A DNA stretch of 64,000 nucleotides, taken from assembly GCA_016870515.1 (NCBI GenBank), contig VGBL01000002.1, positions 133,506 through 197,505 on the forward strand. Direction: 5' to 3'. The position numbers and the translations under genes are program-made. The notes below the pieces were generated by a model, which was given only the letters and a program-made list of their open reading frames with translations, ran no database searches and had not been told where the DNA came from. Origin of the DNA: Actinomycetota bacterium (lineage in GTDB: Bacteria; Actinomycetota; Actinomycetes; S36-B12). Each line of letters begins with the position of its first letter. The stretch's first letter is position 1. This document shows positions 1 to 64,000 of this stretch, one piece after another.

Positions 1-330
1 GTAGCCTAGGAGACGGTCGATTCGAGGTGACGATCTTGACGAGCATCACCGGCCGCGGCCCCAAGCGATCGGTTATCGTCCCGACAACGGGGGTGAGGAC
101 CAGGCCCAGCACGGCCATCCATGACAGGACGAGGGTCGCGGTCAGGATGGGTAGTCCCCGAACCTCCGCGAGGTAGACGACGACGAGCGACATCGCGAGG
201 CCGCTTCCGACCGAATCGGAGGAATCTCCCGACGGCCAGGATGCGGAAGGGGCCGCGCAGGACCAGGCGAGCATCGGCCCACGCGGTGGCGGCCGAACTC
301 AGGCGCAGATCGGCCTCTGCGGGGCTTTCT
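1..330 (-). pseudogene. MFS transporter, 5' portion (gene runs off the left edge), apparent frame break
   Basis: Hand translation of the minus strand. The frame of ORF 6..392 reads ...AWADARLVLRGPFRILAVGRFL. A second frame, open to the window edge, reads SDSVGSGLAMSLVVVYLAEVRGLPILTATLVLSWMAVLGLVLTPVVGTITDRLGPRPVM, which looks like MFS TM1-loop-TM2. The two parts join only across a 1-nt shift near 212-224. No canonical start seen. Confidence 0.4.
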
Positions 331-675
331 ATTGAGCACCCACGCCACCACGGCGGACACCCAGGCGACGACGAGTATCTCGATCCAGCCACCGATATCG
401 CCGAATCCGGTGATGTTGGGCGGATCGTCAGGGCACATGCCCAGGCCGTACTCAGGGATGATCGACAGGGCAGTGATCAGAAGATCGAGGAACACCAGTG
501 CCATGCCATCCCATAAGAGGCCCAACGCTATGTCGCTGGTCATGTGCAGGCGCAGGAGCATAAGGATCCACGCGAGAGTGCCGAGGACCAGGAACTGCGT
601 CCAGCGGTATCCCTTGAGAATGCCGAAGAAGACCACGATCCACAGGACGAACATCGAGTGCATCGCAGATCGCAA
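142..675 (-). CDS. Hypothetical small membrane protein (3' end uncertain)
   Basis: The first ~117 aa are strongly TM-like (MFVLWIVVFFGILKGY, GGWIEILVVAWVSAVVAWVL). The last ~60 aa are Arg/Ser/Pro-rich and overlap the MFS N-terminal frame, so the real stop is probably not at 142. Confidence 0.45.
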   Translation of the reverse strand: MRSAMHSMFVLWIVVFFGILKGYRWTQFLVLGTLAWILMLLRLHMTSDIALGLLWDGMALVFLDLLITALSIIPEYGLGMCPDDPPNITGFGDIGGWIEILVVAWVSAVVAWVLNRKPRRGRSAPEFGRHRVGRCSPGPARPLPHPGRREIPPIRSEAASRCRSSSSTSRRFGDYPS

Positions 676-756
676 GCTACGATCACCAGAGCGTCAGCAA
701 GGACCCTTGGGCGTCCAGGCGCGTCGTCGGGCGCAGCCCTCGTCTAGAGTGAGGCC

Positions 757-2169
757 ATGTCGCGCGTCGATCACCTGTCGTGGCCCGAGGGCGTAGGAAC
801 CGGGGCTGTGCCCCTAGTCGCCGCGACCGACCTTCTGCCCGCCGCGACAACGCGAACCCTGCCCCGCCACGAGGTCCGCGTGCGCACTCGCCTGACGACC
901 TGGCCGCGCGGCGATCTCATCATTGACGCCTGCCCGATCGTCGGACTCGCTGCCGACGGCGCACTTGCCACCTTCGCCTACGGATTGAAAGAGCACGCAC
1001 TCATCGCCCCGGTCAAGGACGGCCGACTCGCTGTCGCTATCTCAGACGACTCGCAGGCGTGGGACGACGGGCACTTCCTCCAGCTGGTCGCCGTCGCCTC
1101 TAGCGAAAGCAGTGTCGACCGCAGCGACTTCAAAGTGGGCCTGCTCGGCTATGGCGCCATCGGCGCCGAGCACGCGCGGGCGATCCTCTCAACTGCTGGC
1201 CTCGCACTCGCTGCCGTATGCGACCCGAAGCCTGAGCGCATCGCTGCCGCCCGCGAAATCGCACCGGATGTGCGTGCCCACCACACGGCCGATGAACTCC
1301 TCAACGATCCGTCGGTGGATATAGTCATTATCTCGACCCCACCCGATAGCCACGCCCACTGGGCGCTTCGCACACTCGAGCAGGGGCGTCACGTGATCGT
1401 CGAAAAGCCCATGGCCCTGACGACGCGCGAATGCGACGATATCCTGACTACCGCTGCCGACCGCAATCTGCTCGCAGCTGTCTACCAGAACCGCCGGTTC
1501 GATCCGGACTTTCGACTCATCGCCGAGTCCGTGCGCGCAGGGCAGATCGGCGAGGCCTTCCACCTCGAGGCGTTCGTGGGTGGCTACGGCCACCCCTGCA
1601 ACTACTGGCATTCCGACGCACAGGTGTCCGGCGGAGCGCTCTTCGACTGGGGCTCGCACGTCATCGACCAGGTCCTTGCCCTCTTCGATGGTGAGGTCGA
1701 GGGTGTCACAGCACTCAATCACAAGCGCGTGTGGCACGACACCACCAATGCGGATCACGCGCGCATGACCCTGCATTTCGACGGTGGACGGGAGGCGACA
1801 TTCATCTACTCCGACCTGGCAGCCGCGCTCAAGCCGCGGTGGTATGTGCTCGGCACGCACGGAGCCATAACCGGCGATTGGCGCCAGGAGTCGGTCATCA
1901 CCCGGAGCGCAATCGGAACTCTCGACGAAGACATCCTGGCCGCGGCTGATTCTCCCCCCATCATCCGTCGCCACTCCCCCGACGGCGATGTCACGACACT
2001 CGTCGCCCGCCCAGCCGAACCGCACCCGTTCCACGCCGACATGGCCCTGCGACTGCGCTATGGCTTCGCACCACGCGTGCGCGGTATCGAGTCCCGACGT
2101 GTCGTCGCGATGCTCGAGGCGGCCGAGGAATCAGCCCGGCTGGGTGGCCTTCCGGTGAAGCCAGCATGA
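757..2169 (+). CDS. Gfo/Idh/MocA family oxidoreductase with ~125-aa N-terminal extension
   Basis: Rossmann start KVGLLGYGAIGAEHA, then VIVEKPMALT and AVYQNRRFD motifs. The N-terminal 125 aa carry no motif I recognise. The stop overlaps the next start (ATGA at 2166-2169). Confidence 0.85.
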   Translation: MSRVDHLSWPEGVGTGAVPLVAATDLLPAATTRTLPRHEVRVRTRLTTWPRGDLIIDACPIVGLAADGALATFAYGLKEHALIAPVKDGRLAVAISDDSQAWDDGHFLQLVAVASSESSVDRSDFKVGLLGYGAIGAEHARAILSTAGLALAAVCDPKPERIAAAREIAPDVRAHHTADELLNDPSVDIVIISTPPDSHAHWALRTLEQGRHVIVEKPMALTTRECDDILTTAADRNLLAAVYQNRRFDPDFRLIAESVRAGQIGEAFHLEAFVGGYGHPCNYWHSDAQVSGGALFDWGSHVIDQVLALFDGEVEGVTALNHKRVWHDTTNADHARMTLHFDGGREATFIYSDLAAALKPRWYVLGTHGAITGDWRQESVITRSAIGTLDEDILAAADSPPIIRRHSPDGDVTTLVARPAEPHPFHADMALRLRYGFAPRVRGIESRRVVAMLEAAEESARLGGLPVKPA

Positions 2170-3134
2170 TGCGGGTGCGATGGGGCCTGCTCGGGGCTGG
2201 CTGGATCGCCCGTCGGGCGATCGCGCCAGCCATCCACTCCGCCGATTTGTCGCAACTCACCGCGGTCGCCGCGCGAGACGTGGCCCGTGCCCAGGCGCTC
2301 ACGCCTGCGGGGCACGCCTATGACGACTACGCGGCCGTCATCGACGATCCGGGCGTCGATGCCGTCTACATCGCGCTCTGTAACGACGGACACCTGCCCT
2401 GGGCGATCGCCGCCCTGGAGGCTGGAAAGGCAGTGCTGTGCGAGAAGCCGCTCGGCTGCACGGCGGACGAGGCCCGGCAGATGAGAGACGCGGCCGCTCG
2501 CACCGGCGGCCTGCTGGTGGAGGCCACGTGGAATCTCTGGCACCCGCGGACCGTACGTGCCGCGGCGCTGCTCGCCTCCGATGCCATCGGCCCGCTTCGC
2601 TCGTACTCAGCCGCCTTTGTCTTCGACGGTGTTGCCGACGGCAACTACCGGCTCGACCCGACCCGGGGCGGAGGCGCGCTGCTCGACGTGGGCTGCTACC
2701 CGCTGACCGGCGCCGCATGGGCCACCGGTGGCCCCTTCGGGTCCGTGAACGACGTCGAAGTGGTGTGGTCTGACAGCGGGGTGGACCTGACGGCAGGAGC
2801 CCGGCTGAGCATGGGCGGCGTATCCGTCAACGTGCGTGGCTCTTTCCGAGAGCCACACCATGAGGCGCTGGTCCTCCAAGGCGACCACGGCCAGATCGAG
2901 ATGACCGGCAATGATGCTTTCGTCTCGTGGCTCCAGCCCAGCAGCCTGCGCGTCCTCGATCGCGACGGCGAGCGGGTCGAGCACTTCGCCCCCGTCGACC
3001 CCTACCGACTGATGGTCGAAAACGTCAGCCGGGCTGTGCTCGGACAGGACTGCTGGCTGCCAGATCCGCAGTGGTCCATCGTCGTCGCCGAGGCCATGGA
3101 CGCGATCCTCGCCGTCGGGGCCGCACGCCGGTGA
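2166..3134 (+). CDS. Gfo/Idh/MocA family oxidoreductase
   Basis: MRVRWGLLGAGWIARRAI Rossmann motif, VLCEKPLG motif, 322 aa. Translationally coupled on both sides. Confidence 0.85.
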   Translation: MMRVRWGLLGAGWIARRAIAPAIHSADLSQLTAVAARDVARAQALTPAGHAYDDYAAVIDDPGVDAVYIALCNDGHLPWAIAALEAGKAVLCEKPLGCTADEARQMRDAAARTGGLLVEATWNLWHPRTVRAAALLASDAIGPLRSYSAAFVFDGVADGNYRLDPTRGGGALLDVGCYPLTGAAWATGGPFGSVNDVEVVWSDSGVDLTAGARLSMGGVSVNVRGSFREPHHEALVLQGDHGQIEMTGNDAFVSWLQPSSLRVLDRDGERVEHFAPVDPYRLMVENVSRAVLGQDCWLPDPQWSIVVAEAMDAILAVGAARR

Positions 3135-3934
3135 ACGCCGCCCCCGTTATCTACGCCGTCGACGACGGCGTCGCCCTCATCACACTTAATCGCCCCGACC
3201 GGCTCAATGCCATCACTGCCGAGATGGCGCACGCCTACGCGTCTGCAATGCACGACGCCAATGAAGACCGGGCGGTGCGGGCCATCGTCGTCACCGGTGC
3301 CGGCCGCGGATTCTGCTCCGGTGCCGACCTGTCGGTCTTGGCCCAGGGGCCCGATGCCCTGGACTCCTTCACCGCCGACCAGCCTTTCGACAGCCTGCCC
3401 ACCTGCGCGCTCGCCACGGTCAAGCCGGTGGTCATGGCGGTCAATGGGGCGGCCGCGGGGCTGGGATTCGTCTTGGCGCTCAGCGGAGACGTGTGCTTTG
3501 CCTCGCCGCAGGCTCGCTTCATCTCGGCGTTCTCTCGGCTCGGGCTCGTCGCGGAGTACGCGGTCGGCTGGCTGCTGCCTCGACAGATCGGACGTCAGCG
3601 CGCGGCCGAAATCCTCATGAGCGGCCGTTGCGTCGACGCGCAGGAGGCCCACCGGATCGGGATGGTCCATGCGATCGATGACGACGTCGTGGGGGCCGCC
3701 ATGATGTGGGCTATCGACGTAGCAACCCACTGCTCCCCGGCGTCACTGGCCACCATGAAGCGTCAGCTCGACGAATCGTCGATGCAAACACTGGCCGACA
3801 GCATGGCCGACAGTCTTCGTCTGATGTCCGCGTCCTTCCGGCAGCCCGACCTTGCCGAAGCCCTTATCGCGAAGGCCGAGGGCAGGCCGCCCAACTTCGC
3901 CCAGCCCCTAGTCGAGCACCCCTGCGTGCGCTAG
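3131..3934 (+). CDS. Enoyl-CoA hydratase/isomerase (crotonase) family protein
   Basis: GTG at 3131 overlaps the upstream stop (GTGA). ITLNRPDRLNA and VVTGAGRGFCSGADL crotonase signatures. The part of ORF 2927..3934 upstream of 3131 is an out-of-gene extension. Confidence 0.85.
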   Translation: MNAAPVIYAVDDGVALITLNRPDRLNAITAEMAHAYASAMHDANEDRAVRAIVVTGAGRGFCSGADLSVLAQGPDALDSFTADQPFDSLPTCALATVKPVVMAVNGAAAGLGFVLALSGDVCFASPQARFISAFSRLGLVAEYAVGWLLPRQIGRQRAAEILMSGRCVDAQEAHRIGMVHAIDDDVVGAAMMWAIDVATHCSPASLATMKRQLDESSMQTLADSMADSLRLMSASFRQPDLAEALIAKAEGRPPNFAQPLVEHPCVR

Positions 3935-4444
3935 GGCGAGCCGCACGATGCGTCCCTGGCCGTTGGTCATTTCCGCCTGGAAGCTAGCGGAAGCAGCCTC
4001 GTGCGGATCGACCCAGGTGAGGTCTAGCGCATCCTGGCTTGGCACGCAGTCGCCGTCGCAGGGAACGACGTAGCACAGCGCGACAGCGTGCTGCCGCGGG
4101 TCGTGGTAGCCCGTCACCGCAGGGTCCGGGAAGTACTCGGCGACGGTGAAGGGAGCGGGCGAGACCGGCAGGCGCGGCAGTGCAACCGGGCCGAGATCCT
4201 TCTCGATATGCCGCAACAGCGCATCACGAAGCAATTCGCCGTAGAGGACGCGGCCAGAGACGAGGGCGCGACCGATGGACCCGTCGGGCATGGCACGAAG
4301 GAGTAGGCCGACACGAGCCACGCGTCCCCACGCATCCGTTCGCACCGGCACCGCTTCGACATACACGATGGGCAGTCGCTCGCGAGCCTGCTCAAGTTCA
4401 TCCTGGCTGAGCCAGGAGCTCCGGAGATCGAGCATATCGCTCAC
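3908..4444 (-). CDS. NUDIX-like DUF4916 family protein
   Basis: 178 aa. IVYVEAVPVR...VGLLLR...GRVLYGE pattern as remembered for the actinobacterial DUF4916/NUDIX-fold family. No full NUDIX box visible. Confidence 0.55.
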   Translation of the reverse strand: MSDMLDLRSSWLSQDELEQARERLPIVYVEAVPVRTDAWGRVARVGLLLRAMPDGSIGRALVSGRVLYGELLRDALLRHIEKDLGPVALPRLPVSPAPFTVAEYFPDPAVTGYHDPRQHAVALCYVVPCDGDCVPSQDALDLTWVDPHEAASASFQAEMTNGQGRIVRLALAHAGVLD

Positions 4445-4493
4445 AGCACCTCCCTCGACGTGCCATCCCTGACGGGGCGGCTAATCTCGACGC

Positions 4494-4940
4494 ATGCCGA
4501 CTGTAGATGCCCAGCAGCCCGACGGCTCGCCGTTTCCGGTGACACGCTCGGAGGACGAGTGGCGTGCCATGCTTGACTCGCAGGAGTACCGAGTGCTGCG
4601 TGAAGCCGGTACCGAGCCTGCCTGGTCGGGTGAGTTCGTCGACTCCAAAGCCTCCGGGGTCTACTCGTGCCGGGCCTGCGGCACCGAGCTCTTTACGTCC
4701 GACGCCAAGTTCGACTCCCACTGCGGCTGGCCGTCGTTCTTCACGCCCCTTGCCGGTGATCGGGTCGTCGAGATCGACGACCGCACCCATGGCATGGTCC
4801 GCACGGAGGTTCGATGCGGGGCCTGCGGCAGCCACCTCGGGCACGTCTTCTCCGGCGAGGGCTACGGCACCCCCACGGACCTTCGCTACTGCATCAACAG
4901 CGTGTGCCTCACGATGGAGCCCGGCTCAGACGGCCCCTGA
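4494..4940 (+). CDS. msrB: Peptide-methionine (R)-S-oxide reductase
   Basis: Two CxxC pairs (CRACGTELF, CGACGSHLGHVF), GWPSF and RYCINS SelR signatures, 148 aa. Confidence 0.95.
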   Translation: MPTVDAQQPDGSPFPVTRSEDEWRAMLDSQEYRVLREAGTEPAWSGEFVDSKASGVYSCRACGTELFTSDAKFDSHCGWPSFFTPLAGDRVVEIDDRTHGMVRTEVRCGACGSHLGHVFSGEGYGTPTDLRYCINSVCLTMEPGSDGP

Positions 4941-4992
4941 GATCGGCGTGTGCAGACGGGGCTGGCCCGCACGGTCGTCGTACCCTGCTTGG

Positions 4993-5556
4993 GTGAGCAC
5001 CTCGGCCCCCTTCGATACCGCCCTGGAGAGCCTGCGGCAGGTGCGCTATCGGCCGGAACTCGCCATCGAGGAGGCCCCGGCGCCCCAGCGCCTGGCACCC
5101 CAGGCCGTCGCCATTACCGCGGAGTTCGTGGAGGACGACGAGGAACTCGCTAGCGGCCGTCTGGTTCTCCTGCACGACCCCGACGGCGTCGATGCGTGGC
5201 AGGGGACCTTCCGGGCGGTGACGTTCGTCAAGGCGGTCCTCGAGCCTGACCTCGCGGCGGACCCCCTGCTCACGGGAGTGGCCTGGACGTGGCTGGAAGA
5301 GGCACTCCAGGGAGCAGGACCGCGCACCTCGCTCGGCGGCACCGTCACCCGGGTGATGAGCGAGTCCTTCGGGACGATCGGCGACCGCGACGTATCCGGC
5401 CAGGTCGAGATCCGAGCGTCGTGGACCCCCTTGTGCGACCCCGCCAACATGGGTGCCGAAGCCGAGGCGTGGGCCGCATTGCTCGGCCAGGCCGCCGGGC
5501 TCCTCCCCCTGCCCCAGGGGGTCGCGCTGCTGTCGCCCGCGCACCGGGCCCGATGA
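4993..5556 (+). CDS. DUF3000 domain-containing protein
   Basis: In-frame GTG at 4993 of ORF 4564..5556; the upstream part overlaps msrB out of frame. YRPELAIEEAPAPQRLAP...LLHDPDG..WQGTFR pattern and the conserved position upstream of RNase D. Confidence 0.7.
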   Translation: MSTSAPFDTALESLRQVRYRPELAIEEAPAPQRLAPQAVAITAEFVEDDEELASGRLVLLHDPDGVDAWQGTFRAVTFVKAVLEPDLAADPLLTGVAWTWLEEALQGAGPRTSLGGTVTRVMSESFGTIGDRDVSGQVEIRASWTPLCDPANMGAEAEAWAALLGQAAGLLPLPQGVALLSPAHRAR

Positions 5557-6800
5557 CCCAACCGCCCGACGCGTCCGAGTCACCTGCGCTGCCCCCCGTG
5601 GAGCTCCGCGACGGCGTGCCACCGCTGACCCACACTCCAGAAGGCCTAGCCGAGGCCGTGCGAGCACTCGGCTCTGGTCGCGGTCCTGTGGCCGTCGACG
5701 CCGAGCGTGCCTCGGGCTTTCGCTACGGCCAACGCGCCTACCTCGTGCAGTTCCATCGGCACGGCTCAGGTACCTGGCTGATCGATCCCATCGCGCTACG
5801 AGACCTCACTGCTTTGCAGGCGTCGATCGCCAACGAGGAATGGGTCCTGCACGCCGCATCACAGGACCTCCCTTGCCTTCGCGAGATCGGACTCCAGCCT
5901 TCTCGCATCTTCGATACCGAACTCGCCGCGCGCCTGCTGGGCCGCGATCGCGTGGGTCTCGGCCCACTCGTCGAGGCCGAACTCGGGATGCACCTGGCCA
6001 AAGGCCATGGAGCTGCCGACTGGTCGACGCGTCCCCTTCCCGATAGCTGGCTGCGCTACGCCGCGCTCGACGTCGAGGTACTCCTTGAGCTCCGCGACCT
6101 GCTGGCGGCGGACCTCTTGGCGACGGGTAAGGAGGCGTGGGCAGCCGAGGAATTCACGTCGGTTCTCGGTGCACCACCCGCGCCGCCGCGCACCGATCCT
6201 TGGCGCCGTACCTCCGGCATGCACAAGGTGCGCGGGCGCCGTGCACTCGCGATCGTGCGTTCGCTCTGGGAGGCACGCGACGTCATCGCCCGCGAGCGCG
6301 ACATCAGCCCCGGGCGCATCCTGCCTGACGCCGCCATCGTCGCGGCCGCCAGTGCGGCACCCACCGGAAGTGAGGTCCTCCTGGCGCTGCCGGAGTTCGC
6401 CAAGCCGGGCGCGAAGCGCTACGCACGCCGTTGGTGTGCGGCACTGACAGATGCGTTGGCCGTACTCGATGCCGACCTGCCTCCGCAGACTCTGCCGGGC
6501 GAGGGTCCGCCACCGCCGCGGCTCTGGGCCGATCGTGACCGCGATGCAGCGGCCCGTCTTGCAGCCGCTCGAGCAGGCCTCACGGAGCTGTCCGAGCAGG
6601 TCTCCGTGCCCGTGGAGAACTTGGTCAGCCCAGAGTCCGTCCGCCGACTCGCGTGGCGCCCACCGATACCCGTCGACGCCTCAGCGGTGGACGGCGCTCT
6701 AGCCGGCATGGGAGCTCGTGCGTGGCAACGCACCCTCGTTGCTGAGCCTCTCGCCCGTGCGTTCGCGGCGACCGCCGAGCCCGCGGACGATCCTGCCTAG
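5553..6800 (+). CDS. rnd: Ribonuclease D-like 3'-5' exonuclease with HRDC region
   Basis: ATG 5553 overlaps the DUF3000 stop (ATGA). DEDD exonuclease motifs [16 protein letters not shown] and [10 protein letters not shown]-terminal HRDC-like segment. Confidence 0.85.
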
Positions 6801-8734
6801 CCCTCCTGCGGAATGCTCTCCGAATCCTCCGGCAGCAGCGCCGCCACCGCCTCGACCACCTGGCGCGAGATGTCCTGCGCGGTGAGGCCCATCGCGGCGT
6901 GCAGTCGAGCGCGCGGCGCCTGATCGGGGAACGCCGGAGGAATGCCGAAGTCACGCACGGGTACGCCAATCCCCCGGTCGGCCAGCATCTGGCGCACGGC
7001 CGACCCGAAGCCACCAACCCGCAGGTTGTCCTCGACCGTGACCACCAGGCTCACGTCACTGGCCAAGCGCGCGAGGGCCGGATTGACCGGGAGGACCCAT
7101 CGTGGATCGACGACGGAGACCGGCACGCCCTGGTCTGCGAGGCGATCAGCGACGTCGAGGGCAAGACCGGCGAACGCGCCGACGCTCACGATGAGGACAT
7201 CCGAGTCGGCGTCGGCGCGCAGGACGTCGAGGCCGTCGACACGTTCGACGGCGGGAATCTCACTCCCAAGTGCCCCCTTGGGGAACCGCACGACGGTGGG
7301 CCCGTCGTCAATCCCAACGGCGTCGCGCAACTCCTCGCGAAGGGTTGCCCCGTCACGTGGTGCGGCGAGCCGGAGGCCCGGAACGATGCCGAGCATCGTG
7401 ATGTCCCACATGCCGTTGTGACTCGGTCCGTCGTCGCCGGTGACACCCGCGCGGTCGAGCACGAAGGTAACGCCCGCCCGGTGCAGCGCACAGTCCAGGA
7501 GCACCTGGTCGAACGCACGATTAAGGAACGTCGCGTAGACAGCTACGACCGGATGCATGCCGGCATATGCGAGCCCCGCCGCACTGGTGGCAGCGTGCTG
7601 CTCGGCGATTCCGACATCGAAGGTGCGCTCCGGGAACGCGCGGGCAAAGCGATTGAGGCCCGTTGGCCCTGGCATGGCGGCGGTGATGGCGACGAGCCTG
7701 GGGTTCTCGTGCCCAAGAGCGACTAACTCGTCACCGAACGCACCTGTCCAGGTCGGCCCGCCGCCGGCCAGCGGCTTGCCCGTGTCTGGGTCGATGATGC
7801 CGACTCCGTGGAAGCGATCCGCCTCGTCGAGTTCGGCCGGCGCGTAGCCGCGCCCCTTTTCGGTGATGACGTGGACAATCACGGGGGCGCCGAAGTCGCG
7901 CGCTCGCAAGAGTGCATGCTCGACAACGGCGATGTCGTGGCCGTCGACCGGCCCGATGTACTTGAGTCCGAGATCCTCGAACATCCCCTGCGGGGCAACG
8001 ATGTCCTTCAGGCCCTTCTTCATCCCGTGCAGAGCCTCGTAGACCGGGGCACCCACGACCGGGGTGCGCTGGAGGGTGCGTCGACCCCACTCCAGGAAGC
8101 GCTCGTAGCCCTGCGTCGTGCGTAGCGTGGCGAGGTGGTGAGCCAGACCTCCGATAGTCGGCGAATAGGAGCGCTCGTTGTCGTTGACCACGATCACCAT
8201 CGGCCGATCAGAGGCAGCGATGTTGTTGAGCGCCTCCCATGCCATGCCGCCGGTGAGACTCCCGTCGCCGACAACGGCGACAACGTGACGCCCCTGACCG
8301 TCAGCACCGGCGAGACGCCCCTGCAGGGACCATGCCTTGGCGATGCCGTCGGCGTAGGAGAGGGCGGTGGAGGCATGCGAGTTCTCGATGACGTCGTGGA
8401 CACTCTCGGCTCGACTGGGGTAGCCGGACATGCCGCCTTCTTGTCGGAGCAAGACAAAATCATCGCGGCGGCCCGTGACAATCTTGTGCACGTAGGCCTG
8501 ATGACCGGTGTCCCAAAGGATGACGTCGGTCGGTGAATCGAAGACGCGGTGAAGCGCGATGGTGAGTTCAACGACGCCGAGATTGGGCCCGAGGTGGCCC
8601 CCGGTGCGGGAGACGCGATCGACGAGGAAGGCGCGAATCTCCTCGGCCAGGGCCGGCAGATGATCCGAGGGGATGCGCCGTAGGTCAGCTGGGGAGTCGA
8701 TGGCCGCCAGGAGCCCCTCCGGTCGCGTCGACAC
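6797..8734 (-). CDS. dxs: 1-deoxy-D-xylulose-5-phosphate synthase
   Basis: 645 aa. [31 protein letters not shown] (ThDP motif), transketolase-like C-terminal domains. Confidence 0.97.
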
Positions 8735-8763
8735 GAGCGAAGTCTAGGCGCGAACGCGCGATC

Positions 8764-9123
8764 TCACAGCCGGGGACGCCACCGACGCCCGCGCAGCGCC
8801 TCCTCGACGAGGCCGACCTCCCGCTCCAGGGCGAGGAGCCGCGCCCCCTCGGCTTCCAGCGCCGCGAGGAAGGCGGCGAGGTCGGCGGGGGCTACCGAGT
8901 CGGCCAGCTCGGCCCGTGCTGAGGCATAGGCCGTGCGGGCGCCCTCGATCCGCGCGCGCACGTCGGCACGTGCCCGAAAGGCAAGCAGGACTGGCTGCTC
9001 GCGCAGCGCAGGGGTCAGGCGCCAATCGCCAGGACCGGCGTCCAGGAGCCACCCGACGGCGCGCTCGGCAAATTCCGGATCGTCCGGGTCCGGCACTTGC
9101 GCCGGCCAGCCTGCCGGCCGCAC
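8764..9123 (-). CDS. Hypothetical protein (119 aa)
   Basis: In-frame GTG at 9123, 1 nt after the acn stop. The upstream part of ORF 8764..9300 lies inside acn. Ala/Arg/Leu-rich helical sequence with no recognised domain. Confidence 0.45.
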   Translation of the reverse strand: MRPAGWPAQVPDPDDPEFAERAVGWLLDAGPGDWRLTPALREQPVLLAFRARADVRARIEGARTAYASARAELADSVAPADLAAFLAALEAEGARLLALEREVGLVEEALRGRRWRPRL

Positions 9124-9124
9124 G

Positions 9125-11782
9125 TCAGACCAGGGAGCGCAGGACGTACTGCAGGATGCCCCCGTGTCGGTAGTAGTCCGCTTCGCCGGGGGTGTCGATG
9201 CGCACGAGGGGATCGAATTCGACCATGCTCCCGTCCTGCCGGGTCGCGACAACCCGCACGGCCGACGGGATGCGACCATCGTTGAGCTCGGTGATCCCAC
9301 TGATGTCGAATCGCTCGCGACCCGTCAGGCCCAGGGAGGCCGCCGAGACACCAGCTGGGAACTGCAGCGGCAGGACCCCCATGCCGATGAGATTTGATCG
9401 GTGAATGCGCTCGTAGGACTCCGCGATGACCGCGCCCACGCCGAGGAGCGCGGTGCCCTTGGCTGCCCAGTCACGCGACGAGCCTGAGCCGTATTCGGCG
9501 CCCGCAATGATCACGAGCGGGGTGTCCGCCTCCGCGTAGGCAACGGCCGCGTCGTAGATGGGCACCACCGGGGCATCGGGCTGCGTGAGGTCCAGGGTGA
9601 AGCCACCCTCGACGCCATCGAGCATGAGGTTGCGCAATCGAATGTTGGCGAAGGTTCCCCGAATCATCACCTCGTGGTTGCCCCGTCGGGACCCGTAGGA
9701 GTTGAAGTCCTGCCGGGCGACGCCATGCTCTGCAAGATAGCGACCCGCGGGGCTCTCGGCCTTGATGGATCCCGCGGGCGAGATGTGATCGGTCGTCACC
9801 GAATCTCCGAGGACGGCGAGCACGCGCGCGCCAGAGATATCGGTGACGGGTTGCGGCGATCGCGGCATGCCGTCGAAGTACGGGGGCTTGCGCACGTAGG
9901 TCGACGACGGATCCCAGGCGAATGTCTCACCCGAGGGGGTGTCAAGCGCCTGCCAGCGAGCGTCGCCAGCAAAGACGTCGGCGTAGCGCGAGGCGTACAT
10001 CTCCTCGTCGATGGCTAAACTCACGACTGCCTCGACCTCATCGGCGCTGGGCCAGATGTCACGCAGGTAGACAGGCTGTCCATCGGGCGTCGTTGCGAGC
10101 GGGTCACGCAGTATGTCGATGTCCATGGTGCCCGCGATTGCGTAGGCCACAACGAGCGGCGGTGACGCCAGGTAGTTCATCTTGACGTCGGGATTGATCC
10201 GGCCCTCGAAATTGCGGTTGCCGGACAGGACGGAGACCGCGGCCAGGCCTGAGTCATTGACGGCAGCGCTGACCTCGTCGGGCAGGGGGCCGGAGTTGCC
10301 GATGCACGTGGTGCAGCCGTATCCCACGAGGTCGAATCCGAGTTTGTCGAGGTACGGGGTCAGGCCAGCGCGGTCGTAGTAGTCCGTGACCACTTGGGAA
10401 CCGGGCGCCAGGGTTGTCTTGACCCATGGCTTGCGGACGAGCCCCAACTCCGCCGCCTTCTTCGCCACGAGTGCCGCCGCGACCATCACCGAGGGGTTCG
10501 ATGTGTTGGTGCACGAGGTGATAGCCGCGATCACCACCGCACCGTTGTCTATCGTTGCCGTTGTCCCATCACTGAAGGCAACCTCCGCGGGCCGGGGACC
10601 GGGCGCGTAGGCCGGCAGCACCTCTCGAAAGGCCTCGCGCGCTCGGCTCACGTCGACGCGATCCTGGGGACGCTTAGGCCCGGCGATCGACGGAACCACG
10701 GTTGCCAGATCCAGTTCGAGATGTTCGCTGAAGCGGGCTTCGCGCGTGGGGTCAAGCCACAGCCCCTGAGCCTTTGCGTAGGCCTCCACGAGCTCGACCT
10801 GCTCGGCACTGCGGCCGGTCAGTCGCAGATATTCGATGGTCGCATCGTCGATGGGGAAGATCGCCACCGTCGACCCGTATTCGGGACTCATGTTGCCGAT
10901 CGTCGCGCGATTGGCCAGCGGCACGGCTGAGACACCCTGCCCATAGAACTCGACGAACTTGCCGACGACGCCGTGCTTTCGCAGCATCTGCGTGATGACC
11001 AGGACGAGGTCCGTCGCCGTGGTGCCCTCAGGCAGGGAACCCGTGAGCTTGAAGCCCACGACCCGGGGTATGAGCATGGATACGGGCTGGCCCAGCATGG
11101 CGGCCTCCGCCTCGATGCCCCCCACTCCCCAGCCGAGCACACCGAGTCCGTTGACCATGGTCGTGTGGGAATCGGTACCGACGACCGTGTCGGGGTAGGC
11201 CTGCCCACCGCGAGCCATGATCACCCGGGCCAGGTATTCGATATTGACCTGGTGGACGATGCCCGTGCCAGGAGGCACGACCTTGAATTCCTCGAAGGCA
11301 CCCTGACCCCATCGCAGGAACTGGTAGCGCTCTCGATTGCGGTCATATTCGAGGGCGACGTTGAGGTCGGCGGCATCCGGTCGAGCGAAGAAGTCGGCGA
11401 TGACGCTGTGGTCGATCACGAGCTCGGCCGGGGCGAGGGGCTCGATGCGCGAGGGGTCGCCGTCCAGGTCGATCACAGCTTCGCGCATGGTAGCCAGATC
11501 CACCACGACGGGCACGCCGGTGAAATCTTGCATGACTACGCGCGCGGGCGTGAATTGAATCTCCTCACTGGGCGCCGCGTCGGCATCCCATTCCCCTAGC
11601 GCCAGGATCTGATGCTTGGTGACGTTGGCACCATCCTCGGTGCGCAGGAGATTCTCCAGTAGGATGCGATGGGTGAAGGGCAGCGTCTGCGCGCCTGGAA
11701 CCGCGTCGATGCGGAAGATGTCATAATCTCGACTGCCCACCCGAAGCGTGGCGCGTGCCCCCATCGAGTCCAGGCTCGTCAT
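9125..11782 (-). CDS. acnA: Aconitate hydratase
   Basis: 885 aa. [38 protein letters not shown] and [10 protein letters not shown] Fe-S ligand motifs. Confidence 0.97.
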
Positions 11783-11883
11783 CGGACAGCCTCCGCTCCA
11801 AATGTCTCGACGTCAAGATATCACATATCGCAAGCACCTCCCGTGCTACGTTCCCAGGACCCAGCGAGAGGACGGCAGGCGGC

Positions 11884-13779
11884 ATGTGCGGAATCGCCGG
11901 CGTCCTCGGCACCCGTGCCCAAACGAGTCAACTCATCGGGCCCATGCTCGAGGTCATCAGGCACCGGGGCCCGGACGACTCCGGTGACTACGTCGGCGAG
12001 GACTTCGCCTTCGGCATGACCCGCCTGTCGATCATCGACCTCGCCGGTGGGCACCAGCCCATGTGGAACGACGATGGCTCCATCGGCATCGTCTACAACG
12101 GCGAGCTGTACAACTTCCGCGAGATCAACACCCGTCTTGCCGAGCAGGGCCAGGACTTCCGCACCAACAGCGACACCGAAACCATCATCCGCCTGTACGA
12201 GCGCGTGGGTCGCGAGTCGCTCACCGACATGATGCGCCAACTGCGCGGCATGTTCGCATTCGCCATCTTTGATCGCGACCACAATCAGCTCATCCTCGGG
12301 CGCGACCACTTCGGAATCAAGCCGCTGTACTACCGCGTCGAGTCCCAGGATCCTGCGCGCGTCCTGAGCTTCGGCTCGGAGATCAAGAGCCTGCTGACCG
12401 ACCAACAGTGCCCGCGCGAGGTCAATTTCGACGCAATCGCAAACTATCTGCGCTTCCAGTACAACCCCCTGGATGAGACGTTCTTCCGCGGAGTCTTCCG
12501 CTTTCCACCGGGCAACTACGGCGTCCTCGACCTCAGCACCCGCCGCATAGACATCAAGCCTTACTGGACCTACATCTTCGATGGCGAGGGGGTAGATGAC
12601 GAGGCCGCGCTGGTTGCTCAGGTTCGCGAGGTCCTCGAGGATTCGGTCGAACATCACCTCATTGCCGACGTCCCGGTGGGCGCCTTCCTCAGCGGCGGGA
12701 TCGACAGCGCGATCACGGTGACCCTCGTGCAGGAACGCCGTCGCGCACTCGGGCTGGACCCCGTGAAGACCTTCACCGTCGGGTTCGATCAGGTCAGCGA
12801 GCACCGCGAAGCACGTGAGGTTGCTGACCGACTCGCGACCGATCACCAAGAGGTGCACGTCTCCCTCGATCAATACCTCGACGTGCTCCCCCGCATCGCG
12901 TGGTACTTCGACGAGCCCGTCGCGGACCCCTCGGCCGTTGCCCTCTACTTCGTCGCGCAGGCCGCCCGCGAGCACGTCACCGTGGTGCTCTCCGGCGAGG
13001 GCGCCGACGAGCTCTTCGGCGGCTATCGCATCTATCGCGAGCCCATCGACCTCGACCGCGTTCGCTCGCTGCCCAAGCCGCTGAGGTCATTGGCGGCGTG
13101 GGCCTCTGGCCTCAAGCGAGACTTCCCAGGGCGCAACTACCTGCGTCGAGCAGCCACCGCTTTCAATGACCGCTACATCGGAAATGCGAGCATCTTCCGT
13201 CCCGACGAGGTACGACGCCTGATGCGCGTGCCGATCGACGATTCGACGCAGGTCGTCCCCGGACGCGAGCTTGCCGCCATCTACCCCGGATTCGACGACC
13301 TGCCGGAGTCGCGCCGTATGCAACTCGTCGATATGCACTACTGGTTGCGCGGCGACATCCTCGCGAAGGCCGACCGCATGACCATGGCGCACTCGCTGGA
13401 GCTGCGCGTGCCCTACCTCGACGTTGACGTCGCCGCGGTTAGTGCCCGGATTCCCGACTCCCTGAAATACCGCGACGGCACGACCAAGTGGCTCCTACGC
13501 CGCGCCTTCCGCGGTCGCGTGCCCCAGGCCACCGAGGGGCGCGACAAGCTCGGCTTCCCCACCCCCTTCAGGCACTGGCTCCGCGAGGACCCCGTCGCCG
13601 TGATGGCACCCATACGCCGAAGCGGTTTCCTTCGCGAGGTCCTGGACATGGAGGTGGTCGAGGACCTCGCAGCCGCGCACGCCGCTGGCACCGCCGACAA
13701 CTCGCGCCGCATCTTCGTGCTGCTGATGCTCGCCCTGTGGCACGAGGCCTTCTTCGTACCCGACGGCGCTGCTTCCTAG
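11884..13779 (+). CDS. asnB: Asparagine synthase (glutamine-hydrolysing)
   Basis: Ntn nucleophile start MCGIAG at 11884 (in frame with ORF 11755..13779). SGGIDS PP-loop. 631 aa. Confidence 0.93.
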   Translation: MCGIAGVLGTRAQTSQLIGPMLEVIRHRGPDDSGDYVGEDFAFGMTRLSIIDLAGGHQPMWNDDGSIGIVYNGELYNFREINTRLAEQGQDFRTNSDTETIIRLYERVGRESLTDMMRQLRGMFAFAIFDRDHNQLILGRDHFGIKPLYYRVESQDPARVLSFGSEIKSLLTDQQCPREVNFDAIANYLRFQYNPLDETFFRGVFRFPPGNYGVLDLSTRRIDIKPYWTYIFDGEGVDDEAALVAQVREVLEDSVEHHLIADVPVGAFLSGGIDSAITVTLVQERRRALGLDPVKTFTVGFDQVSEHREAREVADRLATDHQEVHVSLDQYLDVLPRIAWYFDEPVADPSAVALYFVAQAAREHVTVVLSGEGADELFGGYRIYREPIDLDRVRSLPKPLRSLAAWASGLKRDFPGRNYLRRAATAFNDRYIGNASIFRPDEVRRLMRVPIDDSTQVVPGRELAAIYPGFDDLPESRRMQLVDMHYWLRGDILAKADRMTMAHSLELRVPYLDVDVAAVSARIPDSLKYRDGTTKWLLRRAFRGRVPQATEGRDKLGFPTPFRHWLREDPVAVMAPIRRSGFLREVLDMEVVEDLAAAHAAGTADNSRRIFVLLMLALWHEAFFVPDGAAS

Positions 13780-15749
13780 ACGTCTTCCCGGTCTGCGGCT
13801 CGGTCCGACGAGGCTAACTGCCAGGGCACGCTGACGACCATGATTCCGGGCGTGAAGAGCAGTCGGGTCTTCAAGCGCAGTGCCGACTGGTTGTGCAGCA
13901 GCTGCTCCCACCAGTGGCCCACGACGTATTCGGGGACGTAGACCGTCACCAGATCGCGCGGGCTGTCTTTGCGCAATCCCTTCACGTAGTCGAGGATCGG
14001 GCGGGTGATCTCGCGGTACGGCGAATCCAGGATGCGCAAGGTCACCGGTATCTCGCGGCGCTCCCAGTCACGCTGGAGGGCTTGGGTGTCCTCGCGATCG
14101 ACGTTGACGGTGATGGCCTCAAGGGTGTCGTGCCGCGTTGCCCGTGCGTACGCGAGCGCACGGAGCGTCGGCTTGTGCAGCTTCGAAACCAGGACGATTC
14201 CGTGCACGCGGGACGGGAGCGTGACGCTCTCCGTATCGCCGACGATGAGCTCTTCGCGTACGCGTTCGTAGTGCCGATGAATCGCCTGCATGAAGACGAA
14301 GATGACGGGTATCGCTACGGCAACGATCCAGGCACCCTGCAGGAACTTCGTGGCCAGGACGGTGATGAGCACCGCGCCTGTCATCACGAATCCGACTCCA
14401 TTGACGACCCGGGAGCGCTTCATCTGCCGGCGCTCAGTCGGGTCCGCCACGGCCCGAAGCTCCCGACTCCAGTGCCGCAGCATCCCAACCTGGCTCAGGG
14501 TGAACGAGACGAACACGCCGACGATGTAGAGCTGGATGAGAGACGACACGTCGGCCTGGAAGACGACGACGAGGATGACGGCGAAGATGGCCAGGGCGAC
14601 AATGCCGTTGCTGTATGACAGGCGATCGCCTCTCGTGTGCAACTGCCGCGGCAGGTAGCCATCGCGCGCGAGGATGGACCCGAGCACCGGGAATCCGTTG
14701 TAGGCAGTGTTCGCGGCCAGCGCGAGGATGAGAGCCGTGGCGAGTGAGATTACTATGACGGCCAGGTCAAGGGAGCCGAAGACCGCCTGCGCCACCTGGA
14801 CGATCACGGTCTTTTGGTCCTGGCCCGCGGGCAGCCCAATGAGATCGGCATCCTCATTGGTGACCTTGACGCCGGTCTTCACTGCCAGCCACGTGATGGC
14901 GGCAAACATGCTCATGGAGATCAGGCCGAGCAGAAGCAGGGTGGTGGCAGCGTTCTTGGACTTGGGCTTGCGAAACGCCGGCACGCCGTTGGCAATGGCT
15001 TCAATACCGGTCAGGGCCGTCGTGCCCGAGGAGAAGGCACGCGCGACCAGGAAGACGAGGGCGAATCCCGCGAAGGCGTCGACAGGGACGATCTCCCAGT
15101 TGGCACTCTCGGCCTGCAGCTGTGCTCCGCCCGCCATGCGAACGATGGCTGTCACGACCATCGACACGATGGCCAGTATGAACGCGTATGTCGGAATGGC
15201 GAAGACGAGGCCGGACTCGCGAATCCCACGGAGATTGACCACGGTGATGAGGGCCACGAAGCCCGCGGCCCACCAGGGCGCGTGATCGTTGATCAGGGGA
15301 AAGACCGAGCCTAGGTTGGCCACGGCCGACGAGATGGACACCGCGACAGTGAGGGTGTAGTCGACGAGGAGCGCACTGGCTACGAGGATCCCCCAGCGAG
15401 GCCCGAGATTGGCTGAGACCACCTCGTAGTCGCCGCCGCCGCCGGGATAGGCCCGCACGTTCTGGCGATAGGAGGCAATCACGACGAAGAACATCACGAT
15501 CACCGCGCCGGCGACCCACGGGCCGAAGGCATAGAGGCTGAATCCACCTAGCGCCAGAACGACCAGGATCTCCTGGGTGGCGTAAGCGTTGGAGGAGAGG
15601 GCATCGCTGGCGAATACCGGAAGCGCAATGCGCCTGGGGAGCAACGTGCTCTCGAGCCGATCGCTGCGCAGGGCCCGACCGACGAAGAACCGCTTGACGG
15701 TGTCCACCACAGGCACGTCGGGCAATGCTACGGCTCCGGCACCCGACAC
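13776..15749 (-). CDS. APC family permease with C-terminal cytoplasmic domain
   Basis: 657 aa, about 12 TM segments, RIALPVFASDALSSNAYATQEI N-terminal signature. Conserved partner of the trkA pair in actinobacteria. Stop overlaps the asnB stop (CTAG). Confidence 0.85.
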   Translation of the reverse strand: MSGAGAVALPDVPVVDTVKRFFVGRALRSDRLESTLLPRRIALPVFASDALSSNAYATQEILVVLALGGFSLYAFGPWVAGAVIVMFFVVIASYRQNVRAYPGGGGDYEVVSANLGPRWGILVASALLVDYTLTVAVSISSAVANLGSVFPLINDHAPWWAAGFVALITVVNLRGIRESGLVFAIPTYAFILAIVSMVVTAIVRMAGGAQLQAESANWEIVPVDAFAGFALVFLVARAFSSGTTALTGIEAIANGVPAFRKPKSKNAATTLLLLGLISMSMFAAITWLAVKTGVKVTNEDADLIGLPAGQDQKTVIVQVAQAVFGSLDLAVIVISLATALILALAANTAYNGFPVLGSILARDGYLPRQLHTRGDRLSYSNGIVALAIFAVILVVVFQADVSSLIQLYIVGVFVSFTLSQVGMLRHWSRELRAVADPTERRQMKRSRVVNGVGFVMTGAVLITVLATKFLQGAWIVAVAIPVIFVFMQAIHRHYERVREELIVGDTESVTLPSRVHGIVLVSKLHKPTLRALAYARATRHDTLEAITVNVDREDTQALQRDWERREIPVTLRILDSPYREITRPILDYVKGLRKDSPRDLVTVYVPEYVVGHWWEQLLHNQSALRLKTRLLFTPGIMVVSVPWQLASSDRAADREDV

Positions 15750-15798
15750 CCACGTACCGACCCGTCGCCAGGGGCGCCCGGGCGTGTAGCGTCCAGCC

Positions 15799-16479
15799 GT
15801 GCATTTGGTGATTCTTGGGTGCGGCCGGGTCGGCTCCCTGCTCGCGCATCGCCTCGATGAGGCCGGCCACTCCGTGGCCGTGGTCGATCAAGATCCGGGC
15901 GCCTTTCGGCGTCTCGGCGTCGGATTCGGCGGCGCCACGATCAAGGGCATCGGCTTCGATCGCGAGACCCTCGAACGCGCAGGCATCCAGAAGGCGCATG
16001 GCTTCGCCGCGGTGAGCAGCGGTGACAACACCAACATCATAGCCGCGCGCGTGGCTCGCGAGACCTACGGAGTCGAGCACGTTGTCGCTCGCATCTATGA
16101 CCCGCGGCGCGCCGAGGTGTACCAGCGACTCGGCATCCCCACGGTGGCTACCGTGTCGTGGACCGCAGGGCAGATCCTGCGCGGCCTGCTCCCCCAGGGC
16201 GTGCTCGAGGAATACCGGGACCCAAGCGGCTCGGTCATCCTCAGCGAGATGGTCGTCGACGATTCGTGGTTCGGTGATCGAGTGCTCGAGATCGAGCAGC
16301 TCACCGGCGCTCGAGTCGCATTCATCACGCGCCTGGGCACCGGCCTGGTCCCGGGTCGCGACACGATGCTGCAGACTGGCGACGTCGTACATGTCCTGTG
16401 CTCCGTTGGGCAGCGTGACGAGATCGCCGATGCGCTCGGCGCCCCCCGCTCCCGGGCCGAAGAGCGAGCGCAGCCATGA
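15799..16479 (+). CDS. trkA: TrkA family potassium uptake protein
   Basis: ILGCGRVGS NAD-binding GxGxxG motif plus a TrkA_C domain, 226 aa. Confidence 0.9.
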   Translation: MHLVILGCGRVGSLLAHRLDEAGHSVAVVDQDPGAFRRLGVGFGGATIKGIGFDRETLERAGIQKAHGFAAVSSGDNTNIIAARVARETYGVEHVVARIYDPRRAEVYQRLGIPTVATVSWTAGQILRGLLPQGVLEEYRDPSGSVILSEMVVDDSWFGDRVLEIEQLTGARVAFITRLGTGLVPGRDTMLQTGDVVHVLCSVGQRDEIADALGAPRSRAEERAQP

Positions 16480-17135
16480 GGGTCGCCATCGCCGGCGCGG
16501 GCAAGGTGGGTCGGTCCATTGCGCGTGAACTCCTAGAGTTCGGGCACGAGGTTCTGCTCATTGACCGCGACCCCGAGCTCGCGCGGCCGGGGGTCGTCGA
16601 AGGTGCCGACGTGCTCCTGGCGGATGCATGCGAGCTGGCCGCCCTGGAGCACGCGGACCTGCCGCGTTGCCAGGTGGTCATCGCGGCGACGGGCGATGAC
16701 AAGGTCAATCTCGTAGTCTCGCTCCTCGCCAAGGCCGAGTTCGGCGTGCCACGCATCGTCGCGCGAGTCAACCATCCCAAGAATGAATGGATGTTCGACG
16801 AGTCGTGGGGCGTCGATGTCGCCGTCTCGACGCCTCGCATGCTGTCGGCGCTGGTCGAGGAGGCAGTGAGCGTGGGTGACCTCGTGCGCCTGTTCACCTT
16901 CCGGCAGGGTCAGGCCGAGTTGGTCGAGATCACGCTGTCGGCAGACTCGCCCGCCGTCGGCCAGCGGGTCGGATCGATGCAGTGGCCCCCGGAAACGGCA
17001 CTGGTGGCGATCGTCAGGGGCCCGCGTGTGATCGCGCCAACCGCCGACGACCCGCTGGAGTCAGGCGACGAGTTGCTTTTCGTCTGCGACCCCTCTCAGG
17101 AGCCAGCGCTGCAATCCCTCATCGGGCATCGCTAG
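16476..17135 (+). CDS. trkA: TrkA family potassium uptake protein (second paralogue)
   Basis: IAGAGKVGRS GxGxxG motif plus TrkA_C. Start overlaps the upstream stop. Confidence 0.9.
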   Translation: MRVAIAGAGKVGRSIARELLEFGHEVLLIDRDPELARPGVVEGADVLLADACELAALEHADLPRCQVVIAATGDDKVNLVVSLLAKAEFGVPRIVARVNHPKNEWMFDESWGVDVAVSTPRMLSALVEEAVSVGDLVRLFTFRQGQAELVEITLSADSPAVGQRVGSMQWPPETALVAIVRGPRVIAPTADDPLESGDELLFVCDPSQEPALQSLIGHR

Positions 17136-17829
17136 CGCCGCTGCCCTCGGCCCGCCGGGCGGCGAATGTCGGTCGCAGTACGAGGTAGGTGAAGTAGCCT
17201 GCCGCGATGAATAGCGGCACCCCCATCACGACCTTGGCTACGCCTAGGGGGCCGACCCATCCCGCGAGGTAGAGCGGAAACTGGACGGCGATGCGGAGAG
17301 CGAAGAGGCCCACCCAGATCCATGATGCGGCCGCGTAGGCCTGGCGCAGGTCCGATTCGGCGCGCCACGACACCCCGCGACCAGTCAGGAACCCGACGAT
17401 GACCCCGACAAGGGGCCAGCCGATGACTATCGAGATCAGGAACGCCACACCGTAGGCAAGGTTCTGCAGCAACCCGGGGATGAAGTAGCCCTCGCCTGTG
17501 CCGGTGCGGGAGGCGACGAAGGCGGAGATGCCCACACCGATCAGGCCAGCGATGATCTGCTGCAGGCCCTCACGGCGAACGAGACGCCACAGGGCAATGG
17601 CGACTGCGCCGCCTATGGCAACCCACAGGGCAGTAGACAGGTTGCTGCCGGTCGCCACGTAGACGATGACGAAGAGCATGGTCGGCAGGCCCGAGTCGAT
17701 GATGCCGCGCCAGCCGCCTAGCGCCTTCGACAGCAGTACGCGCTCCTCCACGACCTCCTGGGCCGTCTCCGGGATGATGAGTGGCTCGTGCGGGCGCTCG
17801 TTGCCGGGGTCATCGGCCGACTGGGTCAT
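17119..17829 (-). CDS. DUF3159 domain-containing membrane protein
   Basis: 236 aa, GWRGIIDSGLPTMLFVIVY signature, multiple TM segments. Conserved next to the OB-fold gene. Confidence 0.8.
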   Translation of the reverse strand: MTQSADDPGNERPHEPLIIPETAQEVVEERVLLSKALGGWRGIIDSGLPTMLFVIVYVATGSNLSTALWVAIGGAVAIALWRLVRREGLQQIIAGLIGVGISAFVASRTGTGEGYFIPGLLQNLAYGVAFLISIVIGWPLVGVIVGFLTGRGVSWRAESDLRQAYAAASWIWVGLFALRIAVQFPLYLAGWVGPLGVAKVVMGVPLFIAAGYFTYLVLRPTFAARRAEGSGASDAR

Positions 17830-18188
17830 TCAGCACCCACGGGACGCAGCTCGTAGTCGGGGTTGAAGATGATCGGGTGATTGCGCGGGCAGGTGACCCG
17901 ACCCCGGGCCTCGATCATCCGCCCCACCTCGACCCCGGCAAGACTGCGGCGCCCGAGCCACACGAGGGTGAGGTGGCCGGTGCCGTCGAAGACCTCGGCC
18001 TCGAAGGTCGGCTGCCGCTCCTTGGGTCGAAGCGTGACGGAACGAACGGTGCCACAGACACGCACGTACCGCCCACGCTCGCACGACGCGATGGACTCCG
18101 CGCCGCGCTCGTGGACCTGATCTGCCAGTTGATCGGCCTCGACCTGCTCCTGCGAACGCAGCAGGCCGTCGAGCCATCCCATGACCAC
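17826..18188 (-). CDS. OB-fold nucleic-acid-binding domain protein
   Basis: 120 aa. VRVCGTVRSVTLRP...FEAEVFDGTGHLTLVWLGRR typical of the actinobacterial OB-fold protein downstream of DUF3710. Confidence 0.75.
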   Translation of the reverse strand: MVMGWLDGLLRSQEQVEADQLADQVHERGAESIASCERGRYVRVCGTVRSVTLRPKERQPTFEAEVFDGTGHLTLVWLGRRSLAGVEVGRMIEARGRVTCPRNHPIIFNPDYELRPVGAE

Positions 18189-18241
18189 TCCTTGTCTGTG
18201 CGCGAAAGCGCGACCTCCAGACTACCCGCGCCGACGGACCC

Positions 18242-18883
18242 TCACGTGTCGGCGCGCGTTGCCTGAGCGCTATCGGGCAGTCGCAGGGGCAGCGCCTCAC
18301 CCGGCGCCATGGCTGATTCCCCTCGTACGACGACGATGTCGCGGAAGGCGCTCTCCAGGGCGGGTCCGCCCCCGGCGGTGGCCGCTGACCCCAGGAACAG
18401 CCCGCGCAGGAACCAGCGCGGACCGTCAACGCCCACGAACCTGGCGGGCTGGAGTTGCCCTCCAGCCCCGGGCACCTTGGCCCGAAGCTCGACACCGAAT
18501 TCGCCGTCAGCCTCTTCGACGAGGCCCCCGGACGCGTTGATGGACGCCATCAACTGGGCCCGGACATCGCGCCAGATGCCGTTTGACCTGGGGGCTGCGA
18601 AGGCCTGCACCTGAACCGCCCCGTCCGCGGCGTTGAGGGTCACGAGGGAGACGGCACCGCCCTGCTCGTTCATCTGCACCTGCATCTGCAGTCCGTCGGC
18701 GCCCCTGATGCGTAGCCCACCGAGATCGAGTCGTCCGTCATCGACCTCTACCTCCGCGCCATCCCAGGGGCCCTGCGGGCGGGGACTCAGACCGGAAGCG
18801 TCGCCATCCTGCGTGGTCGAAGGGTCAGCCGTAGCCTTATCGGTCCCTGACTGCTCCTCGCGCTCACGTCGACGCTTGATCAT
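18242..18883 (-). CDS. DUF3710 domain-containing protein
   Basis: GPWDGAEV...LDLGGLRI...[10 protein letters not shown]...[14 protein letters not shown]. Chosen start is MIKRRRE (ATG 18883, 20-nt overlap with dut). The ORF is open to 18976. Confidence 0.8.
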
Positions 18884-19370
18884 CTGGCCTCCCGGTCTGC
18901 GGACCAACCACGGTAGCCCCGAAGCCCCCCGTCGAACCGAACCCGCCCTCCCCCCGCTGAGATCCCGGGAGGGCATCGGCCTCGTGAATCACGGCGGTCG
19001 CCACGGGCTGGATCACCAATTGGGCGATGCGGTCGCCTCGACGCAAGGTCACCTCATTGATGGCGTCGTGATTGATAAGGCACACCTGCACCTCGCCGCG
19101 ATAGCCGGCGTCGATGGTGCCCGGGGTGTTGACGATCGACAGGCCGTGTCGCACGGCCAGTCCGCTGCGCGGGTGGACGAACCCCGCGTAACCCGCGGGA
19201 ATGGCAACCGCAATGCCGGTGGGCACCAGTGCTCGCTCCCCCGGTTGCAAGGTCACATCGATTCGCGAGCGCAGGTCGAGGCCCGCATCGCCCGGGTGCT
19301 CATAGCGCGGGAGGTCAAGGCCTGAATCCAGCCGCTGGACAAGGATGTCGACGCGAAGTGGGGGCGTCAT
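18864..19370 (-). CDS. dut: dUTP diphosphatase
   Basis: [23 protein letters not shown] and [12 protein letters not shown] motifs. ATG 19370 overlaps the upstream stop (ATGA). Confidence 0.93.
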
Positions 19371-19975
19371 GGGTTTACCTCCCCCTCCCACGTAACCCCA
19401 CTGCGGCGCCGCTCCTCGATGGCCTCCTGCAGCTGCTCGGCATTGCCGTGGTCCAGGAAGTGCTCCAGACCTACCTGCAGGAAGAGCGCGGCAGCCTCCA
19501 CGGCAATCGGGCCGTCGGGTGCATCAAGGTGCCCTAGCGCCTCGGTGTAGACCTTGCGGCCCCGCTGACCGGTAATCCGCGACGCGATGTGCAGTGTCGT
19601 CCCCACGGGGACGGGACGGCGGTAGTCGACCTCCAGTCTCACGGTGACGACGGGCACCCGGAGGAGACGGGTCACCACCCCCATGGCCTCATCCATCGCC
19701 GTGGCTATCACTCCCCCGTGAGCGAGACCGGGAGCACCCTGGTGGGCTTGCGTGATCTCTACGACGGTCGCGACATCCATGCCGTCACCTGCGATCGCCC
19801 GCTGATGCAGCCCGGCCGGGTGATCGGTGCCGCATCCGAAGCAGTGGCGGTAGTGGCTGACGAGCATCTCGCCGGGGGCCGGAGCTTCCGGCGCGCGCGC
19901 AGGCACCTGCGCATGATCCGGCGGCTGGGTCCCCCGAGCGGGGCGGGCTGAGCGCCGCGATGGTTCCTCGATCAC
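19367..19975 (-). CDS. PaaI family (hotdog) thioesterase
   Basis: CFGCG followed by [20 protein letters not shown] hotdog motif. The start may be the internal MLVSHY (19867), because 19975 overlaps the divergent DUF3093 gene. Confidence 0.75.
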
Positions 19976-20547
19976 CCATCGACCCTACCCGCGCGGCGAG
20001 GTGCTCGGTCGCCTGCGACGCTGGGGGCGTGCGCGAGGACGAGGCCGACCCCTTCACCGAGGGGCGTGACGGGACGGCCGTCCGCTACACCGAGCGCCTC
20101 TGGGCACCGCTCTGGCTCTGGCTGCTCGTGGCCGGCCTCGTCGGCCTGCTGGCCGTCGCCTACGGGGCGGCGTACGGCGTCGTTGTCGGTGCAGTCGGCA
20201 TGGTGGCCGGCACACTCCTGTGCTGGATCGGCCTTGTCGCCTGGAGCCCACTGGTGCGCGTTGACGACCGGGTGCTGCGCGCCGGTCGAGCGCGCCTTCC
20301 ACTGAAGTACACGGGCGAACCCGAACTGCTGAGCGGCGAAGTCATGCGCAATGCCCTGCGCAACGGCGACGCGCGCACCTTCGTGCTGAGGCGCCCCTGG
20401 ACCAGCCGCGGCGGCATCTGCGTGGCGGTCACCGACGACGATGACCCTCACCCGAGGTGGCTCGTCGCCTCGCGTCGCCCGCAGCGCCTCGCCGACGCTG
20501 TTCGGGCAGCCCGGGGACAGCTCGGCCACGCGGATCCGGCAGAGTAG
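19960..20547 (+). CDS. DUF3093 domain-containing membrane protein
   Basis: Two N-terminal TM helices (LWAPLWLWLLVAGLVG), then LRAGRARLP...RRPW pattern. Start uncertain. Confidence 0.7.
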   Translation: MVPRSPIDPTRAARCSVACDAGGVREDEADPFTEGRDGTAVRYTERLWAPLWLWLLVAGLVGLLAVAYGAAYGVVVGAVGMVAGTLLCWIGLVAWSPLVRVDDRVLRAGRARLPLKYTGEPELLSGEVMRNALRNGDARTFVLRRPWTSRGGICVAVTDDDDPHPRWLVASRRPQRLADAVRAARGQLGHADPAE

Positions 20548-20573
20548 GCTCTCAGGCTGGCGAAGGGGCGACC

Positions 20574-20849
20574 ATGTCAACCAAGGAGCACGAGCATCGC
20601 GCTCATCCCGTGCTGCACATCGCAGCTCCGTTCGTCGTGCTCGGCACCACTTGGGCAGCGCGCCAGATTCTGAAGAAGGGTTACAAATCTGTGACCGGCA
20701 ATGCTGCACCCGACCCCGAGGATCCGTCAGTCAGCTTTGGCAAGGCGCTCGCCTGGGCGCTGCTGATAGCGGGCGCAGCAACCGTGATCGAGATGGTCAT
20801 CTACCGTGCGGCGAGCCGAGTCTCCCCGGCTCAGGCGGAACGAAGCTAG
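20574..20849 (+). CDS. DUF4235 domain-containing protein
   Basis: ATG 20574, in frame within ORF 20457..20849. 91 aa. VLGTTWAARQILKKGYKSVTG...ALAWALLIAGAA pattern. Confidence 0.65.
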   Translation: MSTKEHEHRAHPVLHIAAPFVVLGTTWAARQILKKGYKSVTGNAAPDPEDPSVSFGKALAWALLIAGAATVIEMVIYRAASRVSPAQAERS

Positions 20850-20857
20850 CAACCTAT

Positions 20858-21154
20858 TCAGGCGCACTCGCGGCACACCGGGCCGCCCTTGCCTTCGTGG
20901 TCGAGCTGGCTGCGGTGGTGCACTAGGAAGCATACGCTGCAGGTGAATTCGTCCGCCTGCCGAGGCAGGACGCGCACCGTGAGGCTCTCATCTGACAGAT
21001 CCGCCCCGGGAAGCTCGAGGGTCTCGGCGAACTCAGCCTCGTCGACATCCACCGTCGAGGCGCCCTTGTCGGCGCGACGCGCCTTCAACTCCTCGAGGCT
21101 GTCCTCAGCAAGTTCTTCGTCGGTCTTGCGCGGAGCGTCGTAATCCGTCGCCAT
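20858..21154 (-). CDS. DUF4193 domain-containing protein
   Basis: 98 aa. MATDYDAPRKTDEE...EFTCSVCFLVHHRSQL...CRECA, a highly conserved actinobacterial family. Confidence 0.85.
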   Translation of the reverse strand: MATDYDAPRKTDEELAEDSLEELKARRADKGASTVDVDEAEFAETLELPGADLSDESLTVRVLPRQADEFTCSVCFLVHHRSQLDHEGKGGPVCRECA

Positions 21155-21305
21155 CGCTGCTGAATGCTCCCCGTTCCCTGCGCCCGGCGCCGGGCGAGTG
21201 CGCCTCCTAGGCGAGACGCCCGGTCATTGTGCCCCACCGGGCCCGCACGTGCTCCCCGGACCCCGTAGGTTCGACCGATCAGCAGTGCTTCGTCAAGGAG
21301 GCCGG

Positions 21306-21824
21306 GTGGCGATCTACTCCATCGGCGACCGGGTGCCGGCCATCGATCCCAGCGCGTTCGTCCACCCTGACGCGGTGATCATCGGCGATGTGCAGGTCGG
21401 CCCCGAGTCGTCCATCTGGCCCGGGTCGGTCCTGCGTGGAGACCATGGAGCCATTCGAGTAGGCGCTCGCACATCGATCCAGGATGGCGCGATCGTGCAC
21501 TGCACGGCCGAACTCGACACGGTGGTCGGCGACGAGTGCACGGTCGGGCACCTAGCCCACCTGGAGGGCTGCATCATCGAGTCCGGGAGCCTCGTGGGGT
21601 CCGGGACGACCGTGCTTCACCGTGCCGTCGTAAGGAAGGGCGCCATCGTCGCTGCCCAGGCCCTTGTGTCGCCCGGCACCGAAGTGCCGCCCAGAGCCCT
21701 TGCACGAGGGGTACCTGCCCGGATCGTGGACGGTGGTGCAGACCCTGAACTGCTCGCGCATGCCACGCGCACCTACGTGCACAACGCGCATTGGTACAAC
21801 GCCGAGCTACGTCGAATCGACTAG
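21306..21824 (+). CDS. Gamma-carbonic-anhydrase-like left-handed beta-helix (hexapeptide) protein
   Basis: GTG 21306, in frame within ORF 21198..21824. Hexapeptide repeats IIGDVQVG, IWPGSVLRGD, IVHC. Confidence 0.85.
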   Translation: MAIYSIGDRVPAIDPSAFVHPDAVIIGDVQVGPESSIWPGSVLRGDHGAIRVGARTSIQDGAIVHCTAELDTVVGDECTVGHLAHLEGCIIESGSLVGSGTTVLHRAVVRKGAIVAAQALVSPGTEVPPRALARGVPARIVDGGADPELLAHATRTYVHNAHWYNAELRRID

Positions 21825-22616
21825 TCCGCGTAGCACGTCACGCAGCGCCTCGTGGATGCCGGGCGCGGTGGCCAGGGTTATGTCGCCACCATCGAGGCTG
21901 GAGGGCAGGAGTCTGACAACCGCTCCGGCCTCCTCGGCGATTAATCCCCCGGCGGCCACGTCCCAGGCGTGCAGCCCGCTCTCGAAATAGGCATCGACGT
22001 AGCCTGCCCCCACCCACGCCAGGTCGATCGATGCCGCGCCCAGTCGACGGATGTCGCGAACCAGCGGCGCCACGCCCCGCAGGTCCTCTGCCTGCCGAGC
22101 GCGACGCTCACTGGAATAGGCAAAGCCCGTGGAGACCATGGCCTCGGCCAGGGTGGTGCCGCCAGACGCCAAGAGGCGACGGCGCTGTCCGCCGCGCTCC
22201 TCCCAAGCACCGAATCCGCGGGCGGCCAGGTAGCGACGGCCCAGGGCTGGCGCCTCGACGACCCCGGCCACGACGACGCCATCGCACTCCGCGGCCACGC
22301 TGACCGCCCATATCGGCAGCCCGTACAGGTAGTTGGTTGTGCCATCGATGGGGTCGAGCACCCACCGGATACCGCTCGAGCCGGCGCGCTCGCCTCCCTC
22401 CTCGCCCAAGATCCCGTCGTCGGGGCGCTGGGCGAGGATGCGGGACACCAGCAGTTCCTCCGTGGCGCGATCCATCTCCGTCACGACATCGGTGGGACTG
22501 GACTTGGTGTCGGTCACGAGGTCGTCCGGCCGCTCGTGGAGGGCCAACTCTCCGCCCGCACGCGCCACATCGAGAGCCAGAGCAAGAAGCCGAGTCGATG
22601 GGTCAGGTGATGGCAT
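21807..22616 (-). CDS. Inositol monophosphatase family protein
   Basis: Start at MPSPDP (22616). DVVTEMD, WVLDPIDGTTNY and WDVAAG motifs. Confidence 0.9.
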   Translation of the reverse strand: MPSPDPSTRLLALALDVARAGGELALHERPDDLVTDTKSSPTDVVTEMDRATEELLVSRILAQRPDDGILGEEGGERAGSSGIRWVLDPIDGTTNYLYGLPIWAVSVAAECDGVVVAGVVEAPALGRRYLAARGFGAWEERGGQRRRLLASGGTTLAEAMVSTGFAYSSERRARQAEDLRGVAPLVRDIRRLGAASIDLAWVGAGYVDAYFESGLHAWDVAAGGLIAEEAGAVVRLLPSSLDGGDITLATAPGIHEALRDVLRGLVDST

Positions 22617-22630
22617 CCCCGAAGCCTGCC

Positions 22631-23875
22631 ATGCACGGGGGTCTAACCTCAGGAGCCGTGCCGCTGATCGAGCCCTACGCGCGCATCCTGCGGCATCCCG
22701 GCGCCGCTCGATTCTCGGCGGCTGCCTTCGTGGCACGCCTGCCGATCTCCATGGTGGGTCTTGGCATCGTCCTGCTCATCAGCGCCGTCGAGGGCCGCTA
22801 CGCCGCCGCCGGGCTGGTCGCCGCCGCCTACACGCTCGCTGCGGCCTTCTTGAATCCGCTCGGGTCGCGGCTGGTCGACCGCTGGGGCCAAAGTCGCGTG
22901 GTCACCTTCCTGGTGGCCGTCAACGTGGCGATGCTCCTCCTGCTGACCATGGCGGTCTCGGCATCGTGGCCGCTCGCCGTGCTCGTGATTCTCGGTGCCG
23001 TCGGTGGTGCGACTCAGCCTGCCACCGGCGCCCTGGTGCGAGCGCGATGGGCTGCCGCGCTCGGGGCTCACCCGTCATTGCGCACTGCCTTCGCCTTCGA
23101 GAGCGTCCTCGATGAGTTCATCTTCATCATCGGGCCACCACTGGCAACATTCATCGCGGTCGCTATCGCAGCCGCGGCGCCACTGATTATGTGCGCGCTA
23201 CTCGTGGGAGTCGGCAGCCTCCTGTTGCTCGTCCAGCGTTCGAGCGAGCCCCCGTCGACTCCGAGGGGGACATCTCGCGGCGGGTCGATACTCCGCTCCC
23301 CCGGGGTGCTGGTCGTGATCACTTCCTTCGTCGCCATTGGCTTCGTGTTTGGCAGCATCGATGTCGTTACTGTCGCTGCCGCTGACGCGGAGGGGCGCCG
23401 CGCCGCCGCCGGAATCGTGCTGGGCATCTACGCCTTCGGCTCGATGCTCTCCGCTCTTGTCCTTGGCGCGCGCAGCCAGGCTCGGGCGGACTCGTCATTG
23501 CCCCGGCAGTTGCTCCTTGCCACGTTCGCCCTGGCCCTCGTGACCATTCCGCTCGTCCTGGTCTCAGGACTCGTCGCCATCGGTGCCATGGTCCTGCTCG
23601 CCGGATTGACCGTGTCCCCGGTCCTGCTCACGGGCTTCACGCTCATCGAGCGCCTGGTCTCCCCCGCGAGGCTCACCGAGGGCCTCACATGGGCGACTTC
23701 GGGCATCGGCCTGGGAGTGGCTCTCTCCGCGGCCCTTTCCGGCTGGCTGGTCGATCAGGCGGGAACCCGGGCCGGATTCGTGGTCACCGCGGTTGCCGCC
23801 CTGGTCACGCTGGCGGTCACGGCCGCGGGCTACCCGAGCCTGGTGCGGGCCCGCGGCGCCGCTCGCAGCGTTTGA
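22631..23875 (+). CDS. MFS transporter
   Basis: ATG 22631, in frame within ORF 22337..23875; the upstream part overlaps the phosphatase gene. About 12 TM segments. GSRLVDRWGQSRV loop motif. Confidence 0.85.
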   Translation: MHGGLTSGAVPLIEPYARILRHPGAARFSAAAFVARLPISMVGLGIVLLISAVEGRYAAAGLVAAAYTLAAAFLNPLGSRLVDRWGQSRVVTFLVAVNVAMLLLLTMAVSASWPLAVLVILGAVGGATQPATGALVRARWAAALGAHPSLRTAFAFESVLDEFIFIIGPPLATFIAVAIAAAAPLIMCALLVGVGSLLLLVQRSSEPPSTPRGTSRGGSILRSPGVLVVITSFVAIGFVFGSIDVVTVAAADAEGRRAAAGIVLGIYAFGSMLSALVLGARSQARADSSLPRQLLLATFALALVTIPLVLVSGLVAIGAMVLLAGLTVSPVLLTGFTLIERLVSPARLTEGLTWATSGIGLGVALSAALSGWLVDQAGTRAGFVVTAVAALVTLAVTAAGYPSLVRARGAARSV

Positions 23876-24066
23876 TCCCCGCCGCACCTAGCGGACCCCC
23901 GGGGGGAGTCGTATACGGTCATCCTCGACATCGGCCCCGCGGAAGCCTCCGCGCGGCCCCGCAGTAAAGCACCGGGGAGAACGTCCTGGACACGCTCGGT
24001 CCCAAGGAGATCCAGGCGCGGATCCGTGCCGGCGCGACGCCGGACGAGCTCGCGCACGACACTGGC

Positions 24067-24648
24067 GTGCCCCTGGACCGCATCATGCGATTCGCCGGCC
24101 CCCCACTGGCCGAACGTGCATGGACGAGTGAGCAGGCACGCGCCGCCATCTTGCGCCGAGACGACGGAGATGCCTCGCTGGGTGAGATTGTCCAGACCGC
24201 GGCGGCCAACGATGGCGTTGATGTTAACGCAGTGTCTTGGGACTCCTGGCGCCGAGATGATGGTCGCTGGGCTGTCGTGGCCGCCTACTCCGTCGACGGA
24301 AGTGACCGGGTTGCGACCTGGGTCTACGACCCGCGGGTGCGCAGCATCCATCCGGACGACGATGACTCCCGTCGCATGTCAGGCGATGACAAGGTCGTGC
24401 CACTGCATTCAGCGCGCTCGGCCTCGCGTGCCACACTTATCGTTGCGCGCGAAGAACCCGCATCCGAGGTTGACGTCATCGATCTCGTCGACATCGACGA
24501 CGAGCAGGACGCACTCATCGAGAGTGGCGAGGTTGTTGAGGTCGCCGACCTCGAGCCCACCCAGCCCGCTAAGGGCAAGAAGGGCCGTCGAGCGAGCGTG
24601 CCCAGTTGGGACGAGATCCTCTTCGGTGCCGGTCAGTCCGACGCCTAG
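24067..24648 (+). CDS. sepH: SepH-like (DUF3071) septation protein, 5'-disrupted
   Basis: MRFAGPPLAERAW...WDSWRRDDGRWAV..W.YDP...SVPSWDEILFG match the SepH pattern. The homologous HTH segment LGPKEIQARIRAGATPDELAHDTG continues upstream of the first start (GTG 24067) and reaches an in-frame TAA at 23965-23967. Confidence 0.6.
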   Translation: MPLDRIMRFAGPPLAERAWTSEQARAAILRRDDGDASLGEIVQTAAANDGVDVNAVSWDSWRRDDGRWAVVAAYSVDGSDRVATWVYDPRVRSIHPDDDDSRRMSGDDKVVPLHSARSASRATLIVAREEPASEVDVIDLVDIDDEQDALIESGEVVEVADLEPTQPAKGKKGRRASVPSWDEILFGAGQSDA

Positions 24649-24681
24649 TGCCACGGCGCTGATGCCGACGGCGAATCTCTC

Positions 24682-25836
24682 TCACTCGCGCCCGGAGAGG
24701 ACGAGCAGAGGGATGTCCATCTCCTCGGGGCTCAGCGATCCATGCTGCCCCCTCAGCGAGGAGACGACCGCGTCGACCTGATCGCTGCACAAAGCGAATC
24801 GATCTCTTGCTACGACTAGGACATCTCCCAACCGGTCGGCGTAATCGGGCTCGACATCGCCCACAAGACCCATGTCGACCATGGCTTCACGGGAGAGAAC
24901 CCACGCGCGCTCGCCAAGGGTCTCGGCCCAGGTGGCAGCCACTTCGCTGGCCGCCCCACGTCGCGCATAGACGTGACGCATGCGTGGCTCTCCCGCCAGG
25001 CGACGAACACCCTCGCTCAGCGGCCGGAGGGCATCGATGTCGATGCGGGCAGAATCCGGGCAGTCAACCATTCCGTGATCGGCCGTCACCACCAGCGCAG
25101 CATTCGAGTGGAGCATCTGGCGCATGCGGGCGACCAGGGCGTCGACGTGACGAAGCTCTTCGCGCCACGCGTCCGAGTCGACCCCGTGGATGTGGCCCGT
25201 CTTATCGAGGTCGCCCCAGTAGACGTAGGTCAGCGCCGGGCCTGATGCGGGCCGGGACGCCTCCACGAGCCGCTCGCCCACTGAATCGGCCCCCCGGTAG
25301 CCTCCCCCGCGTAGCACGGCTCTGGTCAGGCCGGATTGCGCGAACGCCCGGGGGCCCACCGAGGCAACGTCGACCCCGTACGCCGACGCAGCCTCCAGGA
25401 CCGTGGTTGCGGGCTGCACGGCCACCGGATGCGGCTCGTCGGACCAGCCGAGTGGATGAAGGATGCGGTCGATCTCGGGGAGCCAGAACGACGCCCCCAC
25501 CATTCCGTGCATTCCTGGCGCGAGACCCGTGCCCAGGCTGCCGAGTCCCACCGGCGTCGTCGAGGGAAAGCATGCCGATAGCGAACGATTCTGCGCGGCT
25601 GCGAGCGTCGGGGCAAGCTCGGCGTGATCGGCGAGTTGACGCGCGCCCAGACCATCGACGAGGCAGACGATGATGTGGCGCGCACCGGCGGTGGTCTCCG
25701 CCAGGTCGAGGCCGTCGCTGAACCCGGGCACCCCCAGCGCGGCTACGGCGGAGGGAAGCACATCGGCCAGGGTGCCGCGCCCGTAGGGCGGAGCAACGAG
25801 TGCAGCCGACGGGGGCGGCTCGCCGACGACGCTCAC
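24682..25836 (-). CDS. Alkaline phosphatase / nucleotide pyrophosphatase family protein
   Basis: GTG 25836, 5 nt after the upstream stop. VDGLGARQL, FPSTTPVGLGSLGTG and VTADHGMVD metal-site motifs. Confidence 0.85.
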   Translation of the reverse strand: MSVVGEPPPSAALVAPPYGRGTLADVLPSAVAALGVPGFSDGLDLAETTAGARHIIVCLVDGLGARQLADHAELAPTLAAAQNRSLSACFPSTTPVGLGSLGTGLAPGMHGMVGASFWLPEIDRILHPLGWSDEPHPVAVQPATTVLEAASAYGVDVASVGPRAFAQSGLTRAVLRGGGYRGADSVGERLVEASRPASGPALTYVYWGDLDKTGHIHGVDSDAWREELRHVDALVARMRQMLHSNAALVVTADHGMVDCPDSARIDIDALRPLSEGVRRLAGEPRMRHVYARRGAASEVAATWAETLGERAWVLSREAMVDMGLVGDVEPDYADRLGDVLVVARDRFALCSDQVDAVVSSLRGQHGSLSPEEMDIPLLVLSGRE

Positions 25837-25840
25837 GCGT

Positions 25841-26428
25841 CTAGCGCAGCCGCGCGGCCGTCGCCTCGGACAGCGCCGCGGCGAAGTTGAGTGCTTGCGC
25901 CACAACGTCGGCGCCGTCGGCCGCCTCCGAGACGCGCAGAGAGAGATCGTCGTTGCTCGCGGTGCCCGTGTAGCCGTGGTCCGCCTCGCACTCGGGGTCA
26001 GAGCATCCAGCGGGCTCCAGGTCTATACGACTCACAGCCCCCCAGCCAATCGTCAGAACGACCTCGCGCATCGGACCCCCCGCGAAGTGGCGTGCGGGAT
26101 TGGCGACCACGCGAGTGACGACCACGGAGTCGACCCGTTCGAGGCGGACTGCCTCCGTGGAGGCAGAGGCGTAGGGGTCGGGCGAGGTGTCATCGGGACC
26201 ACTTTCGTCGGTGTGACCCACGATGAGCCGCGTCGGGGTCAGCACCAGGACCGTGACGTGACGTCGCAGTTCATCGCGATCAAACGTGGCCTCGTGGTGT
26301 ACGACGTAGGACACAAGCGGTTCCCCCGCCAGGGCCGTCTCGAGCGCGTCTGCGACGAGGGTGGGGTAGTAGCCACTCCGCTCGATGTCCGTGCGCAGGC
26401 GCCTATGCATCGTCGAGGCGTCTGTCAT
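25841..26428 (-). CDS. Conserved actinobacterial hypothetical protein (DUF5998-like)
   Basis: 195 aa. Conserved pairing with the downstream alkaline-phosphatase-family gene. The family name is from memory only. Confidence 0.55.
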   Translation of the reverse strand: MTDASTMHRRLRTDIERSGYYPTLVADALETALAGEPLVSYVVHHEATFDRDELRRHVTVLVLTPTRLIVGHTDESGPDDTSPDPYASASTEAVRLERVDSVVVTRVVANPARHFAGGPMREVVLTIGWGAVSRIDLEPAGCSDPECEADHGYTGTASNDDLSLRVSEAADGADVVAQALNFAAALSEATAARLR

Positions 26429-26635
26429 GACGGGATCCTCCCACCCGGGCCCAGCAAAGGATCGAGCCGGGGCACTACCGTGATGGCGTGAAGTCCCGGC
26501 CTGCGCTCGCCCTTCCTGAGGCGGTCCCTGCTCCAGCCAGCGGCACGCGGACGGCAGGTCGCGCCGTTACCGGGGTGGGCGGTCGCCTGTAGGGCACGAT
26601 CGTCCACGGCAGACCCAACGACGTCCAGGAGACCC

Positions 26636-29110
26636 ATGCCCCGGCGCACGTCCTCCACCCCGCCTCGCGGCGGGTCCGGTCGGGCGTCGTCGCGCGTCGA
26701 AGGCGGCCCTGACCGGGTCATCGACATGGATGTCAACGAGGAGATGCGCTCCTCGTTCCTGGAGTACGCCTACTCGGTCATCTACTCCCGAGCCCTGCCG
26801 GATGCGCGCGATGGGCTAAAGCCGGTGCAGCGGCGAATCCTCTACCAAATGGGCGAGATGGGTCTGCGGCCCGACCGAGGGCATGTCAAGAGCGCCCGCG
26901 TGGTCGGCGAGGTGATGGGCCGGCTGCACCCCCATGGCGACTCTGCCATCTACGACGCACTGGTCCGCATGGCCCAGCCCTTCACGCTGAGGCTTCCGCT
27001 GGTAGACGGGCATGGCAATTTCGGTTCGCTCGACGACGGCCCGGCAGCTATGCGCTACACGGAGTGCCGCCTGGCACCTGCGGCCGTCGCCATGACGTCA
27101 GGGATCGACGAGGACGTCATCGACCTCGTGCCCAACTACGACGGCCGCGAGATGGAGCCGGTCGTGCTCCCGGCCGCGTTTCCGGCGCTCCTGGTCAACG
27201 GCGCCGCCGGGATTGCGGTGGGCATGGCTACCGCAATGGCCCCGCACAACCTCGGCGAGGTAACGGCTGCCGCCCGACACCTGGTCATGGATCCAACAGC
27301 CGCTACTGCAGAACTCCTGCGGTTCGTACCCGGACCCGACCTGCCGGGCGGCGGAACCATCATCGGGCTCGACGGGGTCCGCGAGGCCTACGTCACGGGC
27401 CGCGGGTCTTTTCGCATGCGGGCCACCACGCGGATTGAGCAGGTCACCCCGAGGCGCCGTGGCATCGTCGTCACGGAGCTTCCCTTCGGCGTCGGTCCTG
27501 AGCGTGTCATCGAGCGCATCAAGGAGCTTGTCTCAGGCAAAAAGGTGCAGGGCGTTTCGGACGTCGTCGACCTGACAGACGGCCAGCACGGTCTCCGACT
27601 AGTGATCGAGGTCGCGCCCTCCGTGAATCCTGAGGCGCTGCTGACCCAGCTCTACCGACAGACGCCGCTGGAGGAGGCCTTCAATATCAACGCGGTCGCC
27701 CTCGTTGACGGAGAGCCACGCACCCTCGGGCTTCGTGAACTCCTCGAGGTATTCGTTTCCCATCGACTCGCCGTCACGCGCCGGCGCAGCGACTACCGCC
27801 GCCGCCGGGCACGTGAGCGCCTCCATCTCGTGGAAGGCCTGCTCATCGCGATAGTGGACATCGACGAGGTCGTCCAGGTCATCCGCGCGAGCGATGATGC
27901 CGCCCAGGCTCGCGAACGCCTCATGAGCGTTTTCGATCTGTCCCAGGAGCAGGCGGTCTACATCCTCGACATGCCGCTGCGGCGCCTCACGAAGTTCTCG
28001 CGAATCGAACTCGATCAGGAGCGCGCCGATCTCGAGGCATCCATCGACGAACTCACTGCGATCCTCGATGACGACGCACGACTGCGCGAAGTGGTGGCAA
28101 ACGACCTCTTGGCGGTTGCCGAAGCGCACGCCACCCCTCGACGCACCGTCCTCCTCGAGGACGCTGGCACTCCCGCAGCCGCCGAGGTCCCCCTCGAGAC
28201 CGCCGACGGTCCGTGTCGAGCGCTCCTCTCCGGCACCGGCCTCCTTGCACGCACGACCGGGGCCGACGTTGGTACCGAGGGGTCGCGCACGGCCCATGAC
28301 GTGATCGTCTCGAGCACGATGAGTTCCACTCGCGGTGCCGTCGCTCTCATCACCTCGCGCGGACGAGCCCTTCGCCTGCCCGTCGTCGAACTGCCCGCGC
28401 TTCCGTCTTCCGCGCAATCACCGGCCCTCGCCGGGGGTGCCCCGCTGGGTGCGCTGGTCGATCTCGACCCAGGCGAGCGCGTGCTCGGCGTCCTGGACCT
28501 CACTGAACCGGCGGCGATCCTCCTCATCGGCACTCGCCAGGGCGTCGTCAAGCGCACGGCGCTCGTACCGCCTGGAAACAAGAATGCCTGGGATGTGATT
28601 GCCCTGGCCGACGGCGACGAGCTCGTTGGCGCCTGCGAGGCGACCGACGCTGATGACGTCGTGCTGATCTCCTCCGACGCCCAGCTCCTGACGTTCCCCG
28701 CTTCGGCGGTTCGCGTGCAAGGGCGCGGGGCTGGGGGGATGGCCGGGCTTCGCTTGGCGGCCGGCGCGACCATGATCTACTGCGGCGCAGTTGCATCCGG
28801 CGTGGCCGACGCCGAGGTCGTCACCATCGCCGGATCGCTCTCCGCCCTGCCTGGCACGGCGGCTGGATCCGTCAAGGTCAGTTGGCTCGATGAGTTCCCC
28901 GCCAAGGGGCGCGGTACCTCAGGGGTCCGTTGCCAGCGGCTGCTGCGCGGAGAAGACGCCCTCGTAACCGCATGGGCCGGCATCGGCCCCGCACGCGCTG
29001 CGAGCCCCTCGGGCCTGCCGGTTGACCTCCCGGCGGGTCACGGCAAGCGCGATGCCTCCGGAACCCCGCTGCCGACGCCCGTCGGTGCGGTGGCGGGACC
29101 GGTGCGGTGA
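26636..29110 (+). CDS. parC: DNA topoisomerase IV / gyrase subunit A paralogue
   Basis: 824 aa. [24 protein letters not shown], catalytic-Tyr region [13 protein letters not shown]-terminal beta-pinwheel repeats. Confidence 0.93.
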
Positions 29111-29958
29111 CCGCGTCGCCGCCCTGCTCGGTGCTCGCCGCGCACGAGCCCCTGGCGGGCACCGCGCCGCACGCGCGTGGCTGGCTGGTCATCGAACACC
29201 CGGGTCCCTATCCCCGGGTCGCCACGGACGCTCTCGGCGAACTCGCTGAGCCGCTTCGCACGCTCTGCCGCGAGGGTGGCGTCGCCCCGCTCCTGGCGCG
29301 TCGGCCCCGCGCCGCCGGACGACGCGTATGGCTGGCCATCGACGGGCGCATGGTGACGTGGTCGCACATCGATGCCGTCGACCTCCTCAGCGTGGACTGG
29401 GAGTCCGTAGCCGCTGGTGGCGTGCCGCGAGGTGCGGCCACGTCCATCGATCCGATCCTCTTCATCTGCACCAACGGCAAGCGCGACGCCTGCTGTGCCC
29501 AGTTCGGACGTCCCGTCGCCGACGCACTCATGCATGATCACGACGACGTCCTGGAGTGTTCCCACATCGGCGGGCATCGGCTTGCGCCTACCGCCCTCCT
29601 GCTTCCCTTCGGTTCCGTGCACGGCAGGCTGACCGCGATAAGCGGCGCGCAGCTCCTCGCTGGCGCCCAGGCCGGTCGTCTCCGCGTTGAGTCGCTGCGC
29701 GGGCTCACCCACCTGCCCGCCGATCAGCAGGTCGCGGATGCTGCCGTGCGCGACGTGGGCGGCCTTGACTCCTTCGTCCGCCTTGAGGTCACGTCCACCG
29801 GTGACGACACCCGCCGCGATTGCGTGGTCGAGACTCCTGACGGACGGCGCTGGCAGGTCCGCCTCGTCAGGTCCTCAGGCGCCCCCCGCCCGGAGTCATG
29901 CGGCAAGGAGCCCGTGCCGCCCGAATGGTGGCGGGTGGACAGCATCGGACGTGCCTAG
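29107..29958 (+). CDS. Sucrase/ferredoxin-like family protein
   Basis: GTG overlaps the parC stop (GTGA). [20 protein letters not shown]...[11 protein letters not shown] Cys/His cluster typical of Suc_Fer-like thioredoxin-fold proteins. Confidence 0.8.
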
Positions 29959-31304
29959 CCGCGGGCGGCGCTCAGCAGGTCATCGCGTGACCACAGCGTC
30001 GTTCGGTCTCGGCCCCGCTCGGCGCCGAGGGACCTCTCCGCTTGGTCGATGCGACGCCAGCCTTCGGCGTCGACAACCGCGTCGCCCAATGCAGCATCCA
30101 CACTGGCCTCGTCGGGGTGAAGTGCCGTGAAAAAGGCTGGTGACGCTGCGTCTTCGAGCAGGCAGGCAACCGTCTGCACCGCGTCCTTCTTGTTGGTGCC
30201 GATGATCCCGGTGGGCCCACGCTTGATCCACCCGGCGACGTAGAGGCCAGGCACCGGCACGTCATTGGAGACCACGCGACCATCGACGTTGGGAATCACA
30301 TTGCGCCGTTCGTCGAAGGGAACTCCCTCGAGCGCCATGCCGCGGTATCCCACGCTGCGGATGACCGCGTCGACCGCGATCGCGTGGGTGTCGCCGGTCC
30401 CCTGAGCTCCACCTTGCTCGTCGAGTTCGGTGCGCTCCACGACCAGCCCCTCCACTCGCGTGTCACCGATGATCTCCACGGGCCGACACCGAAAGTGCAG
30501 GTGGATCCGGCGCGGGCGCTCGTCATCCGATCGACTCTCCCAGTCGGCTACTACGGCGATGTTGCGCGCCACCGCCTTGTCAGCGGCCGCGGCCTGGCTT
30601 GCCGGATCGCCGACGTCGCCCCCTTCAGCAACGATGACCTGGGTCTGCTCGAGCTCGCCGAGTTCGCGAAGTTCCTTCGTCGTCCAGGTGGCCTGGGCGG
30701 GCCCACGACGACCCACGATATGCACGTCGGTCACGCTCGATGACGCGAGTGCCTCGAGCACATGCTGCGGCATGTCGGTCCAGTCGATCTCCCCTGGCGT
30801 CTTGGAGAGCACGCGCGTGACATCGACGGCCACATTGCCTACCCCGATCACGGCAACGCTCGTGGTCTCGCGTAGGAACCCGGTGAAGGCGTCGGGTGCC
30901 ATGTCAGGGTGGCCGGTGTACCAGTTGACGAAATCGGTGGCGGCGATGCTGCCTGCGAGATCCTCACCCGGGATCCCGAGCGCGCGATCGCGGGATGCGC
31001 CGTAGGTCAGGATGATGGCGTCATAGAATGTCCGCAGTTGGCCTAATGTCACGTCGGTGCCCACGTCTACATTGCCCAGGAACCGTACACCCGGCTTGTC
31101 GAGCACCTTGTCGAGCGTGTCGCGCACCGAGCGGATGCTCACGTGATCGGGGGCAACTCCGTATCGAACCAGGCCGAACGGGCTGGGGAGCTTGTCGATG
31201 ACATCCACCGAAACCTCGATATCGTCCTGGCTAGTCAGCGCGTCGGCGGCATACATCCCCGAGGGCCCCGACCCGACGACCGCCACTCGGAGTGCTCGCT
31301 CCAT
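29955..31304 (-). CDS. fprA: FprA-type (adrenodoxin-reductase-like) NADPH-ferredoxin reductase
   Basis: VAVVGSGPSGMYAAD FAD motif, GVAPDH, VIGVGNVAVDV NADP motif, GWIKRGPTGIIGTNKKDA. Collinear with M. tuberculosis FprA as I remember it. Confidence 0.9.
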   Translation of the reverse strand: MERALRVAVVGSGPSGMYAADALTSQDDIEVSVDVIDKLPSPFGLVRYGVAPDHVSIRSVRDTLDKVLDKPGVRFLGNVDVGTDVTLGQLRTFYDAIILTYGASRDRALGIPGEDLAGSIAATDFVNWYTGHPDMAPDAFTGFLRETTSVAVIGVGNVAVDVTRVLSKTPGEIDWTDMPQHVLEALASSSVTDVHIVGRRGPAQATWTTKELRELGELEQTQVIVAEGGDVGDPASQAAAADKAVARNIAVVADWESRSDDERPRRIHLHFRCRPVEIIGDTRVEGLVVERTELDEQGGAQGTGDTHAIAVDAVIRSVGYRGMALEGVPFDERRNVIPNVDGRVVSNDVPVPGLYVAGWIKRGPTGIIGTNKKDAVQTVACLLEDAASPAFFTALHPDEASVDAALGDAVVDAEGWRRIDQAERSLGAERGRDRTTLWSRDDLLSAARG

Positions 31305-31313
31305 GTCTGCTCC

Positions 31314-31955
31314 TCAGTCCAGGCCGAGCAGGTGCCGAGCCTGGTCGAAAGCCGTCTCCGGATGCACGGGGTCGAGGAAGACCGGCAGCATGCCGACCGC
31401 TTCGGCCCCCGCGAGGTTACCGGGCTGATCATCGATGAACACGCAGTCTGCTGGGCTCACGCCCAGACGGTCGGCCACGAGCCGGTAGGCCGCGGGGTCG
31501 GGCTTCATGACGCCATCTCGCCTGCCGTCGACCAGCACGTCGAAGCTGCGGATCACGCTCACGCGGTCAATCCAGGATTGGTCGTGGAAGGCGGTCAGGT
31601 CGTTGGTCAGCGCACCGACCGGGAGTCCGGCCGCCTTGGCGTCGGCGATAAGTGCGACGGCTCCGGGGCGCACGATCTCGTCCTCCGAGCCGTCGTAGAG
31701 GTGTGCCATGAACGCCGGCATCTCGACGGGCGCGCCGGTGAGCGCCTGGAACTCCGCGCAGCGGCGGCCCCAGTAGTCGCGCTCGGTCATGCCACCGGAT
31801 TGGAAGACGCGCCAATCGTCGTCGGAGGCAGGGTCGAACGGACCCGTCCACGCGAAGGTGCCGGCGGGCAACCCCATTGATCGCTCGCCGACAGCACGTA
31901 GCTCAAAGGGAGTGAGGAGGACGGGACCGCCGAAGTCGAAGACGAGAGCGGTCAG
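31314..31955 (-). CDS. HAD family hydrolase (phosphatase-type); putative CTG start
   Basis: ORF track starts at ATG 31877, but HAD motif I (LTALVFDFGGPVLL) is encoded in frame upstream of it. The only start-like codon after the in-frame TGA (31965-31967) is CTG at 31955-31953, overlapping the upstream stop (CTGA). Motif II ALTND, motif IV FIDDQPGN. Confidence 0.7.
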   Translation of the reverse strand: MTALVFDFGGPVLLTPFELRAVGERSMGLPAGTFAWTGPFDPASDDDWRVFQSGGMTERDYWGRRCAEFQALTGAPVEMPAFMAHLYDGSEDEIVRPGAVALIADAKAAGLPVGALTNDLTAFHDQSWIDRVSVIRSFDVLVDGRRDGVMKPDPAAYRLVADRLGVSPADCVFIDDQPGNLAGAEAVGMLPVFLDPVHPETAFDQARHLLGLD

Positions 31956-32245
31956 TGCTCCTCCTCAGTGATGGTGACCATGTCGTAGCGCACGACGTCG
32001 CCGAACCACCCACACTCCCCACACCACGTCATGAACACCCGCTGGTCGCCCATCCAGTACTCAGTCGAGATACCGCCATGGGTTTCGATGCTGGCCGCGC
32101 ACATGGGGCAGAACTTCGGTCGGTCCAGTAGGTGGCGCTCCGCGTCGGGGGCGAACCACGCGCCCGGAGGCGGCAGCCGATGGGGGTCCGGAGGGAGCTG
32201 GCTCAAGGCGACCCTCGGCAGTCCCTCGTTCGCATCATCAGGCAC
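31952..32245 (-). CDS. Small 4-Cys (zinc-ribbon-like) protein, 97 aa
   Basis: GTG 32245, in frame within ORF 31952..32407, overlaps the Rieske gene end by 8 nt. CPMC...(23 aa)...CGEC pair. Acidic tail TEEEH. No family recognised. Confidence 0.55.
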   Translation of the reverse strand: MPDDANEGLPRVALSQLPPDPHRLPPPGAWFAPDAERHLLDRPKFCPMCAASIETHGGISTEYWMGDQRVFMTWCGECGWFGDVVRYDMVTITEEEH

Positions 32246-33497
32246 TCGTATTGGCCCTCTCGCGCCGTGCCCAAGCATCAGCATGCAGATCGAGAAGCTG
32301 CTGCCTCTGGGGGCTGTAGCGCATCGACCCCATCGTGATGAATGCCTCGGCGAACTCTCGTTCGGCACCGAACTTATCGCGCTCGCAAGGCAACGGAATG
32401 ATGTCATGCGACTCGCGCACGGTGCCGATCGGATCCTCGCCGTTGGCGACCTTCTTCATGTTCTCCTTGAACATCTTCCGCAGCATGGCCACGCCAGCGT
32501 CGGAACGACCCAGGTGCTCCTGCGTGCGGTCTGTCACCGCCCCCTGGCTCACCCACGCCATGATGTCCTGGCCCTCGATGTAGTCGGTGATGAACCGTCC
32601 CTGGTCGTCGCGCCAGAAGTACTCATAGAAGACCGGCCGATCCTGCTGCTCCCACTGCCCGCCCGTGGGAGCGTGGTTGGAATAGAAGAGCTTCCAGGTG
32701 GTCGTGTCGTCGACCGGCACACGGATTTGCATCTGGTCGATGCCAGCGCCGCCCACCCGCATGTAGAACGGGAAGACCAGCGGATGACCTACCTTCCAGT
32801 CATCGTTGTCTTCCGATCCACCCTCGAGGACGCGGCGCTTGAGGATGCCCCACTCCATCTCCTCGAAGCCGGTCTTCAGGTGCTTCTTCTGAAAGGACTT
32901 GGGGGCGTCGAATCCCTGCGTCTCGCCCACAAAATTGAAGTAGTAGCCATGAAGCCACTCGACGTGATGAGGATCGACGGAGTTCTCCATGATCTGCAGC
33001 CAATTGCACGGAAGCGTGGCGTAGCCGCAGTCCTTGACGCCGTCCATGACGAAGACGTCAAAGCGCGGAAGCTCGGGTGCGGGGTCGGGACCGACGTAGA
33101 CCCACACCATGCCGCCCATCACCTGGGCCTTGCCCGCCCTCTGCTTCACCCGGTCGCGGAAGTTCTGGTTGTCGGCCTCAGCGGGCTGCTCCACGCAGTT
33201 GCCCTCGAAGTCCCACTTCCAGCCGTGGTAGCCGCAGCGGATGCCGTCTTCGTGCACGACGCCATAGGTCAGGGACGCGCTGCGGTGAGGGCAGTGCTCG
33301 GCCACGATGCCGTACCTGCCGGACTTGGGTGTCTTGAAGAGCGTCCAGTCCTCGCTGAGCAGTCGCACCGTCTTGGTCGGCACAGAGTCGAAGTCCTGCT
33401 CAAAGGCGATCGGGTACCAGTAGCGACGCAGGAGTCCGCCCATGGGGGTGCCAGGGCCGACGCGGGTGAGTTCTTCGTTCTGCTCGACGGTCAGCAT
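32238..33497 (-). CDS. Rieske (2Fe-2S) non-haem-iron oxygenase, single alpha-type subunit
   Basis: ATG 33497 is preceded by GGAAGGA. Rieske CPHRSASL...CGYHGW. Mononuclear-iron motif ENSVDPHHVEWLH. No beta-subunit gene nearby, which suggests the phthalate/KshA/VanA-like class. Confidence 0.9.
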   Translation of the reverse strand: MLTVEQNEELTRVGPGTPMGGLLRRYWYPIAFEQDFDSVPTKTVRLLSEDWTLFKTPKSGRYGIVAEHCPHRSASLTYGVVHEDGIRCGYHGWKWDFEGNCVEQPAEADNQNFRDRVKQRAGKAQVMGGMVWVYVGPDPAPELPRFDVFVMDGVKDCGYATLPCNWLQIMENSVDPHHVEWLHGYYFNFVGETQGFDAPKSFQKKHLKTGFEEMEWGILKRRVLEGGSEDNDDWKVGHPLVFPFYMRVGGAGIDQMQIRVPVDDTTTWKLFYSNHAPTGGQWEQQDRPVFYEYFWRDDQGRFITDYIEGQDIMAWVSQGAVTDRTQEHLGRSDAGVAMLRKMFKENMKKVANGEDPIGTVRESHDIIPLPCERDKFGAEREFAEAFITMGSMRYSPQRQQLLDLHADAWARRERANTSA

Positions 33498-33604
33498 GCG
33501 GGGTCCTTCCAGGTACAGGTGGCTCGACGTTACCGGGTGGTGCGGGTGAGGCAAGGGATTGTTGGTCCTCCCGGGACAGGGGCGTTCCTTCCGGCGGGAC
33601 CGTT

Positions 33605-33636
33605 TCCCGGGAGGAGACCTCGGTCTCCTCCCGGGA
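33605..33636 (-). promoter_or_regulatory. Intercistronic GC-rich hairpin (14-bp perfect stem, 4-nt loop)
   Basis: tcccgggaggagac-ctcg-gtctcctcccggga, 8 nt downstream of the kinase-subunit stop. A third copy of CCTCCCGGGA lies at 33567-33576. No U-tract. Confidence 0.5.
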
Positions 33637-33643
33637 AGGTAGG

Positions 33644-35455
33644 TCAGCCAATAACGCTGACGACTCCGTTGTTGCCATCAACGCGGATCATCTGGCCGGT
33701 CTTGATGGTGGTCGTGGCGAATCCGGTGCCCGTCACGGCCGGGAGGCCGTATTCGCGGCACACGATCGCGGCGTGGCTCATCATGCCGCCGGTGTCCGTC
33801 ACGGTCGCCAGGATCTTGCCGAAGATCGGCGCCCAGGACGGCGCGGTGAGCGGTGCGACGAGAATCTCGCCCTGCTGGACCTCGCTGATCTGCTCCGGCG
33901 CGTAGATGACTCGCGCAGGCCCCTCCACCAGACCCGGGGATGCGGACATGCCGCGGAGCTCGCCCTCCTTGAGGTCGCCGCCACCGAGCCAGGAGTTCAC
34001 GCTGTCAGACGTGATTCCCCAGAGCATGACCGTGAACGGCTCGGTGATGACCTCCGGGGGCGCGCCGAGCGCGGGCACCGGCTTCCACTTGCGCAGGGCA
34101 TCACAGATCTTCTGGCGCTTGTCGATGATGGCCGGCCAACGACCAGGACCGGCCGCAGGCTCGGGCGTGGCCCACGAGACGTAGTAGTCCCAAAGGGCAT
34201 CCTCGACCTCGGTGCGCTTGAGGTAGAAGATGTCGTTGGGCTCGCTCCAGAAGCCTTCTTTGACGAAGACCTCGCCCAGCTGGCGCATCTTGCGCCAGAT
34301 GACCGAGTGGCTCCAGTGCTCGACATAGAAATTGTGGTTTTCCACGTAGGGGAAGACCACGCGAGCCAGACCCAGCTTGCCCTGGAATGCCTCGCGATCC
34401 TCGTCGGTAGCGAGCAGCTCGGAGTATTCGTTGACGACGCGGTCGCGCTCTGCGCGGATGGCATCCATCGGACGGGCGAGGTCGTCACCCGCCTGCAGCT
34501 TGACGATGTAGTCGTTGATGAACTCGAAGGGGATCTCGACGTTTTCAATCCAGATCCTGTCCGAGTGGTAGAAGCCCGATCCCGTGGAAAAGTTAAACCA
34601 CGGCTCCGCTGACTCCTGGAACGACGCGATCCAGGCTCGGCCAGCATCGCTGCCCTTGAGGATCTCGCAGGTGGCCTCGACATCACCCGCGGCAAAGGCC
34701 TCAGCGACGCCTGAGTCGAGGGCAACGCGAGCGAGGCGCTTGAGCTCCTCGTCGGGGCGGAAGAGATCGACCTCCACGCCGGCCACCATCTTGGCGATGG
34801 CGAGGTCGGGAATGCCAGGGAACGCCTCCTTGCAGAAGCCGAAGAAGTCGAGGTAGGCGGCGTAGCCGAGGTTGAGGAACTCGAAGTGGTAGTTCCACAG
34901 CTTCAGCGACAGGTCGAGCAGTGTGCGGTAGTTCTCCTGGATCCGGTAGCCGGACCCCAGACCCGCACCGGACTTCACGACCCTGTCAGCGTCCTCGATC
35001 TCAGGAAGCGGCTCGAAGTCGACCGCCTCGAGCTCCTTGACCAGGTCGCGGATCTTGATCATCCACTTGTCGTAGAGGTCGTTCCAGTTCATGAAGTAGA
35101 AGCCGGCCCGATCCATGAAGTTGGCCACGCGCGCTTCAATCATCGCGGGGTCCGCAGGGACCGGTGTGAGATAGCCGTACCCATTCAGGATGCGGAACGC
35201 GATGCCGTTGGCTGGAGGCACCTGCAGGTGACGCGTATTGTACTGCGAGAGCGACGCGATGGCGAACTCGTAGAAGGTCGCGTCCCAGGGCGTCATAACC
35301 TTGGGCCAGTGGACGCCATCCTGGAACCAGAAAATCGAGTCCTCGAACTCTCGTCGCGACTCGCTGAACAGCGACGAGTAGACGTACATGTCCTGCCAAC
35401 CCTCGGCGCCCTCAGGCGTCTCGATGTCGAACGGACTGGGGAACCGGTCGGCCAT
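33644..35455 (-). CDS. PEP-utilising (swivelling phospho-His domain) protein, phenylphosphate synthase alpha / CreH/I-like large subunit
   Basis: The C-terminal ~90 aa are the mobile His domain (ILVAPLTAPSWAPIF...TDTGGMMSHAAIVCREYGLPAV). The protein ends there, so there is no PEP/pyruvate TIM-barrel domain. The ~500-aa N-terminal region has no recognised motif. Start MADRFP (35455) has a GAGAGGAAG RBS; the ORF is open to 35491. Confidence 0.85.
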   Translation of the reverse strand: MADRFPSPFDIETPEGAEGWQDMYVYSSLFSESRREFEDSIFWFQDGVHWPKVMTPWDATFYEFAIASLSQYNTRHLQVPPANGIAFRILNGYGYLTPVPADPAMIEARVANFMDRAGFYFMNWNDLYDKWMIKIRDLVKELEAVDFEPLPEIEDADRVVKSGAGLGSGYRIQENYRTLLDLSLKLWNYHFEFLNLGYAAYLDFFGFCKEAFPGIPDLAIAKMVAGVEVDLFRPDEELKRLARVALDSGVAEAFAAGDVEATCEILKGSDAGRAWIASFQESAEPWFNFSTGSGFYHSDRIWIENVEIPFEFINDYIVKLQAGDDLARPMDAIRAERDRVVNEYSELLATDEDREAFQGKLGLARVVFPYVENHNFYVEHWSHSVIWRKMRQLGEVFVKEGFWSEPNDIFYLKRTEVEDALWDYYVSWATPEPAAGPGRWPAIIDKRQKICDALRKWKPVPALGAPPEVITEPFTVMLWGITSDSVNSWLGGGDLKEGELRGMSASPGLVEGPARVIYAPEQISEVQQGEILVAPLTAPSWAPIFGKILATVTDTGGMMSHAAIVCREYGLPAVTGTGFATTTIKTGQMIRVDGNNGVVSVIG

Positions 35456-35528
35456 CTGATCTTCCTCTCGTGTGATCGTGTCCGGAGGCACGAATCCTGG
35501 TGATCTTCTTCTGCTTTGGGATCTTTCC

Positions 35529-36605
35529 CTATTGCTTCTTGGTGTATAGCGGATTCATCAAGGTCGAGACGATGCTGGCCATCGGGTCCTTGGCTGCACC
35601 ACCCGTCACTGATTCGCGCGGCTTCTTGCTCCACACCGTCTCCGGCCGGGCCTGCAGGAGGATGATGTTCTCTCCCTCGGGCAGGTCCGCGTCGACGGCC
35701 CACTCGATGTCCTGGGGGCACCCGTAGTGTCGCTCGGCCGTCTTGGCGAGACTAGCCACTGCCTTCAATTGCACGTCGGTCATGCACGGCTTCTCGGCAC
35801 GGTCGTCGTCGATCGTGGCCTTCTCGACCGAGTCGTGATCGGTCAGTCGGTATTCGTGCGCTTTGTTGCTGATGTCGCGCTTGGTGACCTCTAGGAGCAC
35901 CTTGTCGATGAGGAAGTTGTCGGGTGTGACCTCGCCCGACACCACCCCCTCGCCGAAGCCCCAGGCCGCATCGATGGCGACCTGCGAACGGTCGCCGTTG
36001 GCCGGGTTCAGCGTGAAGGCGACTCCCGCCGCGATGGGCCGGACCATCTTCTGGATGACCACGGCCATGTCGACGGAGCGGTGCTCGTATCCCATTTCCA
36101 CGCGGTAGCACGTTGCGCGGTCGGTGAACAGGCTCGCCCAGCAACGACGCACGGCGTCTACGACGGCATCATCCCCACGGATCCACAGGTAGGTGTCGTG
36201 CTCGCCCGCGAAGGATGCGTCAGGCGAATCCTCCGACGTGGCCGACGATCGCACCGCTACCGGCAGGGAGTCGACCTCGCACTTGCGGCAGAGTTGCTCA
36301 TAGTCGAGGCGAATCCGCTCCTCGACGTGAGCAGGCAGTGGCATCGTACGGATAACGTCGCGGATCTCCGCACACACGGTGCTCACCTGCGCGGTGTCGG
36401 ATGTGTCGAGGCCGTGGAGCAGCCGCGCTAGGGTGGCATCCAGATCGGCCGCATCATGCGCCGCCCGGTAGCCAGCCGTGGTCACGGCGTAGCCGGGAGG
36501 CACGGGCAGTCCCACCCCGGTCATCTCGCCCAGACTGGCGGCCTTGCCGCCGACCTCGCTCTTCAGCCCGGGCCAGTAGCTCTCGAACCACATGGTCACG
36601 CTCAT
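35529..36605 (-). CDS. PEP/pyruvate-binding (PPDK_N, ATP-grasp) protein, phenylphosphate synthase beta / CreH/I-like small subunit
   Basis: VGGKAASLGEM..GLPVPPGYAVT and VAVRSSATSEDSPDASFAGEHDTYL signatures of the nucleotide-binding domain of PEP synthase. 358 aa. ATG 36605 overlaps the upstream stop (ATGA). Confidence 0.85.
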   Translation of the reverse strand: MSVTMWFESYWPGLKSEVGGKAASLGEMTGVGLPVPPGYAVTTAGYRAAHDAADLDATLARLLHGLDTSDTAQVSTVCAEIRDVIRTMPLPAHVEERIRLDYEQLCRKCEVDSLPVAVRSSATSEDSPDASFAGEHDTYLWIRGDDAVVDAVRRCWASLFTDRATCYRVEMGYEHRSVDMAVVIQKMVRPIAAGVAFTLNPANGDRSQVAIDAAWGFGEGVVSGEVTPDNFLIDKVLLEVTKRDISNKAHEYRLTDHDSVEKATIDDDRAEKPCMTDVQLKAVASLAKTAERHYGCPQDIEWAVDADLPEGENIILLQARPETVWSKKPRESVTGGAAKDPMASIVSTLMNPLYTKKQ

Positions 36606-37711
36606 GCGGATTCCCCCCGGCGACTGACGGGCAGTGCCCGCCCATCGAGTCCCTGCCACCAGTCGGGCAGTGCATCGAAGTCGGGTACGGCGACCTCTTG
36701 GACGCGATTGCGATAGAGCACGAGCGCGGACTCGCCACCCTCGAGCAGTCGGACGCGCACGAGCTCGGTGTTGAAGGGCTCGCCCGGGTCATAGCCCAGC
36801 GCCCAGGTGGCGAATGCACGCATGGGTCCGGAGTGCGTCGCGACGATGACGCTCTGACCGGGAGCGTCGCCGTGGACGCGCATGAGGCCTGCCCAGAAGC
36901 GCCGCACCGCCGCAACCGGGGGCTCGAACGTGAGCATCGGCATGGTGAGCCAGTGTGTGATGGGGTCGCCGCCGGCCTGCTGGATGCCCCAGAAGCGGTC
37001 CACCTCGACGAGCCAGGTGGGGCGCCCGCCTAGGCCGATGCGCTCGTACTTCTCCATCTCGGAGTGGTATTGCCGGAATGCCTGCGTAACGTCGCGGAAG
37101 CCGTCGGAGGTCATGACCTGGAAGTTGCGGAACTCCTCATAGGCCGTGACGTCACCCACCGTTGCATCGCGGCCAAAGAGGACCAGCTGATCGAGAAGGC
37201 CCCTGCGGATTCCCTCGGCGGTCTGGCGCGCCCTGTTGGTGTCGGCACACGCCATGGTCACGTGGTGTCCGGTCATGACTCGTCGCGCAAGTTCTTGCCC
37301 CCGGCGGTGCGCCTGCCACGAGCCGAGCGGCGTGAGTCCTGATTCAGTCGAGTATCCCTGAGTCTCGCCGTGCCGGACGAAGTAGACGTCGGTGACCGCG
37401 CCCTTGGTCTGGTCCTTGCGCTCCGGGATGATCTCCTTGGTACGCGTCACCTCGGCCCATGCACGTGTTGCGCCGACTTCGGCGCCCTCCCACAGCGGCA
37501 CCGGTGCATCCAGGGACGTCTCTCCGCTCCGACGATCGCGGAACCGGCGCAGGTAGAGGGGCGTCTCGTCTTCGGTCTGCGCCGGAGCGGCGACTGCGGG
37601 TTGGCCGCCTCGCGCCTCGCGCTCGAGGTAGCGCTGGAGGTAGGCCGGCGCGTCGGGGCGTTCCGTACGCGGCAGGGCAATGGGCGTGGCCTGTGGCTCG
37701 GTCATCGTCAT
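36602..37711 (-). CDS. Histidine phosphatase (phosphoglycerate-mutase-like) family protein with ~108-aa N-terminal extension
   Basis: RHG motif VYFVRHGETQGY, distal VIVATHSGPMRAF. 369 aa against ~200-230 typical. The extension holds two copies of a P.YL[QR]R[YF].[ED]R motif. Confidence 0.8.
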   Translation of the reverse strand: MTMTEPQATPIALPRTERPDAPAYLQRYLEREARGGQPAVAAPAQTEDETPLYLRRFRDRRSGETSLDAPVPLWEGAEVGATRAWAEVTRTKEIIPERKDQTKGAVTDVYFVRHGETQGYSTESGLTPLGSWQAHRRGQELARRVMTGHHVTMACADTNRARQTAEGIRRGLLDQLVLFGRDATVGDVTAYEEFRNFQVMTSDGFRDVTQAFRQYHSEMEKYERIGLGGRPTWLVEVDRFWGIQQAGGDPITHWLTMPMLTFEPPVAAVRRFWAGLMRVHGDAPGQSVIVATHSGPMRAFATWALGYDPGEPFNTELVRVRLLEGGESALVLYRNRVQEVAVPDFDALPDWWQGLDGRALPVSRRGESA

Positions 37712-37719
37712 GCCATCCC

Positions 37720-38631
37720 TTAGCTGTGCACCGTCAGGAAGCGCTGATTGACGACGCCGTCGTAGTAGAAGAGCGCCCGGCCCATTTCGCCTTCGGTCCA
37801 GGTGATGGGGGGCTCGTCGGGGTCACTCCAGTAACCGCCGGTAAAGACCTCGTTGCGATTGCCCGCCGGGTCGAAGAAGTAGATGCAGTGCCCGCGCGTA
37901 GCGCCGTGACGCGTGGGGTTGGTCTCGATACGCACGCCGTGGAAGGCGAGCACATCCGAAGCCGTGCGAATGTCGTTCCAGTCGTCAACCCAGAAGGCGA
38001 AGTGGTGCAGCCCGCCGTCTGCACCGGTCACCAGCGCGATGTCATGTGAGGAGTGCGACACCTCCAGCCAGGTGGCGATCTGGAAGCCGTCATCACCCAC
38101 CACCTGCTCGGTGAGGTGGAAGTCAAGGACGTCCTGCAGGAACGCCGTCATCCCGTTGACGTCCTCGACCGTGAGGAAGACGTGATCGATGCGCGGCGGG
38201 GCGATGCCGACCAGGCCCAACGGCCGGGGAGGCGGGTTGGTGAGCGGCAGGAGGTTGCCCACCTGCTCCATGCCGTGGATGAGCTCCATCTGGTGGCCCG
38301 AGGGGGTCTGGAAGCGGATGACCGAGCCCCCGCCCACGCCGACCTCGGCTCCCTCCAGGCGCTTGACGGGCACGCCCGCCGCCTCGAGACGTGCCGCATA
38401 GAAGTCGAGGTCGTCGAGGCTCTCCACCTTCCAGCCCATGTGCGCCAGGCCGTAGGCGGGCGCATAGGTAAGGACCACCGAATGATGCTGGTGCTCGTCC
38501 CAGCACTTCAGGTAGACGCGCTCGGGCTCCCGAGCGGTCTCCACGAGGCCGAGTACTTCGGTGTAGTAGGCCGTGGCGAGCTCAAGGTCGGGAACCTTGA
38601 TCTCCACGTGCGACAGGCGCAGGATGGCCAT
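37720..38631 (-). CDS. Catechol 2,3-dioxygenase (XylE-type extradiol dioxygenase), copy A
   Basis: 303 aa, two-module VOC fold. Metal ligands in IDHVFL, GLHHFAFW and GNRNEVF. C-terminus NQRFLTVHS is collinear with XylE. Confidence 0.92.
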   Translation of the reverse strand: MAILRLSHVEIKVPDLELATAYYTEVLGLVETAREPERVYLKCWDEHQHHSVVLTYAPAYGLAHMGWKVESLDDLDFYAARLEAAGVPVKRLEGAEVGVGGGSVIRFQTPSGHQMELIHGMEQVGNLLPLTNPPPRPLGLVGIAPPRIDHVFLTVEDVNGMTAFLQDVLDFHLTEQVVGDDGFQIATWLEVSHSSHDIALVTGADGGLHHFAFWVDDWNDIRTASDVLAFHGVRIETNPTRHGATRGHCIYFFDPAGNRNEVFTGGYWSDPDEPPITWTEGEMGRALFYYDGVVNQRFLTVHS

Positions 38632-39539
38632 CAGGTGTGCACCTTCATGAATCGATCGTTGAGTTCACCCTCGTAGTAGAAGACGGCGCGGCCGATGTTG
38701 TCCTCGGTCCACGTGATGGTTGGGAAGTCCGGGTCGGGGCGGTAGCCCCCGGTGAACACCTCATTGCGAGTGCCGAGGGGATCAAAGAAGTAGATGGTGT
38801 TGCCTCGCGTGATGCCGTGGCGCGTGGGACCCACGTCGATCTGGATGCCGTTGTAGGCCAGGATGTCAGCGCTCTTGCGCACGTGATCCCAGTCGTCCAG
38901 CCAGAACGCGAAGTGATGGAGCCCGCCGTTGGGGCCGGAGACGATGGCCAGGTCGTGCGGCGAATGCGAGCGCTCCATCCACGTGGCGGCCTGGTGGCCC
39001 TCGCCATCCAGGAGCTGCTCGGTGACCCGGAAGCCCAAGACGTCGGTGAAGAACTTCGTGGACTCCCCCACCTCCTCGGCGGTCACCAGCAGGTGGTCCA
39101 TGCGTGGCGGGGCGATGCCGCGCGTGCCCTCGAAGAAGGGCGCGGGGTTCAGATTGCCGGTCGCACGACCGATCCTGTCGACGTCGTGCACGAGTTCCAT
39201 CACCTGACCCGAGGGCGTCTCGAATCTGATCGACTCGCCCTGGCCGATCGACGCACCCTTGCTGATGCGCTCGACCGGCAGGCCGTACTTGCCGACGGCG
39301 TTCTCGAGGTCGGACAGGTCGTCCTCGCGCAGCACCTTGAACGACATCAGGTCGAAGCCGACGCGCGGCGCGTAGGAGATGCGCAGCGAGTGATGGTCGA
39401 CCTCGTCCCAGCACTTGAGGTACACGGAGTTCTCGTCGCGCTCGACCTCCAGCAAGCCCATGACCTCGGTGTAGTAGGCCGCGGCCAGGTCGAGATCGGT
39501 GACCGTGATGTCGACGTGCGCCAGGCGCAGGATTCCCAT
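38631..39539 (-). CDS. Catechol 2,3-dioxygenase (XylE-type extradiol dioxygenase), copy B
   Basis: ATG 39539, in frame within ORF 38631..40025. 302 aa. MDHLLV, GLHHFAFW, GTRNEVF, ending DRFMKVHT. By eye, just over half of positions are identical to copy A. Its stop overlaps the copy A start (TGATG). Confidence 0.92.
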   Translation of the reverse strand: MGILRLAHVDITVTDLDLAAAYYTEVMGLLEVERDENSVYLKCWDEVDHHSLRISYAPRVGFDLMSFKVLREDDLSDLENAVGKYGLPVERISKGASIGQGESIRFETPSGQVMELVHDVDRIGRATGNLNPAPFFEGTRGIAPPRMDHLLVTAEEVGESTKFFTDVLGFRVTEQLLDGEGHQAATWMERSHSPHDLAIVSGPNGGLHHFAFWLDDWDHVRKSADILAYNGIQIDVGPTRHGITRGNTIYFFDPLGTRNEVFTGGYRPDPDFPTITWTEDNIGRAVFYYEGELNDRFMKVHT

Positions 39540-39596
39540 GTCGTCGCTCCCCAATCCCTCGGGCGTCGCTCGTGGCCCGAACCTAGGGCCTACCTG

Positions 39597-39631
39597 TCCC
39601 GCATCGAAGGACAGCGTTCCCGCATGCGGGA
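39597..39631. promoter_or_regulatory. Candidate operator: 14-bp perfect palindrome TCCCGCATGCGGGA plus upstream half-site
   Basis: Palindrome at 39618-39631. The TCCCGCA half-site repeats at 39597-39603 (21-bp spacing). Both lie in the 84-bp divergent region between the dioxygenase operon and the hypothetical/IclR operon. Confidence 0.35.
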
Positions 39632-40322
39632 CGTATCTGCTACGGTCCCGCTCGTGGAGGGGACGACACCCGAAGGCATGCGCCAGGCGATGGCCGACTA
39701 CGTCCGCGCCCTGCACCAGGCCTACCTCGATGCCGTCGCGACCCTTCCCCCGGCCGAACGCGCGCGCCTGCCACTTGTCGCTGCCGGCGACGTGACCGTG
39801 GCCGCCGCGGGCGTGCGCAGCCTGCATGTGATCGGCACCCTCGAAGCATTGCCCGCGCCTCAAGGACCCGAAGTCGAAATCCGCGACTGCGTCGACGATC
39901 TCGCATGGACACTGCGCTTCTTCGATCCCGTTGTCGCGCCCGCTTTGGGGATCATCGACGAATCCGCCGGCCCCAACTACGACGAGGTACGCCGTGCTCT
40001 CGGCATCAGAACGGTCGCGTATCACCTGGCCGTCCCGCCGGGGGGCAGCCTCACGTCACACCACGCTCTGCATGCTGGCACCGGCCTGGCGCACAGCCAT
40101 GCTGCCGCAGCACGTGACTTCGATGCACTTCGCGCGCATGCTCCTGGCCGCGAAGGGCTAGTCGACGAGATGCAGGGGGCCAGCATTGCCGGCCTCGCGC
40201 GTTCGCAGGTTCTCCTGGCCCACGCCATCGCGCCCGGACTCGATGGCCTGAGCTTGGAGCCACCCGCCGATCCCGCCGACGTCCGCCGCATCCTGCTCTC
40301 CTATCTGAGGTCTCCCTCGTGA
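39624..40322 (+). CDS. Hypothetical protein (~232 aa) co-transcribed with the IclR regulator
   Basis: 3' portion of ORF 38637..40322; the 5' ~1 kb of that ORF is antisense to the dioxygenase gene. In-frame starts at ATG 39624, GTG 39654 and ATG 39678. Stop overlaps the IclR start (GTGA). No motif recognised. Confidence 0.55.
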   Translation: MRDVSATVPLVEGTTPEGMRQAMADYVRALHQAYLDAVATLPPAERARLPLVAAGDVTVAAAGVRSLHVIGTLEALPAPQGPEVEIRDCVDDLAWTLRFFDPVVAPALGIIDESAGPNYDEVRRALGIRTVAYHLAVPPGGSLTSHHALHAGTGLAHSHAAAARDFDALRAHAPGREGLVDEMQGASIAGLARSQVLLAHAIAPGLDGLSLEPPADPADVRRILLSYLRSPS

Positions 40323-41143
40323 CCCCGACTCCCCCCAAGCGGCAGCACTCCACCCTGTCCAGCGTGCGCAACGCCGCTCGCCTGCTCAAGGAGTTCGGCC
40401 ACGGCGACCGCGACATGGGCGTCACCGAGATCTCCCGGCGGTTAGGCATCGGCAAAAGCACCGCGCACCGACTGCTGAGCACGCTGGCCGACGAGCGTCT
40501 CCTGGAGCAGGATCCGGACACGGGCGCCTACCGACTCGGATTGGCCATGTACGAACTCGGCGCGTCCGTGGCGCTCCACAACGACCTGCACGAGGCGTGC
40601 TCGCCTGTGATCGACCAATTGCGCAATGCAACGCGCGAGACCGTGCAGGTAGCCGTGCTCGACGGTCGCGAGGTTGTCTACGTCGAGCGGCGCGAGAGCC
40701 CACAAACCCTTCGCCTGTTCGGACGCGTCGGTCACCGCAACGACGCCCACTGCACGAGCACCGGCAAACTGCTGCTCGCCTACCTCGATGATGAGCAACT
40801 CCAGGCCACGGTGCGCGGCTGGAAGCTCAAGCGCAAGACCCCCTACACGATCACGGATCCGCGGGCCCTGCTCAGTGCACTTGTGGAGGTCCGACGGCAG
40901 GGCTGGGCCGAAAACGTCAACGAGTCTGAACTGGGGGCGGCATCGATCGCGGCACCCATCCGCAACGAGCGCGGTGAGGTGATCGCGGCGCTGTCCATCG
41001 TGGGCCCCGTCCAGCGCCTGGGCAGCGATTCCCTGCGGCGCTTCGCCCGACCCGCCGTGGAGGCCGCCCTCGCGGTGAGCCGACGCCTGGGCTATAGAGA
41101 TCCACGCACCCCCCGTCGCACAGCAGGAGAGGGCAACCCATGA
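40319..41143 (+). CDS. IclR family transcriptional regulator
   Basis: wHTH MGVTEISRRLGIGKSTAHRLLSTL, plus an IclR effector domain (HCTSTGKLLLAY, ELGAASIAAPI). Confidence 0.92.
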   Translation: MTPTPPKRQHSTLSSVRNAARLLKEFGHGDRDMGVTEISRRLGIGKSTAHRLLSTLADERLLEQDPDTGAYRLGLAMYELGASVALHNDLHEACSPVIDQLRNATRETVQVAVLDGREVVYVERRESPQTLRLFGRVGHRNDAHCTSTGKLLLAYLDDEQLQATVRGWKLKRKTPYTITDPRALLSALVEVRRQGWAENVNESELGAASIAAPIRNERGEVIAALSIVGPVQRLGSDSLRRFARPAVEAALAVSRRLGYRDPRTPRRTAGEGNP

Positions 41144-41931
41144 CCAGACCCACCCCCGAGCAGATACGCGAGATGTCGGCAGCGCTGCTGGGTGCCCGTG
41201 TCAATCGTCAGCCGATCCCGCCGCTCACCGAGCGGTTCCCTGAGATGACCGCCGAGGATGCCTACGCCGTGCAGCAGGGCCTCATTGCGGGCCTGCTCGC
41301 CGACGGCGACTCGATCATCGGCTACAAGCTCGGCCTTACCAGTCGCGCCATGCAGGAGATGCTCGGTGTCGACCAGCCCGACTACGCACCGGTCTTGGGA
41401 TCGACCGCCTACGCCGACGGTGGCGAGGTTCCCGCTGACCGCTACATCGCACCGCGCATGGAAGCCGAGATCTGCGTCGTGCTCGACGATCCGCTGTCAG
41501 GCCCGCACTGCACCGCAGCTCAGGCATGGGAAGCCACTCGGGGTCTCGTGGCTGCACTGGAGATCGTCGACAGCCGCATCGCCGACTGGAAGATCACGCT
41601 AGCCGACACCATCTCCGACCTCGCCTCCAACGGCGCGGTCGCATTCGGCAGCCGCGTGGTGCCGCTCGGCGACTTCGATCCGGCTCTCATCGGCATGGTG
41701 TTCACGCGCAACGGCGATCTCGTGGCCACCGGCGCTGGGGCTGCCGCGCTCGGCGGCCCGATCGACGCCGTCGCCTGGCTTGCCAACACCCTGTATCCGC
41801 TCGGTGTCACGCTTCCGGCGGGGGCCATCATCATGACCGGGGCACTCCATGCGGCCGTGCCCTTTGTGCGCGGCGATGTCTTCCGCGCCGACTTCGACCG
41901 CCTCGGCCCCATCACCCTTCGCATAGCCTGA
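41140..41931 (+). CDS. 2-keto-4-pentenoate hydratase
   Basis: 263 aa. AYAVQ, GYKLGLTS, PRMEAEICVVL (MhpD/XylJ/DmpE family). First gene of a dmpEFGH-like order. Confidence 0.85.
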   Translation: MTRPTPEQIREMSAALLGARVNRQPIPPLTERFPEMTAEDAYAVQQGLIAGLLADGDSIIGYKLGLTSRAMQEMLGVDQPDYAPVLGSTAYADGGEVPADRYIAPRMEAEICVVLDDPLSGPHCTAAQAWEATRGLVAALEIVDSRIADWKITLADTISDLASNGAVAFGSRVVPLGDFDPALIGMVFTRNGDLVATGAGAAALGGPIDAVAWLANTLYPLGVTLPAGAIIMTGALHAAVPFVRGDVFRADFDRLGPITLRIA

Positions 41932-41946
41932 GCCGAAAGGACACCC

Positions 41947-42858
41947 ATGACACTGCGCTGCGCCATCGTCGGCTCCGGCAACATCGGCACCGACCTGATG
42001 ATCAAGATGCTGCGTAGCGACAAGCTGCAGCTCACCGCACTGGTCGGCATCGACCCCGATTCCGATGGCCTCGCCCGCGCAAAGGCGCTGGGCGTCGACG
42101 CCCCCCACCAGGGACCTGATTGGGTCATCGACCACGCCAACGACTTCGACATGGTCTTCGATGCCACGAGCGCCTATGTCCACGTGCGCTACCACAAGAA
42201 ATACGAGGAGGCAGGCATGACGGCGGTCGACCTCACGCCCGCTGCCCGCGGACCCAAGGTGATCGCCGCTGTGAACCTGACCGAGCACCTCGACGCACCC
42301 AACATCAACATGGTGACCTGCGGCGGCCAGGCCACGACACCCATGGCCTACGCCATTCGTCGAGCGGTCGATCGACTTCCCTACTGCGAGATGGTGTCCA
42401 CCGTTGCCTCGAAGTCGGCAGGGCCCGGCACACGGCAGAACATCGACGAGTTCACCAAGACCACATCGACCGCCCTTCGCGAGATCGGCGGCGCCGACAC
42501 AAGCAAGGCCATCATCATCCTCAACCCTGCAGACCCGCCCATCATCATGCGCAACACCGTCTTCGGGGCGCTCCCCGAGGGCACCGACCACGACGCCGTG
42601 CTCGAGTCGATCTACGACATGGAGAAGTCGGTCTCGTCCTACGTCCCCGGATACCGGCTGAAGAACCAGTTGGTCGTCGAGGAGGGTCCCTACAACACAC
42701 CGGGTGGCCTTGTCCCCCACCGCGTCGTTGTGCTGCTGGAGGTCGAGGGCGCCGGCGACTACCTGCCCACCTTCGCCGGCAATCTCGACATCATGACCGC
42801 CGCCGCTATGCGCGTCGGCGAGGCCATTGCCGACCACCGAGAGGGTGACGCTGCATGA
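41947..42858 (+). CDS. Acetaldehyde dehydrogenase (acetylating)
   Basis: [15 protein letters not shown], catalytic Cys in [10 protein letters not shown], 303 aa (DmpF/MhpF family). Confidence 0.95.
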
Positions 42859-43889
42859 GCGCCAAGGCCGCCGACTACCGCCTGATCGACTCGACCCTGC
42901 GCGATGGCTCGCATGCCATATCGCACCAGTTCTATGCGGAGGATGTCATCCGCATAGTCGAGGGCCTCGACAATGCCGGGGTGAAGGTCATCGAGATCGC
43001 CCACGGAGACGGCCTCGGCGGGTCCAGCTTCAACTACGGCTTCTCCGCGGTTCCCGAGAAGGAGCTCATCGCCAAGGCCTGCGAGACGGCGCAGCAGGCT
43101 CAGATCGCCTGCCTGATGCTGCCCGGCATCGGGCTCGCCGACGACCTGCGCGAGGTCCGCGAACTCGGCATCACCGTAGCCCGCATCGCCGTGCACTGCA
43201 CCGAGGCCGACATCACCGAGCAGCACATCAAGGTGGCTAAGGAACTCGGCATGGAGGCCATAGGATTCCTCATGCTGGCCCATATGAACTCCCCCGAGGG
43301 CCTGGTCGAGCAGGCCCTTCTCCTGCAGTCCTACGGCGCCGACACCGTCTACATCGCCGACTCGGCAGGCGCCATGACCGTCGAGGACGTGCGCCGTCGC
43401 GTCAACGCCCTGGTCGGGGCGCTCGAGGTGCCCCTCGGCGTACACGCCCACAACAACCTGTCCATGGCGGTTGCCAACTCGATCGCTGCCTACGAGGAGG
43501 GCGCCAAGAACCTCGACGGCACCTCGGCAGGCCTCGGGGCGGGAGCAGGCAACTGCCCCACGGAGATCCTCGCCGCGGTGTCGACGAAGTGCGGCATCGA
43601 AACCGGCGTCGACCCACTCGCCCTCATGGACGTGGCCGAAGACGTCGTGCGACCAATCATGCCTCGACAGCAGGTCATCGACCGAGCAGGGCTTCTCCTC
43701 GGCTACGCCGGGGTCTACGGCTCATTCCTGCTGCATGCCGAGCGCGCCGCGGAGCGATACGGTGTACCGCAGTCCGAGATCTTGCTCGAATTGGGTCGAC
43801 GCAAGGTGGTCGGCGGCCAGGAGGACATGATCATCGACGTCGCTCTCGAACTCGCCCGCAAACACGCCGATCAGGAGATCACCGGATGA
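42855..43889 (+). CDS. dmpG: 4-hydroxy-2-oxovalerate aldolase
   Basis: [26 protein letters not shown]-terminal communication domain. Start overlaps the upstream stop. Confidence 0.95.
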
Positions 43890-44668
43890 GCACCCTCGAT
43901 CATGACGTGGCCGTCGAGCGCCTAACCACCGCCGTCCGCGAACTCACCGCGACGACCCCCCTGACCGAGCACCACGGGCACTTCGACATCCCGACGGCCT
44001 ACGACCTGCAGGCGCGCGTTGTTGCCCACCGTCTCGAGCAGGGCCATCGTGTCATCGGGGCCAAGCTCGGGCTCACCAGCGAGGCCAAGCAGAAGCAGAT
44101 GAATGTCAACGAGCCGCTCTACGGGTGGCTCACCAGCGACATGCGCGTCGAGCCGGGATCCCCTCTGGTCGTCGGCCAGTTCATCCAGCCGCGCGTCGAG
44201 GCTGAGATCGCCTTCCTGATGGGTGACGACCTCGAGGGCGACGACATCGGGGCCGCCGACGTGCTCGCGGCGACGGCGGCCGTCATGCCCGCGATCGATG
44301 TGCTCGACTCCCGCTATGCCGGCTACTCCTTCACGCTCCCCGACGTCATCGCCGACAACTCGTCGTCAGCGGGATTCGTCACCGGGTCTGTGCTCGTCGA
44401 TCCCACGGGCATCGACCTTCGCCTGTGCGGCGTCGTCCTCGAGGTCAATGGCCAGGTTGTCGCCACCGCGGCCGGTGCCGCCGTGCTCGGCCATCCGGCC
44501 GCCTCCGTCGCATGGCTGGTACGCGCTCTCGCGCGCCGAGGCGAGGGCCTCGAGGCGGGCATGACCGTGCTCTCCGGCGCGTGCACCGCGGCCTTCGCCG
44601 TGACCGCGGGCGACACTGTCGTTGCTCGCATCGACCGTCTCGGAGCCGTCGAGGTCCCGTGCAGGTGA
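43886..44668 (+). CDS. 2-oxo-3-hexenedioate (4-oxalocrotonate) decarboxylase / hydratase paralogue
   Basis: ATG 43886 overlaps the aldolase stop (ATGA). AYDLQ, GAKLGLTS, PRVEAEIAFLM. Decarboxylase is assigned from its position (the dmpH slot) only. Confidence 0.75.
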   Translation: MSTLDHDVAVERLTTAVRELTATTPLTEHHGHFDIPTAYDLQARVVAHRLEQGHRVIGAKLGLTSEAKQKQMNVNEPLYGWLTSDMRVEPGSPLVVGQFIQPRVEAEIAFLMGDDLEGDDIGAADVLAATAAVMPAIDVLDSRYAGYSFTLPDVIADNSSSAGFVTGSVLVDPTGIDLRLCGVVLEVNGQVVATAAGAAVLGHPAASVAWLVRALARRGEGLEAGMTVLSGACTAAFAVTAGDTVVARIDRLGAVEVPCR

Positions 44669-44674
44669 TCGGCC

Positions 44675-45049
44675 ATGCCTAACTGGACGCCAACGTTCCG
44701 CGCCGATGAGCTCGTCGCGCCGCGGCGCTTCGAGGACGGTGGACACGCGGTGCTCATTGCCATCATCGAAGGCGAGCCTCATGCCGTCGCGGATTCCTGC
44801 CTTCACAAGGGCACCTCCCTCCAGGGCGGAGTGTGCAAGCAAGGCATCATCACCTGCCCTTCGCATTGGTGGCGGTACGACCTGCGCGACGGCGCGCTGC
44901 AAGGTTCGTCCGGAGTTCACCTGGCAACCTTCCCCTGCCGCATCGTCGATGGCACGATCGAGGTCGCACTACCCGATCCCACCCCCTCGCTCTCATTGCG
45001 CCAGCAGCTCCTCGCTCACGCTCGTAGCGGAAGGTCTTCCGATGCGTGA
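44675..45049 (+). CDS. Rieske (2Fe-2S) ferredoxin-like protein
   Basis: 124 aa. CLHKG...(17 aa)...CPSHWW, the Rieske CxH/CxxH ligand set. No catalytic domain. Confidence 0.8.
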   Translation: MPNWTPTFRADELVAPRRFEDGGHAVLIAIIEGEPHAVADSCLHKGTSLQGGVCKQGIITCPSHWWRYDLRDGALQGSSGVHLATFPCRIVDGTIEVALPDPTPSLSLRQQLLAHARSGRSSDA

Positions 45050-45563
45050 TTCCAAGCGCTTCCCGATCGAGGCGTTCGTCGACGTGCTCGACGCCAACGC
45101 TGCGCACCAGGAGTCCTACGCAGGCAGCTCGCTCAGCGGCTGGGCTGCTCGCGGTCTGGCCGTCGTGACCTGCATCGACTCGCGTATCGATCCGCTGGCC
45201 GCCCTGGGCATGAAGGCTGGCGATGTCAAGATCCTGCGCAACGCCGGAGCTCGCGTGACCGAGGACGTGCAACGAACGCTGGTCCTCGCCTCCTACCTGC
45301 TCGGCGTGGAGCGGATCCTCATCATGCCGCACACCGACTGCCGCATGGTGGGCTCGCCGGAGGCGGCAATCCATCAGACGATCCGTGAGCAGCACGGCAT
45401 CGACACCCGGAGCATCGAATTCCGCACGTCCGCCGATGTCGACGTCAGCCTTGCCCAGGACATCGTGCGCCTGCGGGCTAACCCGCTGCTACCCAAGGGC
45501 GTCAAGGTCGGCGGCGCCGTCTACGACGTGAAGACCGGAGCACTACGACCGGTCGAGATCTAG
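45042..45563 (+). CDS. Beta-class carbonic anhydrase
   Basis: ATG 45042, in frame within ORF 44622..45563, overlaps the Rieske-ferredoxin stop. Zinc ligands CIDSR and HTDC. 173 aa. Confidence 0.88.
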   Translation: MRDSKRFPIEAFVDVLDANAAHQESYAGSSLSGWAARGLAVVTCIDSRIDPLAALGMKAGDVKILRNAGARVTEDVQRTLVLASYLLGVERILIMPHTDCRMVGSPEAAIHQTIREQHGIDTRSIEFRTSADVDVSLAQDIVRLRANPLLPKGVKVGGAVYDVKTGALRPVEI

Positions 45564-45879
45564 GGCCGCCCAGGCTCGCAGTAGCGGGCAACGCGGGCCA
45601 CCTTGACGTCGCATTGCCAGGCGCTGACCGGTTGGTGCGGGGAGAAATCACCCCGTGCTGCCCCCATTTGCGCTGCTCCAAGTCTGCCGATATTGCCGTT
45701 TCGATTCGCACATGTCCGCCCTCGATCCCTGAGACACCGTGGGCGCTCGGGCCGTGTCCCTGGGCTATCGACGTCGTCCACCCACGAGTACCGCACGAGG
45801 CAAGGCACTTGAGCAGGCGGTCCTGGACGAGGGACTCCCCGACGATGGTCAGGCACGTGATGCTCGAGAACTCGCTCAT
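45560..45879 (-). pseudogene. P-II-like (SbtB/DUF3240-like) gene, frameshifted
   Basis: MSEFSSITCLTIVGESLVQDRLLKCLASCGTRGWTTSIAQGHG...RIETAIS in one frame, starting at ATG 45879 after AGGAAGGA. The C-terminal part ...GDFSPHQPVSAWQCDVKVARVARY continues in another frame (ORF 45560..45856). The span is 320 nt, not a multiple of 3. Shift near 45670-45695. Confidence 0.55.
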
Positions 45880-45892
45880 GGTGCGTTCCTTC

Positions 45893-46466
45893 CTATCCAA
45901 CCCACGCGCCGACCGCCTGCGCTATCAGTGAGGTAGACCGGTTTTGGACGACGAGGTTGCACGGGAACGCGATGCCCAAGCTGCTGACAAGGGTGATGGA
46001 TGGCCTCACCTCCGGCAGTGCCAGGCGTACCGCGGCCGGGGCGGCGATGTAGGACGCGCTTGCGCAGAGGACCCCGAGAACCATGGCACCCCCGACGGAC
46101 ATCACCGCCAGGGTGCTCCAGGATCTGAAGGATCGTCAGGAGGGTCACGACGTAGCCCTCGAAGGCAATTGCCGACCCCTCGAGGAGAACCAGGGCCGCC
46201 GTGAGCGTGACAAGTGAGGTCGAGCCGTAGTGCGCGGCCATGGCTCCCCGGTCGATGCATCCTGGTGGTGTCAGCATCCCCAGCAGCGCGAACGCCGCAA
46301 TCGGGATCAGGATGCCGAGGATGAGCGCAGCCAGGATTGGCCACGCCACCTCGCCAGGAAGTCGAAGGTCGGTCTTGAGTGCGACGGCCACCAGGCCGAG
46401 AACGAACGTCAGGACCGGAGGCGAGGTGAGCCTGATGAGCGCGAAAGAGACGACTCCTGCAGGTCC
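45893..46466 (-). pseudogene. Sodium-dependent bicarbonate transporter (SbtA / Sbt_1 family) remnant
   Basis: Family-like segments SPPVLTFVLGLVAVALKTDLRLP, AMAAHYGSTSLVTLTAALVLLEGSAIAFEGY and, in another frame, CASASYIAAPAAVRLALPEVRPSITLVSSLGIAFP. Only ~190 of an expected ~330+ codons remain. No start codon before the N-terminal segment. Frameshift near 46105. Confidence 0.55.
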
Positions 46467-46477
46467 TTACACAGGTC

Positions 46478-48604
46478 TTAGGCGTCGATGCGTCCGCGGT
46501 CAAGTGAGCCGGCCCCCGCGATGATGAACTCCTTGCGGGGCGCCACGTCGCCGCCCATGAGCAGATCAAAGACCTCCGACGCCACCGCCGCATCCCGAAC
46601 TGAGATCCGGCGCAACTGACGGGTGCCGAAGCCCATCGTCGTCTCGCGCAATTGCCCAGCGTCCATCTCGCCGAGCCCCTTATAGCGCTGGATGGGGTCC
46701 TTCCAGCGCTTGCCCTTCTTCTCCAGGTCCTTCAGCGTCGTGCGCATCTCCCCGTCGGTGAACGTGTAGTGAACCGACCCGGGCTTGCCGCCTGACCCTG
46801 GGACCTCGACGCGGTGAAGTGGGGGCATCGCGGCGTAGACGCGGCCGGCCTCGAGTAGTGGTGTCAGGTAGCGATGCATGAGGGTGAGCAGCAGGCAGCG
46901 GATGTGCGCGCCATCAACGTCTGCATCGGACATCAAGATCACCTTGCCGTAGCGCACCTGGTCGATGTCGAAGGTGCGTCCGGACCCGGCACCGATCACC
47001 TGGATGATCGACGCGCACTCGGTGTTTTTGAGCATGTCGGCTAGCGAGGCCTTTTGGACATTGAGGATCTTGCCTCGAATCGGCAGCAGTGCCTGGAGTT
47101 CAGCGTCGCGTGCCATCTTGGCGGTGCCGAGGGCGCTGTCACCCTCGACTATGAAGAGCTCGTTGCGCTCGATGTCCTCGCTGCGGCAGTCGACGAGCTT
47201 GGCCGGCAGAGCGGAGGATTCCAGGGCGGTCTTGCGCCGCTGGGTGTCACGCTGCGTGCGTGCCATCACTCGGGCGCGCATGGCGCCAGCGACCTTCTCC
47301 AGGAGAGCCTTGCTCGAGGACTTCTCCCCGCGGGGCGGATTGGTGATCCATTTGGTGAGTTCCTTAGCCACCACCTGCGACACGATGCGCGACGCCGCCG
47401 GAGTGCCGAGGATCTCCTTGGTCTGCCCTTCGAACTGTGGCTCGGGAACGCGTACGGCGACCACTCCCACGAGCCCCTCAAGGGCATCCTCCTTGGTGAT
47501 CGACTCGTCCGCCGACCGGAGGACTCGGGCGGACTTCGCCTGCTCGTTGAGCACCTTGACCAGCGCCCGTTCGAACCCGGCCAGGTGGGTGCCACCCTTC
47601 GGGGTAGCGATGACATTGACGAAGGAGCGCACGTCGGCGTCGTAGCCCGACATCCAGCGCAGCGCGATGTCGACGGTGAGTTCGCGCTCGACCTCCTGCG
47701 AGGTCATGTGCCCCTGGGCATCGAGTATGGGCACGGTCTCGTGGAACTGACCCGCGCCGTGAAGTCGGATCACGCCCGTGACGGGATCCCCCGTGGACAG
47801 GTGCTCGACGAATTCGGTAACACCACCCTTGTGCGTGAAGGATTCGACGTCTGCGCCCGCGCGCAGGTCGCGAAGGATCACCGTGAGACCGGGCACGAGG
47901 AAGCTGGTCTGGATCAGGCGATCGCGCAGGGCCTGCACGTCGTATTCAGCGTCCTTGGTGAAGACCTCCGGGTCGGCCCACCAGCGCACGCGCGTGCCGG
48001 TGCGCGAGCGCGGGACCTTACCCATCATGCGCAGGCCGTGTCGTCGCTGGAACTCAGATCCAGGCTTGGGTCCGTCGAACTCCCCGGCTACGCCGCGCCG
48101 GAAGGAGATGCCGTGGGTCTTGCCGCTGCGATCGACCTCGACATCGAGTCGCTCGGCCAGGGCGTTGACGACAGACGCGCCCACACCATGCAGGCCACCG
48201 GAGACGGCGTAACTTGTGCCGCCGAACTTGCCACCAGCGTGAAGCTTCGTCATGACGACCTCGACGCCGCTGAGCTTGGTCTTGGGCTCGACGTCGACGG
48301 GGATGCCGCGACCGTCGTCGCTGACCTCCACGGATCCATCGGCGTGGAGGATCACCTCCACTTTCTTGGCGTGACCGGCGATCGCCTCGTCGACCCCGTT
48401 GTCGACGATCTCCCACAGGCAGTGCATCAGGCCGCGGCCGTCATTGGAGCCGATGTACATGCCGGGCCGCTTGCGCACGGCGTCAAGGCCCTCGAGGACG
48501 GCGAGATCGCGGGCGTTGTAGCCCGACGAGTCGGGGGGCGCTGCGGGCTTCCGCGCACGTCCCTTGGCCGGCGAAGATGTCGCCGACCTCGATGGAGCTG
48601 CCAT
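46478..48604 (-). CDS. parE: DNA topoisomerase IV / gyrase subunit B paralogue
   Basis: 708 aa. GHKL ATPase LHCLWEIVDNGVDEA, GLHGVGASVVNALA. Toprim ELFIVEGDSA, ILMSDADVDGAHI. Confidence 0.95.
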   Translation of the reverse strand: MAAPSRSATSSPAKGRARKPAAPPDSSGYNARDLAVLEGLDAVRKRPGMYIGSNDGRGLMHCLWEIVDNGVDEAIAGHAKKVEVILHADGSVEVSDDGRGIPVDVEPKTKLSGVEVVMTKLHAGGKFGGTSYAVSGGLHGVGASVVNALAERLDVEVDRSGKTHGISFRRGVAGEFDGPKPGSEFQRRHGLRMMGKVPRSRTGTRVRWWADPEVFTKDAEYDVQALRDRLIQTSFLVPGLTVILRDLRAGADVESFTHKGGVTEFVEHLSTGDPVTGVIRLHGAGQFHETVPILDAQGHMTSQEVERELTVDIALRWMSGYDADVRSFVNVIATPKGGTHLAGFERALVKVLNEQAKSARVLRSADESITKEDALEGLVGVVAVRVPEPQFEGQTKEILGTPAASRIVSQVVAKELTKWITNPPRGEKSSSKALLEKVAGAMRARVMARTQRDTQRRKTALESSALPAKLVDCRSEDIERNELFIVEGDSALGTAKMARDAELQALLPIRGKILNVQKASLADMLKNTECASIIQVIGAGSGRTFDIDQVRYGKVILMSDADVDGAHIRCLLLTLMHRYLTPLLEAGRVYAAMPPLHRVEVPGSGGKPGSVHYTFTDGEMRTTLKDLEKKGKRWKDPIQRYKGLGEMDAGQLRETTMGFGTRQLRRISVRDAAVASEVFDLLMGGDVAPRKEFIIAGAGSLDRGRIDA

Positions 48605-48774
48605 GTGGGCAGGCTAGTCAAGGCGCTATCACGATCCGGGGAGGCGCTCCCTCCCGGCTGATCCCTGTGAATTCCCTCACAAATGCCCGGCGCGTCGCTC
48701 TCTCTCGATGAGCGGGAATATGCGGGGCGTGTGAGAGTGTTACCAGAACGCTACCGATGGAGGAGGTCCGGGAT

Positions 48775-48996
48775 ATGCCGACCACGCTCACCACGACCGT
48801 TCCCCTGGCTGCGTCCGATCGCTGCGACGGGTGCGGTGCCCAGGCTTATGTGCGCGTGACCCTGATCGGCGGTGGCGACCTCCTCTTCTGCGGGCACCAC
48901 TGGAACCGCCATGCCGAGGCCCTTCGCCCCCGGGCGGTCGAGGTCTTCGACGAGACCGATCGCCTCGTCGACGTAGTCGAGACCCCCGAGGCCTGA
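48775..48996 (+). CDS. Small conserved actinobacterial protein (DUF7455-like)
   Basis: ATG 48775 after GGAGGAGG; the ORF is open from 48757. DRCDGCGAQAYVRV...LLFCGHHWNRH Cys/His pattern. The family name is from memory. Confidence 0.65.
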   Translation: MPTTLTTTVPLAASDRCDGCGAQAYVRVTLIGGGDLLFCGHHWNRHAEALRPRAVEVFDETDRLVDVVETPEA

Positions 48997-49458
48997 ACCG
49001 CCATCCCCGGTGAGGCAGAGCTGTTGCCTCGCTTCGTCTTTTCTCCAGGGCCCGCAACTTGTGGCCGCGGTCCACGGTCAGTCGCTGCCCCGCACTCATC
49101 GTCATAGGCACGTTCGCCATCGCCGGATCGTCGCTGTGGTGCTCGGGCGAGGCCCTCAAGATGAGCCACCCGTGGTTCTCCTGCCCCAGCAAGGATGACA
49201 CCGTGCCCCACGTCGAAGAAGACCCATCTGGTGGGGGCGCTCAGGTGCAGATGACGGGCAGCGCAGCCGGCCTGACCTACAACCCCTAGGCCTCCGACCT
49301 CGGCAAGTTCCTCAAACTTCGATCCACCGCCCGCAACAACGCCGGGTTCTAGACGGTCGTCAGCACAGCCAGCCCGAAGGTCGTCAAGGGCCAGCGCTGA
49401 TTTCGCTCACCTACCAGGACTCGCAATCCCCTGGGCGTGAGAGAAGGCGACGATCGCC

Positions 49459-49770
49459 TCAGGAGTCCTGAGGGCTATCGAACTTGCGGAAGCCGAAGTA
49501 GTAGACGTAGACCACCGTAAGCACTGGGCCGACGGTGATCATCAGGAAGGGCACCACCCCGCCGGTCCCGGCGCGGATGTAGGCGAGCGCCGTAACCACG
49601 ACGGCAATGCCGAGAACGATCGCGATCGCCGCGAAGGCGTAGCGCTGAGGCGCACGCGCCGACCATGGCACAGGAGCAATCGGGTCATCCACCCCTGAAG
49701 GCTCCCACGCCCCCTCGGGCAGCGCCAGCGGGGCACCGACAAGCTGGCAACCGCTTGACCTTCCACGCAC
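49459..49770 (-). CDS. Hypothetical small membrane protein (2 TM)
   Basis: YAFAAIAIVLGIAVVVTALAYI and VVPFLMITVGPVLTVVYVYYFGF helices. Directly downstream of the NHLP-like ORF. Start uncertain. Confidence 0.45.
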   Translation of the reverse strand: MRGRSSGCQLVGAPLALPEGAWEPSGVDDPIAPVPWSARAPQRYAFAAIAIVLGIAVVVTALAYIRAGTGGVVPFLMITVGPVLTVVYVYYFGFRKFDSPQDS

Positions 49771-49794
49771 GCCACGAGCGGGGGCGGACAGCGG

Positions 49795-50112
49795 CTAGGT
49801 AGGACAGCGGCCGGAGAATCTGCTTCCCCACCCGCCACCGCCAGCAACCACTCCGAGATCGGCGTCACTAAGGTCCTCAGCCGCGGAAATGGTGAGGTGG
49901 ATCTGGGTCAGCGACTCCTCCTGAAGGACGGCCTGCACGGTGTCGGGAATGTCGAAGCCAACAACCTCGGCCACCACCCCGCAAGGATCAGCCAGCAGCA
50001 CGTCGCGGAAAGCGGGGCCTCCTCTGGTCAGCCTGGCCAGGGTGGACCGAGAACGCAAGCAGTTCAGGCTCCGACCCAAAAGTCTGGCCGAGCAGGATTG
50101 CCTGGGCTGCAC
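49795..50112 (-). CDS. NHLP (nitrile-hydratase-like leader peptide) family RiPP precursor candidate
   Basis: FRDVLLADPCGVVAEVVGFDIPDTVQAVLQEESLTQIHLTIS...DLSDADLGVVAGG aligns position by position with the NHLP consensus F[KR]..L...P..V....G..LP..V...V.EE....L.LVLP...LSDE.LE.VAGG. 13-aa tail GGWGSRFSGRCPT. GTG 50112; alternative TTG 50058 preceded by GGAG. Confidence 0.7.
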   Translation of the reverse strand: MQPRQSCSARLLGRSLNCLRSRSTLARLTRGGPAFRDVLLADPCGVVAEVVGFDIPDTVQAVLQEESLTQIHLTISAAEDLSDADLGVVAGGGGWGSRFSGRCPT

Positions 50113-50137
50113 GATCCGACCGGCGTGGGTGAGTCCT

Positions 50138-51715
50138 TCAGTCTAGGTAGTCGCGCAGGACCTGTGAGCGGCTCGGGTGCCGGAGTTTCGACATCGTCTT
50201 GGACTCGATCTGACGGATCCGCTCACGAGTGACGCCGTAGACCTTGCCGATCTCGTCCAGGGTTTTGGGCTGGCCGTCGGTCAGCCCGAAGCGCATGCGC
50301 ACCACGCCAGCCTCGCGGTCGGAGAGGGTGTCAAGCACCGACTCGAGCTGCTCCTGAAGCAGCGTGAATGACACAGCGTCGCTCGGCACTATCGCCTCGG
50401 AATCCTCGATGAGGTCGCCGAACTCCGAGTCGCCGTCTTCACCCAGTGGCGTGTGCAGCGAGATCGGCTCGCGACCATACTTCTGGACCTCGACCACCTT
50501 CTCGGGGGTCATGTCGAGTTCCTTGGCGAGCTCCTCCGGAGTCGGCTCGCGGCCGAGGTCCTGCAGCATCTGCCGCTGGACACGAGCGAGCTTGTTGATG
50601 ACCTCGACCATGTGGACGGGGATGCGGATCGTGCGTGCCTGGTCGGCCATCGCTCGCGTGATGGCCTGGCGGATCCACCACGTCGCGTAGGTCGAGAACT
50701 TGTAGCCCTTGGTGTAGTCGAACTTCTCGACCGCGCGGATGAGGCCGAGGTTGCCTTCCTGGATGAGGTCGAGGAAGAGCATGCCTCGACCGGTGTAGCG
50801 CTTGGCTAGCGAGACGACCAGGCGAAGGTTGGCCTCGAGTAGATGGTTCTTGGCGCGCCGGCCGTCTTCGGCGATCCACTCCAGGTCACGACGGAGCTTG
50901 TCGGCAATCTTCTTGCCCGCGTTGAGCTTCTCCTCGGCGAATAGTCCCGCCTCGATGCGCTTGGCGAGCTCGACTTCCTGCTCGGCGTTGAGCAGGGGCA
51001 CCTTGCCGATCTGCTTGAGGTAGTCCTTAACCGGATCAGCCGTCGCTCCGGCCTGGGTGACCTGCTGCACAGGCTCATCGGTGTCGTCGACATCCGACAG
51101 CACGAACGCCTCTGAATCACCCGAGGCGGGCGTCTCCTCGCCTTCGATGGTCGCGAGGTCCTCGGCGAGCTCCGCCTCCAACTCGGCTTCAAGGCCGGCA
51201 GCCGCTCCAAGATCGGGCTCCTCCTCGACCACGAGCTCCTCGATCTCGACCTCTTCGACTTCGACTTCCCCGCCGTCGACGACAACCTTGGTGGTTTTGC
51301 CGCCCTTCGCAGTCTTGGCAGGGGCGTCAGGCTTGGCTGAACCCCTTGCAGGTGCGGCGGCAGCCTTAGCGGCAGGTGCGGCCTTCTTGGCAGGCGCGGG
51401 CTTCGCCGCTGCTCTCTTGGGCGCAGGCTTCTTGACCGGCGCAGCCCTCTTTGGCGCGACCTTCTTGCTAGGGGCCTTCTTCGCAACCGGTTTCTTCGCC
51501 GCCGGCTTCCTCGCGGGCGCCTTCTTCGCGGGCGCCTTCTTCGCCACCGGCTTCCTCGCGGGCGCCTTCTTCGCGGGCGCCTTCCTCGCCGGCGCCTTCC
51601 TGGCCACCGGCTTCCTCGCGGGCGCCTTCTTCGCGACCGGCTTCCTCGCGGGCGCCTTCCTCGCCACCGGCTTCTTGGCGGCGGTCTTCTTCGGGGCAGC
51701 CTTCTTGGTCGCCAT
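50138..51715 (-). CDS. sigA: Principal RNA polymerase sigma-70 factor
   Basis: [51 protein letters not shown] 51715 ([10 protein letters not shown]) after GGAGG; the ORF is open to 51760. Lys/Ala/Pro-rich N-terminus. Confidence 0.97.
51296..51706 (-). repeat. Coding tandem/low-complexity repeat ([10 protein letters not shown] units) in the sigA N-terminal region
   Basis: Reiterated ggcgccttcttcgcg / accggcttcctcgcg units on the plus strand (clearest at 51476-51673) encode (A/P)(A/P)RK..AKK repeats. They create spurious ORFs in other frames. Confidence 0.8.
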
Positions 51716-51872
51716 TCTTGCCCTGCCTCCGATTGGTCGCATGAAGAGGGCCCGAGTCAAGTCCGTGTGGACCTGGCCGGGCTCTCATGCCGCGCTGAGC
51801 GGCGTGCCTAGGGCAACGCCCCGGGCCCCATTATTGTTCCATGTGCTCGGCCTCCGGCACGTCAGGGGCAGG

Positions 51873-52670
51873 TCAGCGCACGAGCACGGCGCGCCCCTCC
51901 CCCACGCGCAGCGGCAGGCGTGCCTCCTGGAGCACCGGTTCGGCCACCACCAGCGGGCCCAGGCCATCCACGACGTAGGTGGCGGACCAGACCGTCCAGA
52001 CGCGGACGTCGTGGGCGCCAGCACGAGAGTAGGAGTGGCTCACCGATCGATCGGGCCAGCGCCCGCCGGGCACGTCACTCACGACGGATCCACCGTCTCC
52101 GAACTTCCACACCCATCGGGGTTTCACGGAGAGGGTCACCGGCAAGCCGACGATGAGATGGCCTGATGTGCTCGTGCCTGCTGGTTGCCGGGCGTCGAAG
52201 ATGACCGGGAGATGAGGCAGGACACCCTCGGCGGGTTGATGTACAGGTCGCAGGGCGGGCACCACCTCGGTCACCACCTCGCGGAGTCGGGCCTCGGCAT
52301 CTTCGCGCCTCACCGGACCGCTCGGTCCGAAGCAGGCGGCCCCGAGGTCGATTTCGGGACCACCGGGCCTGCGCACGTAGATGCGCAGCCATTGGCCTTC
52401 GACACCGCAGAGGCGCGCTGGTCCACGACAGGAGCCCGCAGTCGTCATCTCGCACTGGAGAATGGCGCGCCACGAGCAACCCGGGCAGTCGGCCGCCTCA
52501 CCGCGCCCCTGCTGGTACATCGATCCGGGCAGCAGGAGGCTGCCCGTGCCCACGAAGGCATCTGCCTCGTCGTCTCCGATGATGCTGATATCGGCATGTG
52601 CGGCAGACAGGGGCACGAGGATGGCCACGGTGATGACGGCCAGGAGGGTTCGCAGGATTCGTGGTGTCAT
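51873..52670 (-). CDS. Secreted hypothetical protein with PKD-like C-terminal domain
   Basis: Signal peptide MTPRILRTLLAVITVAILVPLSAAHA. Six Cys in the mature N-terminal half. W.FGDG...H.Y...G...V PKD-like pattern (WVWKFGDGGS...VSHSYSRAGAHDVRVW). Confidence 0.65.
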   Translation of the reverse strand: MTPRILRTLLAVITVAILVPLSAAHADISIIGDDEADAFVGTGSLLLPGSMYQQGRGEAADCPGCSWRAILQCEMTTAGSCRGPARLCGVEGQWLRIYVRRPGGPEIDLGAACFGPSGPVRREDAEARLREVVTEVVPALRPVHQPAEGVLPHLPVIFDARQPAGTSTSGHLIVGLPVTLSVKPRWVWKFGDGGSVVSDVPGGRWPDRSVSHSYSRAGAHDVRVWTVWSATYVVDGLGPLVVAEPVLQEARLPLRVGEGRAVLVR

Positions 52671-52745
52671 GACCCGACGGTAGGAAGCCCCAGTGCTGGG
52701 TTGCCAGATGGTGGGCCTACCTGTGCATAGCCCGTGCGCGGTTGC

Positions 52746-53921
52746 TCAGAGGGGGTCGGGAACCACTGCGAGGGTGAGGGCGTGCCGCACGATGTCACCG
52801 ACCTGATCTGTCTCGATCAGGAAGCCGTCATGGCCATAGGGAGAGCGCACCATTTGGAGGCAATCGGCGCCCGGCGCGATGTCGACGAGCTGCTGCTGCA
52901 ATCGAGGCGGGAAGAGTCGGTCGCTGTCGATGGCCACCACGACCAGCGGACGCCTGACTTGACCAACAGCTTCCTCGACACCACCCCGGCCACGCCCCAC
53001 GTCGAACAGGCTCATCGACTCGGTGAGCAGGACGTAGGTGTTGGCGTCGAACCGCCGGGAGAGCTTGTCTGCCTGGTGGTCTAGGTAGGACTCGACGGCG
53101 AATCGCCCTCCGGCCCAGGGATCCTCATCGCCCTGCGTCTCGCGGCCGAAGCGCATGTCGAGTTCGCTCTCGCTGCGGTAGGTCAAGTGGGCGATTCGGC
53201 GCGCGATACCCATGCCGACGTGGGGGCCTTCACCAGCGGGCGCGTCGTAGAAGTCGCCCCCCGCAAACGCGGGATCAGCACGGATTGCGCCAATCTGAGC
53301 TGCATGAGTGCCGATCTGGTCGGCGGTGACGGCTGCGGTCGTGCCGAGCACCAAACCGACCCGCACGCGCTCTGGCGAGGCCACCATCCACTCGAGCACG
53401 CGCATGCCGCCGAGGGAGGGGCCCAGCATGAGCGCCCACTCGTCGATGCCCAGCGCATCGCTGACGCGGCGTTCGACTTCGACCATGTCGGCCACGGTCA
53501 CGGTGGGGAATCGACTGCCCCACGGACGGCCGTCGGGCGCGAGGCTGGCCGGGCCGGTGGTGCCCTGGCAGCCGCCCAGGACGTTGGCGCACACGACGAA
53601 CCAGCGATCGGTGTCGAGCGGACGACCGGGCCCGATGAGGTCATCCCACCAACCACCGGTGACGTGGCCGGGCCCCGCGGAGCCGGTGACATGCGAGTCA
53701 CCCGTGAGGGCATGGCAGATGTAGACGGCATTGGAGCGCTCGTCATTCAGCGTGCCCCACGTCTCGTAGGCGACCCGCACGGCGGGTATCACCGCACCGG
53801 ATTCGACCGTGACGTCGCCGATGTCGAGGAAGCGGCGCTCCCCCACGTCGAACCCCTCCCGCCAGGCACCGCTGGCGGGAGGAGGTCCGTCGTAGGACAG
53901 GGGACCGTAGGGCTCCGTCAT
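52746..53921 (-). CDS. metX: Homoserine O-acetyltransferase
   Basis: Start MTEPYG (53921), 7 nt after the metY stop. YICHALTGDSH, nucleophile elbow GPSLGGM, SDRLFP. Confidence 0.93.
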   Translation of the reverse strand: MTEPYGPLSYDGPPPASGAWREGFDVGERRFLDIGDVTVESGAVIPAVRVAYETWGTLNDERSNAVYICHALTGDSHVTGSAGPGHVTGGWWDDLIGPGRPLDTDRWFVVCANVLGGCQGTTGPASLAPDGRPWGSRFPTVTVADMVEVERRVSDALGIDEWALMLGPSLGGMRVLEWMVASPERVRVGLVLGTTAAVTADQIGTHAAQIGAIRADPAFAGGDFYDAPAGEGPHVGMGIARRIAHLTYRSESELDMRFGRETQGDEDPWAGGRFAVESYLDHQADKLSRRFDANTYVLLTESMSLFDVGRGRGGVEEAVGQVRRPLVVVAIDSDRLFPPRLQQQLVDIAPGADCLQMVRSPYGHDGFLIETDQVGDIVRHALTLAVVPDPL

Positions 53922-53928
53922 CGAGCGC

Positions 53929-55245
53929 TCAGGACTCCTTCGCCGCCCGGAAGCCTGCGTCGAGGTCGGCGAGGATGTCGTCGATGCCCTCGAGGCCGAC
54001 CGCCAAGCGCACAAGGCCGGGCGTGACACCGGCCGTGAGCTGCTCCTCGGGGGTCAACTGCGAGTGCGTCGTCGAGGCAGGGTGGATGACCAGGCTGCGC
54101 ACGTCGCCGATGTTGGCGACGTGGCTGTGCAGCTCCAGTGCCTCGACAAAGCGCGTGCCCGCATCGAGCCCGCCCTTGATCTCGAACGACAGGACCGCGC
54201 CCGGGCCCTTCGGCACGTACTTCTGCGCCAGGGAGTACCACGGGCTCGAGGGAAACCCAGCGTAGTTGACCGAGAGCACCTCATCGCGGCCCGAGAGGAA
54301 CTCCGCGACCTTCTTGGCGTTTTCGACATGGCGGTCCATGCGAAGGCTCAGGGTCTCAAGACCCTGAGCGAGCAGCCAAGCGTTGAAGGGCGCCACGGCC
54401 GCACCCAGGTCGCGCAGCAACTGCACGCGAGCCTTGAGGATGAAGGACAGGTTGGCGCCGAACGCCGAGCCGACGCCGAGGTCACGGGCGTAGACCAGAC
54501 CGTGGTAGCTCGGGTCGGGTTGGTTGTAGTTAGGGAAGCGCTCGGGGTACTGCGCGTAGTCGAAGTTGCCGCTGTCGACGATGACGCCGGCAATGGCCGT
54601 GCCGTGACCGCCGATGTACTTGGTTGCCGAGTGCACCACAACGTCAGCGCCCCACTCGATCGGACGAACCAAGTAGGGGGTGGGCACCGTGTTGTCGATG
54701 ATCAGCGGTACGCCGACCTCATGGGCCACCTTGGCGACCCCCTCGATGTCGAGGATGTCGTTTTTGGGGTTGGCGATGGTCTCGCCGTAGAAGGCCTTGG
54801 TGTTGGGCTTCACGGCCGCACGCCACGACTCGAGGTTGTCGGGATCCTCCACAAAGCTGACCTGGATGCCGAGTTTGGGCAGGGTGTAGTGGAAGAGGTT
54901 GTAGGTGCCGCCGTAGAGGCTGGGGCTCGACACGATGTGGTCGCCCGCCTCGGCGACGTTGAGGATCGCCAGGGTCTCAGCCGCCTGACCGCTCGATACC
55001 AGCAGCGCGCCAACGCCGCCTTCGAGCGAGGCAATGCGGTCCTCGACCGCGGCCTGGGTGGGATTCATGATGCGGGTGTAGATGTTGCCGAGTTCCTTCA
55101 ATGCAAACAGGTTTGCAGCGTGGGTGGTGTCGTTGAAGATGTATGACGTCGTCTGGTAGATCGGCAGTGCACGTGCATTTGTCGTGCCATCGGGGGTCTG
55201 ACCGGCATGGATCTGCCGGGTCTCAAAGGACCAGCCGTTGCTCAT
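53929..55245 (-). CDS. metY: O-acetylhomoserine aminocarboxypropyltransferase (sulfhydrylase)
   Basis: 438 aa. FETRQIHAGQ, PLP-lysine motif HSATKYIGGHG. Confidence 0.95.
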   Translation of the reverse strand: MSNGWSFETRQIHAGQTPDGTTNARALPIYQTTSYIFNDTTHAANLFALKELGNIYTRIMNPTQAAVEDRIASLEGGVGALLVSSGQAAETLAILNVAEAGDHIVSSPSLYGGTYNLFHYTLPKLGIQVSFVEDPDNLESWRAAVKPNTKAFYGETIANPKNDILDIEGVAKVAHEVGVPLIIDNTVPTPYLVRPIEWGADVVVHSATKYIGGHGTAIAGVIVDSGNFDYAQYPERFPNYNQPDPSYHGLVYARDLGVGSAFGANLSFILKARVQLLRDLGAAVAPFNAWLLAQGLETLSLRMDRHVENAKKVAEFLSGRDEVLSVNYAGFPSSPWYSLAQKYVPKGPGAVLSFEIKGGLDAGTRFVEALELHSHVANIGDVRSLVIHPASTTHSQLTPEEQLTAGVTPGLVRLAVGLEGIDDILADLDAGFRAAKES

Positions 55246-55391
55246 TGTGGGTGTCTCCTAACGGTTAGGTGGGCGGAGATGGTCGCGGATCCGGGGGTAC
55301 CGGATGGCGGAAGGCGTGCCTCAGTGGCTGCGTGTCAGTGGACAACAGCGCATAGGGACCTCCGAACCATCCGGGGTCTTGCCCTGTGCAA

Positions 55392-55498
55392 GACCCGCGC
55401 TTGCCTGCAATGCAGGCCCGGTCATCACCCGGGGCACCCCACCGCGGTCGGAGGGTTGCCGGCCAGCAAGCCGGGGCTATGCGCTGGCACTCATGACC
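55392..55498 (-). promoter_or_regulatory. SAM-IV riboswitch upstream of metY-metX
   Basis: The minus strand reads GGTCATGAGTGCCAGCGCATAGCCCCGGCTTGCTGGCCGGCAACCCTCCGACCGCGGTGGGGTGCCCCGGGTGATGACCGGGCCTGCATTGCAGGCAAGCGCGGGTC. This is nearly identical to the SAM-IV consensus/structure sequence as I remember it, including the P1 GGUCAUGAG/UGAUGACC pairing. Confidence 0.85.
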
Positions 55499-55531
55499 TG
55501 CGTTGAAGATACCCCATGGATCCGGCTGCGC

Positions 55532-56533
55532 TCAACCCGGGCTGCTCATGCTCGTGACGGCCCCTCGACAGGCGGCGCGAGGCAGCTCGGCAAGGGCAGC
55601 GCGCCAGGTCCATGGCGGCTGGCCGTGGTCGAGCATTCCCCCGATGAGAAGGGCCAATGTGTAGCCCGGATCGGCCAGGCAGGCGCGGTCAAGCGCGATG
55701 CGTGCCCGCGCACCATCCCCCATCTGCCACCGCACGATGGCCAGCACGGTGGCAACGGGCGGCACGAAGGCTGACGGGGCCGCACGCAATGCGTTGGCCA
55801 GGCGAACAGCCGCCCTGGACCAGCCCTCGGGGTGGCGGTGGATCAGGTCCCACAGCACGGTGTCGCGCACGCGGACGTCACGCAGCCCGCTCAGTAGCAT
55901 CACACCGTCACGGCCGCTCAAATCTTCTGCGTCGCTATCGACCAGGCGTGCCACGATGCCCTCGATGGCCTTGTCTCGATCGCCTTCGTCGACGATGGGC
56001 GCGGTCGCGAGGTCCTCATCGGACAGCAAGCCTTCGGACCGCGGGTCAAGCTCTGCGACGAGGTCGCCCCTGCTGGACGCCACATTACTGACGCCGAGCC
56101 GAACGCGCATGAAGTCCTCATCCAGGAGGTCGACGGGCCAGCCCTCGCGCGGGCAGCAGTGGATGTCCCGGCACATCAGTGAGCGCCAGCGGTCCCCGGG
56201 CACGGCGATCATGTCGAGCACCGGGATGCCGAGGTCGCGCAGAAGCCTGGACAGCGCCGCAAAGCAGGCGGACAGGTGCGGATCATCATCGGGGGCACAA
56301 AAGCCGACCAGGATCGCCGACGCACCCGAGGTGTGTTGCACGGCAGGCAGGAAGGTGCGACTCCACTGCCCGACATCGTCCGGCGAGGGCAGGTCGGCCC
56401 GGGCCGCGCATGCGACGACGAGGTCTGGCTGCATGGCCAGAAGCACCATCGATCCGTGTGGCCTGAAGCCGAGCAGGCTGGGAATGGCGGCCAGCACCTC
56501 AGCCGGGCCGCTCAAGCGAAGGGGTTGGGTCAT
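55532..56533 (-). CDS. DUF4192 domain-containing protein
   Basis: Start MTQPLRLSGP (56533). GPAEVLAAIPSLLGFRPHGSMVLL N-terminal signature of DUF4192. Confidence 0.8.
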   Translation of the reverse strand: MTQPLRLSGPAEVLAAIPSLLGFRPHGSMVLLAMQPDLVVACAARADLPSPDDVGQWSRTFLPAVQHTSGASAILVGFCAPDDDPHLSACFAALSRLLRDLGIPVLDMIAVPGDRWRSLMCRDIHCCPREGWPVDLLDEDFMRVRLGVSNVASSRGDLVAELDPRSEGLLSDEDLATAPIVDEGDRDKAIEGIVARLVDSDAEDLSGRDGVMLLSGLRDVRVRDTVLWDLIHRHPEGWSRAAVRLANALRAAPSAFVPPVATVLAIVRWQMGDGARARIALDRACLADPGYTLALLIGGMLDHGQPPWTWRAALAELPRAACRGAVTSMSSPG

Positions 56534-56673
56534 GGGGCGAGGCTGATGCGCCGATTTCAACCGATCTATCAGCCTCGCGCCGACTGGGGATAGGCGCCAT
56601 TGGGCGCCGCTGGGGATGAGCTACTTTCCGCTACGTCGCACTTCACTTCAGGTTGAAGAAGTAGCGCGGGGCC

Positions 56674-57441
56674 CTATGACCCGCATCTTGGCGGGGCCAG
56701 GGTCGCGCGCTTGGCTTGCAGGCCGTCTCCGGAGCTGCGTCCGCGAAGTCGGCGAAGCAGCCACGGCGCGAAGTGCCGACCCGCCCACCGGGCATTCCCC
56801 TCTATCCAGCCGACGGGGCCGGGCGGAGGCGGCAGGGGCCGTGGGGTCCGCCATGAAGCATCCGCCAGACCCAGGGCCTCGGCGGCAGCCGCGGCCGCGA
56901 GGGCGTGCCCGGTCGGCGAAAGATGGAGACGGTCGTCGTCCCAGCAGTCGTCACCGTCGAACGCTGCGCACCCCCAGAAGTCCACCAGGTAACAGCCGCG
57001 GTGGGTGGCGATCGCGCGTGTCGCCCGGTTGGCGGCGCTGATCCGATCGCGCACACTGCTCATCACGCGCGAACGTCGTGAGGGATCTCCGAAGGCGACG
57101 AGCACGACGTCGGCTCCGTGACCACGCAATTGCGCCACAGCACCATCAAGAGCCGTCATGGATGCGTGCAGGTCATAGGAGCGTCGCAAGGTGTCATTGA
57201 TGCCTGCCGCCAAGGTAACCAGGTCCGGCTCGAGCGCGAGGGCTTCGGGGACCTGTTCGGAGACCACCTGCGGCAGGAGTCGGCCGCGCACCGCGAGGTT
57301 TGCATAGGCTAAATCCGGATTGCGTTCGAGTAGCAGGCAGGCCAGGCGATCGGCCCAGCCGCGATGGCGTCCATCAGGGCCGATGTCGTCCATCAGCCCC
57401 TCGGTGAAGCTGTCGCCGAGGGCGACATACCGCGACCACAT
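56674..57441 (-). CDS. SGNH/GDSL hydrolase family protein
   Basis: Start MWSRY (57441), 5 nt after the upstream stop. Block I ALGDSFTEG, block III GINDT, block V DRLHLSPTGH. Confidence 0.85.
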   Translation of the reverse strand: MWSRYVALGDSFTEGLMDDIGPDGRHRGWADRLACLLLERNPDLAYANLAVRGRLLPQVVSEQVPEALALEPDLVTLAAGINDTLRRSYDLHASMTALDGAVAQLRGHGADVVLVAFGDPSRRSRVMSSVRDRISAANRATRAIATHRGCYLVDFWGCAAFDGDDCWDDDRLHLSPTGHALAAAAAAEALGLADASWRTPRPLPPPPGPVGWIEGNARWAGRHFAPWLLRRLRGRSSGDGLQAKRATLAPPRCGS

Positions 57442-57446
57442 GGCCG

Positions 57447-58553
57447 CTACGCGTCCTGTGGCGTCTCGGTGGCCGGCTTCGAGGCAGCGAACGTGCGCCC
57501 AGCGCGGCGGTACCACAGCACGAGTGCGATGACGCCGATGCAGATCTGCGGAACGAAGGATGCCGCCCGCCACACGAGGTCAGCAGCGGTGGCCGCTCCA
57601 TCGGAGGTCCCGAAATTGGTGAGGATCGCGATCATGAAGGCGTCGACCGTGCCCACACCTCCCGGCGTGATGGGGATCATCAGACCGACCTGGCTCACCG
57701 CGAAGGCTCCAAAGGCAATGAGGATCGACGTGCCTTCGTTGCCCCAGCCCTCCACACCGCGCAGGCACATGTAGAGGATCAGGAACTGAGTGAGGAAAAC
57801 GCCGCACTGGGCCAGGGTGATCCAAGCCCAGCGCTTGGACACCAGGGCGTAGATCGTCTCGCGGAAGCTCAAGATAGCCGGCACGAAGTCCTTGTCGCGC
57901 AATGCCTTGATCCACGTGCCGAAGGGATGCAGCACCTTGTTGGCCAGGAGGCCCAGCTTGCGGGCGAGCGACTCACTGCGCACGACCATGATGAGCAGGA
58001 TCACAGCGGCCGTCAGCACTCCGAAGCCGATCAGTGCCACGGCCACGTAGGCACCGCCATCGGCACCACCCAGGATCAGCGCGCCGACCCCCAGGATGGG
58101 GAAACCGAGGGTGACGAAGACGCTCCACAGGCCGACGACGGCGATGGCCGATGTCGATGCCGCCGACGTGATGCCGTAGGAGGCGAGCATTCCGTATTGC
58201 ACGGCCAGGCCCACCGCGCCGCCGGCGGGAACCCCGTTGCTGATGGCGAACGCCGCCTGGTTGATCTGCTGGCCCTGCCAGTAGCGCAGCCCCGGCACAG
58301 CAGCAACGAAGGGAAAGCCATAGACGGCGAGGTAGATCAAAAGGGCGACGACGATGATGAAGACCGCTGGCCAGCCCATCTTCTGCAGCGCGGCAAGTGC
58401 CTCGGAGTAGCTGCCGATCGTCGGAATGACCTTCCAGAAGATAAGCACGATGAACGCCAGCCCGATCACGCCCAGGATGATCGACTTCTTCTTGTCGAGG
58501 GCCACCTGAGTCGGGGGCGCGCTCGCCGGTGCGGGCGCAGAATCGTCGGCCAA
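57447..58553 (-). CDS. Lysylphosphatidylglycerol-synthase transmembrane-domain (YbhN/UPF0104) family protein
   Basis: 368 aa, about 8 TM segments. INQAAFAISNGVPAGGAVGLAVQYGML and PITPGGVGTVDA patterns. Confidence 0.75.
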   Translation of the reverse strand: MADDSAPAPASAPPTQVALDKKKSIILGVIGLAFIVLIFWKVIPTIGSYSEALAALQKMGWPAVFIIVVALLIYLAVYGFPFVAAVPGLRYWQGQQINQAAFAISNGVPAGGAVGLAVQYGMLASYGITSAASTSAIAVVGLWSVFVTLGFPILGVGALILGGADGGAYVAVALIGFGVLTAAVILLIMVVRSESLARKLGLLANKVLHPFGTWIKALRDKDFVPAILSFRETIYALVSKRWAWITLAQCGVFLTQFLILYMCLRGVEGWGNEGTSILIAFGAFAVSQVGLMIPITPGGVGTVDAFMIAILTNFGTSDGAATAADLVWRAASFVPQICIGVIALVLWYRRAGRTFAASKPATETPQDA

Positions 58554-58658
58554 GCTTCCCCCTTGCTCTTAGTTGCTCCGGGATAGTCGCACCCTACGCC
58601 CCGCGCGGAACCCGGGGGTCAGCATCCCGCGTCCTGACGCCCTTGGCAGGATGACGTC

Positions 58659-59282
58659 ATGCGGCTCGATCATGTCTCCTATGCCTGCGCTCCCGGCGAA
58701 CTCGCCGAGGTAGTGCAGTGGCTGGGAGCTGACCTCGGCGGCACCTTCGTGGATGGCGGTATTCACCCATCGTTCGGCACGCGCAACTTCATCCTGCCCC
58801 TGGCCGACGGCACCTACATCGAGGTAGTGGCCGCACTCGACCATCCGGCAGCCGACAAGGCGCCCTTCGGTCGCGCTGTGCGCCAGCGCGCTGACGAGGG
58901 CGGCGGGTGGCTCGGCTGGGTGATCGCTGTTGATGACATCGCGGCCGTCGAGATGCGCCTGGGGCGCGACAGCGTTGTCGGACATCGAGTGCGACCGGAT
59001 GGCACGGATCTTCGCTGGCGGCAGATCGGAATCCTGGACCTACTCGATGACCCCCAACTGCCTTACTTCATCCAGTGGGAGCGACACAGCGAGCACCCTT
59101 CCTCGACCGGTGGCGAGGTGCGCTTGGCCAGCATCGAGATGTGCGGGAGTTCCGAGGTCCTCGGCGCCTGGCTGGGCTCAGGCGCTCAGCTCGAGGTGTC
59201 CGTGGCCTGGGTGGAGAGCGATGAGCGCGGAATCGTCGCCTGCAACTTCCTCACTCCTCGGGGTTTTGTCCGCATCGACTGA
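58659..59282 (+). CDS. VOC (glyoxalase-like domain) family protein
   Basis: MRLDHVSYA...GGIHPSFGTRNFILPLADGTYIEVV...LPYFIQWE, typical of the Glyoxalase_3-like family. Confidence 0.8.
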   Translation: MRLDHVSYACAPGELAEVVQWLGADLGGTFVDGGIHPSFGTRNFILPLADGTYIEVVAALDHPAADKAPFGRAVRQRADEGGGWLGWVIAVDDIAAVEMRLGRDSVVGHRVRPDGTDLRWRQIGILDLLDDPQLPYFIQWERHSEHPSSTGGEVRLASIEMCGSSEVLGAWLGSGAQLEVSVAWVESDERGIVACNFLTPRGFVRID

Positions 59283-59305
59283 GGCAGCCGCGCTACGGTC
59301 CAGCC

Positions 59306-60484
59306 ATGAGGGATCCCCAGACCGATACGAGCACCCCCTCCCCCCAGCAGCCCTCCGACGACTCGGGCACCGGGACGATGGGAGTGCCGCCGACACTCAA
59401 GACTGCTGCCGGGATCACGTGGCGGGTCCTCGTCCTGCTGGCCGGGGTGGCCGTGCTGGGCGTCATTCTCGGCACCATCTACGTTGTGGTCGTCGCGCTC
59501 TTCCTCGCGGCATTCTTCACTGCATTGGCTTCGCCGATCATGAGCTTCCTGCAGAAGCGAGCGCATCTGCACAAGGCGATCGCCATGATCCTGGCCGTCA
59601 TCCTCATTGCGGCTGCCGTCGTTGTCGTGCTGACGATTGTCGTTCGGTCCATTTTCTCCGAGGGTCCGCAAATTGCCTCGTCGTTCCAGGACTCGATGAC
59701 CGAGCTGCAGAAGTGGGCCTCAGGGCCGCCGCTGAACCTCTCCGACGACGACTTCCAGGGCTACGTCACCGACGTAGTGGACTGGGGCAAGAACTTCGCC
59801 CTCGATATCGGGCAATCGGCGCTGGGCTCGGTCGGCGACATCGTCCTCGGCGGCTCGGTCTTCATCTTCGGGGTGATCTTCTTCATGATGGCGCCGCAGA
59901 AGATCTGGGGCTGGGTCGTTGGCTGGATGCCCACCCGCTCCCGTCCCTACGTCAACACGTCGGGTGACCTGGCCTGGGACTCCCTCGCGGGATACACCCG
60001 CGGCGTCGTCATCGTTGCCCTGTGCGATGCCATACTCGTCTTCGTCGGGCTGCTGATCCTTCAAGTCCCAATGGCACCCGCACTCGCGGCCATCGTCTTC
60101 TTCGGTGCCTTCGTTCCTGTTATCGGAGCGCCCATCGCGACCTTCTTCGCCGCGATCGTGGCGCTGGCTGAGCGCGGACCTGTCATCGCCCTTCTTGTGG
60201 TGGTACTGACCGTCGTCGTTGGTTCCTTCGACGGCGACGTGATGCAACCCCTGGTGATGGGCAAGGCGGTCAGCCTCAATCCGCTCGCCATCATCATCCT
60301 CATCGCGATCGGATCGATCGTCCTGGGCATCATCGGAGCTCTCGTCGCCGTACCCTTCGGTGCCGCGATCTACCGAGTGATGAAGTACCTCACCGGGCGC
60401 GATCCGGATCACCCGCTGCCCGGCCGCGATCCTCCCGACGCCGCGGCGCCGGCTACCACCGCGGCAGCGACTTCCCCGGGTTAA
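59306..60484 (+). CDS. AI-2E family transporter (PerM-like permease)
   Basis: 392 aa, about 8 TM segments. FVPVIGAPIATFFAAIVAL and GIIGALVAVP motifs. Confidence 0.88.
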   Translation: MRDPQTDTSTPSPQQPSDDSGTGTMGVPPTLKTAAGITWRVLVLLAGVAVLGVILGTIYVVVVALFLAAFFTALASPIMSFLQKRAHLHKAIAMILAVILIAAAVVVVLTIVVRSIFSEGPQIASSFQDSMTELQKWASGPPLNLSDDDFQGYVTDVVDWGKNFALDIGQSALGSVGDIVLGGSVFIFGVIFFMMAPQKIWGWVVGWMPTRSRPYVNTSGDLAWDSLAGYTRGVVIVALCDAILVFVGLLILQVPMAPALAAIVFFGAFVPVIGAPIATFFAAIVALAERGPVIALLVVVLTVVVGSFDGDVMQPLVMGKAVSLNPLAIIILIAIGSIVLGIIGALVAVPFGAAIYRVMKYLTGRDPDHPLPGRDPPDAAAPATTAAATSPG

Positions 60485-61838
60485 GGATTCCCCGGGGATC
60501 TATGGCGTCCTTGATGCGAAAGTGCAGGTCGCGGGCCGGCTCATCGAGTTCCTCCGCCAGGGCACGACGCTTGAGCAGTCCCACGCCGTGCTCGCCCGTA
60601 ACGGAGCCACCCACCTCGATGGCCACTTTGAGGATGTCATCGAAGGCCAGCATCGCCCGCTCGGCTGCGTCGGCATCGCCCCGCGGGATCACGATCGTGG
60701 GATGCAGGTTGCCGTCTCCAGCGTGACCGAATGAGCCGATCATCACCTCTCGAAGATGCGAGATCTCCTCGATGCGCTGCACGGACTCGGCGAAGCGCGA
60801 GCGCGGCACCGACACGTCGTCTAGGAGCCAGTCGCCGAGGGCTTCGAGTGCCGGGATCGCCATGCGACGTGCGCCCATGAGCATCTCTGACTGCTCCTGG
60901 TCCTCGGAGCGGTAGGCCTCGGTGGCGCCGGCCTCCTCGCATGCTCGCAAGATCACGTCGGCGTCCGTCGCGCCCGCGGCGCCGGGGAGGTCGGTCTGGG
61001 CCAGCAAGAGAGCCCCCGCGTTCGCGGGGAGCCCAGACGGCCGCCACTGCTCGACGGCCTGCATCGTGGTGCGGTCGAGAATCTCGAGGATGCTGGGCGT
61101 CGTCCGCCGCATGATCTCCTCAACTGCACGACCCGCGACACCCATCTCGTCGAAGACGGCCACGACAGTAGTGGCCGCAGGTGGGAGCGGGCGAAGTCGC
61201 AACCGCGCCATCGTGACGATCCCCAGGGTGCCCTCGCTGCCCACCATCAGAGCCGCGAGGTCATATCCTGCCACGCCCTTGATCGAGCGCCTGCCGATTC
61301 GCGTAATGCGCCCGTCAGGCAGTACCACCTCAAGGCCAAGTACGGCGTCGCGGGTGACGCCGTACTTCACGCAGCAAAGTCCACCGGCGTTGGTGTTGAC
61401 GTTGCCGCCTATCGAGCAGAAGTCCTTGCTCGCAGGATCGGGCGCATACCAAAGACCGAATCCGGCTACATGGTCGCGCAATTCGGTGTTGAAGATGCCG
61501 GGCTGCGTCTCGACGTAGCCGTTGGCCACGTTGACCTCGAGGACGTCGCGCATGCGCTCGAGGCAAACCACGAGGCTGCCATCGATGGCGTTGGATCCGC
61601 CGGTGAGCCCAGAACCGGCTCCGCGGGGGACAACCGGGACCCGTTGCTCATGGCATGCCCGCATCACCTCGCTGACCTGCTCGGTCGACCTGGGGAAGAC
61701 GACGGCAAATGGCTGACCAGCTGCCGACCCCATCGATCGGTCGAAGCGGTAGGACTCGAGGATGTCGCGATCGGTGACGATGTCTCCGTGGTCAAGCGCT
61801 GCCCCGGCTGCTGCCAGGACGGCGTCCTCGGGGCTCAC
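60453..61838 (-). CDS. FAD-binding oxidoreductase (GlcD / D-lactate dehydrogenase-like)
   Basis: GTG 61838 overlaps the upstream stop (GTGA). FAD_binding_4 motif VVPRGAGSGLTGG. C-terminal GSVTGEHGVGL. Confidence 0.88.
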   Translation of the reverse strand: MSPEDAVLAAAGAALDHGDIVTDRDILESYRFDRSMGSAAGQPFAVVFPRSTEQVSEVMRACHEQRVPVVPRGAGSGLTGGSNAIDGSLVVCLERMRDVLEVNVANGYVETQPGIFNTELRDHVAGFGLWYAPDPASKDFCSIGGNVNTNAGGLCCVKYGVTRDAVLGLEVVLPDGRITRIGRRSIKGVAGYDLAALMVGSEGTLGIVTMARLRLRPLPPAATTVVAVFDEMGVAGRAVEEIMRRTTPSILEILDRTTMQAVEQWRPSGLPANAGALLLAQTDLPGAAGATDADVILRACEEAGATEAYRSEDQEQSEMLMGARRMAIPALEALGDWLLDDVSVPRSRFAESVQRIEEISHLREVMIGSFGHAGDGNLHPTIVIPRGDADAAERAMLAFDDILKVAIEVGGSVTGEHGVGLLKRRALAEELDEPARDLHFRIKDAIDPRGILNPGKSLPRW

Positions 61839-63067
61839 GTGCAACCGTGCACGGTCGCGGCGATCGTGTCGATGGCCAGCTTCGTGGAGCTTGAATCGGA
61901 GCCGTAGGGGGCGTTGTTGACCATGACCGCGAAGCTCTTCCACTCCCCGTCACGCCCCTCGGTCAATCCGGCGAGCGTGTTCACGCCCGTAAGGGAGCCG
62001 GTCTTGGCGAAGACCTCGCCCTTTGCACAATTGGCTGGCGGGGACGCAAAACGGTAGGTCAACGTGCCGCTCTCCCCGGCGACCGGAAGCCCGTCAAACA
62101 GCGGCCGCAGCTCAGGGTTGGTGACACCCACGACGAGGTCCAGGACGTCGGTCAGACTCCGGGCGGTCAGGCGGTTGCTGGAGCTCAGGCCACTGCCATC
62201 GACGAGCCGCAGTCGGCTTGATGCGATCCCGAGCTCGCCTAAAGCCTCTCGAGCGGCTGATGCCGAGCTCGTCCATGTCGCGGGATACCCGCGCGCCAGT
62301 GCTACCTGGCGGAAGAGGATCTCCGCGACGTTGTTCTCGCTGACGCGCAGCATCAACTCCACAGCGTCACGAAGCCGGTTGTCGTCGAAGGAGGCGATCT
62401 CTCCAGCGTCATCTTCGGCCAGTGCCCGACCGACGTAGGAGACGGCCACATTTTTGTCTCGCAATCTGTGGACGAAGACGGAAACGGCCGAGGAGGCGGT
62501 ATCGGACGAGTACTCCCCCACGATCGCGAGCGGGCGTACAGACGCTGCGTAGGTGGGGCTGTCACCGGGTGCCCATCCCTGAGCGGGCGACGGGCTGGGG
62601 AAGAGATAGTCGTCAAGGTACAGGCGCAACGAAACCGATCCACCCGCGCGCTTGATCGAGCGTGCGGTGCGCGATGCGAGACGACGGATATCCGCCGCGG
62701 TCAGCATGGGATCGCCCCCGCCCACCAGGATGATCTGATCGCGGGACGTGCCAGCGACGACGCGCGTCACGAATCGGTGGTCGGGGCCCAGGGTGCTCAG
62801 TGACGTCGCCGCGGTGATGACCTTCATGGTGGATGCCGGGATCTGTCGCCGGTCGGCACCACGACTGAAGATGTCCATGCCCGAGTCTGCATCGGCGACG
62901 TGGATGGTGGTGTCGCTGCCTAGGGCGCCCGATACCGCCGGACCCCGCAGGTCGCGGCCGATGTCAGCGTTGACATCGGCGGTAGCGACTCCGGGGGCGC
63001 CGGCGAGCCCAAGGGCGCAGGCGAGGAGCGCGCTAGCGAAGACGGTGGGCCTGCGCCTGGACGTCAC
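61835..63067 (-). CDS. dacB: D-alanyl-D-alanine carboxypeptidase/endopeptidase (PBP4, S13 family)
   Basis: Signal peptide, SxxK active site IPASTMKVITAA, KTGSLTGVNTLAG (KTG box). Confidence 0.88.
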   Translation of the reverse strand: MTSRRRPTVFASALLACALGLAGAPGVATADVNADIGRDLRGPAVSGALGSDTTIHVADADSGMDIFSRGADRRQIPASTMKVITAATSLSTLGPDHRFVTRVVAGTSRDQIILVGGGDPMLTAADIRRLASRTARSIKRAGGSVSLRLYLDDYLFPSPSPAQGWAPGDSPTYAASVRPLAIVGEYSSDTASSAVSVFVHRLRDKNVAVSYVGRALAEDDAGEIASFDDNRLRDAVELMLRVSENNVAEILFRQVALARGYPATWTSSASAAREALGELGIASSRLRLVDGSGLSSSNRLTARSLTDVLDLVVGVTNPELRPLFDGLPVAGESGTLTYRFASPPANCAKGEVFAKTGSLTGVNTLAGLTEGRDGEWKSFAVMVNNAPYGSDSSSTKLAIDTIAATVHGCT

Positions 63068-63903
63068 AGACCCGCCTTGAGCCTCATGAGGCGCTCGAAG
63101 AGTGGGGCGTATCCGATGGGAGCGATGCGGGCCGCAATGTCACCGGCGTAGGCCTCCGGTCCGATGAGGACGCGGCCCTTACGGTGCTCGGTGCCATCGA
63201 CGATCTTGCGCGCTGCCTCCGACGGTTCAATCACGAGGAACTTGTCGAAGATCGCCAGGCCGGTCTCCCACTCCGCCTCGCTGACCCCCACCCCACGGCG
63301 AGCGCTTCGCGCAATTCCGGTGCGGATGCCTCCGGGATGTACCGCTGTGACTCCGATACCCCGCGGCTTGAGCTCCTCGCGCAGCGCCAGGCTGAAGCCA
63401 CGCACCCCGAACTTGCTCGCGGAGTAGATGGCGTTGCCGATGGGCGCGATGAGGCCGAAGAGCGACGACATATTGGTGATGTGGGCTCCGCGGTCGAGGT
63501 GCGGTAGGAACGCCGAGGTGACGGCCAGGACGCCGCGCAGGTTGATGGACAGCAGCCAGTCGACGTCGTCCATGGAGACCTGCTCGAAGCGCCCGGCCAG
63601 GGCGACCCCTGCATTGTTGACGACGAGCGTGACACGACCATGGGCGTCGATCGCCTGCTCAGCGATCTCCAGGGCGGCGTCCTTCTCGGTGAGGTCGACG
63701 GCGTGGACGCTGACCTCGCGGTCGGGGCGGCGGGTCCGCACGGCGTCGGCCACGACCGCCAACCCCTCCTTATCACGGTCGACGAGCACGAGATTGCTGC
63801 CCCGGCGTGCCAGGCGCTCGGCGATGGCCGACCCAATGCCGCCTGCGGCGCCGGTCACGACAGCGACGCCTCCGTCGATGGCGTAGTGGTCACGTCGCAG
63901 CAT
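63064..63903 (-). CDS. SDR family NAD(P)-dependent oxidoreductase
   Basis: Start MLRRDHY (63903). VTGAAGGIGSA, NNAG, catalytic YSASK. Confidence 0.88.
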   Translation of the reverse strand: MLRRDHYAIDGGVAVVTGAAGGIGSAIAERLARRGSNLVLVDRDKEGLAVVADAVRTRRPDREVSVHAVDLTEKDAALEIAEQAIDAHGRVTLVVNNAGVALAGRFEQVSMDDVDWLLSINLRGVLAVTSAFLPHLDRGAHITNMSSLFGLIAPIGNAIYSASKFGVRGFSLALREELKPRGIGVTAVHPGGIRTGIARSARRGVGVSEAEWETGLAIFDKFLVIEPSEAARKIVDGTEHRKGRVLIGPEAYAGDIAARIAPIGYAPLFERLMRLKAGL

Positions 63904-64000
63904 TCGTGCGCTCCTTCTTCTGACTGTCTGGTCCGGCGGGTCGGCCAAGCCGCCCCCGTCGGACCCGATAGGCATCGGGGTCGAATCGGCGCATGGACCG

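Follow-up and report, generated by a model that had tools for sequence, protein, structure and literature searches.

A conserved actinobacterial gene module combining a predicted two-component aryl dikinase with a Rieske oxygenase, a histidine phosphatase and tandem catechol 2,3-dioxygenases

Introduction

Characterised aryl-kinase pathways each differ in the enzyme that processes the aryl phosphate and in how the phosphate is lost. In the Cre pathway, a P450 acts on the aryl phosphate and an HD hydrolase takes the phosphate off, whereas in the Hpe pathway these roles fall to a biotin carboxylase and a HAD enzyme. In the Pps pathway, a UbiD carboxylase acts on the aryl phosphate and the phosphate is lost during carboxylation. 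The characterised kinases share ~45% identity and are marked by a split architecture and a T-x-x-G-G-x-x-x-H motif with Met and Ser, and diffusion and trapping of phenols has been proposed for them (PMC12167813). Phosphorylation of guaiacol by AcvAB has been reported (PMC12624787), and genetic work shows that 3-hydroxypyridine cannot be ring-hydroxylated without a kinase pair (bioRxiv 10.1101/2020.01.08.898148).

Here, we analyse a 64-kb stretch of actinobacterial DNA (the window) in which a kinase pair of this kind shares an operon with a Rieske oxygenase, phosphatases and two catechol 2,3-dioxygenases (C23O). The original prediction put this forward as a candidate undescribed pathway; our full-text literature searches found no description of a kinase, Rieske, phosphatase and C23O arrangement, and the conserved gene set is apparently undescribed.

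Results

ORF calls, translations and Pfam and NCBIfam scans reproduced all nine predicted minus-strand genes, running from 39539 down to 29955, together with their motifs and each of the listed junctions (Table 1). The two C23O genes meet in TGATG (38629-38633), and an 8-nt gap separates the second from the gene for HisP, whose stop overlaps the neighbouring KinS gene in ATGA (36602-36605). The KinS/KinL spacer (73 nt) and the KinL/Rieske spacer (146 nt) are longer than most junctions. The latter contains a hairpin that is restricted to the window's lineage, and its length among relatives ranges from 17 to 361 nt. The Rieske and mini-protein genes overlap by 8 nt (32238-32245), the HAD start overlaps the mini-gene stop in CTGA (31952-31955) and 9 nt separate HAD from the FprA-like gene. 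No transporter lies within the module.

Table 1. Features of the module and its surroundings in the window
Feature	Position	Strand	Evidence or remark
FprA/adrenodoxin-reductase-like flavoprotein, 449 aa	29955..31304	-	Pyr_redox_2; downstream of HAD, co-directional
HAD-IA phosphatase, 213 aa	31314..31955	-	Pfam, NCBIfam; CTG start
4-Cys mini-protein (CPMC...CGEC), 97 aa	31952..32245	-	GTG start
Alpha-only Rieske non-haem-iron oxygenase, phthalate family, 419 aa	32238..33497	-	Pfam Rieske + LigXa_C
Perfect 15-bp hairpin	33604..33637	-	KinL-Rieske spacer; without U-tail; z = -3.1
KinL, predicted substrate-binding + swivel phospho-His subunit, 603 aa	33644..35455	-	PEP-utilizers mobile domain at 527-597
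KinS, predicted ATP-grasp subunit of two-component aryl dikinase, 358 aa	35529..36605	-	PPDK_N, Pfam E 1e-110
HisP, histidine-phosphatase superfamily, 369 aa	36602..37711	-	Pfam His_Phos_1
C23O_b, second catechol 2,3-dioxygenase, 303 aa	37720..38631	-	TIGR03211 360 bits
C23O_a, catechol 2,3-dioxygenase, 302 aa	38631..39539	-	TIGR03211 379 bits; first gene of minus-strand operon
His-rich protein, 232 aa	39624..40322	+	divergent from C23O_a; tblastn in 63 loci
IclR-family regulator	40319..41143	+	Pfam; PcaR/PobR-like by NCBIfam
2-Oxopent-4-enoate hydratase	41140-41931	+	family scans
Acetaldehyde dehydrogenase	41947-42858	+	family scans
4-Hydroxy-2-oxovalerate aldolase	42855-43889	+	family scans
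4-Oxalocrotonate-decarboxylase-like gene	43886-44668	+	family scans
Rieske-type [2Fe-2S] ferredoxin, 124 aa	44675..45049	+	Pfam Rieske

The kinase genes had been read as a Pps/Cre-like pair, one protein of PPDK_N type and one with a swivelling His domain and no pyruvate domain, and domain scans and phylogeny agree with that reading. The PEP-utilizers mobile domain is the sole Pfam domain of KinL, and neither Pfam nor NCBIfam scans found a PEP/pyruvate-binding domain in it; KinL scores 825 bits against NCBIfam PRK08296.1-2. Its swivel motif, TDTGGMMSH at residues 553-561, fits the consensus given above, with Met replacing the regulatory Thr of PEP synthase and Ser preceding the His. KinS shares 47% identity with a PpsB-type and 52% with a CreI-type subunit. 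Among large subunits, KinL is closest to the Cre type (53% identity), ahead of the PpsA type (47%) and the Hpe/Acv type (44%); the reference subunits behind the 47-53% full-length identities sit in a genuine pps-ppc cluster and in Cre-type clusters. In trees, both subunits group with Pps-type and Cre-type aryl dikinases as a separate monophyletic clade next to Cre, apart from PEP synthase, PPDK and single-chain RPH-type enzymes. Judged by sequence, KinS and KinL are two-component aryl dikinase subunits of the family that includes PpsAB, CreHI and HpeHI.

The oxygenase is, as predicted, a single-subunit enzyme, and among solved structures it matches phthalate dioxygenase best (7FJL, E 4e-48). 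It carries CPHR...CGYH at residue 69 and DPHHVEWLH at 175, its GQD309 aligns with Asp343 of PDO and all metal ligands are aligned. The mini-protein that follows has no family match in Pfam or NCBIfam and has the conserved core WF..DA..HLLD.P.FCP.C...TWC..C.W.G. The Rieske ferredoxin (CLHKG...CPSH at residue 42) is similar to the ferredoxin subunits HcaC and AndAb, many related loci have one (30-74% identity), and it is likely to be the oxygenase's electron carrier. The original prediction also counted the FprA-type reductase as a member, and this was not supported. The gene is found in 18/18 loci with an adjacent SucFer/topoisomerase (ParC) backbone and in 0/35 elsewhere; it is probably a flanking chromosomal-backbone gene and not a module gene. 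Nocardioides-type loci have a phthalate-dioxygenase-reductase-like (PDR-like, class-IA) gene at this position in the same operon, which also includes an aldehyde dehydrogenase, and in 18 of 53 loci no dedicated reductase accompanies the module.

HisP carries RHGE at residue 113 and HSG at 293, and it shares a fold, at about 15% sequence identity, with phosphatases of the PhoE and phosphoserine-phosphatase types. It has 117 invariant columns over 38 homologues and is conserved to the same degree as the module's catalytic enzymes; the 1181 homologues in the database bear generic names only. An N-terminal extension of ~100 residues contains conserved motifs yet is predicted to be disordered (the AF2 model is confident for the core, whereas pLDDT is low over residues 1-100). 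Because HisP is unusually conserved and has such a disordered N-terminus, it could act on a protein partner instead of a metabolite. For the HAD phosphatase, the CTG start seen in the predicted CTGA junction is right, since the first ATG comes only after motif I (FDFGG) and the window's CTG coincides with the ATG start of relatives; read from there, the protein matches TIGR02247 over its full extent (profile positions 3-195). HAD is present in 55/63 loci and missing from Acidimicrobiia-type loci.

Both dioxygenases exceed the TIGR03211 cut-off of 320 bits, in line with their description as XylE-type. They are 54% identical and share one motif set (in C23O_a, RMDH146, HSPHD192, LHHFAF207, TRHG239, IYFFDP249 and RNEVF258). 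The closest solved structures to C23O_a are 5ZNH and XylE 1MPY, and PDB matches were found for C23O_b too. A longer, 464-aa ORF given for C23O_a by some gene callers was rejected, being antisense to a better-conserved plus-strand gene. That strand carries lower meta-cleavage genes (41140..44668) with ATGA overlaps. Neither a hydroxymuconic-semialdehyde dehydrogenase nor a hydrolase is present in the window and 4-OT was not found; therefore, this genome lacks part of the route unless the genes lie elsewhere. In fuller versions of the cluster, the dehydrogenative branch (ALDH and 4-OD) is present.

Using the kinase, phosphatase and Rieske genes one after another as search seeds yielded 157 distinct genomic places, and co-occurrence was counted over loci with enough sequence to show the partner. 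The predicted grouping of kinase pair, Rieske oxygenase, histidine phosphatase and two C23O occurs almost always: the five elements are together in ~100% of loci, and their order does not vary (two C23O, HisP, kinase pair, Rieske, mini-protein). HisP-seeded loci contain KinS in 132/134, the Rieske gene in 115/115 and two tandem C23O in 127/127 cases. HisP itself is found in 69/71 KinL-seeded and 53/54 Rieske-seeded loci. KinL leads to the Rieske gene in 67/68 loci, and the Rieske gene to an upstream KinL in 57/58 (the lone exception has a frameshifted KinL) and to a directly following mini-protein gene in 71/71. The same order recurs in the 157 places, with protein identities of 44-99%; chance cannot plausibly account for the arrangement.

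Upstream of the IclR gene lies a 232-aa gene that was absent from the earlier gene list; the two genes overlap, stop to start, in GTGA. All 518 homologues of its product are named "hypothetical", it has no family match, and its AF2 model (pLDDT 89.9) finds no PDB fold better than E = 1.3. Its motif HHALHAGTGLAHSH holds the invariant His 146, 147, 150, 157 and 159. The IclR regulator is found in 114/114 loci with enough sequence, and the 232-aa gene and the divergent IclR/lower-pathway operon are parts of the module.

Discussion

We give an even chance to the proposal that the module encodes an aerobic pathway that starts with phosphorylation and takes a small phenolic, probably phenol or a 4-substituted phenol, to catechol and ring cleavage. 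By family membership, (i) KinS would present ATP, KinL His561 would be pyrophosphorylated and the beta-phosphate would pass to the phenolic OH (ATP + ArOH -> ArO-PO3 + AMP + Pi, like PpsAB, CreHI and HpeHI). This would trap a freely diffusing phenol, which the transporter-free module fits, and would supply an anionic handle; phthalate-family Rieske oxygenases typically recognise anionic aromatic substrates. Then, (ii) the Rieske oxygenase may make or unmask a second oxygen function ortho to the phosphorylated one, most simply by ortho-monohydroxylation, with electrons arriving via the Rieske ferredoxin or, in Nocardioides-type loci, the PDR-like reductase; the always-adjacent mini-protein may participate. 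Next, (iii) the strictly co-conserved HisP would hydrolyse the 2-hydroxyaryl phosphate to catechol, with HAD as an accessory or back-up phosphatase. In the last step, well supported by homology, (iv) the two dioxygenases would cleave the ring, and the lower-pathway enzymes (hydratase, decarboxylase, aldolase and acetaldehyde dehydrogenase) would turn the product into pyruvate and acetyl-CoA. Both divergent operons would be under the control of the IclR regulator. If true, this is a new aerobic route for phenolics.

The oxygenase step could differ in two ways, each of which we consider unlikely. The Rieske enzyme may be an O-demethylase, such that a 2-methoxyphenol of the guaiacol type is phosphorylated, its methyl group is hydroxylated and leaves as formaldehyde, and HisP frees the catechol for meta cleavage. 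HisP would then be strictly conserved because the demethylated product still needs a phosphatase, and guaiacol is a reported substrate of AcvAB. Dicamba O-demethylase DdmC, whose substrate has its methoxy group in the ortho position to an anionic one, is a detectable relative, and Pfam gives a LigXa_C and a weak VanA_C match. However, the LigXa_C match spans only profile positions 204-260 of 304, demethylases (~E 1e-12) fall well behind the ring-dihydroxylating phthalate dioxygenases, and a formaldehyde-handling gene is absent from every version of the module. If instead the oxygenase itself expels the phosphate, the phosphatase step is unnecessary: 1,2-(ipso, ortho) dioxygenation with phosphate as leaving group would give an unstable adduct that decays to catechol and Pi, and HisP and HAD would be safety valves for excess aryl phosphate. 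Angular attack at aryl-heteroatom carbons is known in the Rieske family, as in phenoxybenzoate dioxygenase and in carbazole 1,9a-dioxygenase, a detectable relative of the window enzyme, and the module has no dihydrodiol dehydrogenase, which fits a self-rearomatising product. There is a precedent in aerobic aniline degradation, where ATP-driven gamma-glutamylation of the amine precedes a Rieske dioxygenase that forms catechol, and surplus conjugate is split again by a hydrolase. Against this, HisP is near-universal, translationally coupled between dioxygenases and kinase, and conserved like the catalytic enzymes, which is more than expected of a safety valve.

Two further readings detach the kinase from the oxygenase. 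In one, which we think quite improbable, the Rieske enzyme converts an unphosphorylated benzoate- or phthalate-like acid toward catechol, and KinS, KinL and HisP work separately from it, in trapping, regulation or a phospho-relay, with the KinL phospho-His as the target of HisP. The substrate of phthalate dioxygenases needs no prior activation, the HisP N-terminus is like a protein-docking segment, and in one locus a fused kinase and the lower pathway persist although Rieske, HisP and C23O genes are all missing. But kinase and Rieske genes co-occur reciprocally in one operon, and the module has no decarboxylase or dihydrodiol dehydrogenase to take a dihydroxylated acid to catechol. Also, in an approximate alignment reading, the phthalate-binding Arg207 of PDO lies in an insertion missing from the window enzyme and Arg244 stands opposite a non-basic residue. 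It is hardly credible that KinS and KinL are simply a split PEP synthase/PPDK, or a rifamycin-type antibiotic phosphotransferase, that lies beside a meta-cleavage operon by chance. The database name "pyruvate, water dikinase" and partial NCBIfam matches to PEP synthase and RPH models point that way, but those matches are confined to the ATP-grasp and swivel domains and far under cut-offs, the PEP/pyruvate-binding domain is missing, the full-length match is to aryl kinases and the association with catabolic genes is fixed.

The phosphorylation-first proposal is testable, since cultured strains of Nocardioides, Longivirga, Blastococcus and Micromonospora are among the hundreds of freshwater and soil actinobacteria that carry the module.

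Gene organization of the catabolic block

ORF calling and family scans recovered all nine minus-strand ORFs that the original prediction had placed from 39539 down to 29955, and the tight junctions that it listed are exact: stop/start overlaps TGATG (38629-38633), ATGA (36602-36605) and CTGA (31952-31955), a further overlap of 8 nt (32238-32245), and gaps of 8 nt (37712-37719) and 9 nt (31305-31313). The only longer spacers in the operon lie between the genes of the two kinase subunits, KinS (ATP-grasp) and KinL (substrate and swivel phospho-His; 73 nt), and between KinL and the Rieske oxygenase gene (146 nt). At the CTGA junction, the CTG start of the HAD phosphatase gene over the stop of the gene for a small four-Cys protein ("mini") was upheld by the position of motif I and by the start codon of relatives. 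The first ATG (31877) comes only after motif I (FDFGG), and a start there would lose the catalytic DxD motif; relatives carry ATG at the exact codon of the window's CTG (MTALVFDFGG vs LTALVFDFGG). With the CTG start, the protein covers the entire TIGR02247 profile. Both catechol 2,3-dioxygenases (C23O_a and C23O_b) are type I extradiol dioxygenases that score above the trusted cut-off of TIGR03211.

A second, equally compact operon lies on the plus strand, divergent from the kinase/Rieske operon. By family membership, the two dioxygenases of the minus-strand operon and the lower-pathway enzymes of the plus-strand operon process a catechol. The ~15.6-kb catabolic block is flanked by topoisomerase genes of the GyrA/ParC type (with SucFer, a sucrase/ferredoxin-like gene) and of the GyrB/ParE type, and family scans of 50138-63975 found ordinary non-catabolic genes, e.g., for a sigma-70-type sigma factor and methionine-biosynthesis enzymes.

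Coordinates of features of the catabolic block and its flanks
Feature	Position	Strand	Family evidence or remark
GyrA/ParC-type topoisomerase and SucFer genes	26636-29958		flank
FprA-like flavoprotein (adrenodoxin-reductase-like)	29955-31304	-	Pfam
HAD hydrolase (HAD-IA phosphatase)	31314-31955	-	Pfam, NCBIfam
mini, 97 aa	31952-32245	-	no family
Rieske + LigXa_C oxygenase, 419 aa	32238-33497	-	Pfam
GC-rich hairpin, 15 bp	33604-33637	-	KinL-Rieske spacer
KinL, PEP-utilizers mobile domain only, 603 aa	33644-35455	-	NCBIfam PRK08296.1-2, 825 bits
KinS, PPDK_N, 358 aa	35529-36605	-	Pfam
HisP, His_Phos_1, 369 aa	36602-37711	-	Pfam
C23O_b	37720-38631	-	TIGR03211, 360 bits (cut-off 320)
C23O_a	38631-39539	-	TIGR03211, 379 bits (cut-off 320)
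Palindrome CCCGCATGCGGG	39619-39630		overlaps ATG of 232-aa gene
232-aa gene	39624-40322	+	stop/IclR start overlap GTGA
IclR regulator	40319-41143	+
2-oxopent-4-enoate hydratase	41140-41931	+
Acetaldehyde dehydrogenase	41947-42858	+
4-hydroxy-2-oxovalerate aldolase	42855-43889	+
4-oxalocrotonate-decarboxylase-like gene	43886-44668	+
Rieske-type ferredoxin	44675-45049	+
beta-carbonic anhydrase	45042-45563	+
GyrB/ParE-type topoisomerase gene	46478-48604		flank

Three enzymes of the lower pathway were sought in the window. A tblastn search of the 64 kb with the aldehyde dehydrogenase (ALDH) of related loci as query gave no match for a hydroxymuconic-semialdehyde dehydrogenase; this ALDH occurs in loci of the Nocardioides type and in some others. 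No hydroxymuconic-semialdehyde hydrolase is encoded in the window, where the sole alpha/beta hydrolase, next to a Cys/Met PLP enzyme, presumably serves methionine biosynthesis (MetX type). Small ORFs beginning with Met-Pro included no convincing 4-oxalocrotonate tautomerase.

Several minor features of the region were recorded. The perfect hairpin in the KinL-Rieske spacer has no U-tail, and the spacer as a whole has an MFE of -62.8 kcal/mol (z = -3.1). Nanopelagicales-type loci repeatedly have a structured spacer of 100-170 nt at this place, and spacers of 17-70 nt occur in other lineages. The hairpin might act as an attenuator within the operon or stabilise the mRNA. The perfect palindrome, which lies among the divergent promoters, might be an IclR operator or might have arisen by chance. 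A scan for promoter and terminator consensus sequences gave counts no higher than in shuffled sequence and was uninformative for this high-GC actinobacterium. The beta-carbonic anhydrase gene, last in the lower-pathway operon and overlapping the ferredoxin stop by 8 nt, is kept in few relatives (7 loci). Placement of the block between two type II topoisomerase subunit genes is shared by many Nanopelagicales-type relatives.

Co-occurrence of the module genes

We scanned species-representative genomes three times, with KinL, the histidine-phosphatase-superfamily protein HisP and the Rieske protein as seeds. Together the scans gave at least 227 loci at no fewer than 157 distinct genomic places; in the partner counts below, contigs shared between seed sets are counted repeatedly. 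The neighbourhood survey suggested by the original prediction bore out its grouping of kinase pair, Rieske oxygenase, histidine phosphatase and C23O, whose co-occurrence was near-absolute from all three seeds. HisP was accompanied by KinS in 132/134 loci, by KinL in 119/120, by the Rieske oxygenase in 115/115, by two C23O in 127/127 and by IclR in 114/114. Among the matches listed for KinL, HisP was found in 69 of 71 loci, the Rieske oxygenase and mini each in 67 of 68, and HAD in 55 of 63. Among those listed for the Rieske protein, all 71 loci had mini and 57 of 58 had KinL, the single miss being a frameshifted KinL in a MAG assembly. Gene order was invariant among the matches listed from Nanopelagicales-type MAGs, Nocardioides, Longivirga, Blastococcus, Micromonospora, Nostocoides, Streptosporangiaceae and Acidimicrobiia.

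KinS and KinL fall within the two-component aryl dikinase family

Architecture, swivel motif, sequence identity and trees all place KinL and KinS among the aryl dikinases, as originally assigned. The architecture and swivel-motif criteria for phenolic dikinases were taken from PMC12167813. The pair has the split architecture of two-component aryl dikinases (~40-kDa ATP-grasp subunit plus a ~70-kDa subunit in which a substrate domain precedes the C-terminal swivel His domain), with PEP-utilizers as the only Pfam domain of KinL (residues 527-597) and no Pfam match to the PEP/pyruvate-binding TIM-barrel domain in either subunit. NCBIfam models of PEP synthase and PPDK match the grasp or swivel parts only, far under their cut-offs. 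The swivel motif of KinL, TDTGGMMSH at 553-561, fits T/S-x-x-G-G-x-x-x-H; as in PpsA and CreH, Met takes the place of PEP synthase's regulatory Thr, and the residue before the catalytic His is Ser.

As references we used annotated plasmid loci: (i) a genuine pps-ppc cluster from Azoarcus sp. KH32C pAZKH (L081), (ii) Cre-type clusters of Rhodococcus plasmids (L082 and L086; pRB98 and R. ruber Y14), in which the kinase is accompanied by a P450, its ferredoxin and reductase, an HD phosphohydrolase, an SDR and an aldehyde dehydrogenase, and (iii) a Hpe/Acv-type Rhizobium cluster with biotin carboxylase and HAD genes (L084). Full-length identity of KinL was 47% to the Pps type, 53% to the Cre type and 44% to the Hpe/Acv type, the membership level being ~45%; for KinS the values were 47%, 52% and 41%. 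In neighbour-joining trees rooted with a Bacillus NRPS-associated pair, the window's pair and 80 relatives among the matches listed formed a single clade, sister to the Cre type and apart from the Pps and Hpe types. Thus, by these trees and by identity to aryl kinases, the pair does not cluster with PEP synthase or with antibiotic phosphotransferases.

In one MAG (L079, 8822-11812), KinS and KinL are fused in one ORF of ~996 aa at the same chromosomal site (ParE ... FprA-SucFer-ParC), where IclR and the lower pathway are kept and the Rieske oxygenase, mini, HisP and C23O are absent; the module may have been reduced here, or may exist in an alternative form. On the Thermomicrobium roseum megaplasmid (L085, 8986-17462), 1.8 kb separates a kinase pair of this family from a set of three xanthine-dehydrogenase-family genes (molybdopterin-binding, 2Fe-2S-binding and subunit M); accC (biotin carboxylase) lies between them on the opposite strand. 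This arrangement recalls the HpdA system for 3-hydroxypyridine.

The Rieske oxygenase and its electron supply

The best solved relatives of the Rieske oxygenase are phthalate dioxygenases (PDO), 7FJL (E 4e-48) and 7FHR; O-demethylases, carbazole dioxygenase and KshA match far more weakly. The Rieske ligands (CPHR...CGYH, at residue 69) and the iron motif D-x-x-H-x4-H (DPHHVEWLH, at 175) all align with PDO, and the distal Asp (GQD309) aligns to PDO Asp343. Family scans of the module found no Rieske beta-subunit gene near the oxygenase gene. The enzyme thus resembles PDO KF1 (7FJL) in its alpha-only subunit, its Rieske and 2-His-1-Asp ligands and, putatively, its preference for an anionic substrate. 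It differs from PDO in that identity is ~30%, estimated by eye from the alignment rather than computed, and perhaps in the residues that bind phthalate, Arg207 and Arg244 of PDO (PMC8649396). By a pairwise HMMER alignment, which is approximate, Arg207 falls in an insertion missing from the window's oxygenase and Arg244 lies opposite Val, flanked by Lys and His. Since the arginines are not clearly kept in this approximate alignment, the enzyme is probably not a phthalate dioxygenase proper. Unlike PDO systems, the module has no dihydrodiol dehydrogenase or decarboxylase, and its oxygenase always comes with kinase, phosphatase and mini.

FprA, originally proposed as the reductase of the operon, did not behave as such. 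It was present only beside the SucFer/topoisomerase backbone (18/18 loci) and in 0/35 loci elsewhere; we set aside the role of dedicated reductase as unsupported because FprA follows the chromosomal backbone and not the module. FprA is probably a flanking gene, which read-through from the operon may reach. No reductase gene adjoins the module in 18 loci. In 17 Nocardioides-type loci, a phthalate-dioxygenase-reductase-like (PDR-like) gene (NAD_binding_1 + Fer2) follows HAD, as PDR-type reductases accompany PDO, and the lower pathway and an aldehyde dehydrogenase gene come after it, co-directional. These loci represent a more complete pathway than the window.

In L070, L075-L077, L080 and other Nocardioides-type loci, the PDR-like and ALDH genes (at ~13.7-15.0 kb and 18.7-20.4 kb) form part of one long co-directional operon.

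Phosphatase, mini-protein and a conserved His-rich protein

HisP carries the invariant catalytic histidines RHGE113 and HSG293 and the features of branch 1 of its superfamily, and it is very highly conserved (117 invariant columns). Its core has the PGM-like fold of generic histidine phosphatases (Foldseek probability 1.0 to PhoE and PSP types), and neither a PDB sequence search nor a fold search found a close solved relative. Disorder is predicted for residues 1-100, which nevertheless contain the conserved motifs LPRTERPDAPAYL, PLYLRRFR and TKEIVPE. PDB sequence matches to TALE were discarded as spurious, being summed over repeats with no single stretch passing alone. The conserved core of mini contains a CPxC and a CxxC pair and looks like a zinc ribbon or the knuckle of a rubredoxin.

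The first gene of the plus-strand operon, which encodes a 232-aa protein, is absent from the gene list of the original prediction and had gone unnoticed. Translational coupling (GTGA) links it to the IclR gene, and it is kept in at least 63 loci. The protein is His-rich, with eight invariant His that include the motif HHALHAGTGLAHSH; it had no Pfam or NCBIfam family match, and each of its 518 database homologues is named "hypothetical." Its AF2 model is confident (pLDDT 89.9), and a fold search of the PDB gave no match (best E = 1.3). The protein could serve in metal binding, sensing or catalysis.

Public gene calls (JGI records, L235-L237) give C23O_a as 464 aa from a GTG at 40025, masking the opposite-strand 232-aa gene. 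We rejected this longer form because the extension (39540-40025, minus strand) is far less conserved than the plus-strand 232-aa frame, at 51% vs 81% in L002 and 36% vs 56% in L010.

Proposed chemistry

Judging from sequence, KinS/KinL should convert ATP and a phenol to the aryl phosphate, AMP and Pi. The Rieske oxygenase would act on this aryl phosphate, and HisP would then free the catechol. We propose these two steps because the genetic linkage is absolute and by analogy with every characterised aryl-kinase pathway, in which one enzyme takes its substrate in phosphorylated form only and a step of its own serves to remove the phosphate. That a kinase pair is also needed for hydroxylation of 3-hydroxypyridine (see below) supports action of the Rieske enzyme on an aryl phosphate.

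There are three possibilities for the Rieske reaction. We favour ortho-oxygenation followed by hydrolysis by HisP, since this variant accounts for the unfailing retention of HisP. The enzyme might instead carry out 1,2-dioxygenation with the phosphate as leaving group, an outcome that we consider unlikely. O-demethylation of a methoxyphenyl phosphate also seems improbable to us, O-demethylases being such distant relatives of this enzyme when set beside the phthalate dioxygenases.

Taken more broadly, the module might represent a new aerobic strategy for phenolics, which we advance tentatively. ATP-dependent O-phosphorylation would turn the phenol into the form required by a Rieske oxygenase dedicated to aryl phosphates, and the outcome would be either 1,2-dioxygenolytic expulsion of phosphate or a catechol monophosphate hydrolysed by a new histidine-phosphatase family. 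The Zn-ribbon-like protein, as an oxygenase partner, and the His-rich 232-aa protein would be new components, and the pathway a major sink, hitherto overlooked, through which lakes and soils lose trace phenolics.

Comparison with known systems

The nearest kinase clade is that of the Cre 4-cresol pathway of Corynebacterium glutamicum (CreHI-CreJEF-CreD). Like the module as proposed here, Cre is aerobic and begins with an aryl dikinase, followed by an oxygenase that acts on the aryl phosphate and then by a dedicated phosphohydrolase; both have an IclR regulator. Cre differs in using a P450 with its own ferredoxin and reductase to oxidise the methyl side chain, an HD-domain phosphohydrolase, and SDR and aldehyde dehydrogenase steps, with 4-hydroxybenzoate as the endpoint. 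The module has instead a Rieske oxygenase, His_Phos_1 and HAD phosphatases, the Zn-ribbon-like mini and tandem extradiol dioxygenases. Family scans of the window's module found none of P450 CreJ, CreEF, HD-domain CreD and the CreG/CreC dehydrogenases, nor any SDR gene, all present in the Rhodococcus references.

PpsABC of Thauera and Azoarcus shares kinase architecture and mechanism class with the module. The Pps/Ppc system differs from the module in being anaerobic and in lacking both an oxygenase and a ring-cleavage dioxygenase. It includes PpsC, which has a CBS domain, and a carboxylase of the UbiD type, by which the phosphate is expelled; family scans of the window found neither PpsC nor the UbiD-type phenylphosphate carboxylase, both present in the Azoarcus cluster. 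HpeHI/AcvAB are aerobic and, as proposed for the module, pair a kinase with an enzyme for the phosphorylated intermediate only and then a phosphatase; the rationale proposed for them is the trapping of diffusible phenol (PMC9618137, PMC12167813). Their kinases form a separate clade, and they differ from the module in having a biotin-dependent carboxylase, a NagD-like HAD phosphatase and vanillate or 4-hydroxybenzoate as products. The carboxylase was not found in family scans of the window and is present in the Rhizobium cluster.

In the 3-hydroxypyridine dehydrogenase (HpdA) system of Ensifer adhaerens HP1, hydroxylation of 3-hydroxypyridine depends genetically on a pair of PEP-utilizer and PPDK_N proteins, and a phosphorylated product was not detected (bioRxiv 10.1101/2020.01.08.898148). 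There too a kinase pair is tied to hydroxylation of a hydroxylated aromatic ring; the HpdA system differs in using a molybdenum hydroxylase on an N-heterocycle and lacks a Rieske oxygenase, histidine phosphatase and meta cleavage. Aniline degradation proceeds through gamma-glutamylation, a Rieske dioxygenase, catechol and meta cleavage. As proposed for the module, ATP activates the ring substituent before the Rieske step and a hydrolase acts on the activated intermediate, but the activating enzyme is a glutamine-synthetase-like ligase instead of a dikinase and the oxygenase has two subunits (alpha-beta).

Novelty and distribution

In the known aerobic pathways, phenols are converted to catechols by flavin or di-iron phenol hydroxylases. 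To our knowledge, phosphorylation-first routes are known in three cases only: anaerobic phenol carboxylation, 4-cresol side-chain oxidation by a P450, and hydroxyphenylethanone carboxylation. A search of the full-text literature, with most subscription journals outside its coverage, found no description of the kinase, Rieske, histidine phosphatase and extradiol arrangement, in agreement with the original claim that none had been characterised; the papers matched deal with PpsAB, CreHI, HpeHI, AcvAB, MarK and HpdA. The module belongs with phosphorylation-initiated catabolism of phenolics, itself known, and brings three component families that have no assigned function. If the proposal is true, a kinase, Rieske and phosphatase route to catechol would bring a new reaction type, that of an aryl-phosphate-specific Rieske oxygenase, and these three families would gain a function.

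HpeHI reportedly has a submicromolar Km, which suggests a scavenging role for HpeHI-like kinases. The module is widespread and could therefore matter for the turnover of dilute lignin- or humic-derived phenolics. Among its carriers are uncultured actinobacteria abundant in lakes (labelled Candidatus Nanopelagicales) and members of Nocardioides, Micromonospora, Blastococcus, Acidimicrobiia and Streptosporangiaceae. Cultured carriers exist, making the idea directly testable; they include Nocardioides aquiterrae JCM 11813, N. baculatus G10, N. allogilvus KCTC 49020, N. psychrotolerans, N. litoris DSM 103718, N. zhouii, Longivirga aurantiaca CGMCC 4.7317, Blastococcus jejuensis JCM 15614, Micromonospora globispora S2901 and Nostocoides sp. 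Soil756. Proteins identical to those of the window are encoded on contigs of JGI metagenomes 3300020578, 3300020109, 3300020196 and 3300021092, and the nearest genomes among the matches listed are MAGs labelled Candidatus Nanopelagicales.

What the first reader, a model, noticed from the sequence alone, without database searches (positions are those of the whole stretch)
49795..50112. Orphan NHLP-type RiPP precursor ORF 25 nt downstream of sigA, with atypical codon usage
SEEN: the ORF's leader matches the nitrile-hydratase-like leader peptide consensus along its whole length (FRDVLLADPCGVVAEVVGFDIPDTVQAVLQEESLTQIHLTIS....DLSDADLGVVAGG). It ends in the double-Gly cleavage motif, followed by a 13-aa tail GGWGSRFSGRCPT containing Ser, Cys and Thr.
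- By my count 29 of 105 codons end in A or T, far more than in neighbouring genes.
- There is no obvious terminator between the sigA stop (50138) and the ORF.
- A 2-TM mini-protein follows at 49770-49459.
- No cyclodehydratase, LanM/LanB, radical-SAM enzyme or C39-peptidase ABC exporter is in the window.

ESTABLISHED: NHLP leaders precede cores of thiazole/oxazole-modified microcins, lanthipeptides (prochlorosin type) and other RiPPs, and precursors can be encoded far from their maturases.

INFERENCE: this is either a remote precursor of a RiPP system encoded elsewhere or a recently acquired or decaying one. Read-through from the principal sigma factor gene would be an unusual expression context.
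Basis: partly seen in the sequence, partly recalled or inferred. Interest (0 to 1): 0.7.

Follow-up and report, generated by a model that had tools for sequence, protein, structure and literature searches.

The report
Truncated relic of an NHLP peptide gene
The small reading frame after the main sigma-factor gene is a real relative of the precursors of ribosomal thiazole/oxazole-type peptides, but a 380-base deletion removed its start codon and the first helix of its leader, so it is most likely a decaying leftover, not a working orphan precursor.

Summary
The ORF at 49795-50112(-) is homologous to a large family of NHLP-type RiPP precursors from high-GC freshwater Actinomycetota ("Ca. Nanopelagicales" MAGs), but only from the residues PAFRD onward. 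It scores 31.7 bits on TIGR03793 (cutoff 50.9), covering profile positions 18-77 only. Intact relatives score 57-60 bits over the whole profile.

Two syntenic relatives, L006 and L007, carry two intact precursor genes at this spot, followed by the same 77-aa two-TM gene. Relative to both, the window lacks exactly 380 bp:
- the ATG and all of gene 1;
- the spacer between the two genes;
- the first 20 codons of gene 2, which encode the leader's alpha1 helix.

The old Shine-Dalgarno now lies 16 nt from the next in-frame GTG.

The retained part has H->Q and P->S changes at columns invariant in 119 relatives. Its lower GC3 comes mainly from lineage-specific third-position C->T changes. The neighbouring gene is also a pseudogene. 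No maturase or exporter is in the 64 kb, although family gene clusters elsewhere are classical NHLP-TOMM systems.

Verdict: a truncated, probably non-functional member of a known family. Interest is low.

The parts
50138..51760 (-). Principal sigma factor gene (sigA/hrdB type). The likely ATG is at 51715.
   Evidence: The identical gene in L029 carries Sigma70_r1_2, r2, r3 and r4. ORF list.
50017..50137 (-). Spacer homologous to the 5' untranslated leader upstream of NHLP gene 1 in relatives.
   Evidence: blastn: window 50157-50016 matches L006 84-223 (72%) and window 50157-50021 matches L007 978-1115 (83%). Found only in sigA-linked loci. GC1 0.52 and GC2 0.70 over the first 33 codons.
50018..50025 (-). 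Orphaned Shine-Dalgarno (AGAGGAGG) of the lost gene 1. The next in-frame GTG, at 50001, is 16 nt away.
   Evidence: Read from the sequence. It aligns with the GAGGAG upstream of the ATG of L006 gene 1.
50012..50021 (-). Deletion junction, good to a few bases. 380 bp are missing relative to L006 (224-603) and L007 (1116-1495).
   Evidence: The two blastn segments abut at window 50017/50016 against both relatives. The same junction is present in contigs of at least 98.8% identity from other samples.
49795..50016 (-). Retained part of the NHLP precursor, equal to codons 21-93 of the L006 gene 2 orthologue, plus the stop codon.
   Evidence: tblastn with P0002 residues 21-93: 86% identity, E 1.4e-29. 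TIGR03793 profile positions 18-77.
49855..49872 (-). L(X)4L motif (LSDADL) of the leader, retained.
   Evidence: Sequence. The motif is as defined in PMC12455567.
49837..49842 (-). Gly-Gly leader cleavage motif (…VAGG).
   Evidence: Alignment A1.
49798..49836 (-). Core region GGWGSRFSGRCPT, 13 aa.
   Evidence: It fits the family's cores: Trp within the first four residues in 104 of 107, and at least one Cys in 107 of 107.
49921..49923 (-). CAG (Gln) where 119 of 119 other family members have His.
   Evidence: CAC->CAG is specific to the window lineage.
49885..49887 (-). TCC (Ser) where 119 of 119 other family members have Pro.
49459..49692 (-). Conserved 77-aa two-TM protein of unknown function. 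It is the real downstream gene.
   Evidence: Orthologues of 79-90% identity in L006, L007, L012, L013 and L016. No Pfam or NCBIfam family.
49077..49397 (+). Pseudogene remnant of a secreted protein with Ca-binding repeats.
   Evidence: tblastn with the 365-aa L006 protein: residues 2-28 and 275-365 only, with two in-frame stops.

Best explanation
**What it is.** The ORF is the 3' three-quarters of a precursor gene of the NHLP-type TOMM family, left behind by a deletion. TOMM stands for thiazole/oxazole-modified microcins, a class of azoline/azole peptides.

**How it arose.**
- In the ancestor of this population, two intact precursor genes sat between sigA and a conserved 77-aa two-TM gene, as they still do in relatives L006 and L007. 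They were remote from the maturation gene cluster.
- A single 380-bp deletion joined the ribosome-binding site of gene 1 to codon 21 of gene 2.
- This removed the start codon, all of gene 1, the spacer, and the alpha1 helix of the gene 2 leader.
- Since then the remnant has drifted. It has changes at two otherwise invariant leader residues and GC->AT changes at third codon positions.

**What it does now (inferred).** It is probably transcribed only incidentally, as part of the sigA-to-two-TM-gene spacer. If any peptide is made, the family's fused RRE-YcaO cyclodehydratase should not engage it, because that class of enzyme needs the alpha1 helix as well as the L(X)4L motif.

**Shown versus inferred.**
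- Shown: the homology, the deletion, the lost start and helix, and the absence of maturases in the window.
- Inferred: the loss of function and the incidental transcription.
For: **Family membership of the retained part**
- 204 homologs were found. The leader is nearly invariant and the cores are hypervariable.
- Intact members pass TIGR03793 at 57-60 bits over positions 1-77. The window copy scores 31.7-32.5 bits over positions 18-77.

**The deletion**
- The two homology blocks abut at window 50017/50016. Exactly 380 bp are missing relative to both L006 and L007.
- The same state is present in independent assemblies from several runs, so it is not an assembly collapse.
- The lost segment is the alpha1 helix. 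P0002 residues 12-80 align to the NMR structure 8TB1 (MprE7), and residues 8-80 to 9CJX. By my own reading of that alignment, MprE7 helix residues 7-17 correspond to about residues 8-18 of P0002. The window's homology begins only at residue 21.
- In Wakeel et al. 2025 (PMC12455567), the alpha1 helix and L(X)4L are both required by the YcaO MprC, and the N-terminal truncations nearly abolish product.

**Signs of decay**
- H->Q and P->S fall at columns that are 100% invariant in 119 relatives. In all, 4 of 39 conserved columns are changed, against a family mean of 0.77.
- GC3 of the retained part is 0.716, against 0.838 and 0.806 for the same part in L006 and L007. Five of the 7 window-specific synonymous changes are C->T at third positions.
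- The adjacent gene is also a pseudogene.

**Context**
- The Shine-Dalgarno is 16 nt from the next in-frame GTG.
- No gene-cluster protein has a homolog in the window.
Against: - The frame is still open. Gene callers call an 87-aa product from TTG 50058 on at least 10 contigs.
- The L(X)4L motif, the GG site and the conserved Trp and Cys of the core are all kept.
- On the window-specific branch there are 6 non-synonymous and 7 synonymous changes, which I estimate as omega about 0.3. Pairwise dN/dS is 0.23-0.25. That is not the value near 1 expected of a long-dead gene, although the numbers are small and part of the branch predates the deletion.
- Some NHLP-dependent enzymes tolerate leaders without the structured N-terminal part, for example the brominase SrpI (PMC12537861).
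- The rest of this genome could not be examined.
Confidence: 0.7

Rival explanations
1. The ORF is a working remote precursor. It is translated from the TTG at 50058, or from another start, on sigA read-through transcripts. It is then modified and exported in trans by a YcaO/rSAM/C39-ABC gene cluster elsewhere in the genome.
For: - The frame is open and is called as an 87-aa gene on at least 10 contigs.
- L(X)4L, the GG site and the core Trp and Cys are kept.
- dN/dS is below 1.
- Intact orphan precursors far from the gene cluster exist in this family. They are seen in L006 and L007, and in L021, whose MAG has the cluster on another contig, L001/L033.
- A related MAG, which holds both L013 and L035, has the YcaO gene.
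- No terminator was found after sigA.
- SrpI tolerates N-terminally truncated NHLP leaders.
Against: - The native start codon and the alpha1 helix are gone.
- YcaO enzymes acting on NHLP leaders need that helix.
- The substitute N-terminus is former untranslated DNA with non-coding composition.
- Two invariant leader residues are changed.
- The match to TIGR03793 is below its threshold.
- No maturase lies within 64 kb.
Confidence: 0.2
2. The ORF was recently acquired by horizontal transfer, and its atypical codon usage marks it as foreign.
For: - GC3 is 0.73, against 0.77-0.84 in the neighbouring genes.
- The sigA-to-two-TM-gene spacer varies in content among relatives.
Against: - The orthologous genes sit at the same place in L006 and L007, with normal GC3 of 0.78-0.85.
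- The deficit arises largely from window-specific third-position C->T changes.
- The flanks are about 85-88% identical to those relatives throughout.
Confidence: 0.05
3. The ORF is a chance open frame in GC-rich DNA, or an assembly artefact from collapse of two tandem paralogues.
For: - Long spurious ORFs are common in this 67% GC window.
- The two paralogues in relatives are 74-75% alike, so they could in principle mis-assemble.
Against: - The match to P0002 is 86% identical at the protein level, E 1.4e-29.
- The junction is out of register. It joins a ribosome-binding site to codon 21, not one paralogue to the other at the same position.
- The same junction recurs in independent assemblies from many runs.
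Confidence: 0.03

Closest known systems
NHLP (nitrile hydratase-like leader peptide) precursors of TOMM systems (Haft, Basu & Mitchell 2010, PMC2887384; NCBIfam TIGR03793 with exporters TIGR03794/03796/03797)
   Same: - The leader is homologous from profile position 18 onward.
- It has the L(X)4L motif, the Gly-Gly cleavage site and a short Cys-containing core.
- Intact relatives pass TIGR03793.
- Those relatives lie beside a fused RRE-SagD/YcaO cyclodehydratase, a SagB dehydrogenase and the NHLP exporter trio.
   Different: - The window copy lacks profile positions 1-17 (the alpha1 helix) and its start codon.
- It scores below the cutoff.
- It has no maturase or exporter within 64 kb.
MprE7/MprC, an NHLP precursor and its azoline-forming YcaO (PDB 8TB1; PMC12455567)
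   Same: - P0002 aligns to 8TB1 at E 6.7e-06.
- The leader has the same two-part recognition logic of alpha1 helix plus L(X)4L.
- The family's YcaO has an N-terminal leader-binding domain, TIGR03882.
   Different: - The window copy resembles an N-terminally truncated leader of the kind that lost nearly all product in that study, although the smallest truncation tested there was delta 1-37.
- The cores are unrelated.
- Nothing was tested biochemically here.
Prochlorosin-type organisation: many precursors with conserved leaders and hypervariable cores, some encoded far from the single maturase
   Same: - The family has up to about a dozen tandem precursors per gene cluster.
- The leader is nearly invariant and there are 88 distinct cores among 107 parsed sequences.
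- Orphan copies occur at remote loci.
   Different: - Prochlorosins are lanthipeptides made by ProcM from Nif11-type leaders in cyanobacteria.
- This family uses an NHLP leader and YcaO chemistry in Actinomycetota.
- The window copy is a remnant.

Membership tests
NHLP leader peptide family RiPP precursor (TIGR03793) | Score at or above the curated cutoff of the family model (50.9 bits) | tested here: not met
   The 105-aa ORF scores 31.7 bits, the 86-aa version I tested (49795-50055) 32.5 bits, and P0001 35.8 bits. Intact relatives score 56.9-59.9 bits.
NHLP leader peptide family RiPP precursor (TIGR03793) | Complete leader domain including the N-terminal alpha1 helix | tested here: not met
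   Only profile positions 18-77 are matched. The 380-bp deletion removes codons 1-20 of the orthologue. The mapping to 8TB1 shows that this is the alpha1 helix.
NHLP leader peptide family RiPP precursor (TIGR03793) | Sequence homology to accepted members | tested here: met
   204 homologs were found, and NCBI names many of them NHLP leader peptide family RiPP precursors. The match to P0002 residues 21-93 is 86% identical.
NHLP leader peptide family RiPP precursor (TIGR03793) | L(X)4L motif and Gly-Gly cleavage site at the end of the leader, followed by a short core with Cys/Ser/Thr | tested here: met
   The sequence is LSDADLGVVAGG | GGWGSRFSGRCPT.
NHLP leader peptide family RiPP precursor (TIGR03793) | Own start codon with a ribosome-binding site at working distance | tested here: not met
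   The native ATG is deleted. The Shine-Dalgarno lies 16 nt from the next in-frame GTG. The TTG at 50058 lies in former untranslated leader, with only a GGAG 10 nt upstream.
NHLP-type TOMM system (cyclodehydratase plus NHLP exporter) | Cyclodehydratase (TIGR03882/TIGR03604) and exporter (TIGR03794/03796/03797) in the neighbourhood | tested here: not met
   None is present in the 64-kb window. They are present next to intact family members in L002-L004, L008 and L009.
NHLP-type TOMM system (cyclodehydratase plus NHLP exporter) | Cyclodehydratase and exporter somewhere in the same genome | not testable with these tools
   The source genome was not found: an exact search for the junction in genome contigs gave no match. 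A related MAG, CAINGG01, has both the sigA/two-TM locus (L013) and a YcaO fragment (L035).
NHLP-type TOMM system (cyclodehydratase plus NHLP exporter) | Peptide is made, heterocyclised, cleaved and exported | not testable with these tools
   This needs expression and mass spectrometry.

The most novel reading that the evidence does not exclude
The alpha1-less ORF would still be translated from TTG 50058 on transcripts reading through from the principal sigma-factor gene. It would then be handled in trans by those enzymes of a remote NHLP gene cluster that need only the L(X)4L-GG part of the leader: the C39 exporter, and perhaps the rSAM or the sulfotransferase-like enzyme. The product would be an unheterocyclised or differently modified 13-mer. 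That would make it a natural minimal-leader NHLP substrate whose expression is tied to housekeeping transcription.
Probability: 0.08. Interest if true: 0.55.

Novelty: new member of a known kind. Interest (0 to 1): 0.22.

Why it matters
For the finding itself the value is mainly corrective:
- An apparent orphan RiPP precursor read through from sigA turns out to be a deletion remnant.
- Genome-mining counts of orphan precursors should check that the leader is complete. Here gene callers still call the remnant as an 87-aa gene, though it falls below the TIGR03793 cutoff.

The relic happens to lack the alpha1 helix, which recent biochemistry found essential for YcaO engagement, so it is a small natural illustration of that rule.

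The family around it is more interesting than the relic:
- These are NHLP-TOMM gene clusters in uncultured high-GC freshwater Actinomycetota.
- They hold up to about a dozen tandem precursors with a nearly invariant leader and hypervariable Cys-rich cores.
- Intact orphan copies are scattered in the genome.
- I found no description of the family in the searchable literature.

Tried and rejected
- **Frameshift rescue.** I looked in the other two frames upstream for the missing N-terminus and found none.
- **Second copy in the window.** tblastn with both L006 precursors found only the one locus.
- **Source genome.** The ORF query in genome contigs found only a distant cluster copy, L001. An exact search with the 32-nt junction found nothing. 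The genome-wide maturase question therefore stays open.
- **Wrong coordinates.** My look-up used 50055 instead of 50058 and found nothing. The corrected look-up found 10 contigs.
- **dN/dS.** Pairwise values are 0.23-0.25, and the window branch has 6 non-synonymous against 7 synonymous changes. There are too few sites to separate drift from constraint.
- **Promoter and terminator scan, RNA folds.** Nothing was found, and the folds are no better than shuffles. This does not exclude the non-canonical terminators of actinobacteria.
- **Functional link to the two-TM gene.** It is conserved next to sigA with or without NHLP genes (L016, L012, L013). I therefore do not treat it as part of a RiPP system, although a paralogue lies near an orphan precursor in L021.
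- **Horizontal transfer as the cause of the codon bias.** Rejected.
- **Lost tool.** The script machine was lost, so a survey of two-TM and NHLP co-occurrence across all loci was not completed.
- **Literature.** A search for 'Nanopelagicales' plus 'RiPP' returned only one, retracted, paper.

Full report
**1. What is in the sequence**

On the minus strand, the sigA-type gene ends with a TGA at 50140-50138. A frame then stays open from a GTG at 50112 to a TAG at 49797-49795, giving 105 aa. Its C-terminal two-thirds read PAFRDVLLADPCGVVAEVVGFDIPDTVQAVLQEESLTQIHLTISAAEDLSDADLGVVAGG, followed by GGWGSRFSGRCPT.

The A/T-ending codon count is right: 29 of 106 codons including the stop, GC3 0.726. The contrast with the neighbours is modest, since they have GC3 of 0.77-0.84. 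The first 33 codons have GC1 0.52 and GC2 0.70, which is not a coding pattern for this 67% GC genome.

**2. The family test**

TIGR03793 (leader_NHLP) matches at E 1e-07 and 31.7 bits. That is below the curated cutoff of 50.9, and the match covers profile positions 18-77 of 77 only. Pfam gives nothing.

A search of the large protein collection found 204 homologs of about 90-100 aa. Many are named by NCBI 'NHLP leader peptide family RiPP precursor', from Actinomycetota or Candidatus Nanopelagicales MAGs.

Their alignment shows a nearly invariant leader followed by a short, variable core:
- Leader: MAVPTRSEVEAxIAERIAADPAFRDxLLADPRGV…HEESLTQIHLTIP…LSDADLELVAGG.
- The window ORF agrees only from PAFRD onward.
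- Seven intact members score 56.9-59.9 bits over the whole profile. The window copy and its near-identical twin P0001 score 32-36 bits over positions 18-77.

**3. What happened at this locus**

Two metagenomic contigs are syntenic with the window at about 85-88% nucleotide identity: L006, which holds P0002, and L007, which holds P0004.

Both carry this order of features:
- the last ~20 nt of sigA;
- a ~120-nt leader;
- NHLP gene 1;
- NHLP gene 2;
- the 77-aa two-TM gene;
- further on, the GyrB-like gene, preceded by DUF7455 in L006 only (a methyltransferase gene sits there in L007).

blastn splits the window into two blocks:
- 50157-50016 matches L006 84-223; 50157-50021 matches L007 978-1115. 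This is the sigA end plus the untranslated leader of gene 1.
- 50017-49441 matches L006 604-1183; 50017-49448 matches L007 1496-2063. This is gene 2 from codon 21, plus the two-TM gene.

Between the blocks the window lacks 380 bp relative to each relative. The missing DNA is the ATG and all of gene 1, the spacer, and the first 20 codons of gene 2.

The old Shine-Dalgarno, AGAGGAGG at 50025-50018, now sits 16 nt from the next in-frame GTG at 50001.

The junction is out of register between the two paralogues. It recurs in contigs of at least 98.8% identity from many independent runs, where gene callers call an 87-aa product from TTG 50058. It is therefore a real, population-wide state and not an assembly collapse.

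**4. What was lost**

P0002 aligns to two solved NHLP leaders, 9CJX at E 2.7e-07 and 8TB1 (MprE7) at E 6.7e-06. By my own reading of that alignment, the MprE7 alpha1 helix, residues 7-17, corresponds to about residues 8-18 of P0002. All of these residues lie in the deleted segment.

Wakeel et al. 2025 (PMC12455567) report three things:
- The YcaO cyclodehydratase MprC needs both the alpha1 helix and the L(X)4L motif of the NHLP leader.
- The helix contacts the enzyme's RRE domain.
- The N-terminal truncations (delta 1-37 and longer) nearly abolish product.

The family's own cyclodehydratase is of the same build, with a TIGR03882 leader-binding domain fused to a SagD/YcaO domain.

By analogy, the window peptide would not be heterocyclised. 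This step is an inference. Some other NHLP-dependent enzymes tolerate such truncations, for example the brominase SrpI, while the lanthionine synthetase DprM does not (PMC12537861).

**5. Signs of decay**

- **Changes at conserved columns.** In the retained part the window deviates at 4 of the 39 columns that are at least 90% conserved. The mean over 119 relatives is 0.77 and the maximum is 4. The changes include His->Gln (49923-49921) and Pro->Ser (49887-49885), at columns invariant in all 119.
- **Lower GC3.** GC3 of the retained part is 0.716, against 0.838 and 0.806 for the same stretch in L006 and L007. Five of the seven window-specific synonymous changes are C->T at third positions. The odd codon usage therefore reflects mutation pressure in this lineage. 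It is not a sign of foreign origin.
- **dN/dS is inconclusive.** Pairwise values are 0.23-0.25, and the window branch has 6 non-synonymous and 7 synonymous changes. This counts somewhat against long-standing neutrality.
- **The neighbour is also a wreck.** 49077-49397(+) retains only residues 2-28 and 275-365 of a 365-aa secreted Ca-binding-repeat protein that is intact in L006. It has two in-frame stops.

**6. Context and expression**

The window contains no relative of any protein of the family's gene clusters. Thirty large ORFs are ordinary metabolic or housekeeping genes, and the 39-53 kb stretch is covered by precomputed Pfam marks.

Among related MAGs the sigA-to-two-TM-gene spacer varies:
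- empty in L016, where the two-TM gene starts 13 nt after sigA;
- an MFS gene in L012;
- a 475-aa Ca-repeat protein gene in L013;
- NHLP genes in L006 and L007.

No terminator-like or promoter-like site was found, and neither spacer folds better than shuffles. The simplest reading is that any transcription across the relic is read-through from sigA toward the two-TM gene. This was not tested.

**7. The system the relic came from**

Intact family members lie in gene clusters with the following components:
- a fused RRE-YcaO cyclodehydratase of 692-763 aa;
- a Sulfotransfer_4-like protein;
- an unknown protein of 319-341 aa;
- a PhyH-like protein;
- DUF2332;
- in some clusters a radical-SAM/SPASM enzyme or a SagB dehydrogenase;
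- the NHLP exporter trio, TIGR03794, TIGR03796 with its C39 peptidase domain, and TIGR03797.

Up to about a dozen precursors stand in tandem. The cores are short, with a median of 14 aa. All contain Cys, 104 of 107 have Trp within the first four residues, and 88 of 107 are distinct.

Orphan intact precursors also occur away from the cluster:
- L021 has one among nuclease and LysR genes. Its MAG has the cluster on another contig, L001/L033.
- A MAG related to the window organism, CAINGG01, has both the sigA/two-TM locus (L013) and a YcaO fragment (L035).

Remote precursors are thus a real feature of the family. Whether the window's own genome still has the enzymes could not be determined.

**8. 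Verdict**

The finding is a genuine but truncated member of the NHLP-TOMM precursor family. It is most likely a pseudogene left by a 380-bp deletion. The full-length leader match, the strength of the codon anomaly and the significance of the position after sigA were overstated. Novelty is low: the family is known and annotated. The family-level organisation in uncultured freshwater Actinomycetota is the more interesting by-product.

Noticed in passing
window 49077-49397 (+): Pseudogene remnant of a secreted protein with hemolysin-type Ca-binding repeats. Only residues 2-28 and 275-365 of the intact 365-aa L006 homologue remain, with two in-frame stops.
   Followed up: yes
window 49459-49692 (-); L012-L026: A conserved 77-aa two-TM protein with no Pfam or NCBIfam family. 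It follows sigA in this lineage. Paralogues in other contexts were found in further MAGs, one of them near an orphan NHLP precursor (L021 2277-2483 and 3378-3617).
   Followed up: partly
L006 84-103; L007 978-997 and 438-749: In both relatives only the last ~20 nt of sigA (…VRDYLD*) precede the NHLP 5' leader, and sigA itself is not upstream. L007 has a third NHLP gene on the opposite strand with a longer core. This suggests a rearrangement or insertion at the 3' end of sigA.
   Followed up: partly
L012 1493-2843; L013 328-1835; L016 5988-6001: The spacer between sigA and the two-TM gene varies among related MAGs. It is empty in L016, holds an MFS transporter gene in L012, and holds a 475-aa Ca-repeat protein gene in L013.
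   Followed up: yes
L002, L003, L004, L008, L009, L032-L035: NHLP-TOMM gene clusters of uncultured high-GC freshwater Actinomycetota, with up to about a dozen tandem precursors (invariant leader, hypervariable Cys-rich cores). Their accessory genes have unclear roles: Sulfotransfer_4-like, PhyH-like, DUF2332 and an unknown protein of 319-341 aa. I found no description in the searchable literature.
   Followed up: partly
L034 (CAMAVT010000014.1): The contig is labelled as a 'Bifidobacterium breve' MAG, yet it carries a YcaO 74% identical to the freshwater actinobacterial one. The taxonomic label looks doubtful.
   Followed up: no
window 37720-44000: A run of genes for aromatic-ring meta-cleavage: two extradiol dioxygenase-like genes, two FAA_hydrolase-family genes, HMGL-like aldolase, acetaldehyde dehydrogenase, an IclR regulator and a Rieske protein. 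It is unrelated to the finding.
   Followed up: no
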